DNA from: Octopus vulgaris
Taxonomy: Eukaryota
Direction of reading: 5' to 3'
Assembly: GCA_951406725.2 (NCBI GenBank)
Contig: OX597831.1
Span: 42,222,001 to 42,286,000, forward strand
Length of the DNA: 64,000 nucleotides
In this document: in pieces, positions 1 to 64,000 of the stretch
Layout of the letters: every line of letters starts with the position of its first letter
Position numbering within the stretch: position 1 is the stretch's first letter
Notes under the pieces: model-generated
What the model was told of the DNA's origin: nothing
Databases searched by the model: none
The model's input: the letters and a program-made list of their open reading frames with translations, nothing else
Program-made: the position numbers and the translations under genes

Positions 1-538
1 CTGTGCATATACATGCACAGAGACAACCTTGCATACACAACATTGCATATATGCATACATGCAACCATAAACATACACACACAAGCTTTTAGTTTGCATT
101 TACTAAATCCTCTTCCAAGGGTTTAGTCAGCCCTCGGCTAAAATTGAAGACACTTACCCAAGGGGTCATGCTGTGACATTGAATCCAAAACCATGTGGAT
201 GGAAAGCAAACTTCTTTAGGAAAATGCTATGCCTGCAATCTGTATGAACTTATTGATGATGTTCTTTAATGACATTTATCTCCAGGTCATCTCTGACATG
301 ACCATCGTGTCCTTTTGTATATCAGCATCTAACTTACATTGCTCAGTGTGTTCTTGCCTAGGAGTGTGACCTGTGGGGAACTTGCTTTCTATTTCAAGCC
401 ATTTGATATACAAATCACCTAGAGGGTACTGATAGTTTATATTTGTAGGACTAATGAGCTGGTAGTGGTTCATCATAACTTATTTACCTAATTTTGTTAC
501 TATTAAATAATGTTACTTTTTTCTTCTGTTTATTTCAG

Positions 539-595
539 CTTGATCTCTGAAGTGTTGCCAGACATCTATTGTCATCATGGCTGGATCAGTAGCAG
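539..595 (+). CDS. ITSN1: Intersectin, first coding exon (5'UTR 539-576, ATG at 577; MAGSVA-G)
   Basis: Polypyrimidine tract + TTTCAG acceptor (ends 538), ATG in good context (atcATGG), donor CAG|GTAAGT at 595/596. The phase-1 end joins the 26569 exon in frame. An upstream non-coding exon presumably lies outside the window. Confidence 0.75.
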
Positions 596-1417
596 GTAAG
601 TTAATCTTTTCCTCTTATTGTTTTTTTCATTGTCTTTGTGGCACCCGCACTAGAGAGGTTGTTGTGTTTAAGTGAGATTAAAGAGTCCTCTTTGCTCTAT
701 GTTGTCTGTGTTTGTTCACTAAATGTTTATCTCATACTGGGCAAGTAGGAAAGAGGGTGATGAAAGAAGACCAGAATGAGAGGGTGATAGACGGGAGATT
801 AATGGAAGAAACAAATGAGAGAGATGGACAGCTACATAGTGATTGTTGGTAAGGAGATTGAATAGAAACAGCATGAGCAATGAAGAGAATGAATGAATGG
901 AAAAGATAGAAAGAGATATATAGAGACATGTAATGAAGTGTGTTAGAAGGAAAGAATAATGTGAATAAGTGTTATGAATAGTAATGATGGTGGGTGATGG
1001 GGGAGAGAGATGGATTGTGAAGGATGTCATTGAGTGATGGAGGAGGGTGATGAAAAGTGATTGCTAACAATGAAGAGGGAGGAATAGAACGTGGATAAAC
1101 CTAATGGTATGGTGTCATTGTAACACAAGTATTATGATGGGAGAGAGATAGTGATATTAAATGTTAATATGCTAATTCTTACGTATATACTTGTGGTGTG
1201 TGTCACACTTTACTTGAAAGGGAAAGGTAAAAAGAGAGAAATAAAACTTAAGTAGAGGAAGTATAGTTGAAGTGGGAGGCAAAGTGGCAAAGATGAGGGA
1301 CTAATAGTGAAAGACAATGAAACCATTCTTATATTGTCATAGAGAAAACTCTGGAAGACTTTTCGATGAGATATGATAAAGCAGTTGAAAATATGGAAAT
1401 TACAAAAAGAAATGTTA

Positions 1418-1765
<348 letters not shown>

Positions 1766-2769
1766 AATAGCTGTGAATGTTACTGCTACTTTTCTACTGT
1801 TGAAGGGAGAGGTACAAAGAAAAACACGATAAAAGGTGTTAAGCACAGGTGGTTATTCGATATTTATTAAATGAAGTCTATATTTACAGATGCTTACATT
1901 TTTTATGTTTTCCTTGAAGTTTTCACAGGCCCAGCTAGTTATTTGGCATAATTGTTGGCACTTGGGATGAAATGCTTAGCAGCATTACTTCTGACTGTTT
2001 ATGCTCTGCATTCAAATCCTCTTGAGGTCAGCTTGCCTTTCATGCCCTCATGGTTGATAAAATAAAGTACCAGTCAAGTATGAGGGTCAATTTGATTAAC
2101 ACCCTCTTCCTTAAATTGCAAACCAAATACAAAAGAAGCCCCAGCTTTATTTGTTATTGTTGTTTAACCCTGGGTCATTTCTAATTGTGCTGAGTTATGG
2201 TTAAAAGCATTCCACCCATGGCCATCTTGTTTATATTTTTTTTAGGCATAGTATATCTTGGGATACATTCTCCAAAATACCCTTCTATTCATTGACACTT
2301 GAAGCAGGCTGAGCACCAAAGTAGAGGCTCCCTTGATAGTTCATCATTTAATTCGTTAATGTCTCTGGAATGTCATCAATATCACAGCTTCCATCAACCT
2401 TAATTTATGCCTAATTAAAATGGATTATTTCTTGTCAGGGTAATTATTAGATGGTTTTAATGTGATGCCAGATGTCACTACAAGCAAACTGGTTTTTCTA
2501 ATTTCAGTATCTTGTCAGGAGGGTGGGGGAAGGAATTTTCCCTTATTGTTTCATTAATGCCTTTAAGGAAAACAAGGACCTCACTGCTTCCTTTTCACCC
2601 CTCCTTACTCTAACCTTGTCCAAGATAGGGGAAGGGGTCAGTAATAATAACTTAGAATAACAAGTAATGTATAACCTTCATTATTAGAATAGGGCAACTA
2701 CATGACAAGCAAATGTGTTAAGTACTTAGATATTTAAACAAGTTAGTCATGTTAATTAATTTAGAATCT

Positions 2770-4184
2770 CTCAAATCTTAAGAACTGGATAAATAAAACA
2801 CAGAGAGAGAGGGAGGGGCAAATGAGAGGGAAGTGAGGAGAGAGAGAGATGAGGCAGAGAGAGAGAGAGAGACAGGTAGGGGAGAGAGAGTATACTTACA
2901 AACTGCTGGGTGTAGATGGATTAAAGAAACATAATTAGTATGTTATATAGATTTAAGGATATAGATGGTGTAGTGAATGTGGTTGTTTAACCCCATGTCA
3001 GTCTTGACAGCACTGGCCTATGATAAAAGGCTACCCTTGGCCATGACCATTCTTCCTCTTTTACTTGTTTCGTATCTTAATTCTTATTTCTTTACTGCCC
3101 ACAAGGGCAGTAAAGGCTATACATAGAGGGGACAAACAAGAAAAGACAAACGGATTAAGTCGATTATATTGACCCCAGTGCGTAACTGGTACTTATTTGA
3201 TCGACCCCGAAAGGATGAAAGACAAAGTCGACCTCGGTGGAATTTGAACTCGGAATGTAGCAGCAGACGAAATAGCGCTAAGCAGTTTGTCTGGCGTGTT
3301 AACGTTTCTGCCAGCTCGCCGCCTTCAAATCTTTTACTTGTTTCAGTCAGACTGTAGCCCTACTGGGGCACCACTTAGAAGAATTTTTAGTCAAATAAAT
3401 CAGTACCTGTACATTTTCTTTTTTTTTTAAAACCTACTTCTTATTCTATTGGCCTCTTTTGCCAAATTGATAAGTTATGGGGATGTTAACACCAACACCA
3501 GCTGTTAAGCTGTGGTGGGGTACAGACACACACACACACATGACAGGCTCCTTTCAGTTTCTGTCTACCAAATCCACTCACAAGGCTTTGGTCAGCCTGA
3601 GGCTATAGAAGACACTTGCCCAAGGTACCATGTAGGACCATATGGTTGGGAAGCAAACTTCTTACCACATAGCCAAGCCTGCACCTACATGTTGACCTTA
3701 GAGTTTAAGAATTTAAACCTAACCCGTGAGAAGTATTTTTAGCTAGAGCAGATTAACCATATCTGCTTTTTCTTACTACAGGATCGGTTTTTGACTATGA
3801 AAAGCATGCATTCATTCACTGATTTCCTTTTTGATATCAACTCACTGGGAGCCGTCTTTGGTTCTATTATATAAATCCCTTGTTTTAAAGTGAAAAACTG
3901 CCATCAACATTTCTAGATAATTTATATTCCAAACGCCAGCTTAGTAATGACACAATTTGTTTGCTAAACTTTCCATTATATTCACTACACCATCTATATC
4001 CTTAAATCTATATAACATACTAATTATGTTTCTTTAATCCATCTACACCCAGCAGTTTGTAAGTATACTCTTTCTCCCTTACCTGTCTTTCTCTCTCTGC
4101 CTCATCTCTCTCTCTCCTCACTTCCCTCTCATTTGCCCCTCCCTCTCTCTCTCTGTTTTATTTATCCAGTTCTTAAGATTTGAG
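2770..4184. repeat. About 205-bp inverted duplication (2770-2978 vs 3980-4184)
   Basis: Near-identical reverse complement, differing mainly in (GA)n tract lengths. Confidence 0.92.
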
Positions 4185-6934
4185 GAAAAAGTCGCCCCTG
4201 CCTTTCAGGTTTCATAGTCTTACAAAGCTACATGGCAACCTCACTAGTGCCAGTGAGTCAAAAAAGAAGTACTCAGTACATGCTGTAAAGTGGTTGGCAT
4301 TAGGAAAGGCATCCAGCCACTGAAACCATACCTCCTCCTCCTCCTCCTCAATATGGTAACAAAAGGGTTGAATCATATGTAATCTAGTGGCATAGTTTCA
4401 GTGGCTGGATGCCTTTCCTAATGCCAACCACTTTACAGCATTTGAGAAATTCATCACTTCTCCTTATTTGGCTTCTTCTTTGATGATTTCTTCAACTTCT
4501 TTACACACATACACATTGATAATTTGTATTGAGGATAAAGTATTTAATTTGTGGTATCTAGTCACAACTCTATATGTTCTGAGTTCCAATCCCACCAGGG
4601 CCAGCTTTGCTGTCCATCTTTAAGATTTGCTTAAATCAACTTTACTCATATAAATGTACTGGGTGCTTCTTTTTCAACCCGCTGGCACTAGTGAGGGTTG
4701 TCGTGGAGCTCGTAAGACTAAACCTGAGGGGTGAGGGTAGCTTTTTCCTAGGTGATAAGGGGTTAGAATAAGAGAGAAAGGCTTAGGCTGGGTGGAGGAG
4801 GCCAGATCAGGTTCTTGTTGTTAGAGGAGCTACATGGCTACTTGCATTTAGAAAGAAAGGTGAGAATGATTAGTAAGAGCTGCAAAGAGATAATGGTAAT
4901 GAGGTGTCCAGGTGGCCTCAAGGTATACCCTGAATAAAAACGAGTGGGAATGCATGTGAATTGTAATAAGCGGTGCAATCAGGAGGGATTGAAACTGGGT
5001 TGTTGAATTAAATAACCCTTGTAATGTATCTACCCCTCTGTGACCGTTTTCTACTTGTTCTGTATACAGTATGTCTTGTTGTGGGTTTTTGCTCTTTATG
5101 AGGGGCTGTTTGATTATTGATTGTCCTTTTGCCTCTGAGAAATTCATTACAGAAGATATGACCTCTAAATGTCGATCAAGATTTTAATGTAGAACATGAC
5201 TTTGTCCGAACTGAGACGCATCATTGAATCAGCTGTTTTAGTCACAAGATTGATATTGATTATATTCTTTTTTCTTTTCCACCCCTGTTAACATCTCTTC
5301 AAGGTGGTTCTGTGTTTAAGAAGAGAGTAAGAAGCAAGATGCAGCATTTGTTATGGAATAATGCAAAGTGCAATCTGATTTCTTCTTCTTCTTTGCTTCC
5401 TCCTCCTCTTCACCATTGTCATCATCATCTTCTTCTACTTCTTCTTTGACTCCTTCGATTTCTTCTTTTTTGATGACTTCTTTACACACACACACACACA
5501 TGCAGAGAGAGAGAGAGAGAGAGAATTAGTTTTGTGGATAAAGTAATTAATTTCTGGTATCTAGTGACAACCCTAAACATTCTGAGTTCAAATCCTGCCA
5601 GGGTCAGCTTGGCTGTCTATCTTTATGATTTGCTTAAATTGACTTTACTCTTCTCCTGTAAATTTGTGGCATTCTGCCAGTGCAAGAAAGCAATATGACG
5701 ATGTTGATAACAACAATAATAATAGTGATAATGATCATGTTGCCAGACACATCATAGTGTTCTGTTGAAGTTTCTTTCAATATAATTTATAGAGCATCGA
5801 GCATTGATTTTCATCATCATTATTATTATTATTATTATTATTATTTTTTTTTTTTTTTTTCAAAGAACATTTTCATCAGTTCATTGTAAGTGAACTTTAC
5901 ATAGCAATAAGATAAATTAATGTCTATCTACATCTGAATTACATGCAGAAAAACAGCGGTAAACTTCTAATTTGATAGATTTAACCTTTAGTATTAACTT
6001 TGTTTATATGTAACATGATTGATTGATAGGTCTCAGACCTCTGGGAGTCATCATCATAGGCTGTTGTGTTTGTGATTTGGATAATAATATTACAGGCCTG
6101 GCAATATCCACAATTTTAGAAGCCAGTGAGAAAATTGGACTCCAGCCCAAGCATCGCATTAAAGTACTTCATTTGTTTGATATTGTTGTCGTCGTTGTTG
6201 TTAAGATTTAGCTCTGATCAAGCAGATCTATGGCCAAAGGTATTCCAGCTATGACCATCCCATCTTTTTTGTGTATCTAGGACTACATTATGCAATGTTG
6301 CTTTAGTTTTTTTGTTTTTTTTTTGAAATAGTAAGTTATGATTTGAGAGAATTTGTTTGCTATTTCTAACAGATTGTGTCACTATCTGTTTAGTAGTTCC
6401 CTTGTGGGATCAATAGTGCTTTCATCATTTATAATGGTGAGCTATATTTACCTCTCCATAGCACCTGTTTACTATTAGGAGGTCTAAGTTGACATGAACT
6501 TTTTTTTTAATGGAATGGTCTGAAGGCAGGATCTGTTTTCCCCAAGCGTTATATTGGTGATGTCATGGTTGGAAGACAGTTTTTCCTAATGACTTGGCCA
6601 CTCTGTTTTACAATGATAGTTTCTATTGAAAGGCCACCATCTGCTATTATTTTTGTTTTAATGGAGATGATTCTTGTCCTGGGCAAGGATACCAAAGTGC
6701 ATCTGGTAGTGAGGTTCCAGCTAAGGAATTCAGGAGTTTGGGGGAATATCAAGTTATCCCTTAGTTATCTCTATTCTCAGATGCTGTTGTGGTTTGGAAT
6801 GGTAGCACCTGTCAAGAACCTCAATTATGAGTCAAATAGCAGAAGGTGGACTTCTAGTTAAAGCATACAGGATTCAGAAGAGGGCTGGTCCCTTAGACAT
6901 GTGTCAGAAAGGCTTGCTGGTGTGTGGACATGCC

Positions 6935-7052
6935 ATGTCATGTGAGCTAGTCATGTGATGTCATGTGAGCCAGTCATGTGATGTCATGCGAATCGGTCAT
7001 GTGATGTCATGCAAATCAGTCATGCGATGTCACGTGAACCAGTCATGTGATA
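6935..7052 (+). repeat. Minisatellite, about 23-bp unit (GTCATGTGATGTCATGTGAGCCA) x about 5
   Basis: Direct tandem periodicity. Confidence 0.85.
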
Positions 7053-8625
7053 TCTTGATTAACCACTCTCCTTACCAAAAGATTAACTCTTAAGCATTTA
7101 AACCGGCCATATCTGGCCTAAATATTCTACTTGTTTTATGTTTGAACCGATCAGATCTGAACCCTCATATTTATCTGACCATGTCATTCTAAAAATATAT
7201 AATCATATCAGTGAAATCTCACAGCAATGAGATAATGAATGATTAATTCAAAACAGTGTGAATAAATAAGCATTATATTTGATAGAATAACCTGAATGCT
7301 AAAGGGTTAAATAATCTTTGTTTGTAAACTCAGGAAAGCAGGAAACCAACAGAGTAAACTATAAATAAATTGGCTGAAGGGAATGAGAAACCACTGCCAT
7401 ATCTTTAACTGGAAAACTGAATCTTCAGGCTTTGGTATGGAGGGCCATGATTGCTGATGCCTTTAGATGTGGCATATAAAGTGAAAGGAAAATGAGTATG
7501 GTTCCGGGTTCAGTCTCATTGCGTGGAACCTTGGGCAAGTGTCTTCTACTATAGCCTCGGGCCGACCAAAGCCTTGTGAATGGATTTGGTAGGTGGAAAC
7601 TGAAAGAAGACCATCATATATATGTATGTGTATATATATATGTCCTGGCTCCTGTGCAGGTGGCACGTAAAAAACATCATTTGAGTGTGGCCATTGCCAG
7701 TACTGCTTGACTGGCCCTCATACCGGTGGCATGTAAAAGCACCCACTACATTCTCGGAGTGGTTGGCGTTAGGAAGGGCATCCAGCTGTAGAAACTCTGC
7801 CAGATCAAGATTGGAGCCTGGTGCAGCCATCTGGTTCGCCAGTCCTCAGTCAAATTGTCCAACCCATGCTAGCATGGAAAGCGGACGTTAAATGATGATG
7901 ATGATGAGGAGGAGGAGGATTTTCATTATTTCCCAAATCAGTTGAAACAAAGGCAGTGTGTTCCACCAGAAATATAGTAAGAAAATGATTAAACCAGCGT
8001 TTCTCAATGTTTTGACTTTGACACTCAATGGAAACCAAATAAAAATTTAAAAAGAAAGAATAAATGGGAAACTCGTTTTAAATTTTAAAATTAAGGAAAA
8101 TTTATAGGAAACAAAAGTCTACTTTCTTTTATTAATCATACATTGTGTTCAGCAAAATTATGATCAACACGTTTTTCAAGTCACACATTATGGATTTGTT
8201 TAAGCCTTAGATTATATTTTTTAGATATCTATGTCATACCTAGATAACCCACTATGGTGCATTGTCTGAGAAACATTGGCAATCTGTCAACATATACATA
8301 TAATAAGAATTGTATTGAGGTCACGAGGAATTCAAATTGATGTTATGATCGTTTCAGTAAATAAATATTTTTTTAATCCCGTACCACATGTATAGATAAG
8401 TAATATATATATATACAATAAATATAAAATGTAATAAAATAGAATAGAATAAAATTATTATTGTTTATTCACTTTGTCAGACATCATTATTCAAAATGCA
8501 ATTAAGAAACAAATATGCGATGCAAGGTAAATTTGTAACACTTCATAGGAGTGTTGAGTCCATTCAAATAGACAGGTTCATACATGAAGCGTTGATGAGG
8601 ATTATAATTATCCCCTCCATATGTA

Positions 8626-8678
<53 letters not shown>

Positions 8679-8679
8679 A

Positions 8680-8961
8680 TCTCTCTCTATATAAACGGCA
8701 GTTTGTCTGTGCGTGTTTCTGTGTGTCTGTTTGCTTGTACCCTCACCCTGACCACGGCTTTCAACCGATTCTGATGGGGTCGAGAATCAGAAACACAAAC
8801 CGCAAACTGTCTAGGGGACGCAACTCCACATTTTTAAACTAAAAAAAAAATTTACCATCATTTTTTTCCCATTTTTTTGCTATTTTTTGGCTATAACTCT
8901 CTAAAAATGCTTTATAGTTATTTCCCTTACAAACCTGAGCAACGCCGGGCGATACTACTAG
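8680..8961 (+). mobile_element. Non-autonomous Helitron
   Basis: 5' TC after A, subterminal GC-rich hairpin CCTGAGCAACGCCGGG, and 3' CTAG followed by T. No TSD. Confidence 0.7.
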
Positions 8962-9021
8962 TGTATATATATATGTGTGTGTGTGTGTATGTATATATAT
9001 ATGTGTGTGTGTGTGTGTATG

Positions 9022-9052
<31 letters not shown>

Positions 9053-9059
9053 ATGTATG

Positions 9060-9092
<33 letters not shown>

Positions 9093-9339
9093 TCATTACA
9101 GATATAGGGTGAAAGATAATTAATTTAATAAAATCAACAAATTTCACCTAGTAGTATTTCGGTATGGAAAAGGACCATATTCGGGTAAAAACTTATACAA
9201 AAAGTTTCTTTATATATAAATATAACAATAAGGGTTTAGCAACAAGTTGCTTGACCACATACCGAAAATTTTCTATTGCTATTTCTATTTCTAAAATTTT
9301 TAGTATGTGGTCAAGCAACTTGTTGCTAAACCCTTATTG

Positions 9340-9388
<49 letters not shown>

Positions 9389-10763
9389 TATACGTATATA
9401 TACTACAAGGGGTGTTGAAAAGTTCCTGGGTTTGGGTAAAAGAAAATACAGGAGGGTCAGTTAGTTATGATTTTATTCAACATATTCCCCTCTTAGATTC
9501 ACACACTTATTTCAGTTGTCTTTCAGTTTTTCTAAGCCCTGTAAAAGAACTCAGAAGGTTGGCTTCTCCTGATACTCTTAAAACCAGGAGCTTTTCAGTG
9601 ATCCCTCATATATATATATGGAATAAATAAAAGAACATATACTAGTGCTTTTTCTTTCCATACATACTGCCGGTAAGCTGTAGGTCAGCTCTGGTGGATC
9701 AGATCTGTAATAAAAAAAATTACAAGGCCTTCCTGTCTTTGTATGCCAAAGACTACATGAGCTTATGTATCTTATTTAAGGGGGTAGATGCTATTTAAGA
9801 CATTGGCTGTTGTTTTTAGCAGGCCAAACAAGTATGGCTTTTCTTCCTGTACAAACGTATGTACATACATGTGTACATATGTCTGTCTGTCCATACATAA
9901 ATATATACATACATATATATATGGAACTGTTGTTTTGGCTAGATTTAACCTTAGATTTAACCATAAGCAGGCTTGTAATTAAAGGTAATCCAGCTGTGAT
10001 CATCCCATATATTTTTTTCAGGAATAGTATATTCTGAATTACTATGCCTACTGTTTTTTTTTTTAAATAGTAGGGTTTAGTTTGAGGGAAATTTGAGCAG
10101 TCTCATAGGTTGTTGATGTGGCATGTAAAGAGTTGTGTTTCTGTACCAACAGACCATGCGAACATTAGAGCAAAAATAAGACATAAAACGAATTTTGGTG
10201 ATGGTGATGTTATTGATGATGATCATGATGGGATTATTGTGGATTAAAAAAAAAAAAAAGAGAAAATAGCCAAAACCATGCATACAATGATCTTGTTAAG
10301 CTGATTAATTTGAGGTTTCAAAGCAATTGCAAAAATATTTTAGAGATTTGTAAAATATTTAATAATTTCCATTCTATAAAGAGTAAAAGAAGTAACAAAA
10401 ATGGGCCATGTTTGCTTCTCAACCATGTGCCATGTGGTCTTGGCACATTTGGCAAGTATCTCCTAATATAGACCTGGGTTGACCAAACCCTTGAGAGTAG
10501 ATTTGGTAGACAGAAACTGAAAGGAGCCTTTTGCCTCTCCCACTCTCTTTCCCCTTCTCCCTCTCTCTATATGTTTATAGATGTATGTATATGTATATAG
10601 GGAGAGTTTACGATAAAAACAAAAGACGAAGACAGGTGGTGTGTAGACAACAAACAGATGTATTAGTATGACACTCAGGAATAGAAAAATTCTTTTACGT
10701 TTTGATCCTACACTCTTCTACAGAAAGGAACACAGAAAAAACAAGGAGAGAAACAAGGAAAGA

Positions 10764-10802
<39 letters not shown>

Positions 10803-12295
10803 GTGTGTGTGTGTGTGTATCCTTGTCTAGACATCATTTGATAGTTGTAAATGAGCATCATCATTATGCAAGCAAGGTTGTTCATTTCCTTCTTTATGTG
10901 AAAAACATGTCTGGCTATGGTGGAAATTTTACTTTGTTTGGAAGCTGGTGAGGGTTGGTGACAGGAAGGGCATCCAGCCATAGAAAATAATCTGCCTCAA
11001 CTGATTCTGTCTGACCCATGCAAGAGTGGAAATGTGGACATAAAATGATGATGTTTATCATCATAATGTTGTTGCCGTTGTTGATTACGAGCCCCAGGTC
11101 ATCTCTGGCTGTCCTAATTGTTCAGTTCTATGTCTTGGTTTCAAACTGTCTATAATAAGAACTCCATTAGCTAATTAACCTTTTCCTTACCATATCTTTT
11201 CTGAGATGCTCTGTTTTTCTCTCAACTATTTTAGATATAACAAAGAATTTAGTAAAATAACTTACTTATCATTCAGCTAGTGTTAGGAACATTAATTGTG
11301 ACTAAGGTTTGGTGGAAGATTTTAATTAAAAACTTATGAAAACAAGACATTTGTACTATAGAGCCAGAGCTGGTTTCAGCCGGGCTGGTAACAAAAGGGT
11401 TAACCAACTTTTCATAAGATACTAGGGTGGAATGTGAAGGAGGTGATTTGGTTGGTTTTTCTTGTAGGTCAAATCATTGTATTGAGCAATGGTTCCCAAC
11501 CATTTTTACCTATGGACCCCTATGATGCCTATTTTACTCAGGTGGCCCCTCATAGCCATTCAATGTTTAAAAAAATCTTGTTGTATTTTTATAATTAAAT
11601 ATTAGATAGAATAAATGCCAGGCATAAAAAATAATTACTGGAGTTGATTTGTTTGACTAAACCCTTAAAGATGGTGCCCTAGCATGGCTGCAGTCCAATG
11701 ACTGAAACAGGTACAAGATAAAAGACAATACCATTCTGTTATCAGTTAACAAATGTTAGCAAGGTATCTTGGACCTCTTTCCTTTGCTGCTCATTTCTTT
11801 ACTCCCAGAGTTCTCACTGCATGAGTTGATAATTAAGAATGAATTAACTCATTAAATCACAATCTACTTGTGTTATGCATACATACATACATACATACAT
11901 AAATACAAACAAACAAAAATACCCTGGTTGTTGATGTTGAAATTTCAGTGAAAGAGCCTTGGATCTAGGTTAGAAACTGGTTCTTTCTCTATTGGCAAGA
12001 AATCTTGAAATAAACTGAATAATTACATACAGACATACGTATGTACATACATACATACATACTGCATTGTGAGTTTCAAATCTTTTCAGTTACCCTTTTA
12101 ACTTTTACTTGTTTCCATCATTAGATTGTGGCCATGTTGGGGCATGCCTTAAATTTTTAGTTGAATGAATCACTTCCAGAACTTATTTTTTTAACCTGGC
12201 ACTTATTCTATCAGTCTCTTTTGCTGAACCACTAAGTTACAGAGATGCAAGCATAACAGCACTGGTTGTCAAGCGGTGGTGGGAGAACAAACACA

Positions 12296-12336
<41 letters not shown>

Positions 12337-14439
12337 GGAGCTTCTTTCAGTTTCTGTCTACCAAATTCACTCACAACGCATTGGTTGGCCTGAGGTTATA
12401 GTAGAAGACACTTGCTCAAGGTGCCACACAGTGGGACTGAACCTGGGACCATGTGGTTGGGATGCAAGCTTCTTACCACACAGTCACACCTGCACCTATA
12501 CACACTCATACTTTATACGGTACTTTAAGCACAGAGTATAGAGTACAATGTGCCTTTCACTGTGTGCATCTGTCCTCCTCTATCCACACCACCCCTCCAT
12601 CTTCATATATTATGCTTGGTGTTTGTATTTTGATAGAGAGAACATTATGTCTACTGTCCCTTGTACCGCAGCAGTCAGTCTGACTGGTCGGTCTCATACT
12701 ACTTGTTGCTAACAGCACGATGTGTGGTCAGACATGGACAATTAATTGCAAAAGAAATAATTCTGTAACCACAATGACTATAGCGGTGGTGGTGATGGGA
12801 GCAGCAGTGGTGGTGGCGGCAATGGTGATGGTGGTGGTGGTAGGTATGATGGTATCAGTCATTGTGCAGTTGAAGATGAAGATGATTGTAGTGGTGGTGA
12901 TGAAGAGGCTGATCATACTGATGCTGCTGCTGATAGTGATTGTAATGGTAGCAGTGAAAGTGATGATAGTGATGATGATGATTATAATGGTTGCAGTGGT
13001 GGTGATAACAGCATTGGTCATAGTGATGATTATGATGATGGTGGTGGTGGTGGTGATGATGATGAGGATGATTGCAAAATTGCTGATGAAGTTGATAAGC
13101 ATACTTTTGCCAATAATTCCACGACAGGAATTCTGAATCTTGAACAGATACGTATAGGCAGTATATTTCTGTACAGATTAGATCTGTTTAGCAAACAGAA
13201 ACAAAGTTAAAAAATATAGACAATGAATTTATGTGATTGATGATATGTGTGGCATTTGGTTGTTGTTGTTGTTGTTTTTATTAAAGTGGTGGCCTGACAG
13301 AATCATTAGCATATTGGACAAAATGCCTGATAGCATTTTTTTGTTTGTTTTTGGCTTTATGTTCTGAGTTTGAATTATACCAAATAAGGTCGACTTTGCT
13401 TTTCATTCTTTTAAGATTGATTAAATAGGTACAAGTTGAGCATTGGTGTCGATGTAATTGGCTTACCCTACCCTCAAAATTGTTGGCCTTGTGTCTTATC
13501 ATTATTCTGTCATATACACACAACAGATTAAACTGTTGGGCGGAAAAAAAACCCTTAATATTGGGCTACAACAAGTAACCTTAGGTGCAAAGAACCTTCC
13601 TAAGTTTCCTAGCTGTCCCTTTTAACACTTTTTTTTTTACATTAAACTGTTTACAATCAAAACCCTCAAAACACACACACATTCTTCATTTTGTCCTGTA
13701 CCACCCATAATGTTTTTCTTAATGTAAACCTTTTGTGGTCAATAAAGAAATCATTATTATTATTATGGCGAGTTGGCAGAGTCATCAGCATGCTAGACGA
13801 AATACTTAGTTTCCGTCTACCAAATCCACTTATAAGGCTTTGGTCGACCCAAGGCTATAGTAGAAGACACTTGCCCAAGGTGCCATGCAGTGGGAATGAA
13901 CCCAGAACCACGTGGCTGGTAAGCAAGCTACTTACCACACAGCCACTCCTGTGCCTATAAGAATTTCTGAGAGAAAACTAAGTGCTCAGGTTGATTCAAT
14001 TGACTAAAATTCTTCAAGCTGGGGCCCTGTTATGGCTGCAGTTAGTTGGCTGAAACAAGTAAAAGATAAAAGATGTAGCTATATGTATATGTGTGGTTAT
14101 TTACATTTTGTGTTCTGCATGAAAAAGCTCTGAGCTATAAATCGTGATGCTTGTTGATGTCCCTTGTCAATAAAATGCCTACCAGCACTTTGATTTTGAG
14201 GGATGAGTGAACTGGAAAATCCTTTACTTGAACAGGTAAGGGTTAATGACAAGAACAGCATCCAACCATAAATGATGCTTTAGTAATATAGTTGTGTAAC
14301 CCAAGTTAACATGGTAAAACAGACATAAAACTAGCAAAGAGCAAATGAATAAATGTATGTGTGTGTGTGTGTGTGTATGTATGCATGTGTGTGTATGTTT
14401 TCCCTGTAAGTTTGGAATAATATTCCCTCATATTATTAT

Positions 14440-14745
14440 TATTGAGTGAGAGAGCAGTGCATGCCATCAAAGTGACACTGGGGTAAAATATACGAAGCCC
14501 AATATACCCATCATGACTACCTGTCTGATAAAGGTACACCAGGCACATGCATCACAACCATATGTGCGCGACATGGTGATCTCATATCAAGATAAACAGC
14601 ACATGACCTTGCAGGTGGGGCCCAGTTAGAATTTTCTTCAGGTTGAGTAGCCCATCCCACTCAAACGGTCCCTGAATAAGGGTTGTTTAAGGATGTTGAA
14701 AGAACCACCCATGTTTCCAGAGGTGAACTATTCAAACCCCAAAGA

Positions 14746-14748
<3 letters not shown>
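14440..14748. mobile_element. About 300-bp interspersed element fragment flanked on both sides by (TAT)n
   Basis: Complex GC-richer sequence bounded by TATTATT arrays, consistent with a microsatellite-targeting non-LTR element. Family not certain. Confidence 0.4.
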
Positions 14749-14780
<32 letters not shown>

Positions 14781-15526
14781 GCATGGCTGTGAGGTTAAGA
14801 AGCTTGCTTTATAATTGTGTGGATTTGGGTTCAGTTCCACTGTGGGGCATCTTGGGCAAGTGTTTTCTCCTATAGCCCTAGGTTGACCAATGCGTTGTGA
14901 ATGAATTTGGTAGATGGAGATTGTGTGGAAGCCCATCATGTGTGTATGTATGTGCGTGTTTATGTTCATCCCTCATTACAGCTTGACAATTTGTATGAGT
15001 TCGTTTATATTTCTGCAGCTTAGTGGTTTGAGGAAAGAGACTGATAGAATAAGTATTAAACCTTTAAAATGAATACTGGGATTGATTTTTATTACACCTT
15101 TCAAGTTGGTGCCTCAACTCCATTATCTAATAAGTTATCTAATGCAATATAGGTATCCCTAACCTGCAAGCCATAAAACATACTCAATGCATTTAATATT
15201 AGAATGTTGCAGTTTATGAATTATATTAAGTGGCTGCTTCTAACTTCTAACTTGCAAAATTGTTTCATATGAAGATCAGCTCAGCTGTATCTATATTCAT
15301 CAGAGAGTAAAATGTTTCATTTTACACTCTGATGCAGCTGGCTACAGCTGTGCTGATCTCGAAATAAAACCTATTGCAAATTGCTAGTAGTTATTGAATA
15401 TATAAATAAACTATATATATCTGTCTATGGGTATATGTGTGTGTGTGTGTATATATATATATTTGTATGTATGTATGTATGTATGTATGTATGTATATAT
15501 ATATATATGTGTGTATGTGTGTGTGT

Positions 15527-15822
15527 GGAGGTGCATTGGCCCAGTGGTTAGGGCAGCGGACTCGCGGTCGTAAGATCGCGGTTTCGATTCCCAGACCGGG
15601 CGTTGTGAGTGTTTATTGAGCAAAAACACCTAAAAGCTCCATGAGGCTCTGGCAGGGGGTGGTGATCCCTGCTGTACTCTTTCACCACTCTTTCTCGCAC
15701 TCTTTCTTCTGTTGGCCTGCTCGCTTAGCCACCGGGGTGGCGTCATTCGATGGCTAAAACAATGCGAACGCATTGTGACTGGCGATATGTAGCAACATCT
15801 GATGGTCTGGTCGGTCACGTGA
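15527..15822 (+). mobile_element. SINE family B, young CpG-rich copy; near-identical copy 62110-62400(-); older relatives about 28060-28350, 32345-32560(-), 58020-58275(-), 58430-58710
   Basis: Pol III A box TGGCCCAGTGG and B box GGTTTCGATTCCC, end GGTCACGTGA followed by (TA)n. Confidence 0.85.
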
Positions 15823-15831
15823 CGTCACATG

Positions 15832-15865
<34 letters not shown>

Positions 15866-15896
15866 GTATATATATATATATATATGTATGTATACG

Positions 15897-15936
<40 letters not shown>

Positions 15937-16843
15937 CGCATGTATGTATATATATGTATGTATATGTATGTATAAGTATATATATATATTTATGTATATA
16001 TATATATATATGTATGTAAATACATATACAGAGCAGTTCCATCGTAACTGATGCAGAAGAAATTTTTAATGCTAAAAATGTTCTGGCATGTTATTTAAGC
16101 TAACTGAAATGTGATGACCCATTAGTATTGTTACATATGTATTGTAATTCTTTGTTTGAACCAGCTTGTCTTGGAGAGAATAGATACATGCATAACTGAT
16201 GCAACGGAAAAGCAAAATTGTACCTGACTTATGCTGGAAACCCCTGCGCTGAAAATTTACATGTGCAAACAATTTTTATATCAAAAGAAACCTGAAGTGA
16301 TATGGATGTTATACATGCTTTCATATCCTACGCTATTGTTTAATACATGCTGTAGTGCCTTCGGTAAAATGTAACTGACGCAACATGTACACATAGCTGA
16401 TGCAACATTTCCACCTAGAAATGTGTATCTGACACAACACTGAAACTTGGATCACAATTAGTATTCTGCATTTTTATTTTCATCAATCAGGAACATGAGG
16501 AATTGATCAAAAATTAAAAACATGCACTATGTGTTCAAAGTGTGCTGAACTTAAACACAAAGTTCTAAATAACGTTTCTTGATGCTTATTGCAGCACATG
16601 CATAATGTCTTTGATAATTCAATCTAGAGATTTTACATGCATAGCAGGTAATTGTGGGAATGCTGTAATACAGCAAGTCACTGATCATAATGTGGCTGAG
16701 ATTTCCATGAACAAGGCAAATTTTCTACAGCTAGATGCTCTTCCTGTCCCCAACCCTCTCTTGTTCCCATGAAAGATTGGAAGCAAATAATGCTGCTTGT
16801 ATGACAGTGGCACTTGTTTGCAGCTATAACATGATGTCAGGAT

Positions 16844-16882
<39 letters not shown>

Positions 16883-17324
16883 GGGTTTTTTTCCAAATAC
16901 CTATTTATGATATTTACTCACTAAGATTTAGTCAGCTGGCTGGGGGTCAGCTATAGTGGAAAACACAAAGATGAAGGATGCCATCGATGGCAGATATGAG
17001 AAAGTGTTAAAGGTGAGGCATGGTAGTCCTAAGCTGTAGCTCTGAGGAGAGAGAGAGAGAAGAAACTGTTGGCACAGTAAGGGGTGATCGGTGGAACATC
17101 AATGATGATATTAAGAATGAGGGATAGATTTTTAAAGGAAATGGCCCAGGGAGAGGGAACACACACACACACACACAATGAATATAGATGTAACGAGAAT
17201 ATAACTTTAGTGTAATAACTTCAGCAAAAACTTAAAGAGAGAGGAAATATATTTCTGTGTGTGTTCCTTCTCCCTGGAGCTATTTCCATGTATACATATA
17301 TATATATATATATATATGTATAGA

Positions 17325-17486
17325 GCAGGAGTGGCTATGTGGTAAGTAACTCGCTTACCAACCACATGGTTCCAGGTTCAGTCCCACTGTGTGACACCTT
17401 GGCCAAGTATCTTCTACTTTAGCCTCAGGCTGACCAAAGCCTTGTGAGTAGATTTGGTAGATGGAAACTGAAAGAAGCCCATCGCA

Positions 17487-17537
<51 letters not shown>

Positions 17538-17737
17538 TTGTGTCTGTGTTCGTCCCCCCAACATTACTTGACAACCGATGCTGGTGTGTTTACATCCCTG
17601 TAACTTAGCGGTTTGGCAAAAGAGACTGATAGAATAAGTACCAGGCTTATGAAGAATAAGTCCTGGGGTTGATTTGCTCGACTAAAGGCAGTGTTCCAGC
17701 ATGGCTGCGGTCAAATGACTGAAAGAAGTAAAAGAGT
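17325..17737 (+). mobile_element. SINE family A, representative full copy; further copies about 75-235(-), 3335-3690(-), 7495-7615, 12100-12497(-), 13808-13955(-), 14780-15115, 20995-21340, 22935-23355, 24020-24605(-), 25278-25627, 32947-33335, 33700-34075, 41785-42170, 44095-44240, 51335-51450, 56555-57660
   Basis: tRNA-like head (TGGCT.TGTGGT.AG...GGTTCAGTCCC), conserved body CCTTGGGCAAGTGTCTTCTACTATAGC, internal TA/TG microsatellite, and tail CAGCATGGCCGCAGTC.AATGACTGAAACAAGTAAAAGA. Confidence 0.85.
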
Positions 17738-18374
17738 ATTTATATAAAATCATGAGTTTCGTTGGATGTTGGCTCAGTTTGAAAGCAGAATTATTTTACA
17801 TGAATGCTTGAAAGACAAGATTAATAACCAGCAACGTTTAAAATTATTATCATTTCTATATTAATCTCAGAAATTTAGTCATATCATCTATGCTGGTTCT
17901 TTGTTATCATTTTCTTTTCTTGATTATTTTGTTTCATGTTTCCTTTGCTATTTCTCTTCCCCAACTATATTTTTTTTGTTACCTATCTTGCATCATTTGT
18001 TTCCATAACATGTCCAAATTGCTATTAACATCAGCCTCTTCTTCCTCTCTGTCTTTATGTACTGTTCTATCTCTCTGTCACTCTCAATCATTGCACTGTG
18101 CACTCTCTCTCTCTCTCGTTTTCTTTTGCTCTCTCTGCTGTCGCTTTCTTTCCCCTCTCACTTCACTATCTTCTCTTTCTTTCTCTTACTACCTTATACT
18201 TTGTCTTTTTTTCTGTCACATTCCAATTCTGTCTCCATGGGTCTCTAGATCTCTTTTTGCATAGCTCACTGTCTCTTTCTTTGCACAGCCCTGTTGCTCT
18301 CTGTACACACAGCTCTCTCTCTCTCTCTGTACACACACATACTCACGCATACATACACACACACTTGCCCGTGT

Positions 18375-18422
<48 letters not shown>

Positions 18423-21338
18423 TTCTGTCTCTCATTACATAGCTCTTTCTCTCTCACTCTATCTCTGCACACACATATACAACTCTCTGTCTCTCTCTCT
18501 CTCTCTCACCACTTCTTTCTGCACAGCCTCCCTCTACCTTTGGACACTGCCCTCCCTTTCTCCCCCTCCCCCCCCTCCTCCACTGCTCTTTTTTCTCTTT
18601 ACAAACCTCTCTCTCTTTCCATTTGCTGTTTTCTTTCTCTCTCTCTGACTCTGTCCACCTTCTTTCTTCCTCTCTCTTATATCAAATATATTACAATTAG
18701 TTCCCCGTTTTATAGAATTCTGCTTCCATAAAAAAAAAAATGAGAATCTGTTGGTTTATAGATGGCAGTGCCAATAGTAGACGTTTTCTGCACAACACAC
18801 CACTGCTAAATATTAATAATAAAGAGCAAAAAAAAAAAAAAAAAAAAAAAGAAATCGAAAGAAAAGAAACAAACTGCTACAGAAACATTCCCCCTTTAAT
18901 TCTTCCTTGCCAAATCGAAAGGAAAATGGAAATTAAAAAAAAAATTATAACTCAATTTATGTTCCTGGAATATTCTGCTAATGATATAGCTGGTCTTAGT
19001 TGATAAAACAGAGATCATAATGACCAACGTTGCCACCATCATCATCATTGTTATCATCATCATCGTGACCACCATTACTGTTGCCATCACCACCACCACC
19101 ACTGTCATCACTGTCTTCATCATCATCATCACCACCACCATTATCATCACCATCACCACCATTACTGTCACCACCACCCACCATCACGATTATACCATCA
19201 TTGCTTGTAAAATTGCTCTGTTATCATCATTGGTAATATCATCATCGTTGTCATAACTATAATCGTTTGTCTCTATTATTGTAATCGACTGCACCTCCTC
19301 CCTCTCCACCGTCATTGCAATCATCAATATCTTAGTCTTAAAAATAATCATCACCGTCATCTCTGTGATTAGCTACATCAATTTGCGCTTCCACCTCTTC
19401 GTCTTCCTCCCATCTCCATCTTCATCATTGCCATCATCATCACTGTCATCATCATCATCACCATCATCACTTTCCTCCTCCTCTTCATCATTACTATCAC
19501 CATCATTGTCACCACCACCACCACCACCACCACCATCATCATCATATCACTTTCATTGTCACTATAATTATCCTACTTCTCCCTCATTGTCTTCACTGTA
19601 ATTATCATCCTCCTCCTTTGCATCATCATCATTCTCATCACCACCTCCTTGTTATCATTATATTATGACTGTGTGTCCACCACCATCATGGTCCTGATGA
19701 TGATGATGATGATGATCCTTACTGTGTTATTTACATTCAGTTTAATACCAGAGCATCCATATTTGTCTACATACAACCTGTTGTTAACAGCAAGTAGATT
19801 GAGAACATTGGTGAAAAAGACCAGGCCATTTCAGATTTATGTTTCATTCAAAATCTTTGTTCATATACACATCACACTGTTGAGGATAGGACATGAAACA
19901 CAAACCTCTTGGTTTGTAACCTACCACTCTATTGCCTTGGTCATTTACACTCCCCCCTCTTTCTCTCTCTATATATTTCTATATATATATATATCATCAT
20001 CATCGTTTAACGTCCGTTCTCCATGCTAGCATGGGTTGGACGGTTCGACCGGGGATCTGGGAAGCCAGAAGGCTGCACCAGGCTCCAGTCTGATCTGGCA
20101 GTGTTTCTACAGCTGGATGCCCTTCCTAGCGCCAACCACTCCGTGAGTGTAGTGGGTGCTTTTTACGTGCCACCTGCACAGGTGCCAGGCAAGGCTGGCA
20201 ACGGCCAATATCGGATTGGTGCATTTTACGTGCCACCAGCACGGAAGCCAGTCAAGGCGGCGCTGGCATCGGCCACGATTCGGATGGTGCTATATATATG
20301 TGATTTACAATCAAAGTGCAGAAATGGCATACTCTAAATGAATAGGGTGATGTAATCTGATTGTAGAAAGAATTTTGCGAATTCGGTACTCCAAAGCAAG
20401 TTGGAAGGATGAGGTTCTAAGTGAGCATGTGGTAAATAGTTAAGAAAAAACATGTAGAAAAAAGGACAAGAAAAAACAAGGACACCCTTTGGTCGTGAAT
20501 GACCATGGGATTGCGCCTAGAAAGTTATCCTCCGAGGCACAAGCCCTCCCCCACCAAGGCACAAGTCGCCCATGCATACTAGCTTTTCTTCTCTACAGCA
20601 CTGATGTTTTCATTCTGGTAGTTTACTTTGTATTTCAGCTCACATTGATTTGGCCTTCTCTTACAAGTTTATCCAATATGTGTGTGTGTGGATGAGTGAC
20701 TTTGTATTTTCCTTTCATCTTCCTGTAAGTCCACTGACTGTAAACAATGGCCTTGATGATGGTGTCCTTTGTTTCCAGTCCTCTGTGTAAACATGTTAGA
20801 AGATTATTGCCTTGCTTGGAAATAGAAGGTTGGCATCATGAAGAGCATTTGGCTGTGGAAGACTGCACCATTGTTCTCTCATCTGACCCATGCAAGCATT
20901 GAAAAGTAGATGTTAAAATGATGGTGAGAATGATGATGATAATGATATATATATATGTGCAAGGATGGCTGTTAATGCTGCATGGCTTCTAGGCAAAGGC
21001 ATAACTGTGTGATTTAAAAAGCTTGCTTTGCAATCATGTGGTTCTGGGTTCAGTCCTACTGTGGGGCACCTGGGGCAAGCATCTTCTACTATAACTCCAG
21101 GTTGACCAATACCTTTGAGTGAATTTGGTAGATGGAAACTGGGAGGAAGCCTGTTACACACATATACACACACACACATGTGTGTGTGTGTGTGTATGTA
21201 TGGGGTTTGTGTTTTGTTGTGTTTGTGCGTCACCTCTGCTTGACATCTGGTATTGGTTTGTTTACATTCCTGTGACTCAGCAGTTCAATAAAGAATGCTG
21301 CAGCATGGCCACAGTCAAATGGCTGAAATAATTAAAAG

Positions 21339-21380
<42 letters not shown>

Positions 21381-21442
21381 TTGCCTACATCCATGCACGT
21401 GCATGCACACATACACACACACACACACGTGCACACACACGT

Positions 21443-21486
<44 letters not shown>

Positions 21487-21769
21487 GGCTTCCAATCTGC
21501 AGTGTGTGTTGGATTATTGGATTCCTGTCTGAAATGCTTTATTCTCAACAACTCTTAAGAATATAATTTATGTGATTCTATCTTTAGTTATTTATGCCTG
21601 TTTTGCAGCAGTCTCTCCTCAGTCTCTCCTTGTGTTTTGCAAAATTCTAAACAACTGTTCACCTTGATTGGTTCCTAAAACTAGCCGTCTTTTTGTCTTT
21701 CTCTTCTCTCTGTTTCAAAAAAAAAAAAAAGAAAGAAGCCATTTATTGATTATTATTTTTTTACACTGT

Positions 21770-22505
21770 GTCATTATTATCTACCTGCCCTCCATAATAA
21801 TCTGGCCTCCATCTTAATAATCCAGCCTCCATTATAATAATCCACCCTTAATCATAATAATCTGCCCTATTTAATAATAATCCACCCATCATAATAATCT
21901 GCCCTCCATCATAATAATCTACCCTCTGTCATAATAATCTGGCCTCCATCATAATAATTTGCCTTCCATAATAATTCACTTTTCATCATAATAATCCATC
22001 CACCATCATAATAATCTGCTCAACATCATAATCTGGCTTCCATCATAATAATCTGCACTCCATCATAATAATTCACCCTCTGTCATAATAATTCGTCCTC
22101 TGTCGTAATAATTCGCCGTCTCTCATAATAATTTGCTGTCTGTCGTATAATTCACCCTCTGTCATAATAATTTGCCCTCCATCATAATAATTTGCCTTCT
22201 GTCGTAATAATTCGCCCTCTATCATAATAATTCGCCCTCTGTCGTAATAATTCGCCCTCTGTCATAATAAATTGCCCTTTGTCGTAATAATTTGCCCTCT
22301 GTCGTAATAATTTGCTCGCTGTCATAATAATTCGCCCTCTGTCGTAATAATTCACCCTCTGTTGTAATAATTCGCTGTCTGTCATAATAATTCACCTTCT
22401 GTCATATCAATTCACCCTCTGCCATAATAGCTCGCCCTCCATCATAATAATTCACCTTCCATCATATCAATTTTATTTCTGTCATAATAATCCACCTTAA
22501 TAATC
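21770..22505 (+). repeat. Minisatellite, about 20-bp unit (CATAATAATTCGCCCTCTGT), roughly 35 copies
   Basis: Direct tandem periodicity is visible in the sequence. Confidence 0.9.
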
Positions 22506-23744
22506 CACCCACAACTTATCAATGCGTAATGACAAACCAATATGGGAACTTCTGAAAAGTCACTTGCTCTGCAATAAATAGCTGCAAGATCTCATTCAGA
22601 CCATGCTTTACCATTTTAAATAAACAGATGACATGTTGGACGGAGTCATTTTGGAAACTGTATGTCTGCAAAAAACCCCTCAGGAAACAAAATGTCATGG
22701 CTTAAATGCATTTGATCATAAGTTTGCTTAGTCAGTGGTGACTTGGGTCTTAAAAACAACAACAACAAGAACATGATGAGGGTGATTATGTTGGTGATTG
22801 TTATAAGAGTTTTTGTTACCCTGTGGCACATTGACGCTCTGTCTTGGAGGATTGGTGCTATGAATTCTTTTCCGTTTGATTCACTGAACTTAATTTATTG
22901 GCTGTTTTGGGGAAGAGGTTTTAAGGCAGATAAACAGACATGGCTGTGTGGTTAAGAAGCTTGCTTTGTAATCACATTGTTTTGGGTTCACTCTCACTGC
23001 ACAGCACCACAGGCAAGTGTCTTGTACTATAGCCCTGGTCCAACCCAATCCCTTGTGGGTGAATCTGGTTGATAGAAACTGTGTGGAAGCCTGTTGAATG
23101 TATGTATGTATATTTATTTATTCATATATATTGTGTGTGTGTCTTTGTGCTTGTTTGCTCCCCCCTCCCACTAATTGACAAATGGTGTCGGTTTGTTTAC
23201 ATCCCTATAACTTGGCATTTCAGTAAAAGAGACAGTAGGAATAAGTATCTGATTTTAATATATATATATAAAGTACTGGAGCTGATCTGTTCAGCTAAAC
23301 CCTTCAACGTGGTGCCCCAGCATGGTTGCAGACCAATGAATGAAACAAAAGAGAAGGGCTAGAAGATAGACTGTTTGTATATGAGAAAGAGAGAGAGAAA
23401 GAAAGAAAGAAGGAATGAAAGAAGGAAAGAAAGAGGGAAGGAAGGAAGGAGGTAATCAGAGAGAAGACATAATGAATCTGTAAACTAACTGAAGAGATTT
23501 TTTTTTTTTTAACATGATTGGGTACTTAATAGCAATTAAGGACGAAGACAAAATTAAGAAACTGTAAAAAAAAAAAAAATACTGTAGCTAAACCTGACTT
23601 TGAAGAGCTTTGTTGGACTGCAATAAAGGAAGTAACCCGTAAATAATTCATTTTAATTTTTCTTCCTGTCTGATCTGATTTACATAAAATAAAACACACA
23701 CAAACACACACATATATGTGTGTGTATGTATGTATATATGTGTG

Positions 23745-23856
<112 letters not shown>

Positions 23857-24202
23857 TGTATATATATATATATACATATATTAAGAACCCAAAGTACTTG
23901 TCACCTCAATAAGGAAGTGGTTAGTAATTAAGGAATATCCTGTTAGTTATCAGGGACAATTTCTAGAACTATTGTCTATTGTCACACTAATTAATTCATA
24001 TCAGTATTTTTTTGCATTCTTTTACTGCAGCCATGCTGGAGCACCACCTTAAAGGGGTCTAGTCAAAACAAATTGACCTCAGGACTTATTCTTTTTAAGC
24101 CTACTACTTATTCTATTGGAGTTTTTTGCTGAACTGCTAAGTTACAGTGGCATAAACACATCAACATCAGTTGTCAAGTGATGATGGGTGTGTAGGGACA
24201 AA

Positions 24203-24261
<59 letters not shown>

Positions 24262-24401
24262 CATAATAATAATAATAATATTAGGGAGTATAATAATATT
24301 AGTTTTTGTGATCTAGATATATGTTTTATAATATATTTTATTTTTTCTATACAATATGGTTTATGTCTATCATTGTTTGAATTACATAATAGTGGTTTTT
24401 C

Positions 24402-24448
<47 letters not shown>

Positions 24449-25235
24449 TGAGGGCTTTCGTTAGTTTCTGTCTACCGAATCCACTCGCAAGGCTTTGGTC
24501 AGTCCAAGGCTATATAATAGAAGACACTTGCCCAAGGTGCCATGCTGAGGGTCTGAACCCAGAACCATGTGGTTGGGAAGCAAGCTTCTTACCACACACC
24601 CGTACCTGAATAATAAATAAACTTATTGAGCTTAAGATATTTTGACATTTTACGTCTCGATTTTGAAGTAGATATGCAGCAGGTTCATTATTGGGATTTG
24701 TCATCTTCGTACTTTTTGATGTCCTCTTTTCCATTCTTGTGTGAATTGGACAGAATTCATTGAGGCAGGTTTTTCCATGGCTGGATGCCTTTATCGTATG
24801 CTTTGGTTAGTATAATATCTGATTGTTATCAAGTGTCTTATTCCTGAAAATGTGCATTCTCAAGTGTGAGACGTTCTTGCACAGCTGGTTCTTGCACAGC
24901 TGTTTCGGCACCGCCTATTTGGTGTCACTGATTTCATGTTGACTTGACAGCAGGCATTTTAATGTTTCCCTCATTCTGTCATGGAACCAGGGGAATGGCG
25001 TGGGGTAGCAGTCTCATGCAGGTTGGTGTTAAAAAGGTTAATAGGGCACATAATTGTGTCACAATTAATAAATTAAGACTCCTAATATTTCTTCCTTGAA
25101 GGTTTGTCATTTCTACTTCATATTTGGGTCTGGAAAAAATTATTGCCTCTGCCTTGTTGTTAGATCAGGAAATACATTCAGATGGAGATAAAACTTTCAA
25201 GTCTAAAGAATTGATACAAATATGCAAATTTATTG

Positions 25236-25280
<45 letters not shown>

Positions 25281-25669
25281 TACAGGTGTGACCGCATAGT
25301 GAGAAGCTTGCTTTCCAACCACATGGTTCGAGGTTCAGTCCCACTGTGGGACATCTTGGGCAAGTGTCTTCTACTATGGTCTCGGGCCAACCAAAGCCTT
25401 GTGAGTGGAATTGGTACATGAAAACTGAAAGAAGCCTATCTTCTTGGCAACTGGTGTTGATGTGTTTACATCCCTGTCATTTAGTGGTTCAACAAAAGAC
25501 ACCAATAGAATAAGTACCAGGCTTTAAAAAATAAATTCATCCTTGGGTTGATTTGTTCGACTAAAACACTTCAAGGCGGCGCCCCAGCATGGCCACAGTC
25601 AAATGACTGAAACAAGTAAAAAAAAGATGTGTGTGTATGTGTGTGTGTGTGTGTATATATATGTATATA

Positions 25670-25726
<57 letters not shown>

Positions 25727-26568
25727 GTATATGTATATACACGTATATGTATATATACGTATATATATATATGTATATAAAATATGTTAATATATGCCTG
25801 TCTATTTACTGTAGAAAGAAAAAAAAAAAAAGGTCCATTTGTATAAAATTTCAGCTTTTGGTGTTTTTGAAAAAGAAAACTGTTGGGTTTCCAGGAAAGC
25901 ATTTTCCATTAGATTCTGTGTTTTGCTTCCTTCCTTTCCTTTGAAATTGTCAATATTTAAATTACATTCTTTTCGATTTATCTTGACTCATTTTACTCTA
26001 TTTCTTTTTTTTCTTTTTCTTCCTCCATTACACATCATCACACTTAGAAACCGAATGGATTTTCCCCCATGTTTCCAACAGTTGATGATTATATAATTAT
26101 CCAATCTTAATTCTATGCGCATTCTATCACACGTCTTTTTTATTCGTCCTTTATGTGACACGTTGCAGTACTTACACATTCAGGAATTTTGCTTTTAACA
26201 ATTTCTAAAGCCTCTACATTTATCATATATCTGATTGAGCCTCTATAAGTTTTGCATATTTTCTCTTCATCCTCATTCTTTTTCCTTTTCTTTTTTCTCT
26301 TTTTTTTTGTTGTACATTTGTTGTTATTGTATGTTTTATTATTAATTTGATATGTCCTTTTTTTTTTGTTGATTTAATTCGGTCAGAAAATCCAATATGT
26401 AACATCATTTCTGGCTGCTGTCAACTTGTCTTTTGAATATGATTTTATCTGATGAATAAAAAACATGGAATGGTTATTTTTATTATTATTATTATTATTA
26501 TTATTTGCTGATTCTGTTTTGATTTGTTTTGTTAACATATTTGAAGCTTTTTTTCCTTTCTGTTTCAG

Positions 26569-26661
26569 GGGGATCTGATGTATGGCGTATTACTGGGGAG
26601 GAGAGAGGAAAACATGACTCCCAGTTTTTCCTACTGAAACCTGTTAATGGCTTTATTACAG
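26569..26661 (+). CDS. ITSN1: Intersectin coding exon 2, 93 nt ([32 protein letters not shown]), start of EH domain 1
   Basis: TTTCAG acceptor and ACAG|GTAAG donor. The translation closely matches the intersectin N-terminus as I recall it (human [33 protein letters not shown]). Confidence 0.95.
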
Positions 26662-27649
26662 GTAAGATGCTGATCTCTCTCTTTTTTATTATATATATAT
26701 ATATTCAATACATAACCATGCACATATATGTGTGTGTGTGTGTATATATATATATTCAATACATAACCATGCACATATATGTGTGTGTGTGTGTATATAT
26801 ATGTATATACACACACATATACACATACATATATACACAGATATGCATTCATACACACACATCATACATATACATACACACACACATATACATATACACA
26901 CATGTATATATTGATACATACACATACATGTGTGTGTGTTTGTGTGTGTACGTTTGTATTTAATTTATATCATCTAATGTTTATTGACAATATCTCTTCT
27001 CCCCCCCCTCCAAGTTGTTAACTTGTTTTATTCTGGAAAGGAAGTGCTTCACAGGCTCACGGCCAATTAGATTTAAAACTTTCAATGTATGTAAAGAGCT
27101 ATCCATAAACATTTTTGTCTATCTGTGAATGGTCTCTAAACCAATAAAAAAAAAAACCCAAAATTGTATGAGAGAAAAAAAGAAAAAGAAAAATGGAAGT
27201 AACACATTTCAAGAAGAGAAGCTCTCATACTAGATTTTCCAGTCATTCTTGTAGCCATTTGTAGGCAGTATGTCTAGTCTTGTGACTCTTCAGCTCAGTT
27301 GGGTATTACATTGAGTTGTTGGTACATAGTCCTATCATTATTCTAATTTTTGAGACTAATGATTAAAAAAAAAAGAGTATAAAGCTGGTGAAATATTTAT
27401 TGAATTAACCTTTTAGCATTCAGATTACTCTGTCAAATGTTATTACTTATTTATCCAAGTTGTTTTGTTTTGAATTAGTCATGCTTTATCTCGTAGCTCT
27501 AAAATGTTGATGATGTGATTGTTTTGTTTCTTATTATAATGATATTGTAGAGTATGTGTGAGGCTAGATCTGCTCAGTTTGGACATAAAAACAGGTAGAA
27601 TATTTTGGATGGATTACATGCTAAAGGGATAAATATCTGTAGAATCTAC

Positions 27650-27998
27650 TGGTGTTCTCAACCATCTTGGGATTCCTTTCATTACTATTATATTCTGGTG
27701 AACCTCCATAGCCATTTGATGTTTAAAAACTAGTTTTATAGAAACTGCTTTCCAAATTCATATTTTGTTTTTCACATGTTAACTTGTTTAGGTTGAACTA
27801 TGTAAAATGTTCAAGAAAGAAACCTAAATGTTTCTTACAATAAGTACTAATACATACATCTAAAGCAAAATTTTTTCAGGGGCCCTTAAAATACTATTGT
27901 GGATCCTCAATTTACTATGTTGTTGTGTGCCCCACCACCCTGTGCCAAATTTTATATGGACCCTCAGATCTCATATGGACCCTGGTTGAGAACCATTG
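27650..27998. mobile_element. hAT-type MITE (related ends at about 7995-8278 and 11487-11590)
   Basis: Termini GTGTTCTCAACC / GGTTGAGAACCATTG, with internal repeated TGGACCC motifs. Confidence 0.6.
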
Positions 27999-28416
27999 GT
28001 GTAGATAAATGAAATATCTCAATTATTTTATGCAAATTATATTGAATTATATGTAGGTGTGTGGCCTACGGATCAGGGTGTTGCACTCATGTTTGCAAAG
28101 TCTTAGTGTTATGATTCCCAGACTGGCAGTGCATAGTGTTTTTGAGTAAAACACTTCATTTCATGTTGTCCCAGTCCACTTGGCTGTAAATGGCTAACCC
28201 TGAGACAGATTGGCATTCAATTTTGGGGAATGTTGGCCTGTTCACCTACTGGATGGGGTGGTACCATTCGAAGGTTATGACAGTGCATGGAAGCACATTG
28301 TAACTCGTGGTGTGTGACATCCAGTAGTCAGGTAAATATGATGGTACATTGATGTTCTGTATGCAGTTATTTTATGCAAATGGTAAAAACTAAGTCTTAC
28401 GTCTTTCATTTTTCAG

Positions 28417-28480
28417 GGGAACAAGCCAAAGGTTTCTTTATGCAATCAGGACTTCCAACTGCTGTGTTAGGTCAGATATG
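28417..28480 (+). CDS. ITSN1: Intersectin coding exon 3, 64 nt (EQAKGFFMQSGLPTAVLGQIW), EH domain
   Basis: TTTTTCAG acceptor and TG|GTAAGT donor. Contains the EH signature SGLP...L.QIW and is phase-compatible with both neighbours. It is not in the ORF track frame. Confidence 0.95.
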
Positions 28481-29703
28481 GTAAGTAAAAATTTTAGAAA
28501 ATTCTCTTCACAAAGTTATAGATCCAGACGTATAACTATGTATTTTATCTGGCATCTTTTGAGTGTTGGGCGTCATGGAGGCAAGGTGGCTGTGAAAAGC
28601 ATTTTACGAGTGTTGGGCCTCACAGAGGCAACAACGAATGACCGAGACCTTTGGCATTATGCTGTTCTTGAGAAAAGACTCATCAAGCCAAGTAAAATCA
28701 CGATTGTGGCAGATACTGGTGTCATGCAAATGGCACCCATACCAGTGGCACATAAAAGCATTCATTTACACTCTCAGTGGTTGGCATTAGGAAAGGCATC
28801 TAGCTGTAGTAACCATGCCAAATCAGACTGGAGTCTGGTGCTGCCTTCCAGCTGCCAGCCCTTGTCAAACAGACATTAAATGATGATGGTGATGATGATG
28901 ATGATGATGATAACTCATTCAGTCTTTGAACTTTGGATTTAAAAGTTTAGAAGAGTTCTGAACAAATGTTTTATAGAGGATTGTAATGTCAATATGAAGC
29001 AATTCGATGGCCATTTCTGGAGTCCATTAGTCAGCAGGTATACATACATGTATACATACATATGTGTGTTTTTGTGTCTGTGTTTGTTCCCTACCACCAC
29101 TTGACAACTGGTGTTGGTGTGTTTATGTCCCTGTAACTCTTTTGCAAAAGAGATCAATAGAATAGGTACCAGGCTTAAAAAGAAATTAAGCACTGGGGTT
29201 GACTAGTTTGACTAAAATGTAAGGTGATGCCCCAGCATGGCCGCAGTCTAATGACTGAAACAAGTAAATATATATATGTGTATGTATGTATGTATGTATG
29301 TATGTATGTATGTATGTATGTGTGTGTGAGTGTGTGTATGTTTGTATGTCTGGATGTGTGCATGTATCTGTGTGTGTGTGTGTGTGACTCGTCTTGACAT
29401 TGCGTAATAGTTGGAAATGAGTGTCACTGTTGTCAAAGCAGTGTTATTCATTTCCAGCCTTAATGTGAAAATGTGTCTGGCTATGGGGAAATGTTACCTT
29501 GCTCGGAAACAGGTGAGGGCTGGGGACTTGAAGAGCGCTGGCCCTCAATAAATTCTGGCCAGTCTATGCAAGCATGTAAAATTGGACGATAAAAGTTTAT
29601 GATGATGATGAGATGACTTTGTTTAGAAAGCATTTACAAGTGATGAAAGTTGATAGAATTAATCTCACCACCACCACCTCTAGGCCCTTAGGTGCATTTA
29701 GAG

Positions 29704-30025
29704 CAGCGCAGGCCAACCTGAGGCCTGCAGGTCGCATGCGGCCTGCTGACTTTTATCTTGCGGTCCACTTGGTACGTTCCTGAAATGAGTTTATTTAAAC
29801 AAGCATTTAAAAAATTTTATCAAAAACTAAAGATGGTAATGAAAAGTAAAAAGAAAGATGCTACTGTTTTTGTAACAATAATATTTCATGTTGTATCAAT
29901 GATTGTTCGTTCATTATTGTAATGAGAAAACAAAATGCTTTCAATTCTATCAGTATACAAGTGGCCCTCAAAAAACTTTCTGTGATTAGAGTGTCCTACG
30001 AAGTAATTCCAGTTGGCCAGGCTTG
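29704..30025. mobile_element. hAT-type MITE
   Basis: Exact 8-bp TSD ATTTAGAG (29696-29703 and 30026-30033). TIR CAGCGCAGGCCAAC / GTTGGCCAGGCTTG. Confidence 0.8.
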
Positions 30026-30779
30026 ATTTAGAGTCTACTCAGTTTGGAGCATTTGCAAAGGTCCCTAATTTGAGCATGACCTATGAATTATGATTTCCTT
30101 CATTTCCCTATCACCAGTTTTTAGAGGTCTTCAAAAAGATCTTGGGTTGCTGCCCTTGGCTAAGCCAGTGAAAAGAAAAATCCCTCTTTCTTTATGACTC
30201 CTTTTTCCATGTTTCTTTTTGTCTCTCTCTCTCTCTCTGTCTTCTCACTCTCTCTTTGTCTACTCTCTCTCTCTTTGTCTCCTGTCTATCTGTTTCTGTC
30301 TGTCTCTCCTCTATGTCTTCTCTCTGTCCCCATTTTTGTTTATTGCCTCTCTGTTTGTCTCCTCTCTCTTTTTGTCTCCTCTCTCTTTCTGTCTCCTTTC
30401 TCTCTCTCTCTCTGTTTGTCTCCTTTTTCTCTGTCTCCTCTCTGTCTCTCTCTCTTTGTCTCCCATCTTTCTCTCTCTGTTTATCTCCCCTTACTCTCTG
30501 TCTCCTCTCTTTTTGTATCCTTTCACTTGCTCTCTCTCTCTCTCTCTTTCTCCTTTTCCCCCCCTCTCTCTCTCTTGTCTCCCCCCCTATCTCTCTCTCT
30601 TGTCTCCTCTTTCTCTCAATCATGCAGCATTACAAAGGTATGTAACACAGCTTGATAGAGAGATAAACATTCTCAGATAAAGCAAAATCACGAAGTCTGT
30701 TAGATATCATTTCTATTTTAATCTCATTTTACCTTGAGATCATGAATTGAGAGGCAAGTTAGAAATTTTGAAGTTTGCT

Positions 30780-31045
30780 TATACTTTTGGCATAGCCCAA
30801 ACCAGTTGGGCATCTGCCAAGATCACTTGGAGATTGAATGCATTCCACCAGCGTTATCCATGCGGAATACTCAAGATCACCTCCAGGGATAAAATCACAA
30901 ACTCTGAAGTCCTGACAAGGGTCAATCTGCACAGCCTGCAGGAGATTGTGGTCGATAGAAGAGGGAGACTTGCACATCGATGCTTCCAGCTGCCAGAAGA
31001 ATGTATACCTAAAGAGCTATAAAATAGGCACCTTGGTGGTAAGAT
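30780..31045 (+). mobile_element. RTE-clade LINE fragment (region C-terminal to the RT core)
   Basis: Translation RLNAFHQRYPCGILKITSRDKITNSEVLTRVNLHSLQEIVVDRRGRLAHRCFQLPEECIPKEL matches the RTE-type pattern FHQRCLR.IL.I.W.D.ITN.EVL.R...R.R..GH..R.P..R.PK. Confidence 0.75.
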
Positions 31046-33388
31046 GTGATTTTTGATGAAGATTTGGCTGTTATTACTAGCAGGTCAGGTGATCACGTAG
31101 ATAAGTATCTGAAGAATTTTGATACTTGTCTGGAATCTGACAGTGTTGATAACCCAGAACCCGGGCTGAGTGTTTCACTGGAAATACCCTATCTTTATAC
31201 CCTGCCAGGACTTTGGATATTTGGTAGCGGTTCATCAAATGTGATCAACAGAAAAATTCTCAGACTTAAAAATAATTATTGGGGTCAACTAAAAATATCT
31301 GGTCAAGGTAGTGCTCCAGTATGGTCACAGTCCAATGACTGAAATGATTAAAAGAGAGATAAAAGATTAATTATCTATATCTCTGAATCACTAATTATAA
31401 TAATTCATTATAACTGCATAGTCTCTAATCATCTGAACTACCAGAAGAACTTACAAGAATTCACAGATGGCATGTGTTGTTAGAATACCAATGAATTAAC
31501 TGAAGAGTCCAGTCCACAGTTCATGTCTTGCCACCAGTGTTGTACTCTGTCTCTGATAAGAACTTTCGATTAGCAACAACGGCATTGTTTCCTTTTGTTG
31601 TAAATTTTTGATAGAATCTACAAGGACATTGCATAATCTGGAGGAAGTATGTGGAAGCAGACATTGCGGTGTGGATCAGAAGTTCTGCTTCAAAACCCCA
31701 AGGTTGTGGGGTTTGATCTTGCAACACGGCGCTATGGGCAGGTGTCTTCTGTCATAGACTTAAGTTGACCAGTACCTTGCCATTTCTCCTCTGTGCTGTT
31801 CTCCATCATTAACACCTTGCTTATCTGCTATCGCCCTTGATACTCTCACATATCTACTGCAACCCCTGCTCCCTCCCTTCAAGCCTCCCAAAACGCTTCT
31901 GTATTTCTCTCCATTCATTTGCTGCAATGGCCTCTATCCTGAGCATTCATCCAGTCCAAACAACTGTATCACCTTACCTATTTCTCACCACCTGCAATGT
32001 CTTTAAGGTATCTTCTGGTACATCTTTACCATCATCTCTAACACTATCTTTAGCTTACTGTCAAACTCCCTTTCCTGTCTCTTCCAACTGAGGTATCCAT
32101 GTGCCTCCTCTACAGCAAGACACCTATCTCTGTCCCTCTGTAACTTTAATCTCTCATCAACTGGTACAAAACTGCCTCCACCTCAATAATACTTTTCTTT
32201 CCCAGTTGAAGGATTTTTGTCTTCTCAGTGATGGTGCCACATGAAAGGCACTGGTGGTGGTGCCATTAGGAAGGGTATCCAGCCACAGAAAGCATGCCAA
32301 AATAGTGAAGCTCCTGGTTTCCTTGGCATATAGGTTCCCCACCTGGATGGAACGCCGGTGAGCTGCTAGATACAGGAGGAAAGAGTGAGAGAAAGTTGTG
32401 GCGAAAGAGTCAGCAGAAGTTCGCCATTACCTTCTGCCGGAGTTGAATGGAGCTTAGGTGTTTCGCTCATAAACACACACATCGCATGGTCTGAGATTTG
32501 AACCCGTGATCCCTCGACTGCGAGTCTGCTGCTCTAATCACTAGGCCATGTGCCTCCACTTTGAACCAGAGTACTTTTGTAATATTTGTACTGCCCATGT
32601 TACACAGCTTCATCCTTGACACTCTCTCATTGTAACATTCAAGTGAATGTGTGGTCGACTATTTGGGAAATTATAACTTATAATGCAGTTCACCAATTAT
32701 GTCATAAAATAGAAAATATGTTTTTTTTTCTATCATTGTTGTAGTTATTTTATAATTGTAAATTGAAATCTTGTCATGGATGAACTAACTTCTGAAAAGT
32801 AGACTGGATACTGACAATAGCAATTATTATGAAAAGTCTGGGAACAAGTAGTTGATTATCAAGTATTTGTTGCATCAGTGTTTCTCATTCATTTGTGTTT
32901 TTAATATACAACATTTATGCTAACATGGGAAGGCAAATGTTAAACTTTGGCTGTGTGGTTAAGATGCCAACTTTGCAGTCGCATGGTTTTTGGGTTCAGT
33001 CCCACTTTATGACACCCCGGGCAAGTGTCTTCTACTATAACTCCAGGCTGACCAGTGCATTGTGAGTGAATTTGGTAGAGGGAAAATGTGTTAGCCCATC
33101 AAATGTATATATGTATGTTTTTGTGTCCCCCTCCCTGCTAGTCATTGCTTGACAAATGGTGTTGGTTTGTTTACAACTTTGTAACTTAGCGTTTTGACAA
33201 AAGAGGCAAATAGAATAAGTACCAAGCTGTAAGAAAGAAAAAAATAAGTATTGTGGGGTGATTTGTTTGACTAAACCCTTAAAGGTGGTGTCCCAGCTTG
33301 GCTGCAGTCCAATGATTGAAACAAGATATAAGACTAAATGAATGAAATAAAATGAATGAAAACAGTGTGATAAAGATGTGTTATATTG

Positions 33389-33617
33389 TTAACCCTTTCA
33401 ATACCAACCCGGTTGAAACTGGCTCTGGCTCTGAATACAAATGTCTTGTTTTCATGAGTTTTGAATTAAAATCTTCCACCAAACTTTAATCACAATTTAT
33501 GTTCCTAACACTAGCTGAATGATAACAAAGTTATTTTACTAAATTCTTTGTTATATTTCAAAGTAATTGAAAGAAACACAGAGCATCTCAAAATAAATAC
33601 AGTAACAAATGGGTTAA
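33389..33617. mobile_element. TTAA-flanked (piggyBac-like) MITE; related elements about 7083-7310, 11175-11403, 27405-27632, 41550-41768
   Basis: TTAACCCTTT...(A/T)GGGTTAA termini, about 225 bp. The copy at 11175-11403 is the reverse complement of this one. Confidence 0.7.
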
Positions 33618-36124
33618 AGAGATTTATTATTTTTCAGACTGTTAACACTATTAATGTCTTCTTCGGAGAGTTTAGACTTTTCTTTTTTTGTAAATAGGTA
33701 CATATATGGCTATGTGGTTAAGAAGCTTGCTTTCTAACCACATGGTTTCAAGTTCAGTCCCACTACACAGCTCCTAGGGCAAGTGTCCTCTACTATAGCT
33801 CTAGGCTGACCAATGCTTTGTGAGTGAATTTGATAGACAGAAACTGGTGGGGCAGGGTGAGACCTGATGTGTGTGTGTTGTGTACATGTGTGTTTGTTTG
33901 CTTCCCTGCCACTGTTTAGCTTATGCCCCTGTTGCTAAGCAATTTGGAAAAAGAGACTGATACAATAAGTAGCAGATTAAAAAAAAAGTATTAGTATCAA
34001 TTTGTTCAACTAAACCTATCCTAATGATGGCCTAGCATGGCCAGAGTCCAGTGACTTGAACAAGTAAAAGACAAAAAAACAAAAGATACTTCCACCCTGT
34101 TGCAATTGACTTATTGTCTCATTGGGTATCTTAATTGTGGATAAAGGAATCTTGTGATCGATTAGTTTTCATGACAAGTATTCCAACTGTTTGATCAACT
34201 GACCTGCCTGCACATTGGTTTATGGTATAAGTGGTTGAGTACTCCACAGATACTTGCACATTTAATGCAATCCCCATGTAGAATCAGACAAAGTGAGTGA
34301 TATGGAATGAGATGACTGGTTGCCTCTGGACACTAGTGCTTGGCATGGCTGGCTGGTTGGACATTCAGCCTGTTTTAGCTACACTCTGTTTTGGTGCTGG
34401 AGGCAAGCACACACCAACACACACTTGCACAACTATGTATGTGTAGAAATATACATGTATGGCAAGATGGACTGAGAAGGAGAGAGTCTGTGCAATTTAT
34501 TTATTGAACATAACTGGCAAACATTTATCCTTTCTGTGTGCTGCTGGACTGGCTCCTGTGCAGGTGGCACATGAAAAACACTATTTGAGCATGGCTGTTG
34601 CCAGTACTACCTGACTGTCCCTTGTGCCGGTGGCACGTAAAAGCACCCACTACACTCTCGGAGTGGTTGGCATTAGGAAGGGCATCCAGCTGTAGAAACT
34701 CTGCCAGATCAGATTGGAGCCTGGTGCAGCCATTTGGTTCGCCAGTCCTCAGTCAAATCGTCCAACCCATGCTAGCATGGAAAGCGGCCGTTAAACAATG
34801 ATGATGATGATGATGCATAATGACAAGGATGGTTATGTACATAGATTGAGAGAAAGGGAGTAGGGGGAAAGACGGGGAGAAAGGGAAGAGGGTGAGAGAG
34901 AGGGAGAATCATTAAAACAGTCTGATGTCAAATAAGTCAGTATCGAATCAGGGACACCAAATAGGCAGTACCAAAACAGCTGTGCCATGAAAAATTTCAT
35001 ACCCTGTACCACAGGTCTGGCCCTTTGAATTGAGGGTACAACCCATGAGACTGGCTTCCACACAGTTTCCATCTATGTCATTTCACCTACATAGCCTAGG
35101 TTGACCTATGGCCATGATAAAAGAGAGTTGTCCTGTAATACAGTGCTGTGGGGTCAAACCCAGGACCTCATGGTTGCAAAGCAAACTTCTTACTGACTCG
35201 GCCATTCCTATGCTCATTGCATATATTGTAGCAGATTAGATATGAACCAGGAACCATTAATTTTAAATCAAGAATAATGATGCAAATATATTCATCCACT
35301 TGACAGAGGATATATATGAGGGGGTGGTGAAAAGTTACTGGCTTTGGGTAAAAGAAAATACATGAGGATCAGTTAATTATAATTCTATACAACATATTCC
35401 CCTCAAAGATTCACGCACATATTGCAGTGGTCCTTCAGTTATTCTAAACCCTATAAAAGATCTCAGAAGATTGGGCCTCCAACCAGTCCTTTTGTGATAT
35501 CCTTAAAGCCAGGAACTTTGAAACACCCCCTCATATCTTCCTTAATATATCTATTGTTTGGTTAAGCTGTTTGCTCTTATGTAGCATTGTCTGTTGACGA
35601 CATTTTCCCACTCTACTTGACTCTAGACTGCTTCTTCTACTTCTCTCCATTTGGAAACCTGGTTTTTCAGCTCTGACTGATAGATTTCCAACTGATAAGG
35701 GAACCGCTCCAAGATTTTGTTGGGTTTGAATTCTTATTAATGCTTCTGTAACTTTGTATTTTCCTATGTAGTGATGTTGGCCCTACACAAGCCCATTTTT
35801 ACCTGAGGGAAGAAGTGGTTCATATTAATCTGGCCTCTGTCCGTTGACATGGCCAGTATGGGAGCTTGCAGTCCATTGGCATAGCTCTCAGGCACATTGA
35901 AGTATATAAGCCACCACACCCCAACAAGGACTAGAGCTTGTGTTAGACTTTATTGTTTGGTAGTATTGGCCAACCAAAACCTTGTGAGGGGGTTTAGTAG
36001 ACAGAGACTGTGTGGAAGCTTCTCATACTTATATATACTTCTGGTCATTCCAAAACATAACTACATGTGGACAGTTGGCGATTTTTTTTTCTCTTCCTTT
36101 TCTTTTGGATTTTCCTACGTCTTC

Positions 36125-36161
36125 TGTTACCGAAGAAGAGCTTTGCTCGAAATGTAAAACA
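36125..36161 (+). ncRNA. Minimal hammerhead-like motif with extra A after the core
   Basis: TGTTA-CCGAAGA-A-GAGC-TTT-GCTC-GAAA-TGTA-AAACA, inside an approx. 210-bp element (36065-36275). A related fragment lies inverted at about 55780-55870. Confidence 0.5.
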
Positions 36162-38871
36162 ACCACTTTTTCTTCCCTTCTCTGAGCATCTTATTAATAA
36201 TTTGCATGTACCACATCCTCACATTGTTGTTTTTTTCTTGTCTTTTTTCTCCGTTTTTTTTTTTATTAACTATGCACACACACACATACACATATATATA
36301 TATGCCTTTGCCCATATGCATGTATGTATACATACACACACACACCACCATCATCATTTAATGTCTGTCTTCCATGCTGGCATGGATTGGATGGTTTGAC
36401 AAGATCAGATGACCCAAAGATCTGTCCTAAGCTTCATTGTCTGCTTTGGCATGGTTTTTATGGCTGGATGCCAACCATTTTACAGACACACACACATATG
36501 CACACATATGCACACATACGCACACATACACACACACATAGACACACACACATAGACACACACACACACACACACACACACTTGTGTTTGTCTCCATCCC
36601 CACCACTTGACAAGTGATGTCGGTTTGTTTACATCCCTGAAACTTAGTGGTTTGACAAAGAAACCAATGCAACAAGTACTAAACATCAAAAAGAAAGTAC
36701 TGGGTCAGTTGTTTTTGACTAAAACTCTCCAAGATGCTGACCCAGCATGGCTGCTGTCCATTGACTGAAGCTAGTAAAAGATGAAGGATAAAATTCAAGC
36801 TGAAAGAACATTATTATTGTTGTTGCTCATTTGTTTGTAATTAGTTGTTAAATCTGCTGATTGGTTCCTCCATGACTGGTTGCTTAATTAACGTTCCTGT
36901 TTGTACAAACATTTGATATTTAGCAGCTGACACACGACACATACATGCATGCAAGTACATGGAAACACACACACACGCATGCAATTACTTATTTATGCAA
37001 GATGTGCATGCTCACACATTTATGCAACATATGCACACAACTCGTACACATGCTCAGTGATGCAACATCTATGCATAGACATGCAAGCGTTTATTGATGC
37101 AAGATAAACACACACACATACACACACATAACACAAGCACACAAATGCTCACTGATGCAGCACATATGCATATACACATGCACAGATTTTTGCAATGCAT
37201 ACACACACACAACTCAAATGCACATGCTCGGTGATGCAACATATATGCACACACATGCAAGCGCTTATTGATACAAGATAAATGTATGCACTTAACACAA
37301 GCACACATATACTCATTGATGCAGTGCATATGTATACACACATGCACAAATTTGTGCAACACATACACACAACTGAAACACACATGCACAGTGATGCAAC
37401 ATATATGCACACACATGCAAGCATTTATTGATGCAAGATAAACATACACACATAACTCATGCTCGGTGATGCTCACTGATGCTGCACACATTCATACAGA
37501 TTTTTGCAACTTGTGCACACACACCTGATACACATTAGTACTCACTGATGCACACACACACATACACACAAATATTCATGCATTTATTTATTTATTTATT
37601 TGTACATAAACATTTCATGCACATGCTCATTGGTATAGCACACATGCACACAACAAAGCTGCTTGCTTATTGACATAACACATGCATAAACACTCGGAAT
37701 ACATGTATAGACACTCACATGTACACATGCATACACACACATCCAACACAGTGTTTCAATACACACTACACCCTTGCACATACTCAACATACATACATAC
37801 AAACAGTCACAGAACACATGCATATACCTGCAGAACACATACACACACACTCAACACAGTGCTTGCACTCATACTCACATACACACTCAACACAGTGTAT
37901 GCACATATTCACACACACACAACATAGTGTACACATACACACATGCATACACACTATTGACACAATGTACACATGCCTTCACACTACATGTATGTGTACA
38001 GTGTGTCAATAGTGTGTATGCATGTATGCACATGCATATATACATGTATGCACATGCATATATACATGTATGTACATGTATATACACATGCATTGCACAA
38101 GCATATACACATGTATGCATATGCATATACATCTACACACCTGCACACTCACAAAAACACAACGCACACATACACACCATACCTGCATAACATACATACA
38201 CACATCACAACACACACACATACACTCAACACAATGTGCAAATTGCAATATGCACACACACACATGCTGCTGCTGCTACTATTACTACTACTACTACTAC
38301 TACACACAAACTTCCCCCATTTGTTCCCTAACTCCATAAAATTGATATGTATAACGTATTCCATTATTTCCAACTATTGTCATTGTTGTGTCTTGTTTTT
38401 ATTATCTCTGCAATTTATTTCCATTCTTTAGAATCTTCCAGTTAATTTCTCATCAGTATTGGTTCTGCCACACACCTTGCATAATTGAAACTAGAAATTG
38501 ATCATTATTATTTTCTTTTCCTTGCTAATTTCTAGAATTTGAATTGCATAAACACACACAAATAAATAAATAAATAAAGATAATAAAAAAAAAAAACAAC
38601 CCTTCTTAATAATTTGAATTACATAAATGAAAAAGAAAAACTAAAAATATCTGCATCCCCCAAAATGTGAAATTACAAGAAGCAAAGAAAAAATACATGT
38701 AAAATATAATGGGTATTAAATGGTATAGGCAGTGCTCCAGCTTGGTCTAAGTCCAGAGAACTAAGACTATGTTAAAAGAAAATAAACATTTTTTTAATGT
38801 TAGTCTGAGGAGTGGTAGAAATGTTAATATGCTTTCCCAACCATTCTTTCTCTCCTTCTTGCTGCAGGTGA

Positions 38872-39000
38872 AGCTGTGAGCTTCATCCATTAAGATGGTG
38901 TAATAGTGTCATCATCATCGTTTAACGTCCGCTTTCCATGCTGACGTTAAACGATGATGATGACACTATTACACCATCTTAATGGATGAAGCTCACAGCT
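38872..39000. repeat. Perfect 58-bp inverted repeat with 13-nt loop
   Basis: 38872-38929 is the exact reverse complement of 38943-39000. Confidence 0.95.
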
Positions 39001-39242
39001 AGTGTATTGTGTCTAATCTTTATATTCCATTGGCCAAATAGCTAACTATATGTATGTATGTATGTAGACAAGGGGGTGCTGAAAAGTTTCTGGCTTTATG
39101 GGTATTGTGTAAGGCCTGGTTGGAGGCCTAACCTTCTGAGTTCTTTTACGGGGCTTAGAAAATCTGACTTTGCCTTTCATCGTTTTGGGGTCGATACAAT
39201 AAAATACCAGTCAAACACTGGGGTTGATGTAATTGACTAGCC

Positions 39243-39557
39243 CAGGAGTTGGGGAACTTTTTTAGCCAATTATACCAAAATATATTTATTTACACCAATG
39301 TTACCCCTTTGGTTTGAAAGGAAGAAAATCATAGATTCTTTGAATTCAAAAGATCTATTGAATCTATTTGGCATGGCATCTCCTAAACATGTCCATTACA
39401 TTGGACAGATGCAGTGTTGTCAGAAGAAAAATTTCTGTTGTAACAAGGAACACGTTTTTTTTATATAATTTTACTTACATCTAATGAGTCCTCATTACCC
39501 CCAAGGATTTCATTTTTACCCCACTTAGGGTAATTTACTCTGGTTTGCCGAACCCTG
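39243..39557. mobile_element. hAT-type MITE inserted into a SINE
   Basis: Exact 8-bp TSD GACTAGCC (39235-39242 and 39558-39565). TIR CAGGAGTTGGGGAAC / GTTTGCCGAACCCTG. Confidence 0.85.
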
Positions 39558-40501
39558 GACTAGCCCCTCTGTTCTTCAGAATTTCAGCCCTTGTACCTAT
39601 TGTAGAAAGAATTATTATTGTATGTTTTGGTCAGAGACTGAAAAATAAGAATGATTAATATAGTTTTAAGCTGGTCATTGTAATGTATCCTGCTTTGTAA
39701 ACTTCATGTTGAGTCAGATGCAAGTTAGTAATAAAAATCTATATAATTCTAGGCCTTACAACTTTGGCCATACATGCATCTGCTATTGTTACTATGGTTA
39801 CAGAGTAGGAAATAGCTTGGAGAAAATCCATGGTGGATTAGTTAGTTCTGGTGAAAATTAATTGCTGTCAGTTTGTATCTGTTCTTAAGTTTAAAGAAAG
39901 GCAGTTAGAGAGAATAGGTTTACTGGTTCGCTTTGTATGTTATTTTGATATTGTTTCTGCCGGAAGCAGAATAGTTTCTATATAGGTTGCTTTTTTTCTA
40001 CCAAGTCAATATATTATCATCATCACCACCACCAGCATTGTTGTCATTTCTGGTCATTGTCATCATCATCATCATACAGATATATGATGGTGTACAATCT
40101 TTATTACAAATGGGTATTGAGCACTTGTTTTGGTTCATAGAAACAATAACCTAATCTCTCTCACTCTCTCTCTTTCTTGCATTTTTTTATCTTGTACTTC
40201 TTTCAGTCATTGGACTGTGACCATGCTGGGATACTGCCTTGAAGGGTTTAGTCAAATAAATCAACCCCAATACTTATTTTTAAGCCTGGTACTTTTTCTG
40301 TTGGTCTCCTTTGTTGAACTGTTAAGTTATCGGGACATAGGCCAAACTTGGTTGTCACTCAGTGGTGGTGGAGGCCAAACACAAGCACGTGCACACACAC
40401 ACACACACACACACACATGGCAGTCCATAGCTCCAAGAGGCCATCACCTCTAGCTAGCTATGAACAGACGGTCAGCAGTGACACCTGCTGGGTTCGGCTG
40501 C

Positions 40502-40544
40502 TCAACATTGATAAGGGGCAAATACCCCGAAACTAGTCTGTAGA
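40502..40544 (+). ncRNA. Minimal type I hammerhead ribozyme-like motif (U3-A8 core variant)
   Basis: TCAACA-TTGATAA-GGGG-CAAATA-CCCC-GAAA-CTAG-TC-TGTAGA. Stem I pairs 5/6, stem II is a perfect 4-bp GC stem, stem III is palindromic (ACTAGT), and the cleavage triplet is GUC. Confidence 0.7.
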
Positions 40545-40810
40545 TGCCAGACCAGCAAGGGGATGTGGCTGACCACCCCCCCCCGTTTGAAGGTTGTAAT
40601 GGATATGGGTTCGTATGTTACATAGCTAGCTAGAGGTGATGGTCTCTCGGAGCTAATCAATGGTAGCATTCATCCTATTTTCCTGGACTACCATGGTGAT
40701 AACTATTAATATCCAGTACCGCTGCCATAGTCTCCTATAGAGAGACTTAGAGATATTAATCTTTCTATATATATATGCCTATATATATATATATATATAT
40801 ATATATCATC

Positions 40811-40842
<32 letters not shown>

Positions 40843-43299
40843 TATGTAAACATACATATACATACACACACACATGTATATATTTATTTATTTATTTATT
40901 TATTTATTTATGTCTACCCCTGTCTATCTGTGAGACAGTCTGTCTGATCTAGTTCAGATCTGGCAGATAGACAGCCAGCCAGCCTACCTGCCTTCCTGCC
41001 TGCCCAGCCACTTGCTGTAAATGTAATCTTGTAATCTTCAGGTAGATTATCAGTTTGTCATTCTTTGAGAAAGTGTTGCTTTGGAGTCACAGTTATGGTG
41101 GCTTAATGGATTTAAGTCTTCATTATCAAATATATATATATATTTTTTAAAGAAAGATAAAGTTGATAAGGAGGGATTTTATGGAGATTTGACTGCTATT
41201 TCAAGCAGGTTGTTCAACAATCATAAAGAGGCTTAGAAGATCTACTGGCTAGGAAACATATGTAGCCTGAATTTTACCTGTTCTATTCCTTCAATTTGGA
41301 TATACATACATATATATATGATCCGCTGGAAATGAAGCTAGCATGATCTGCTGGATGTGTAATATCAGTGTGCACACACGACAGAGTGTAAGAGCCCTGA
41401 GAGAAATGCTGGACATAAGAAGCATTGGCTGTGGAGTGCAAGAGAGACTTTTGTGCTGGTATGGTCATGTACTACGGATGGGTCTTGTTGGTGATGACAA
41501 CAATAGCGAAGAGATTGTCTGATATATGAAAAGAAAATACCTAATCATTAATGCTTTAGTATCCAGTTTACTATCACATGTAATGCTTATTTATTCACAT
41601 TGTTTTTAATTATGCATTATCTTGTAACTTGTTGATTTTGATGGTGTGATTGTCTTTTTTTTAGAATGACATTGTAGAATAAGTGTGAGAGGCCTAATCT
41701 GGACTGTCACATAAAGCAGGTAGAATATTTGGGCGAGATATGGCTGGTTTAAATGCTAAAGATGTAAATTTACATGACTAAGCACTGGCATGACTGTGTA
41801 GTTAAGAAGCTCGCTTTGTAACCATGTCATTTCAGGTTCTGTCCCAATGCATGGCACCTTGGGCAAATGTCATCAACTATAGTCCCAGGTAGATCACTGC
41901 CTTGTTAGTGAAGTTGGTCAATGGAAACTGTATGAAGCCTGTTTGTGTGTGTGTGTCTTCTCCGCCGTTGCTTGACAATTGGTGTTGGTTTGTTTATGTC
42001 CCTGTAACTTAGCAGTTTAGCAAAACGGGCCAATAGAGTATATACCAGATTTTAAAAAAATCAAAAGACGAATGACAAAGACAAAACATAAAAGTACCAG
42101 GTCAAATAAACCTTTCAAAGTAGTGCTCCAGCATGGCTACAATCAAGTGACTGAAACAAATAAAAGAATAATGTAGAAATGCTACATCATTTAGTTTCCT
42201 TGTAACAGATAAAACATCTAAGGAGAGAATTCATTCATTTTTTTTTTTGGTTATATTTTTCAATTGATTTTTTAAATAAATTTAAAGTAAATATTTATCT
42301 TTAACACAATAAAACAATCAAATAAATAAACAACCACATTCAAAAGCAACAATGACAAAAAAGAGTGAAGGCCACTATAGATAATGTAGTATTAGGTGCA
42401 TTGTCTTAATATAAGACAGGATGGTCATGGCTGGAATGAGTTTAATAATAGGTGTATTTTTATTAGAATGTAGAGAATTGGCAGAGTCAGTTGGTTGAAA
42501 TGCCTTAAAGCTTACAGTATTTATCCTGACTTCTTGCATTCTGAGCTCAAATCCCATCAAGGTCGTTATTATATCCATGCATGTTAGCTCTGTCTGTCTG
42601 TCTGTCTGTCTGTCTTTTTCATAAATATAGAAACAAAATAAGTTTATCAATAGACATGTGATGAAGTAGTGAAAGCTGATCTATGAATTCATGGAGGAGA
42701 TGACAAAGGACTAGGACAATTGATGATCTGGTACTGTAGAAAACCTGCTCATTCTGCTGAAACTGAGGTTCTGGTAGCTTAATGTGTATATGTAAAACAA
42801 AGCCACTTGTCAAGATTTTCCCCACTATCCTTGTCTCTTGCCTAATTGCAGTGTTCTGCTACTGCAATGAAATTAGGGCAGAACTATCCTACCGTCTTTT
42901 TTCGGTAATACCAATTATTTATCTTACCATCCAGAACCACTTCATTTTACATTCAACCCTCATTCTTAACATTGCCCCTCTCCATTCACATTTTACATTG
43001 ATCACTTCACCCTTCTTTGCTACACCCACTCATCATCATTGTGATGAGTGGGTATAGATAGCATAGAAGGTTGGCATGATCATCATCATCAATTAACATC
43101 CTTTTTCTATTGGATAGTTTGACAAGATCTAGTGAGACACAGGGCTGTGCTGAACTCTGGTGTCAGCTGTGGCATGGCTTCTACAGTTGGATGTCCTCCC
43201 TTTCTAATGCCAACCTGTGACAAAACACTCCGTGATAAATGAATTTCTGTGTTTTATTGTCAGTCCTTGCTGTAAATGTTTTTTTTTCCCCTCTTCCAG

Positions 43300-43508
43300 G
43301 ACTCTTGCTGATATGAACACCGATGGGAAGATGGACAAGAAGGAGTTTTCGATAGCCATGCATCTCATCAAGAAAAAACTACAGGGTTATGAGCTACCCA
43401 AATCGCTCCCTGCTAGTCTAAAAGCTGACCCTTCAGTAATGGTTAACTCTTATGGAATGGGTCAGAATATCAATCAACAGATGACTATGCCAATGGCCAT
43501 GACAAGCG
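43300..43508 (+). CDS. ITSN1: Intersectin coding exon 4, 209 nt (W-TLADMNTDGKMDKKEFSIAMHLIKKKLQGYELPKSLPASLKADP...MTS), EH domain EF-hand and C-terminus
   Basis: CTCTTCCAG acceptor and G|GTATGT donor. EF-hand loop DMNTDGKMDKKE followed by FSIAMHLI..KLQG..LP..LP, typical of intersectin EH1. Confidence 0.96.
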
Positions 43509-43775
43509 GTATGTATCACTTCCATTTAATGTTTTTCTTTCTAAATGTTTTTTTTTTTATCATCTGAAGAGAAATCAGCCAAAAAAAAAAAAAAAAAAAA
43601 ATTCTAAACATGAAAAGGTTTTACAAAATTCAATTTTGACTTCTTAGCATCGCACTATTTTTTTCTTGCACCCTACACACACACACACACACACATGTGC
43701 ACCTCACATGCACACACACAACAGACACACATGCACACACACCACAAACACGCTCATACACACCACAAATGCGCT

Positions 43776-43806
<31 letters not shown>

Positions 43807-43959
43807 ACACCACAAACACGCTCACACACACCACAAATGCGCTCACACACACACACACGCATCCTATCCAGATATTGTGTTGAAATTTGATATAAGCCAT
43901 TTATTCTTCTGGTCAACTTAAATCTTTAATATTGAGTCATTCTTACTATCTTATACACC

Positions 43960-43991
<32 letters not shown>

Positions 43992-44369
43992 AACACATAC
44001 ATACATATATACACACACACACACACACATACATACATACATACATACCTATATCATGCCAGCGTGGAAGGCAGATGTTAAACACTGATGATAACGGGCA
44101 TGGCTGTGTGGTTAGGGAGCTTGCTTCCTAGCTACATGGTTTTGGGTTCAGTCCCACTGCGTGGCACTTTGGGTAGGTGTCTTCCACTATAGCCCCAAGC
44201 CGACCGGAGCTTTGTGATTGAATTCGGTAGGTGGAAGTTACTGCCGTGTGTGTATGTTTGCGTGTAGGTGCTTGTGCCTCTCCGAAAGAGAGAGAGGGAT
44301 AATGTATAATATGTATACACACACATACATACACACACATATATACATACATACATGTCTATACACTCA

Positions 44370-44690
44370 TATATGATGGCTGCTTCCTTGCTCTTGAGTA
44401 TAGTCATTGCTTAAAGCAATTCATGACCAGTCTCATGTCTCTAACAACACTAGTCACTTGTTGGTCACCGTACACTTTCATGTGATGTTGCAAGCCTGCT
44501 GCTGGTAGACAACTGTTACCACATACATGGCATGTTGTTATGCTGTTGTGTATGGTGTAATCCAAGCGAGCTGTCTGTATGTGGCTTCTATTGTGACTTT
44601 TCGTCCCTGCTCTGCTGAAGTAGACTCTCCCACATTCGCATCTCAGCTCACTCTGGTCACCCACATTTTTCATTGGTATCAATGGAATTT
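44370..44690 (-). mobile_element. LINE 3' end fragment with C-terminal C2H2-type zinc fingers (RTE-like)
   Basis: The minus ORF contains CECGRVYFSRAGTKSHNRSH and CHVCGNSCLPAAGLQHHMKV. No splice context, and it is embedded among other repeats. Confidence 0.6.
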
Positions 44691-44694
44691 GTAG

Positions 44695-45085
44695 TTGTGG
44701 TACCAGTGCTGGTGGCACATGAGAGAACTATCCGAATGTGGCCGTAGCCAGCACCGCATCGACTGGCCTCCTTACTGGTGGCACGTAACAAACAGCATCC
44801 GATCGTGGCCATTGCCAGCCTGTCCTGGCCTCTGTGCCGGTGGCACGTAAAAAGCACCATCCGAGCATGGCCGTTTGCCAGCCTCGTCTGTCACCTGTGT
44901 CGGTGGCACATAAAAAGCACCCACTACACTCACGTAGTGGTTGGCATTAGGAAGGGCATCCAGCTGTAGAAACACCGCCAGATCTGACTGGCCTGGTGCA
45001 GCCTTCGGGCTTCCCAGACCCCAGTTGAACCGTCCAACCCATGCTAGCATGGAAAGCGGACGTTAAACAATGATGATGATGATGA
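44695..45085 (+). mobile_element. Non-LTR retroelement 3' tail family ending in (GAT)n; copies about 7645-7905, 19995-20292(-), 28560-28910, 34545-34815, 36350-36485(-), 50772-50930, 53125-53250, 59090-59230(-)
   Basis: Shared GTGGTTGGC.TTAGGAAGGGCATCCAGCTGTAGAAA...CCATGCTAGCATGGAAAGCGGACGTTAAA(C)GATGATGATG end, with variable 5' truncation and internal GGTGGCACGTAAAAAGCA repeats. Confidence 0.8.
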
Positions 45086-45087
45086 TA

Positions 45088-45311
45088 CATACAAGGGGGT
45101 GCTGAAAAGGTCTTGGCTATAAGGGTATCACAAAAAAACCTGGCTGGAGGCCCAACCTTCCTTGTTCTTTTACAGGGGTTAGGGAGACTGAAGGACCACT
45201 GCCACAAGTGTGTGAATCTGAGAGGGGAATATGTTGTATAGAATCAAAATTAGCTGATCTTCTTGTATTTTATTTTACTGGAAGCCAGGATCTTTTCAGT
45301 ACCTCCTCGTA
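45088..45311. mobile_element. Mariner-derived MITE family; other copies about 9404-9611, 35315-35536 and partial 39067-39165
   Basis: TIRs TACAAGGGGGTGCTGAAAAG..CTGG / CCAGGA.CTTTTCAG.AC..CCTCGTA with TA ends. Four homologous copies. Confidence 0.8.
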
Positions 45312-46139
45312 CATAAATACATATTTGTGACCAAGTAACACAATTTCCTCAGCTCACTAAATCTGTGTAAGCTTTCCAAGAGTTCAAGAAATTCCCATGT
45401 GGGAATTTGTTTTGAGTTGGTAAAGTGTTGCATTGCACTGAACACAGTTTTCAGTGCAATCAGCCATAAAACCAGTGTCACAACAGAGGTTGAGATGAGA
45501 AGAAATCAGCTGCCCTTCAGGTTTTTAATGGAAATTCAGTTTCTTCTAATGAGAACTAAGTGTCCTTCACTCCAAGTGGTTTATCTGCTAATTAACCCAT
45601 AGTTGGGACCCTAACAGGTTCTACTGCTCCAGGGCAGAGTAAACCTGGGAATAACAGTGGTATGGAATTACCTCTGAGCCCCTACTTACATATACACACT
45701 GATGCGAGGGCACAGCTTAGTGGTTAAGGTGTTGCACTCATGATTCCTGGCTCAGCTGGAGTGTTCTGTTTTTGAGCCATACACTTCATCTCGTGTTGCT
45801 TTGCAATCACTTTAATACTTGTGTGGTACACTGTGCACCTGTACAGATGATGTCAATTTGATGGAGGGCATGAGCTGTTGTGCAGTACAAGCATTTGATC
45901 ACTATAAGCAAATTATTTGTGCAGGTCGTTCAGCAAGAGAGTGCAGAATCATCTTTCTCAGACTACAAGAGACTACCATCGTCATCATCATCACCACATA
46001 CACACAAGCATACATATATACACATACAGGCACATACATACATATGTATACAGATACTCATGTGCACGCACACCCACACACCATAGGGTTTGGGAGCGAA
46101 TTTTTCCAACCACACAACCACACCTGCATCTAATTATAA

Positions 46140-46510
46140 ACATAAAGAGGAGCACTCAGAGAGTGCAAGCCTCTGCCAAAGCAACACCAACATCCTCTCA
46201 ACGATTAGCTGAAGATGATTTTTAAAATGAGAATATCTGAAATAAACTCAACTGCTCTCACAAACGAGAATACTAAAAATGAATCTGACCACTTTCAAAA
46301 ATTAAGTAAAAAACTGGAAAAATAATCAAGAATCCTTGTCTTGTACCAGATTGATCCCAAAATCTAATCAGTTTGTGCCAGTCACGAGGCCAAACATCCC
46401 TGAAAGTTTCATCTGAATCCATCCAGTGGTTCTTCAGATATCTTGTCCATGGACAAACAAACAAACATGACTGAAAACAATACCTCTGCCTTCGTTAAAG
46501 CAGAAGTAAT
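46140..46510. mobile_element. Helentron-associated (HINE/DINE-1-like) non-autonomous element
   Basis: Starts GAGCACTCAGAGAGTGC hairpin + CCTCTGCC, has an internal short ACAA microsatellite, and ends with the hairpin TACCTCTGCCTTCGTTAAAGCAGAAGTA. Confidence 0.5.
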
Positions 46511-46640
46511 AATTGTGTTCAAACAAACATAATATGCGTATTCACATACATACAAACACATGCACCCACCCACACACAAACACACCCTGTCTCTCACTGA
46601 CATGAAATCCAGGGACACAACCTTTCACTTTGAAATTTAC

Positions 46641-46835
46641 TTGTTGCCAAAAAAATTAAGACAACAACAACAGCAAAAAAAAAAAAAATGAAAGAAAGAA
46701 AGAAAGAAAGACCGAAAGGAATGGTAGCGTGGTGTATTTGTTGCCAAAAAAATTAAGACAACAACAACAGCAAAAAAAAAAAAATGAAAGAAAGAAAGAA
46801 AGAAAGACCGAAAGGAATGGTAGCGTGGTGTATTT
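46641..46835 (+). repeat. About 97-bp tandem duplication immediately upstream of the exon 5 acceptor
   Basis: TTGTTGCCAAAAAAATTAAGACAAC...GGAATGGTAGCGTGGTGTATTT occurs twice, differing only in A-run/GAAA tract length. Confidence 0.9.
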
Positions 46836-46858
46836 ATTTTATAACCATTTCTCTACAG

Positions 46859-46954
46859 GTATGGGTGTTCCACCCATGTCTTCCATGATGCTGACTCCAC
46901 TGTCTATGAACCCTGCTACAATGACCACCCAAGTTTTCGCTAACGGGGTTATGA
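46859..46954 (+). CDS. ITSN1: Intersectin coding exon 5, 96 nt (GMGVPPMSSMMLTPLSMNPATMTTQVFANGVM), low-complexity inter-EH linker
   Basis: CTCTACAG acceptor, A|GTGAGT donor, phase 1-1 and an open frame continuing exon 4. Met/Pro-rich like the end of exon 4. Confidence 0.8.
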
Positions 46955-47048
46955 GTGAGTTTTTTCTTCTCTCCAAGTTAAATGTTGCTAAAACATCGCA
47001 AGCTGGGAAGTTGGCAAATGTCCCCCCACCCTTATTTATGTTGTTGTT

Positions 47049-47080
<32 letters not shown>

Positions 47081-47280
47081 ATTATCATCATTATTACTTT
47101 TTTTTTTGGTTAAATTTCCTTATTTAGGACCCAAAAAAGTAGGATTCGCTCCTCCTATTGAAGGAGTTTAAGATGTTTTGGCATAGCTGATTTGGCGCCG
47201 TTTATTTGATGTTGCTGGTGCTGGTTCGATGCTGAGTTATTCGACATCATTACATTTTTATGTTTCATTCTGTTTTATCT

Positions 47281-47341
<61 letters not shown>

Positions 47342-47488
47342 GTGTACGAGTGTTTATATCAGTTGTGTTCACTTAATTGTACTCTTTCTCTATCTCTTTC
47401 TCACTCCTGACTTATTTGACATATTTCAATGTTTCACCCCTCCCCTCTCTCTCTCTCTCTATATATATATACACACATATATATATAA

Positions 47489-47631
<143 letters not shown>

Positions 47632-48369
47632 ACATCAGACATTTTAATATCCTCCTTTTCTCTCTCTCTCTCTTTCTGTTTACATGTGTATACATATTTC
47701 TCTTCATGTGTATGAGGTGAGGAAAAGTGTTTATGTCACTCATGTTCAATAAATAAATAATCTCTGTCTTTCTGTCTCTGATTTGATGCTGACTTGTTTG
47801 ACATATTCTAATGTTTCCCCTCTTTCTTTCTCCGCCTCTCTCTCTTCCTCCATCTGTCTGGCTCCCCCCGCCCACTTTTCTACTCTATTATATGATGCTG
47901 ACTTATTTGATATCAAACATTTTCACGTTCCCCCCTCTCTCTCTCTCTCTCTTTATGTGTGTGAGTGTGATGAAAGAGAGTGTTTATGTCTCTTGTCTTC
48001 AATAAATAATGTCTGTTAGTCTCTCTGTTTGGATGCTGACTTGTTTGATATATCTTAATGTTTCCCTCTTTCTTTCTCCTTCTCTCCCCTTTTCTACTTT
48101 ATGATTCAGTGCTGACTTTTTTATTTGACATCAGACATTTTAATGTTCCTCTCTCTCTCTCTCTCTCTTTATCTGTGTATATGTCTGCATGCATGTGCTT
48201 GTGTGTTTGTGTATGTGTGTTTACCTCTGGTACCAATATGGGTTGTCACCAAAACAAATTGAACATCTTTTCAGCTGCGTCAAATCATCTGTGCCCAAAC
48301 AGCTGCGCCCAATCGTCTCATTTCCTTATTGAAGTGCTTATTTTGCTATGCACCTCCTCCTGCACTCTG

Positions 48370-48417
<48 letters not shown>

Positions 48418-48753
48418 GTAGTTCTATGCCATTCGTAGTAGATTGGTGGCAGGGATACATGTAGATATGGCTCTTCCTTCCTACCTGTGTGTGAACATCT
48501 TTCCAATAGAGGTAGCTGATTCATTTTGTTTCAAATTGCAATGTTGTTGCTTATCATCTCTCACTGCTAGCTGCCTCCTTACCAATGTGCTATTAATGGC
48601 ATTACCATCCAAAAGACAACATTGGTCTTATTTCCACCCAGGATTTGAACAGTTTTTACCGTTTTTGATGTGTGAAACATTTTATATTTAATAAGTGTGT
48701 ATTTTTTCTATTTTTGCCTCTGTTCTCTCTACCTCTGTTTTTCCTCCTATAAA

Positions 48754-48805
<52 letters not shown>

Positions 48806-48807
48806 AC

Positions 48808-48862
<55 letters not shown>

Positions 48863-48878
48863 TAAGAAACCACATACA

Positions 48879-49716
48879 TAAGGTGCATTCCGAAAGTTTT
48901 GAGATGTTTTCAAAGAAGTACACAACTCTAATCTCCTTCCAAATAGGATCCAACTTCAATGCACTTGTTGTAGCACTCCAGTCACTTTGTGATGGCCCCC
49001 ACAGAAGTCCTCAAAAGTGAAGGTGTCCAGGACTCTTGTCAAACCCTACTTCATCTTATTCATCAGCTTGGGGGACAATCAAATGCCACAGTGAGTGAGG
49101 TCTGGATGGTAGGGAGGATGAGAGACAGTTTTGATGTTCATCTCTGTCAAATAGTTGGTTACCAGGATGAAATTGTGAACTAGTGTATATGATGTGGCCT
49201 TTTGCAATGAAGTACCTTCCTGAATTCCTTCAAAACTGTCTCAAAGTACTTTTTGTTGACCATTTGGCTAGAGGGAACCCAGTGGATGTATATGATGCCA
49301 TTGCTGTCGTAAAATGGTATCATCATGAGCTTCCTAGTAGACTTGCTTTGCCTGGCTTCTTGTGCCAGTGAAAAACTTGCTTAACTCATACAAGTTAATC
49401 CATAAGCACTCTGGAACATTTTGTAAGTTGTTGAAGCATTTTTACCCAGTTTAACTCAAAACTTTATTGCTGCTTTTGTTAGCTTACAAATTGTTTTCAT
49501 ATCCTGACTGCTTTCTGCAAATTTGTGAGCTTTAACAGGCAGTGTTTAGTAAGGGGTTGTTCAGAGTACCGTTACAGCCATCTCCTGTTTGCAATAACAA
49601 AAGTTAGCAGGTCAGCTTATTAGATGCATAATAATGATATGATGAAATTAAAATAATCTCGGACAGTTATAACTGCCTCTCCTAATAAACATCTCAAAAC
49701 CTCTGGAATGCACTGT
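48879..49716 (-). mobile_element. Decayed, internally deleted mariner (Tc1/mariner) transposon
   Basis: TIRs GGTGCATTCCGAAAGTTTTGAGATGTTT / AAACATCTCAAAACCTCTGGAATGCAC. The minus strand encodes transposase remnants KKARQSKSTRKLMMIPFYDSNGIIYIHWVP..QMVNKKYF and PPYHPDL (a YSPDLAP-like motif). Confidence 0.85.
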
Positions 49717-49734
49717 GAGTGAGTGAGCGAGCGA

Positions 49735-49777
<43 letters not shown>

Positions 49778-49779
49778 AT

Positions 49780-50262
49780 TAATGAGAGCGGGAAGATATG
49801 AGAATCTTTATTGATCACTATTGTTTTGACCCATCTATGATCCCTTGCAGGTCGGATACTGTATAACTGGTTTAGGTTTATCCCTCAGTGTAGATGTGTC
49901 TCCTCAGGTGATTTCAAGAGGTATCTCATTAAAATAAACTCTTATCATACAACTTATTTCTGGATGTTTTCTTCTTCGGCTTCTTATATTAGAAATGCCA
50001 AATTAAGGGATTTAGCTTCATTCTTATAGAAGATCCATAACAAAGATGAGCTACAGACAGAAACAAATACACAATACAGCAAAACAAAAAATCTATCAGA
50101 TATAACGGTTATATCTAAACACCTTAAGAGATAAAACTATACTGAGGGATACACCTAAACTACTTGTACAGTATCTCACCTGTGAGGGATCAATGCTAGA
50201 TTAGTCAAAACAATTGTAGTGATGAATAAAGATTCTCGAATCTTCCATCTCTCATTAATTAC
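49780..50262. mobile_element. Penelope-like fold-back remnant with two decayed hammerhead motifs (49814-49912 minus; about 50119-50223 plus)
   Basis: Diverged inverted arms of about 140 bp. The minus strand reads ATCAC-CTGAGGA-GACACATCTA...TAGATGGGTC-(G>A)AAA-CAATA-GTGAT. Confidence 0.55.
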
Positions 50263-51026
50263 AAATTACATACCCAATGAACACTAAGCCAGTGAACTTG
50301 CTTTGCTGGCAAACTACCAGGTGTATACCATATGGTTTATTAAATACTTATATATATATATGTATCAGGAAAAGGTTTTTATATATATATATATATATTC
50401 ACAAGGAAAAGGTTGGTTCTTTGAAATTTTGGCTTATAAGCCATCTTCAGACAGTCTGTTGATGGCTAGTACGCCAAAACATAAAAGACACTTTGTCCTT
50501 TCCCTTGTAAAAATTAATAAATATGTTCTCTACTAAAATGTATTGCGTGATACTTCAGTTCCATGTTAAATTGTTTTTGTAACTTCACATAGAAGCAAGC
50601 ATTGATAAATTATATATTTTTACATATGTGAATATATTTAGATATATGCCAATATAAGTATGTATTATGTATGAATGTATGTGTGTATTTATGTGCACAA
50701 GTGTATGTGTGTCTATATATCTATATTTATATCTGTCTGTCCGTCTCTCTGTCTATATATATATATATATAGAGTGGTTGGCATTAGGAAGGGCATCCAG
50801 CTGTAGAAACATTGCCAGATAAGACTGGAGCCTGGTGCAGCCTTCTGGCTTCCCAGATCCCCGGTCGAACTGTCCAACCCATGCTAGCATGGAGAACGGA
50901 CGTTAAACAATGATGATGATGATGATGATGATATATATATATATATAAATAGATATTAATATACACACATGTATATATAGATATTTAGATATATGCCTAT
51001 ATTTAGATGTTGTGTGTGTATGTATG

Positions 51027-51084
<58 letters not shown>

Positions 51085-52261
51085 TGTGTATGCACACACA
51101 CACACGTCGATTCCTGCATAAGTGTGTTGCTGAGAGTTGAAACAAAACAACGGTTTTTTTTATTTCTATTGAAGCAGTGTATGTTGTCCTTTTATTTTAG
51201 TGAAGACTATATAATATTTGATAAAGACTGAATCATATATCCAGAGGTATTGTGTCAGTGTTACAATGTCAAAGTCATTTTCTGTGATCTGGATTTCCAA
51301 TCATCAAACTTATTTTTAAATCATTGTAAATCAAGCGCAACCACATGGTTCCAGATTCAGTCCTCCTGCATGGCATTGTGGGCAAGTGTCTTCTAGTAAA
51401 TCTATTGGCCAACCAAAGACTTGTGAGTGGATTTGGTTGACAGAAACTCTGTGTGCGTGCGGTGTACTGTCTCTTTTCCTTGATGTCACATGATAGTTGT
51501 AAACAAGTGTCACGGACATACAAGCGGTTTATGTTGCCAGTCTTCCATGTTTGGTCATGGGGAAATATTATCTAGCCTGGAAACTGGTGAGGGTTGGTGA
51601 CAGGAAGGGTACCCAATTGTAGTAAAAAAATGTTGTAACAAGATTCTGTCCAACACATGTGAGCATGAAAAAGTGGATGTTAAGCTGATGTTGATGATGA
51701 TGCACCATTTTATTTCTACTGATATCACTGGAAGGAAAGTGGCTTTTTGATCTTTTAGTCTGCCATTACATCATAATGGAAGTTTTATGTTTTGTTCTCC
51801 TTCAGTAAGAAGCTGGATCCACTTCTGAATGAGATCAATAATATGTTTTATTCTTTGTTTGCTTGTGAAGTACTGTTTGTAAGCTAGCTACTTTTCTTGC
51901 ATACATAAATTATCTTGTTTATGTACGCAATAAAAACAAACAAAAAAGATTTCTTGAGAGCTATGACAAGATGCAAAATGGATAAGTCTAGCAAGTGATA
52001 GGCAGGTGTTCAGATTCAGGGAGATATACATTTTATTATTTTCTCATCTAGAACGTTTTTTTTTAAATGAGAAAAACAGTGTTGGACATAATTACCACCA
52101 ATTAAAAATTGTAAAAATTTCATTAGTAAACAATGTGTATTTCCTTCATTTCAAATCATATTTTTAATCCCACCAAATATTATGAAGAAATGATTATCTC
52201 CCTTGTAATAGCTGCAGTCACTAAGGAAACTGAGTATTTATCATCTAATTACTTATTTGGT

Positions 52262-52585
52262 GAAGGCACGTGGCTTAGTGGTTTGGACATTCGGCTCACG
52301 ATTGTAAAGTCATGAGTTCAATTTCCGACGACTCGTAGTGTCCTTGAGCAAGATACTTTACTTCACGTTGCTCCAGCCCACTCAGCTGGCAAAAATGAGT
52401 TGTACCTGTATTTCAAAGGGGCCAGCTTTGTCACACTCTGTGTCACACTGAGTTTCCCTGAGAACTACGTTACGGGTACACATGTCTGTGGAGTGCTCAG
52501 CCACTTGCACGTTAATTTCACGAGCAAGCTGTTCCGTTGATCGTATCAGCTGGGATCCTCGTCGTCGTAACCGATGGAGTACTCC
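52262..52585 (+). mobile_element. tRNA-headed SINE of a further family
   Basis: A box TGGCTTAGTGG, B box GAGTTCAATTTCC, CCTTGAGCAAGA.ACTTTACTTCAC body. Flanked by the direct repeat TACTTATTTGGT (probable TSD). Confidence 0.7.
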
Positions 52586-53932
52586 TTTTTACTTATTTGG
52601 TAGTTTGTGTTCATATTCCTCCTCTGCTTAATTAATTGTAGGTGACATAGTTATTGCCACATATCATAGTGGTTAGATGAATAATGTACATTTGTTCATC
52701 TTATAATTTTTTTTAAAGATTTAAAAATAATAAACAAAAAAAAATACAGAATGTTCCCCCCCCCCAATCACGGAGCAACAAAAGAAAATTTCCAGTTCTT
52801 GGGCCCATTGCATCCTGTTAAACAACCAGCCCATGGCAACATGGACATCAAATAATGATGATACATATATATTTACATATATAAATATATTCATGTTTGC
52901 TACTATTCTCGTTCCTCTGGCCTCATGGCAACAGGCCACTGTTCTCTGCCATCTTTTTTTCTGTCTTTGGCAAGGGCTGGAAATTGAAACCAGTTTGTAC
53001 CACAACTGCGAAGGCCACCTTTGAAGGTGAATTTCCAGGTTTTCTTCACTCTACCCTTTGGTCTCTTTCCACCATTTGATAACCATGTCATTGCAGTTTT
53101 TACTGGGACATTATTCCCCTTAGGGCATCCAGCTGTAAGGACCATGCCAAAGTAAACAGTGAAGCTTGACACTGTCCTCTGGTTTACCAGTTCCTGTCAA
53201 ACTGTCCAATCCATGCCAGTATAGAAGATGGACATTAAATGATCATGATGATATATATATACGAGGGTGAGTCAAAAAGTAATGCCATTTTGTTTAGGAC
53301 AGGTTTAATTACCAATACAGGAACATGTATCATACATCAAAATGAAGCTGGTCCTCTGTAGATATATATATATATATATGAGAGAGAGAGAAATATAACG
53401 TGGATTCAGAGAACCACGCAGCTATCACAGTAAGCTCCTCCTACAGACTTGGCTATCAGTCTATGTAGTAATCAATTACAAAGTAATGTCTATGAAACTG
53501 AAAATCAGAAAGTCTGAGTGATGAATTTTTCATTGAAGCATATATGAAAACAAAGTTAAGAGGTGTGAGAGGTAAAGATAGATTTTTTTTTCATGTATGG
53601 CTTCCATATGATTACAGCTGTTTCGTAACCTTCTTGAGGTAGTATTAATATCAGTATGCAAAAATAATACGTTTATGTTTACATGAATGTGTATGCTCAG
53701 CACTATACAATAAAATTGTATATTCACAAATCATTGCGAATAAAAAAAAAAAGTAACTTATCAGATCACAACACACATATATGTATGTATGTATTTACAA
53801 GTGTGTGTATATATCTACATGTAGACATGTATGTGTGTGTGTGGGTATGTTTATATATATATCTATTTATTTACATGTGTGTGTGTGTATATATGTGTAT
53901 ACATACACAACACTCACATACACACATATATT

Positions 53933-54019
<87 letters not shown>

Positions 54020-54389
54020 TATATATATATATGCACACATATGTATATACACATGGCTTTGCAGTTTACTTCAGCCTTGGCTTCTGAATACCTGGCTACT
54101 GTTTTCATAACTTGGTGCAATGTTAGCAATCATCTGTTTCACATTGTCAATCCTGCCCACTCTACACAGTATATCCAATCAGGCGTATAGTTGCTTATAT
54201 CTGAAATCATTAAATCAACAAGTCTGCACCCTGTTGATGCTTATGTAACAGTATTGATTGATTGATTGCCTTAGCTCTGCTTTAGACTAATTGCTGTTAG
54301 TTTTAGTTTAGTTTGTTTTTATTATTATTGTTATTACCATTAACATTATTGTTGTTGTCGTTCTTGTTGATACACTTATTATTATTATT

Positions 54390-54605
54390 AAGGCAGCGAG
54401 CTGGCATAAATGTTCGCATGCCGGATGAAATGCTTAACAGTATTTCGTCTGTCTTTACGTTCTGAGTTCAAATGCCACCAGGGTTGACTTTGCCTTTCAT
54501 CCTTTCAGGGTTGATAAATTAAGTACCAGTTGTGTACTGAGGTCGATCTAATTGACTGCCCTGCTCCCACCAAATTTCAGGCCTTGTGCCTATAGTGGAA
54601 AGGGC

Positions 54606-54642
<37 letters not shown>

Positions 54643-55059
54643 GATGAACAGGCAGAATAGTTAGCGGGTCAGACAAAATGCTTAGCAGCATTATTTTTGG
54701 GCTCTTTACATTCTGAGATCAAATCCTGTCAAGGCTGACTTTGCCTTACATCCTTTTGGCGGGGGCCAATAAAATAAAGTACCAGTCAAGGACTGGGAAT
54801 GATGTAATTCACTAACCCCCTCTTTCAAACTTTCAGGCCTTGTGCCTACAGAGGTTGGGATTATTATTATTATTCTTATTCTGCCGAGGCCGACTTTGCC
54901 TTTCATCATTTCAGGGTTGATAAATTAAGTACCAGTGAAACACTGGGGTCGATGTAATTGGCTTATCCCCTCCCTGCAAAATAGCTGCCCTTGTGGCAAA
55001 ATTTGAAACGGCTATTATTATTATTATGATTATTATCATCATTATTATTATTATCATTA

Positions 55060-55090
<31 letters not shown>

Positions 55091-55505
55091 TATTATTATT
55101 CCCAGTTGGACAAAATGCTTAGCAGCATTTGATCTGGATCTTTATGTTCTGAGTTAAAGCTCTATCCAGCTCAACTTTGCCTTTCATTCTCCCGGGGTTG
55201 AAGAAAATCAGTGCCAGTTAAGCACTGGGGTCAACGTAATCAGCTTGACCCCTTCCCTAAAATAATTGATGGCTGTGTGCCAAAAATTTGAAATCATAAA
55301 AGTAGCACACTGGCGGAATTATTAACATGCCAGACAAAATGCTTAGTGCTGTTTCTTCTGGCTCCTTATATTCTAAGTTTGGATACTACCATGGTCAACT
55401 TTGCCTTTCATCCTTGATAAAATATGTACCAGTTATGCACGAGGGTTGATGTCATTTGCTTCCCTCTCCTCTCAAAGTTGCTAGCCTCATGCCAAAATTA
55501 GAATT
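54390..55505 (+). mobile_element. Cluster of about 5 same-orientation SINE family C copies separated by (TAT)n; others at about 1950-2120, 3083-3325(-), 13285-13500
   Basis: Repeated AAATGCTTAGC...TTCTGAGTTCAAAT...GACTTTGCCTTTCATCC...AAGTACCAGT...GGCCTTGTGCC units. Confidence 0.8.
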
Positions 55506-55529
55506 TTATTATAGTTGTTGATGTTGTTG

Positions 55530-55570
<41 letters not shown>

Positions 55571-56717
55571 GTTATTATTATTATTATTGAGTTTAACCAA
55601 ATTGTTTGATTACTGTCCATTTGTAATGACTTGTACATCCTTTTAATATGTTTGAAGTTTAGTACTAATTAATCTTGGATGAAATTCTGTCCATTAAAAT
55701 TGGTTTCCTTTAAATGTATGCGTATAGTAGTGATGTAGCAACATACATACATACATCCATTCACACACATTTATATATATAGTGAATCCAAACAAAGAAC
55801 GAAAAAGAAAAAACAATAACGTGAGGACGTGATTATCAAGTATATTATCAGATGCTCAAGAAAAGAAGTGTGTGTGTGTATATATATCACACACACACAC
55901 ACATACAGACACACACACACAACACACACATATATATATATATATGGTTTCCAAATGAAGAGAAATATATTGTTTATAGGGTATAGGGTATTTACTGTAG
56001 TCCTACAACTCTGGCAAAGCTAGAGAGCTATATATGTGTGTAATTTCTCTCTCCCTCTTTTATATATTCATATATATATATACACACACACACTCACACT
56101 ATACACACACTCATACACAAATTTTGTGTGAGAGTGTGGGTTCACATAAACACTCATATATGTACTTATATACATTTGTGTGCGTGTGTGTGTGTATGTA
56201 AGAATGTATAAACACACATCTCACTAGATACCTTCTCTCACATTCACCCACATGGATATAAACACCATGAAGATTGTATACAATCTTTGGGTAGGCAGGC
56301 AATAGACATATGCATCTAATACATATTCCTTTTTCACCTTCTACTATTATTATTGCTTTAAAATTAGTATATCTCATACAGCTTCTAAGTCTGAACAGCA
56401 TTATTTGGACAACTGAACGTGACTGTGGATTGAAAAGTGTTGGTGTGTTGGTTATCATTTTTTAAATTGGTATTGATTTTTGTGGTAATGATTAGATTGC
56501 AATTTCCATAGAATGGTAAAAGTAATTTTTGTAAACTGAAGAATCTGAACTGCAGTCATGGCTGTGTGGTTAAGTAGCTTGTTTTGCAGCGACATGGATT
56601 TAAGTTCAGTCCCACTATGTGATGCTTTGGGCAAGTGTCTTCTGCTAAAGCTCCAGGCCTCTGGCTGACCAAAGCTTTTTAAGTGGATTTGGTAGATGGA
56701 AACTGAAAGAAGCCAAC

Positions 56718-56759
<42 letters not shown>

Positions 56760-56767
56760 TTTCTTTT

Positions 56768-57333
56768 TTTTCTGGTGAAGACCAGTTTATGGGGTTACCC
56801 TGGGTTTCCTGTCCAGAAAGGGTTTAACTTTATGGCATATCGTCAGACCTCCAGGACCTGTTGGCCTATGACCTCTTTAAAATATGGAGGAGAAAAGTCT
56901 GGATTATCTTCCTTTGTTAATGGCTATTGACTTGCGGCCACACTGCCATCATTCAGCTATGTGGGTAAACAGTATGGGATTATCTCCCTTTCCCGTTAAC
57001 TATCAGGTTCCCAGAAGGCCAGCAGAAATCTCATGGTTGCTGTTTAGGAGATTTCTACTGGCCTTCTGGGAACTGCTGGAAGTTGATAGTTAACGGGAAA
57101 GGGAGATAATCTCCTACTGTTTACCCACATAGCTGAATGATGGCAGTGTGGCCGCAAGTCAAATAGCCATTAGCAAAGGGAGATAATCTAGATAATCCAG
57201 ACTTTTCTCATCCATATTTTAAAGGGGTCATAGGCCAACAAGTCTTGGGGGTCTGACGATACTTCATATGGTCAAACCCTTTATGGACGGGAAACCCAGC
57301 ATAGCCCCATAAACTGGCCTTCACCAGGGAAAA
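56768..57333. repeat. Long fold-back inverted repeat (about 265-285-bp arms, 15-nt loop) nested in a SINE A copy
   Basis: 56768-57032 is the reverse complement of 57048-57333 with scattered mismatches and two small indels. Confidence 0.92.
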
Positions 57334-58926
57334 ATATAGACTGGTCTACTTCTTAGAGTGTGCTTCTTCTCTGAATTTACATTTTTCTAAAAATTATATA
57401 TATATATATATATACACACACATACATAGTGTGTGTATGTTTGTCCCCCACTTTCACTCTTCAAGCTGTGTTATTTTGTTTACGTTCCTTTAACGTAGAA
57501 GTCTAGCAAACAGAGACTGATAGAATAGTACTAGGCTTGGAAATTAAAAAAAAAAAAAAGAAAAGAAAGTAAATATTGAGGTTGATTTGTTTGACTAAAC
57601 CCTTCAAGGCAGTGCCCCAGCAAGACTGCAATCCAATGACTGAGTCAAGCAAAGGACTATAAACTGTGGGAAGTTTCCATTCTCAAATAATTGCTTTACT
57701 AGTTACAGCACTGCATGATTTGCTGACGAGAAATTAATTATAGATTCCTCTAATGCAATAGCCTGTTCAGAAAGGCTGTTATTGCACTAATTATAGTTCT
57801 CAGTTTCTAATGTGCAACTTCATTCATATTACATAAGTTTATTCATAGCGTATTTTGACATTGAGCAATTTAGGTATGTTTTTGCTTTATATAAACTTTA
57901 GGAACATGAAGTGGTTGGGGTGTATAGAGTGGTTGGTCATGTATGTATATATATATATATATATAAATAAACATATGCAGTGATGTATGTATATACATGT
58001 GTGTGTGTGTGTGTGTGACATGATCATGTGACTAACCAGGATGCTAGATGTTACACATCACTGGTCACAAGGTGTGTTTTTGCATTGTTTTAGCCTTCAA
58101 ATAATGCTACCCCACTGGCTAGGTGAGCAAGCCCCCCCCCCAATCGAAAGTGGGATTGGGGCAACGTGAAATGAAATGTTTTGCTCATGAACACAAGATG
58201 CCGACCAATCAAGGAATTGAACCCATGATCCAGCGATTGTGAGTGCAACAGCCTAACCACCAGGCCACGCACCTTTGTGTGTGTGTGTGTGTGTGTATAC
58301 TTAATATATGCAGACAACATAATGTGTATTAAAAACCCAACTAGTTTAACTACTTAAAATATATATATATACACACACACACGTGTGTGTACCTGTATTT
58401 ATATATGTATATGTGAGTGTGTTGATGTACATAGCCTAGTGGTTAACATGTTGCAGTTACAATTACAATATTGTGATTTTAATTCCCAGACTGGCAGCAC
58501 TTTGTGTTCTTGAGCAAAACACTTTATATTGCTTTGCTCCACACCATTCAATTGTCAATGGGTCACCCTGTGACCAACTGGCATTTCATTCAGAGGGAAC
58601 GTTGGCCTGTCTGTCTAGCTAGCAGCGTGGCATCATTTGAAAGTTAAAATAATGTAAAGCATATTGTAACCAGTGGCCCATATCAAATTCAGATTATCCA
58701 GTCAATACCATTATGGCATTATATATATATATATATATATATATTGGTAAAAATGGTAAGATAACAAAAGAAAGAAAGAGACCTCAATATTATGTAAATA
58801 GAGGAAATTTATTTGTAAAATAATATGTGACAGTTATTCGGTAGCCAAGATAAAACTCTGAGTTTCAGATGCCGAGGTGGAAATCCACAACACCGTCTTT
58901 TTTTTTTCATAGTGTTTTTCAGAATT

Positions 58927-58994
58927 CCAGAAAACCGAAGAGATGGTGTTGTGGATTTCCACTTCGGCATCCGAAACTCAGAGTTTTATCTTGG
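58927..58994 (+). ncRNA. Type I hammerhead-like motif in a fold-back element
   Basis: CCAGAAAA-CCGAAGA-GATG..GTGGA-TT-TCCAC..CATC-C-GAAA-CTC-A-GAG-TT-TTATCTTGG. Imperfect stem I, U4C core change. Confidence 0.55.
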
Positions 58995-59024
58995 CTACCA
59001 AATAATTGTCACGTATTATTTTAC

Positions 59025-59104
<80 letters not shown>

Positions 59105-60996
59105 TTAATATCCATTGTCCATGCTGACATGGTTTGGACAGTTTGACCAAGGCTGATAAGCTGGAAGGCTGCACCAGATTCCAATCTGAATTGGCATGGT
59201 TTTCTATGGCTGGATACCCTTCCTAATACCTGTTTGAAACATGTTGCATAATAATTTACAATAATGTTTCTTAACAAGACATTTGGCCAATGTCTGCAAG
59301 GGAAAAAGTAAGTCCCTTGCTCATTACTGTCTCAAGTCCTATGACTCATGGGGATAGTTATCCAGTTTCCATGGCATATTAAGTGACTGAGATCACAACA
59401 TTCCCCCTGAAGGAAGATGCCAGTTCCTTGAAGGTTACTCATTTACAGCCGAGTGGACTGGAGCAATGTGAAATGAAGTGATTTGCTCATGAACACAATG
59501 CACCACCTGGTCTGGGATTTGAAACCATGACCTTGCAATCATGAATGCAACACTTTAACCACTAGATCACACATCTTCACTTTACAAGAGAAAGAATATA
59601 ATGAATTGGACAGTAAATGAAAGTTATTTTCTTAATTAGGGAGGTTTGTGTTTCAAAAATCTAGTGTTTTATAGATCAGTTCAAGGCATTCTTGTGACTA
59701 AATTTCCAAGAAGGAGGAATATGGTTTTTCTTTTCCTTTTTCCTTAATATTTACACCTGTTATCCTGAAACCGTTCTCTTGTGGTTCACCTTTTGGTCTG
59801 TTAGCTTCCAATCTACTTAAATCAACCCTCAGGTGGCTATAGTACTGAATATTCCAGTCCGCTATTGCTTCTGTAGCTTACCTGATTGTTATTTTAATGA
59901 GCCTAGTCAGGATTTGAACCATATACCTGTACACTTAGAAATGTGTAACCTGCAAATAAATTGTGCTGTCTGAGGCCTTAAATTCTGGTCCCAACTTGAT
60001 GTGAAAGGAACATTATAAATCAATTTAGATGTTTTTCTTCCACATCGTAATCAAGTCCGTGTTTTATTTTCTGTGGAGTAGTGTTCTCTTTTTAACAATG
60101 TATCAGATAGAATTCTTCTGTAAGGGAGGGTTAATTCACTCGTTTCTATTTCCCTCAGGCAAAGTATACAGGTTAAGGGGCGAAATGCTTGTGACCCTAA
60201 GATGCTTGCTGAAGATAAAAAAGATTTTCCAACATTGTGATAGCTTATTCACCATCAGGAGAAGAGCTTGCACTATCGTTAAGCATTTCCTGCATGGTGT
60301 AAAACTTCTCTGATGTTTATTTCACTGATATGTTTCACCTATTCTGTGTTTGTTTAGACAAGGTATTGTTATGTTTATAATAAGCGTGTACAGTTTTCTT
60401 TTTCTCTTTTTGATTGTGTCTCCTATATATGCCAATGCTGTATATTAACATATGATTATAAATAATTTCTTTTTCAGTATATTGTCAAATTATGTGTCTT
60501 TTCAATAAAATTCATACGTGACTTATTGTCTTTGACTCTATAAAAGCTGACTTTTCTCATCTGCAAAGGAACTGATTGTGCAATTTTATGAGATCTGTGT
60601 CTATAACTTGCAAGAGAAAATGGACAGTTAGTTCTGTTGTACTCCCAACCAAACAAAATGTGCTTTTGTATAGGTGAAGTTACTGAAACTACTGATTGCT
60701 AAAACAGCCAAATAATAATAATAATAATAATATAAGCACAAACAACTTTTTGCAGATAAAATTGTAATTTTGAATGATTTTATATCCACAGTTATATGAT
60801 GCAGTAATTTTCAGTGTCAGTGACAGACATTAAATTTGGAGGTATTGGGAATTATGGTAATGAGGAATTTGTTAGACTTTGAAGGGTATTATGGAGATGC
60901 ACATTAAAAACTTAGAGATAACTCTTATGTGATGAATATGGAAATGGCCATTCTATAAATACTTGATATTCTATACACTTCCATATTGTCTCCAAG

Positions 60997-61031
<35 letters not shown>

Positions 61032-61943
61032 GAATATCTATTATCATTATCATTTAACATCCATCTTGCTTGCTGGCATGAGATGGATGGTTAGACAGGA
61101 GGGGTGAAGCCAGAGGACTGTGCCACATTCTATTGTCTGCTTTGGCATGGTTTTTCTCGTTGGATGCCATTCCAGCCACTTTATGGAGTGGACTGGGTGA
61201 CACATGTGTACATCAGAGGAAAACAAAGCAGATTTTGTTAAACTCCTTTTTTATAGTGTCATATATTACATAACCTTTACACATCTTTCACTTGTGTATA
61301 CTAGTATGCTGTGTAGTACTCATTACACAGGCAATGGTATAATCACATTGAAATGCCTAATCTTGAGAAGAATATAGTAATTTAGTCCATTGTTATTCAC
61401 TGGCTTCAGTTGGTAGGCATTAAATAAACAAAAGCACCAAGACAACATTATTTTGATTAAGTCCATTTATGAAAATCTCATGCAACATATTTAATACACA
61501 TTTACAAGCCTTGGTAGCTTAGGCATTAGGAATTGACTCACACACGTTTCATCAATTCATGATTTATCGAGTGTGCAGTCTAAGCTCTTGGGCAGGTTGC
61601 CAGCAAATGCCTGAAGATTGGCTATTTCTTCAGATACTCCAATGGCAATTACTTCATGATTGTTGTGATCTCAGTCAGTGATATGCCATGGAAACTGAAT
61701 AACCAGCTTTATGAGCTGTAGGACTTGAGGAAAAAAACAACAACAACAAAAAAAAAAAAGCAGTCTTACTTTTAGCAATATTCTTGCATGAAATAATATA
61801 TTCCATGTACTACCATGTGCAATTATATATCAGCATTTTCTCAAGTGTCAAACTAATACACTTGCTTGTTTTTCATACACCTCTCTTCACTAAATCTACA
61901 CGTTTTTTTTTTTTCATTCTCTCTCTGTTTTCTCTTATTTATT

Positions 61944-61981
61944 TCTTTCTGTAGAAGAGCATAGGCTTGAAACGTCAAAGA
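61944..61981 (+). ncRNA. Minimal hammerhead-like motif (CUGUAGA-A core variant)
   Basis: TCTTT-CTGTAGA-A-GAGC-ATAG-GCTT-GAAA-CGTC-AAAGA. Perfect 5-bp stem I, palindromic ACGT, GUC site. Decayed copies lie on the minus strand at 10691-10728 and 62964-63001. Confidence 0.5.
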
Positions 61982-62079
61982 CTTTTTCATTTTCCCAAAT
62001 GCCTGCTTGTTGTTCATACACCTGTCTTCATCTTTTGTTTTAATATAAATTTCAACTGTATGTGTGTGTTGGGTGTGTG

Positions 62080-62110
<31 letters not shown>

Positions 62111-63114
62111 CACGTGACTGACCAGACCATCAGATATTGCTACACATCGCTGGTTACAATGCGTTTGCATTGTTTTAGCCTTCGAATGACGCCACTCCGC
62201 TGGCTAAGCGAGCAGGCCAACAGAAGAAAGAGTGAGAGAAAGAGTGGCTCCGGCAGGGATCACCACCCCCTGCCGGAGCCTCGTGGAGCTTTTTAGGTGT
62301 TTTAGCTCAATAAACACACACAACGCCCGGTCTGGGAATTGAAACCGCGATCATACGATGGCGAGTCCGCTGCCCTAACCACTGGGCCATTGCGCCTCCA
62401 CACGTGTATGTATATATATTAAAGCTGTAAAATTTTCACAAAACTATTACTCAGAGTTTCATGTTCCTGTGTGTCAGACAGTTGTGATGAATACTGACCC
62501 AAGATCACGATTTTAATTGAGTGTTCATCACAACTGTGAATGGGAAACTCTGAGTAACAGTTTGTGACAATTTTGCAGCTTTAACAAAAGCATATTGCTC
62601 TACCTTTAGCATTCAAATACTATTTTTTCCCACCTTGTTTTGCATTTATGTGCTTACTTGTGTATATATGTATGTGTGTGTGTATGTGTATATATATATG
62701 TGAAACCATGATGATATTTTGGTTGTTGACTGACGAGGAAAATTCAACTACAAATATTCCATGTATTGTGTCCTTGTCTATATTCCCTGTCTGTTAAGTT
62801 TGCGTCTTGTTTTCTGTTGTGTTACTTGTTGTGTTCTGTCTGTTCAATCATTTATGCATATATACATATATAGTTCAAATTTATAGAAAACAAAAGACAA
62901 AAACAGTTGAGGGAACAACAAACAGGTATATTAGTTTGACACTTGGGGGAAAAATGGGAAAAATCTTTGACATTTTGAACCTACGCACTTCAACAGTAAG
63001 GATCGAGAGGTAAAAAATGGAGAGAGAGAGAGAACGGAAAAAAAAAAACAGAAAAAAAAATGTCTAGGGAGTAACAGTTTGACATGATAAATTGGAATGA
63101 AACATATATATTTG

Positions 63115-63162
<48 letters not shown>

Positions 63163-63302
63163 TATATAGGTATGTTGGTGCAAGCAAGAAAAATAGAACT
63201 CAAATTATGAGTATGTGTATATTTTTTATTAATATTTAGTTTGATAAGTGCCAATGCATGAAATTCTCGAACCTTGAGTCACTCTGTTACATCTGCTACA
63301 TA

Positions 63303-63337
<35 letters not shown>

Positions 63338-63530
63338 AGAGAGAGAGAGAGCACTTCTTAGTTTTACTCTTGAATAAAATAATTATCAGATGAACTCATT
63401 GATTGATTTAATGATTTGTTTATATGCTTTGTGATGACAAATGAACTAAATAATTAACAACCTGTCTGATGTATATATTCTCTCCCTGCTCTAATGTTAC
63501 TGTAAAAATGGTATTGTGTGTGTATATATA

Positions 63531-63569
<39 letters not shown>

Positions 63570-63577
63570 ACACACAG

Positions 63578-63632
<55 letters not shown>

Positions 63633-63928
63633 AGATATTGTTATATTTTTCAGTTTCAGGAAACATTGTTTTTTATTTTATATTTTTTTTTTTATATAGA
63701 TAAGATACAGCTAATTAACTAAATTAACTGTTATCTACATGATGAAGCTATGCTTCATTCCTCCTTTATGAAATTAAATACCATTTTTTTTCTCTCTTCT
63801 CTTTGCCTTGTCAAGATGTTTTCTTGTAAACCTAATTGGCTGATCACATGGTCAAGCTGGCTATTTTACAGATTGTGCCACCCCAATTGTTATTGCTGTT
63901 ACTTATTTTTGTCTTCTTTCACAACCAG

Positions 63929-64000
63929 GTACAGCACCATCTACAGGCTTTACCGCTCCTATTATACCAGTCGATGCTCCTCAAGTTCGATCAGGGTCTT
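63929..64000 (+). CDS. ITSN1: Probable intersectin coding exon 6, runs off the window (STAPSTGFTAPIIPVDAPQVRSGS...)
   Basis: Pyrimidine tract + ACCAG acceptor, phase-1 start compatible with exon 5, and an open Pro/Ser/Thr-rich frame. Additional small exons within 46955-63928 cannot be excluded. Confidence 0.7.

Follow-up and report, generated by a model that had tools for sequence, protein, structure and literature searches.

What is a hammerhead ribozyme motif with an exchanged core pair doing in an intron of an octopus intersectin-like gene? An earlier note on this DNA, the 64,000-nucleotide stretch of the Octopus vulgaris genome analysed here (hereafter the window, whose numbering is used throughout), had described an element of about 230 bp with inverted termini, enclosing an apparently intact hammerhead that would cut the intron. 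We compared the motif with its relatives elsewhere in the genome. Our reading, which we hold with considerable confidence, is that the window copy is old and 5'-truncated, decays neutrally and belongs to a ~361-nt non-coding repeat family (family A) that carries a type I hammerhead with a family-wide U3-A8 core, and that it was likely inserted in trans by a Penelope-like, probably Neptune-clade, reverse transcriptase-endonuclease.

The hammerhead motif of the window copy

The motif occupies the positions first given for it, with ACA at 40505-07, TTGATAA at 40508-14, GGGG at 40515-18, CAAATA at 40519-24 and CCCC at 40525-28, followed by GAAA at 40529-32, CTAG at 40533-36, TC at 40537-38 and TGT at 40539-41. 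Its parts are as follows:

40502..40544, + strand: type I hammerhead (motif reading, family comparison)
40502-07/40539-44, + strand: helix I, 6 bp in the family, with an A·A mismatch at 40504/40542 (fourth pair)
40508..40514, + strand: core strand U3-U4-G5-A6-U7-A8-A9, with U3 at 40508 and A8 at 40513 (motif, family counts, sister family)
40515-18/40525-28, + strand: helix II, GGGG/CCCC, with loop CAAATA
40532-37, + strand: helix III, palindromic
40538..40539, + strand: predicted cleavage site after C17 (inferred from hammerhead numbering)

A Watson-Crick pair between positions 3 and 8, GAAA and UH characterize a type I hammerhead, and the window copy has U3-A8, GAAA and UC. It is a type I hammerhead with a U3-A8 core, as first recognized, and its self-cleavage is predicted. 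The description "apparently intact" applies to the core but not to helix I, where the family has six base pairs and the window copy has A·A at the fourth. In helix III, two pairs enclose a centre of 2 nt, a layout that does not allow closure within a monomer; the helix is palindromic in both haplotypes and, judged from its letters, could form between two copies. No Rfam hammerhead match was found in the window, in 40300-40800 or in 40480-40570, either at the gathering score or with E up to 10, likely because the core is a variant and helix III is short. A relaxed scan gave a second, loose hammerhead-like match on the + strand at 63238-63283 (TTGATAA ... GAAA), which has weak stems and is probably due to chance.

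Anatomy of the insertion

Comparison with the family majority sequence showed that the insertion consists of a 5'-truncated ~361-nt non-coding unit with an inverted fragment at its 5' end, so that its parts are these:

40417..40768, + strand: whole insertion, family A copy (BLAST against the family majority sequence; sequence reading)
40462..40768, + strand: forward arm, unit positions 50-360, 84% identical to the family A majority (BLAST)
40428..40462, - strand: inverted arm, unit positions 205-239, formerly read as the left "terminal" arm (BLAST)
40417..40428, - strand: outer remnant of the inverted arm, unit positions about 268-280 (direct comparison)
40713..40768, approximate, + strand: ~56-nt "tail" between two fixed 3' ends at unit positions of about 304 and 360 (locus comparison)

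Forward and inverted arms stand back to back, about 28 nt having been deleted between the two inverted pieces. The forward arm stops at the "long" 3' end of family A, and microsatellites flank 40417-40768, (CA)n on one side and (TA)n on the other. The inverted arms first described are present: 40428-40462 and 40621-40655 are complementary at 94% over 35 nt, or at 91% over 44 nt with a gap. They are not termini. They pair because both represent unit positions 205-239. An element of about 230 bp with inverted termini had to be given up, as homology extends past the right arm by 113 nt, to 40768, and inverted internal unit sequence makes up the left arm.

A family of protein-free repeats

The hammerhead family to which this copy belongs is free of protein-coding sequence and numbers at least several hundred copies in the genome. 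A search of the 2.8-Gb genome returned 2128 initial candidates, of which 40 were scored. Exact matches numbered 145 for a 30-letter ribozyme pattern, 513 for an 18-mer of the ribozyme and 282 for a 28-mer outside it, all three being lower bounds on the family A copy number, and the reversed controls gave 0 in each case. Because the two ribozyme patterns matched 145 and 513 times against none for their reversed controls, the motif is not a chance occurrence.

The unit is ~361 nt long and non-coding with a GC content of 44.6%; the unit of a sister family (family B, see below) is likewise non-coding, at 357 nt. Circular folds of the majority units are predicted to be more stable than those of 40 shuffled sequences (z -7.5 for A, -7.1 for B). 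The family A monomer is predicted to be 60% paired in a fold common to family B: 86 of 102 mapped pairs are kept, 11 of them through double changes, and 16 are broken, where partners slid along the sequence keep 31-50%. In one contig set of uncertain kind, family-like contigs were found at less than 99% likeness; none ran across the window copy, and one weak backward joint had a depth of 2.3. A literature search found no paper on family A, which may already be catalogued in Repbase or Dfam.

Origin of the U3-A8 core

Is U3-A8 a compensated pair or the result of decay? To read positions 3 and 8, we used 88 loci picked by the 28-mer outside the ribozyme, after removal of two overlapping duplicates from 90. 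In these, the pair was U-A in 60/64 copies, C-A in 4/64 and C-G in 0/64. The earlier note had suggested a BLAST search for other copies and had named an unconserved TTGATAA, with stems that do not covary, as the outcome that would speak against it. The search returned U3-A8 as the family consensus and not as a sign of decay; the core is conserved and the stems covary.

Family B was reached by a search for canonical cores with a CAAATA loop, which gave 34 matches; two of the 30 that were read were homologous to the family A unit beyond the ribozyme. There were 2225 initial candidates for family B, whose layout is the same as that of the family A unit, and 242 of 369 columns (66%) are identical between the families. 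Among family B copies, which had been selected for likeness to a C3-G8 copy, C3 is present in 28/31 and G8 in 29/31. With a homologous sister family that has C3-G8, the family-wide U3-A8 is therefore a true compensatory change, as the earlier note had supposed. CpG decay was considered as the origin of C3U or G8A and rejected: neither base lies within a CpG in the sister family. Family B (L181-L210), with its unit of ~357 nt, has a variable loop II (CAAUUA, CAACUA) and, in common with family A, the two 3' ends and the terminal palindrome.

Families A and B come apart (100/100) in a tree of 41 rows, for which 10 were drawn from each group. Since this tree is unrooted, the direction from C3-G8 to U3-A8 is read only from a third family, whose helix II is that of families A and B and whose core is C3-G8. 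This third family (L064-L067, L071, L074, L078, L079, L081, L085-L088) is older, with G7 and a longer helix III.

Helices I and II are supported by covariation as well, the window copy having one helix I mismatch. In a hand-picked alignment of 13 rows, four of the six helix I pairs change on both sides, as does the 3-8 pair. Within family A, pair I.3 of helix I is G-C in 42/61 copies and A-U in 10/61, and pair 10.1-11.1 is A-U in 37/67, G-U in 25/67 and G-C in 2/67. Because relatedness inflates the shuffle control of the 13-row alignment, we count its two-sided changes as a few events; on the family tree, each compensatory change amounts to a single event or a handful and not to many independent ones.

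The centre of helix III is TA in 39/76 family A copies, AT in 32/76 and something else in 5/76, so that the palindrome exists in two versions, ACUAGU and ACAUGU. The swap from TA to AT was one event in the youngest subfamily, whose mean divergence is 3.3%, with one copy at 0%. Retention of the palindrome through this swap is of consequence only for a helix III formed by two ribozymes together, and both versions are consistent with cleavage as a dimer. The suggestion that cleavage would require a dimer joined through ACUAGU thus gains from the family comparison, as a prediction from conserved letters.

U3-A8 cores (UUGAAAA, UUGACAA) with the helix III palindrome ACCGGU were also seen in unrelated repeats (L244:1675 and 1901; L255:6595; L248:867). 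L244 is a back-to-back inverted pair; the repeat of L255 is found within the intersectin gene in antisense orientation. U3-A8 seems to be common in this genome.

Selection and decay

The earlier note had taken the double change as a sign of selection on catalysis. This stands at the level of the family, where core and stems covary, but not at this locus, since copies, once inserted, lose bases of the core as fast as those of the rest of the unit. In the sampled family A copies, the core differs from the majority at 34/850 positions (4.0%), and the rest of the unit at 775/19106 (4.1%; Fisher p 1.0); no locus-level selection on the core was seen in this comparison. The core is intact in 35 of 56 sampled copies, and core and stems together in 17 of 56. 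Selection worked on the source lineage, and inserted copies decay neutrally.

The tree groups the window copy with the most diverged subfamily (98/97), from whose majority it departs at 16 of 152 positions (10.5%; subfamily mean 6.1%). Its A·A at the fourth pair of helix I occurs in one of 63 copies sampled at that position. In contexts of 139-600 nt, helix I pair probabilities are 0.2-0.3 for the window copy versus 0.8-1.0 for the family majority.

Host gene and cleavage of the intron

The host is an intersectin-like gene on the + strand, as first described, and the hammerhead is sense to its pre-mRNA:

28481..43299, + strand: host intron of the intersectin-like gene, 14.8 kb (exon homology; splice sites read from sequence)
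28417-28480 and 43300-about 43508, + strand: exons flanking the host intron

Exon peptides from 26565-26657 and 43304-43432 match Intersectin-1 EH1 best (E 7e-8 and 5e-13), and a second EH match as well as SH3-like and DH-like exons follow downstream. The intron had been numbered 3; it is an intron of an intersectin-like gene, and the number applies only if exactly one exon precedes 26569.

Over 294 kb, made up of the window, the 200 kb downstream of it and the 30 kb upstream, no second sense-strand copy of family A or B was found, and the two related motifs in this region are antisense. One diverged family B copy lies antisense in the intersectin gene (L260:3218-3491). Minus-strand frames at 49059-49380 of the window are a possible decayed transposase, presumably of the mariner type, which they resemble by motif. 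Another interspersed repeat, GC-rich and with near-identical translations, occurs at 7550-7890, 20000-20340, 44660-45240 and 50716-50984.

Could the window copy still act as a ribozyme within the intron and cut intersectin pre-mRNA, be it as a monomer, with the help of a protein, or by pairing in trans with abundant family RNA? Its sense orientation, intact core and stable, G-C closed helix II (pair probability 0.98) would suit such a function. In addition, it has been reported that related mussel and axolotl ribozymes with a two-pair helix III partly cleave as monomers (PMC7229834) and that a ribozyme of a Penelope-like element (PLE) is protein-assisted (PMC11167929). We consider this reading distinctly unlikely, however: the intact core is one that 35 of the 56 sampled copies keep anyway, the centre of helix III has only 2 nt, helix I carries a mismatch found in 1/63 copies, divergence is 10.5% against a subfamily mean of 6.1%, and a cis partner is absent from the 294 kb. 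Cutting of the intersectin intron is thus a claim that we could not support; for a lone copy, 10.5% diverged, with the A·A mismatch and with no sense partner in 294 kb, it is unlikely. As the window copy would require a second hammerhead in order to cut, it is probably inert in the pre-mRNA.

Insertion footprints and mobilisation

How, then, did the unit come to be inserted? We examined 143 loci, obtained by removing seven duplicates from 150 and partly selected by likeness to the window or by the ribozyme pattern. An inverted piece was present in 68 of the 143, and in 67 of these 68 the 5' ends of the arms meet. Head-to-tail junctions were seen in 42/143 loci and two same-strand hammerheads in 2/143. 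Outer 3' ends fall at two sites in 183 of 214 cases, 99 at unit positions 298-312 and 84 at 350-360, and a microsatellite adjoins 81/183 of these fixed 3' ends versus 168/2129 random flank positions. The 64 inverted insertions comprise 43 with one long and one short end, three with two short ends, one with two long ends and 17 with an eroded end.

There was no pile-up of 5' ends at the cleavage site in the 143 loci, the 130 ends being scattered over the unit, and the insertions therefore give no sign that cleavage happens. Long tandem arrays were not seen in the 143 loci or among the first 100 of the 513 18-mer matches; those first 100 included two unit-spaced ribozyme pairs. Two loci (L269, L270) have two full ribozymes 341-365 nt apart and are likely the kind of source from which copies come.

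Four features make up the anatomy of Penelope-like elements described by Craig et al. (2021, PMC8557442), and family A shows all of them: partial tandems, a copy that is inverted and 5'-truncated, a one-sided tail and a bias towards microsatellites. The tail of these elements corresponds to two internal starts of reverse transcription, and a hammerhead of one such element is reported to be dispensable for insertion in vitro (Frangieh et al. 2024, PMC11167929).

Candidate helpers exist in the same genome. It encodes intact 781-aa frames with reverse transcriptase and GIY-YIG domains and a CX4CXXC linker, which likewise end in (TA)n; the linker motif is assigned to Neptune elements in PMC8557442. 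A Pfam search for GIY-YIG gave 6136 initial candidates, of which 150 were scored and 30 loci read. In 19 of these 30, a minimal hammerhead-like motif with a U3-A8 core follows, 18 times with the palindrome ACAUGU and always with a weak A-U helix I. The autonomous elements (L241:430-885 and 5217-5672; L217-L240) have the minimal motif in their pseudo-LTRs, an upstream open frame of about 350 codons and many near-identical intact copies. The unit had no homology to autonomous Penelope-like elements in the 30 GIY-YIG loci and five longer stretches, where short matches at chance level and one nested copy were seen. As no sequence is common to the unit and the autonomous elements, the helper is a candidate only, and the autonomous partner may lie outside the set sampled from the 6136 initial candidates.

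The family A unit has no reading frame, and Penelope protein fragments lie near 5/213 hammerhead loci. Family copies were noted beside or within decayed Penelope frames (L043:1775-2092; L050:2664-3029; L103:1080-2722; L193:832-1299); in L043, the copy is preceded directly by a reverse transcriptase fragment of like orientation that adjoins its 5' end, through nested insertion or template switch.

The same footprints would be left by a still undiscovered autonomous Penelope-like element whose pseudo-LTR is the unit and whose 5'-truncated ends are the copies. Retrozymes are derived from pseudo-LTRs in bioRxiv 10.64898/2026.07.22.740005, and the protein fragments near those five loci fit as well. 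Beyond unit position 1, however, copies enter the end of another unit and not a frame (26 exact junction matches; 42/143 loci), family B has the same closed unit, and the hammerhead of the autonomous elements examined is a different, minimal one within pseudo-LTRs unrelated to the unit, which leaves this origin very improbable.

Least of all, and with hardly any chance of being right, a MITE of ~230 bp might have enclosed the hammerhead by chance between terminal inverted repeats: 35-nt arms at 94%, TA at each outer end and a strong fold (z -9.4) would fit, but the query matched from position 1 to 228 in just 3 of the best 30 loci (the window copy among them), homology runs 113 nt past the right arm, inversion points vary between loci, and the family alignment led us to reject a MITE/TIR transposon, as copies have no common fixed terminal inverted repeats.

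Comparison with known systems

Family A is an element of the non-LTR retrozyme type, and both natural U3-A8 cores and a Penelope link have already been published. Animal non-LTR retrozymes include Mytilus families of 350-390 bp and axolotl families of 331/353 bp (Cervera and de la Pena 2020, PMC7229834); for retrozymes, Li et al. (2026, bioRxiv 10.64898/2026.07.22.740005) describe both solo copies and an origin from Penelope elements. Like the retrozymes of PMC7229834, family A has a non-coding unit within 150-450 nt and with GC under 50% (44.6%), and a type I hammerhead with a 6-bp helix I, a 4-bp helix II and a short palindromic helix III. Further likenesses to non-LTR retrozymes are head-to-tail copies, a highly paired (predicted) circle, co-occurring Penelope-like elements and many solo copies, of which the window copy is one: a solo derivative of a retrozyme-type family. 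Unlike the Mytilus and axolotl families, family A has a U3-A8 core and consists mostly of dispersed monomers and partial tandems, with no long arrays seen among the loci examined. A further difference is its explicit Penelope-type ends, with 5' inversion and two fixed 3' ends; a word search of PMC7229834 and 10.64898/2026.07.22.740005 returned no relevant passage on such ends.

The Cercyon Penelope elements of Schistosoma mansoni have a minimal U3-A8 hammerhead with about 1,300 matches (Cervera and De la Pena 2014, PMC4209133). Family A resembles Penelope-like elements in its U3-A8 core, its palindromic helix III and the dimer model (PMC4209133), in opposite-strand pairs 100-700 bp apart (PMC4209133, PMC8557442, PMC11167929), and in its partial tandems, inverted 5'-truncated copy, optional tail and microsatellite bias. 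It differs in that its helices are canonical in size, unlike those of minimal Penelope hammerheads, that its tail is about 56 nt compared to 30-40 nt, that it has no reading frame, and that it has no homology to the autonomous Penelope-like elements examined. C3/G8 covary to U3/A8 in several natural ribozymes, and covariants are active in vitro (Perreault et al. 2011, PMC3088659). In comparison with these natural and engineered 3-8 covariants, both states occur here in sister repeat families of one genome.

A proposed route of insertion

Under our preferred reading, insertion of a family A unit by a Penelope-like enzyme acting in trans, loci that hold at least two units (L019, L269 and L270, for example) would be transcribed as sources, and two hammerheads would pair through the helix III palindrome and release a unit-length RNA that is probably circularised. 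The Penelope protein would nick AT-rich or microsatellite DNA, and each of the two ends of the insertion would have its own fixed internal start of reverse transcription, one at about 304 and the other at about 360. The use of two starts would leave the arms back to back, one of them carrying the ~56-nt tail, and longer runs of reverse transcription would yield head-to-tail partial tandems. The window copy would be such a back-to-back product, with its left arm eroded afterwards.

We also put forward a more specific version, itself rather unlikely, in which Neptune-type Penelope enzymes carry a lineage of circular-RNA retrozymes that has no detectable sequence in common with them, through the two-site priming that also makes the Penelope tail. 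The core pair of this lineage would have switched from C3-G8 to U3-A8, as in the dominant autonomous Penelope family of this genome, and the palindrome of its youngest subfamily from ACUAGU to ACAUGU, as in the autonomous elements. If the match in palindrome and core is not a coincidence, retrozyme and helper RNAs might pair through helix III as mixed ribozyme dimers; the palindrome would then be the means by which the parasite recognizes its helper or its own kind.

Significance

The intersectin-intron locus is itself ordinary. Families A and B, however, are a natural experiment, with C3-G8 and U3-A8 cores on the same scaffold. Together with the three versions of pair 10.1-11.1 (G-C, G-U and A-U) and the two helix III palindromes, they offer direct tests of core tolerance and of dimer cleavage. 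For the open proposal that animal retrozymes are moved by Penelope enzymes, the insertion ends provide support at the genomic level, and the intact candidate helpers in the same genome make this proposal testable.
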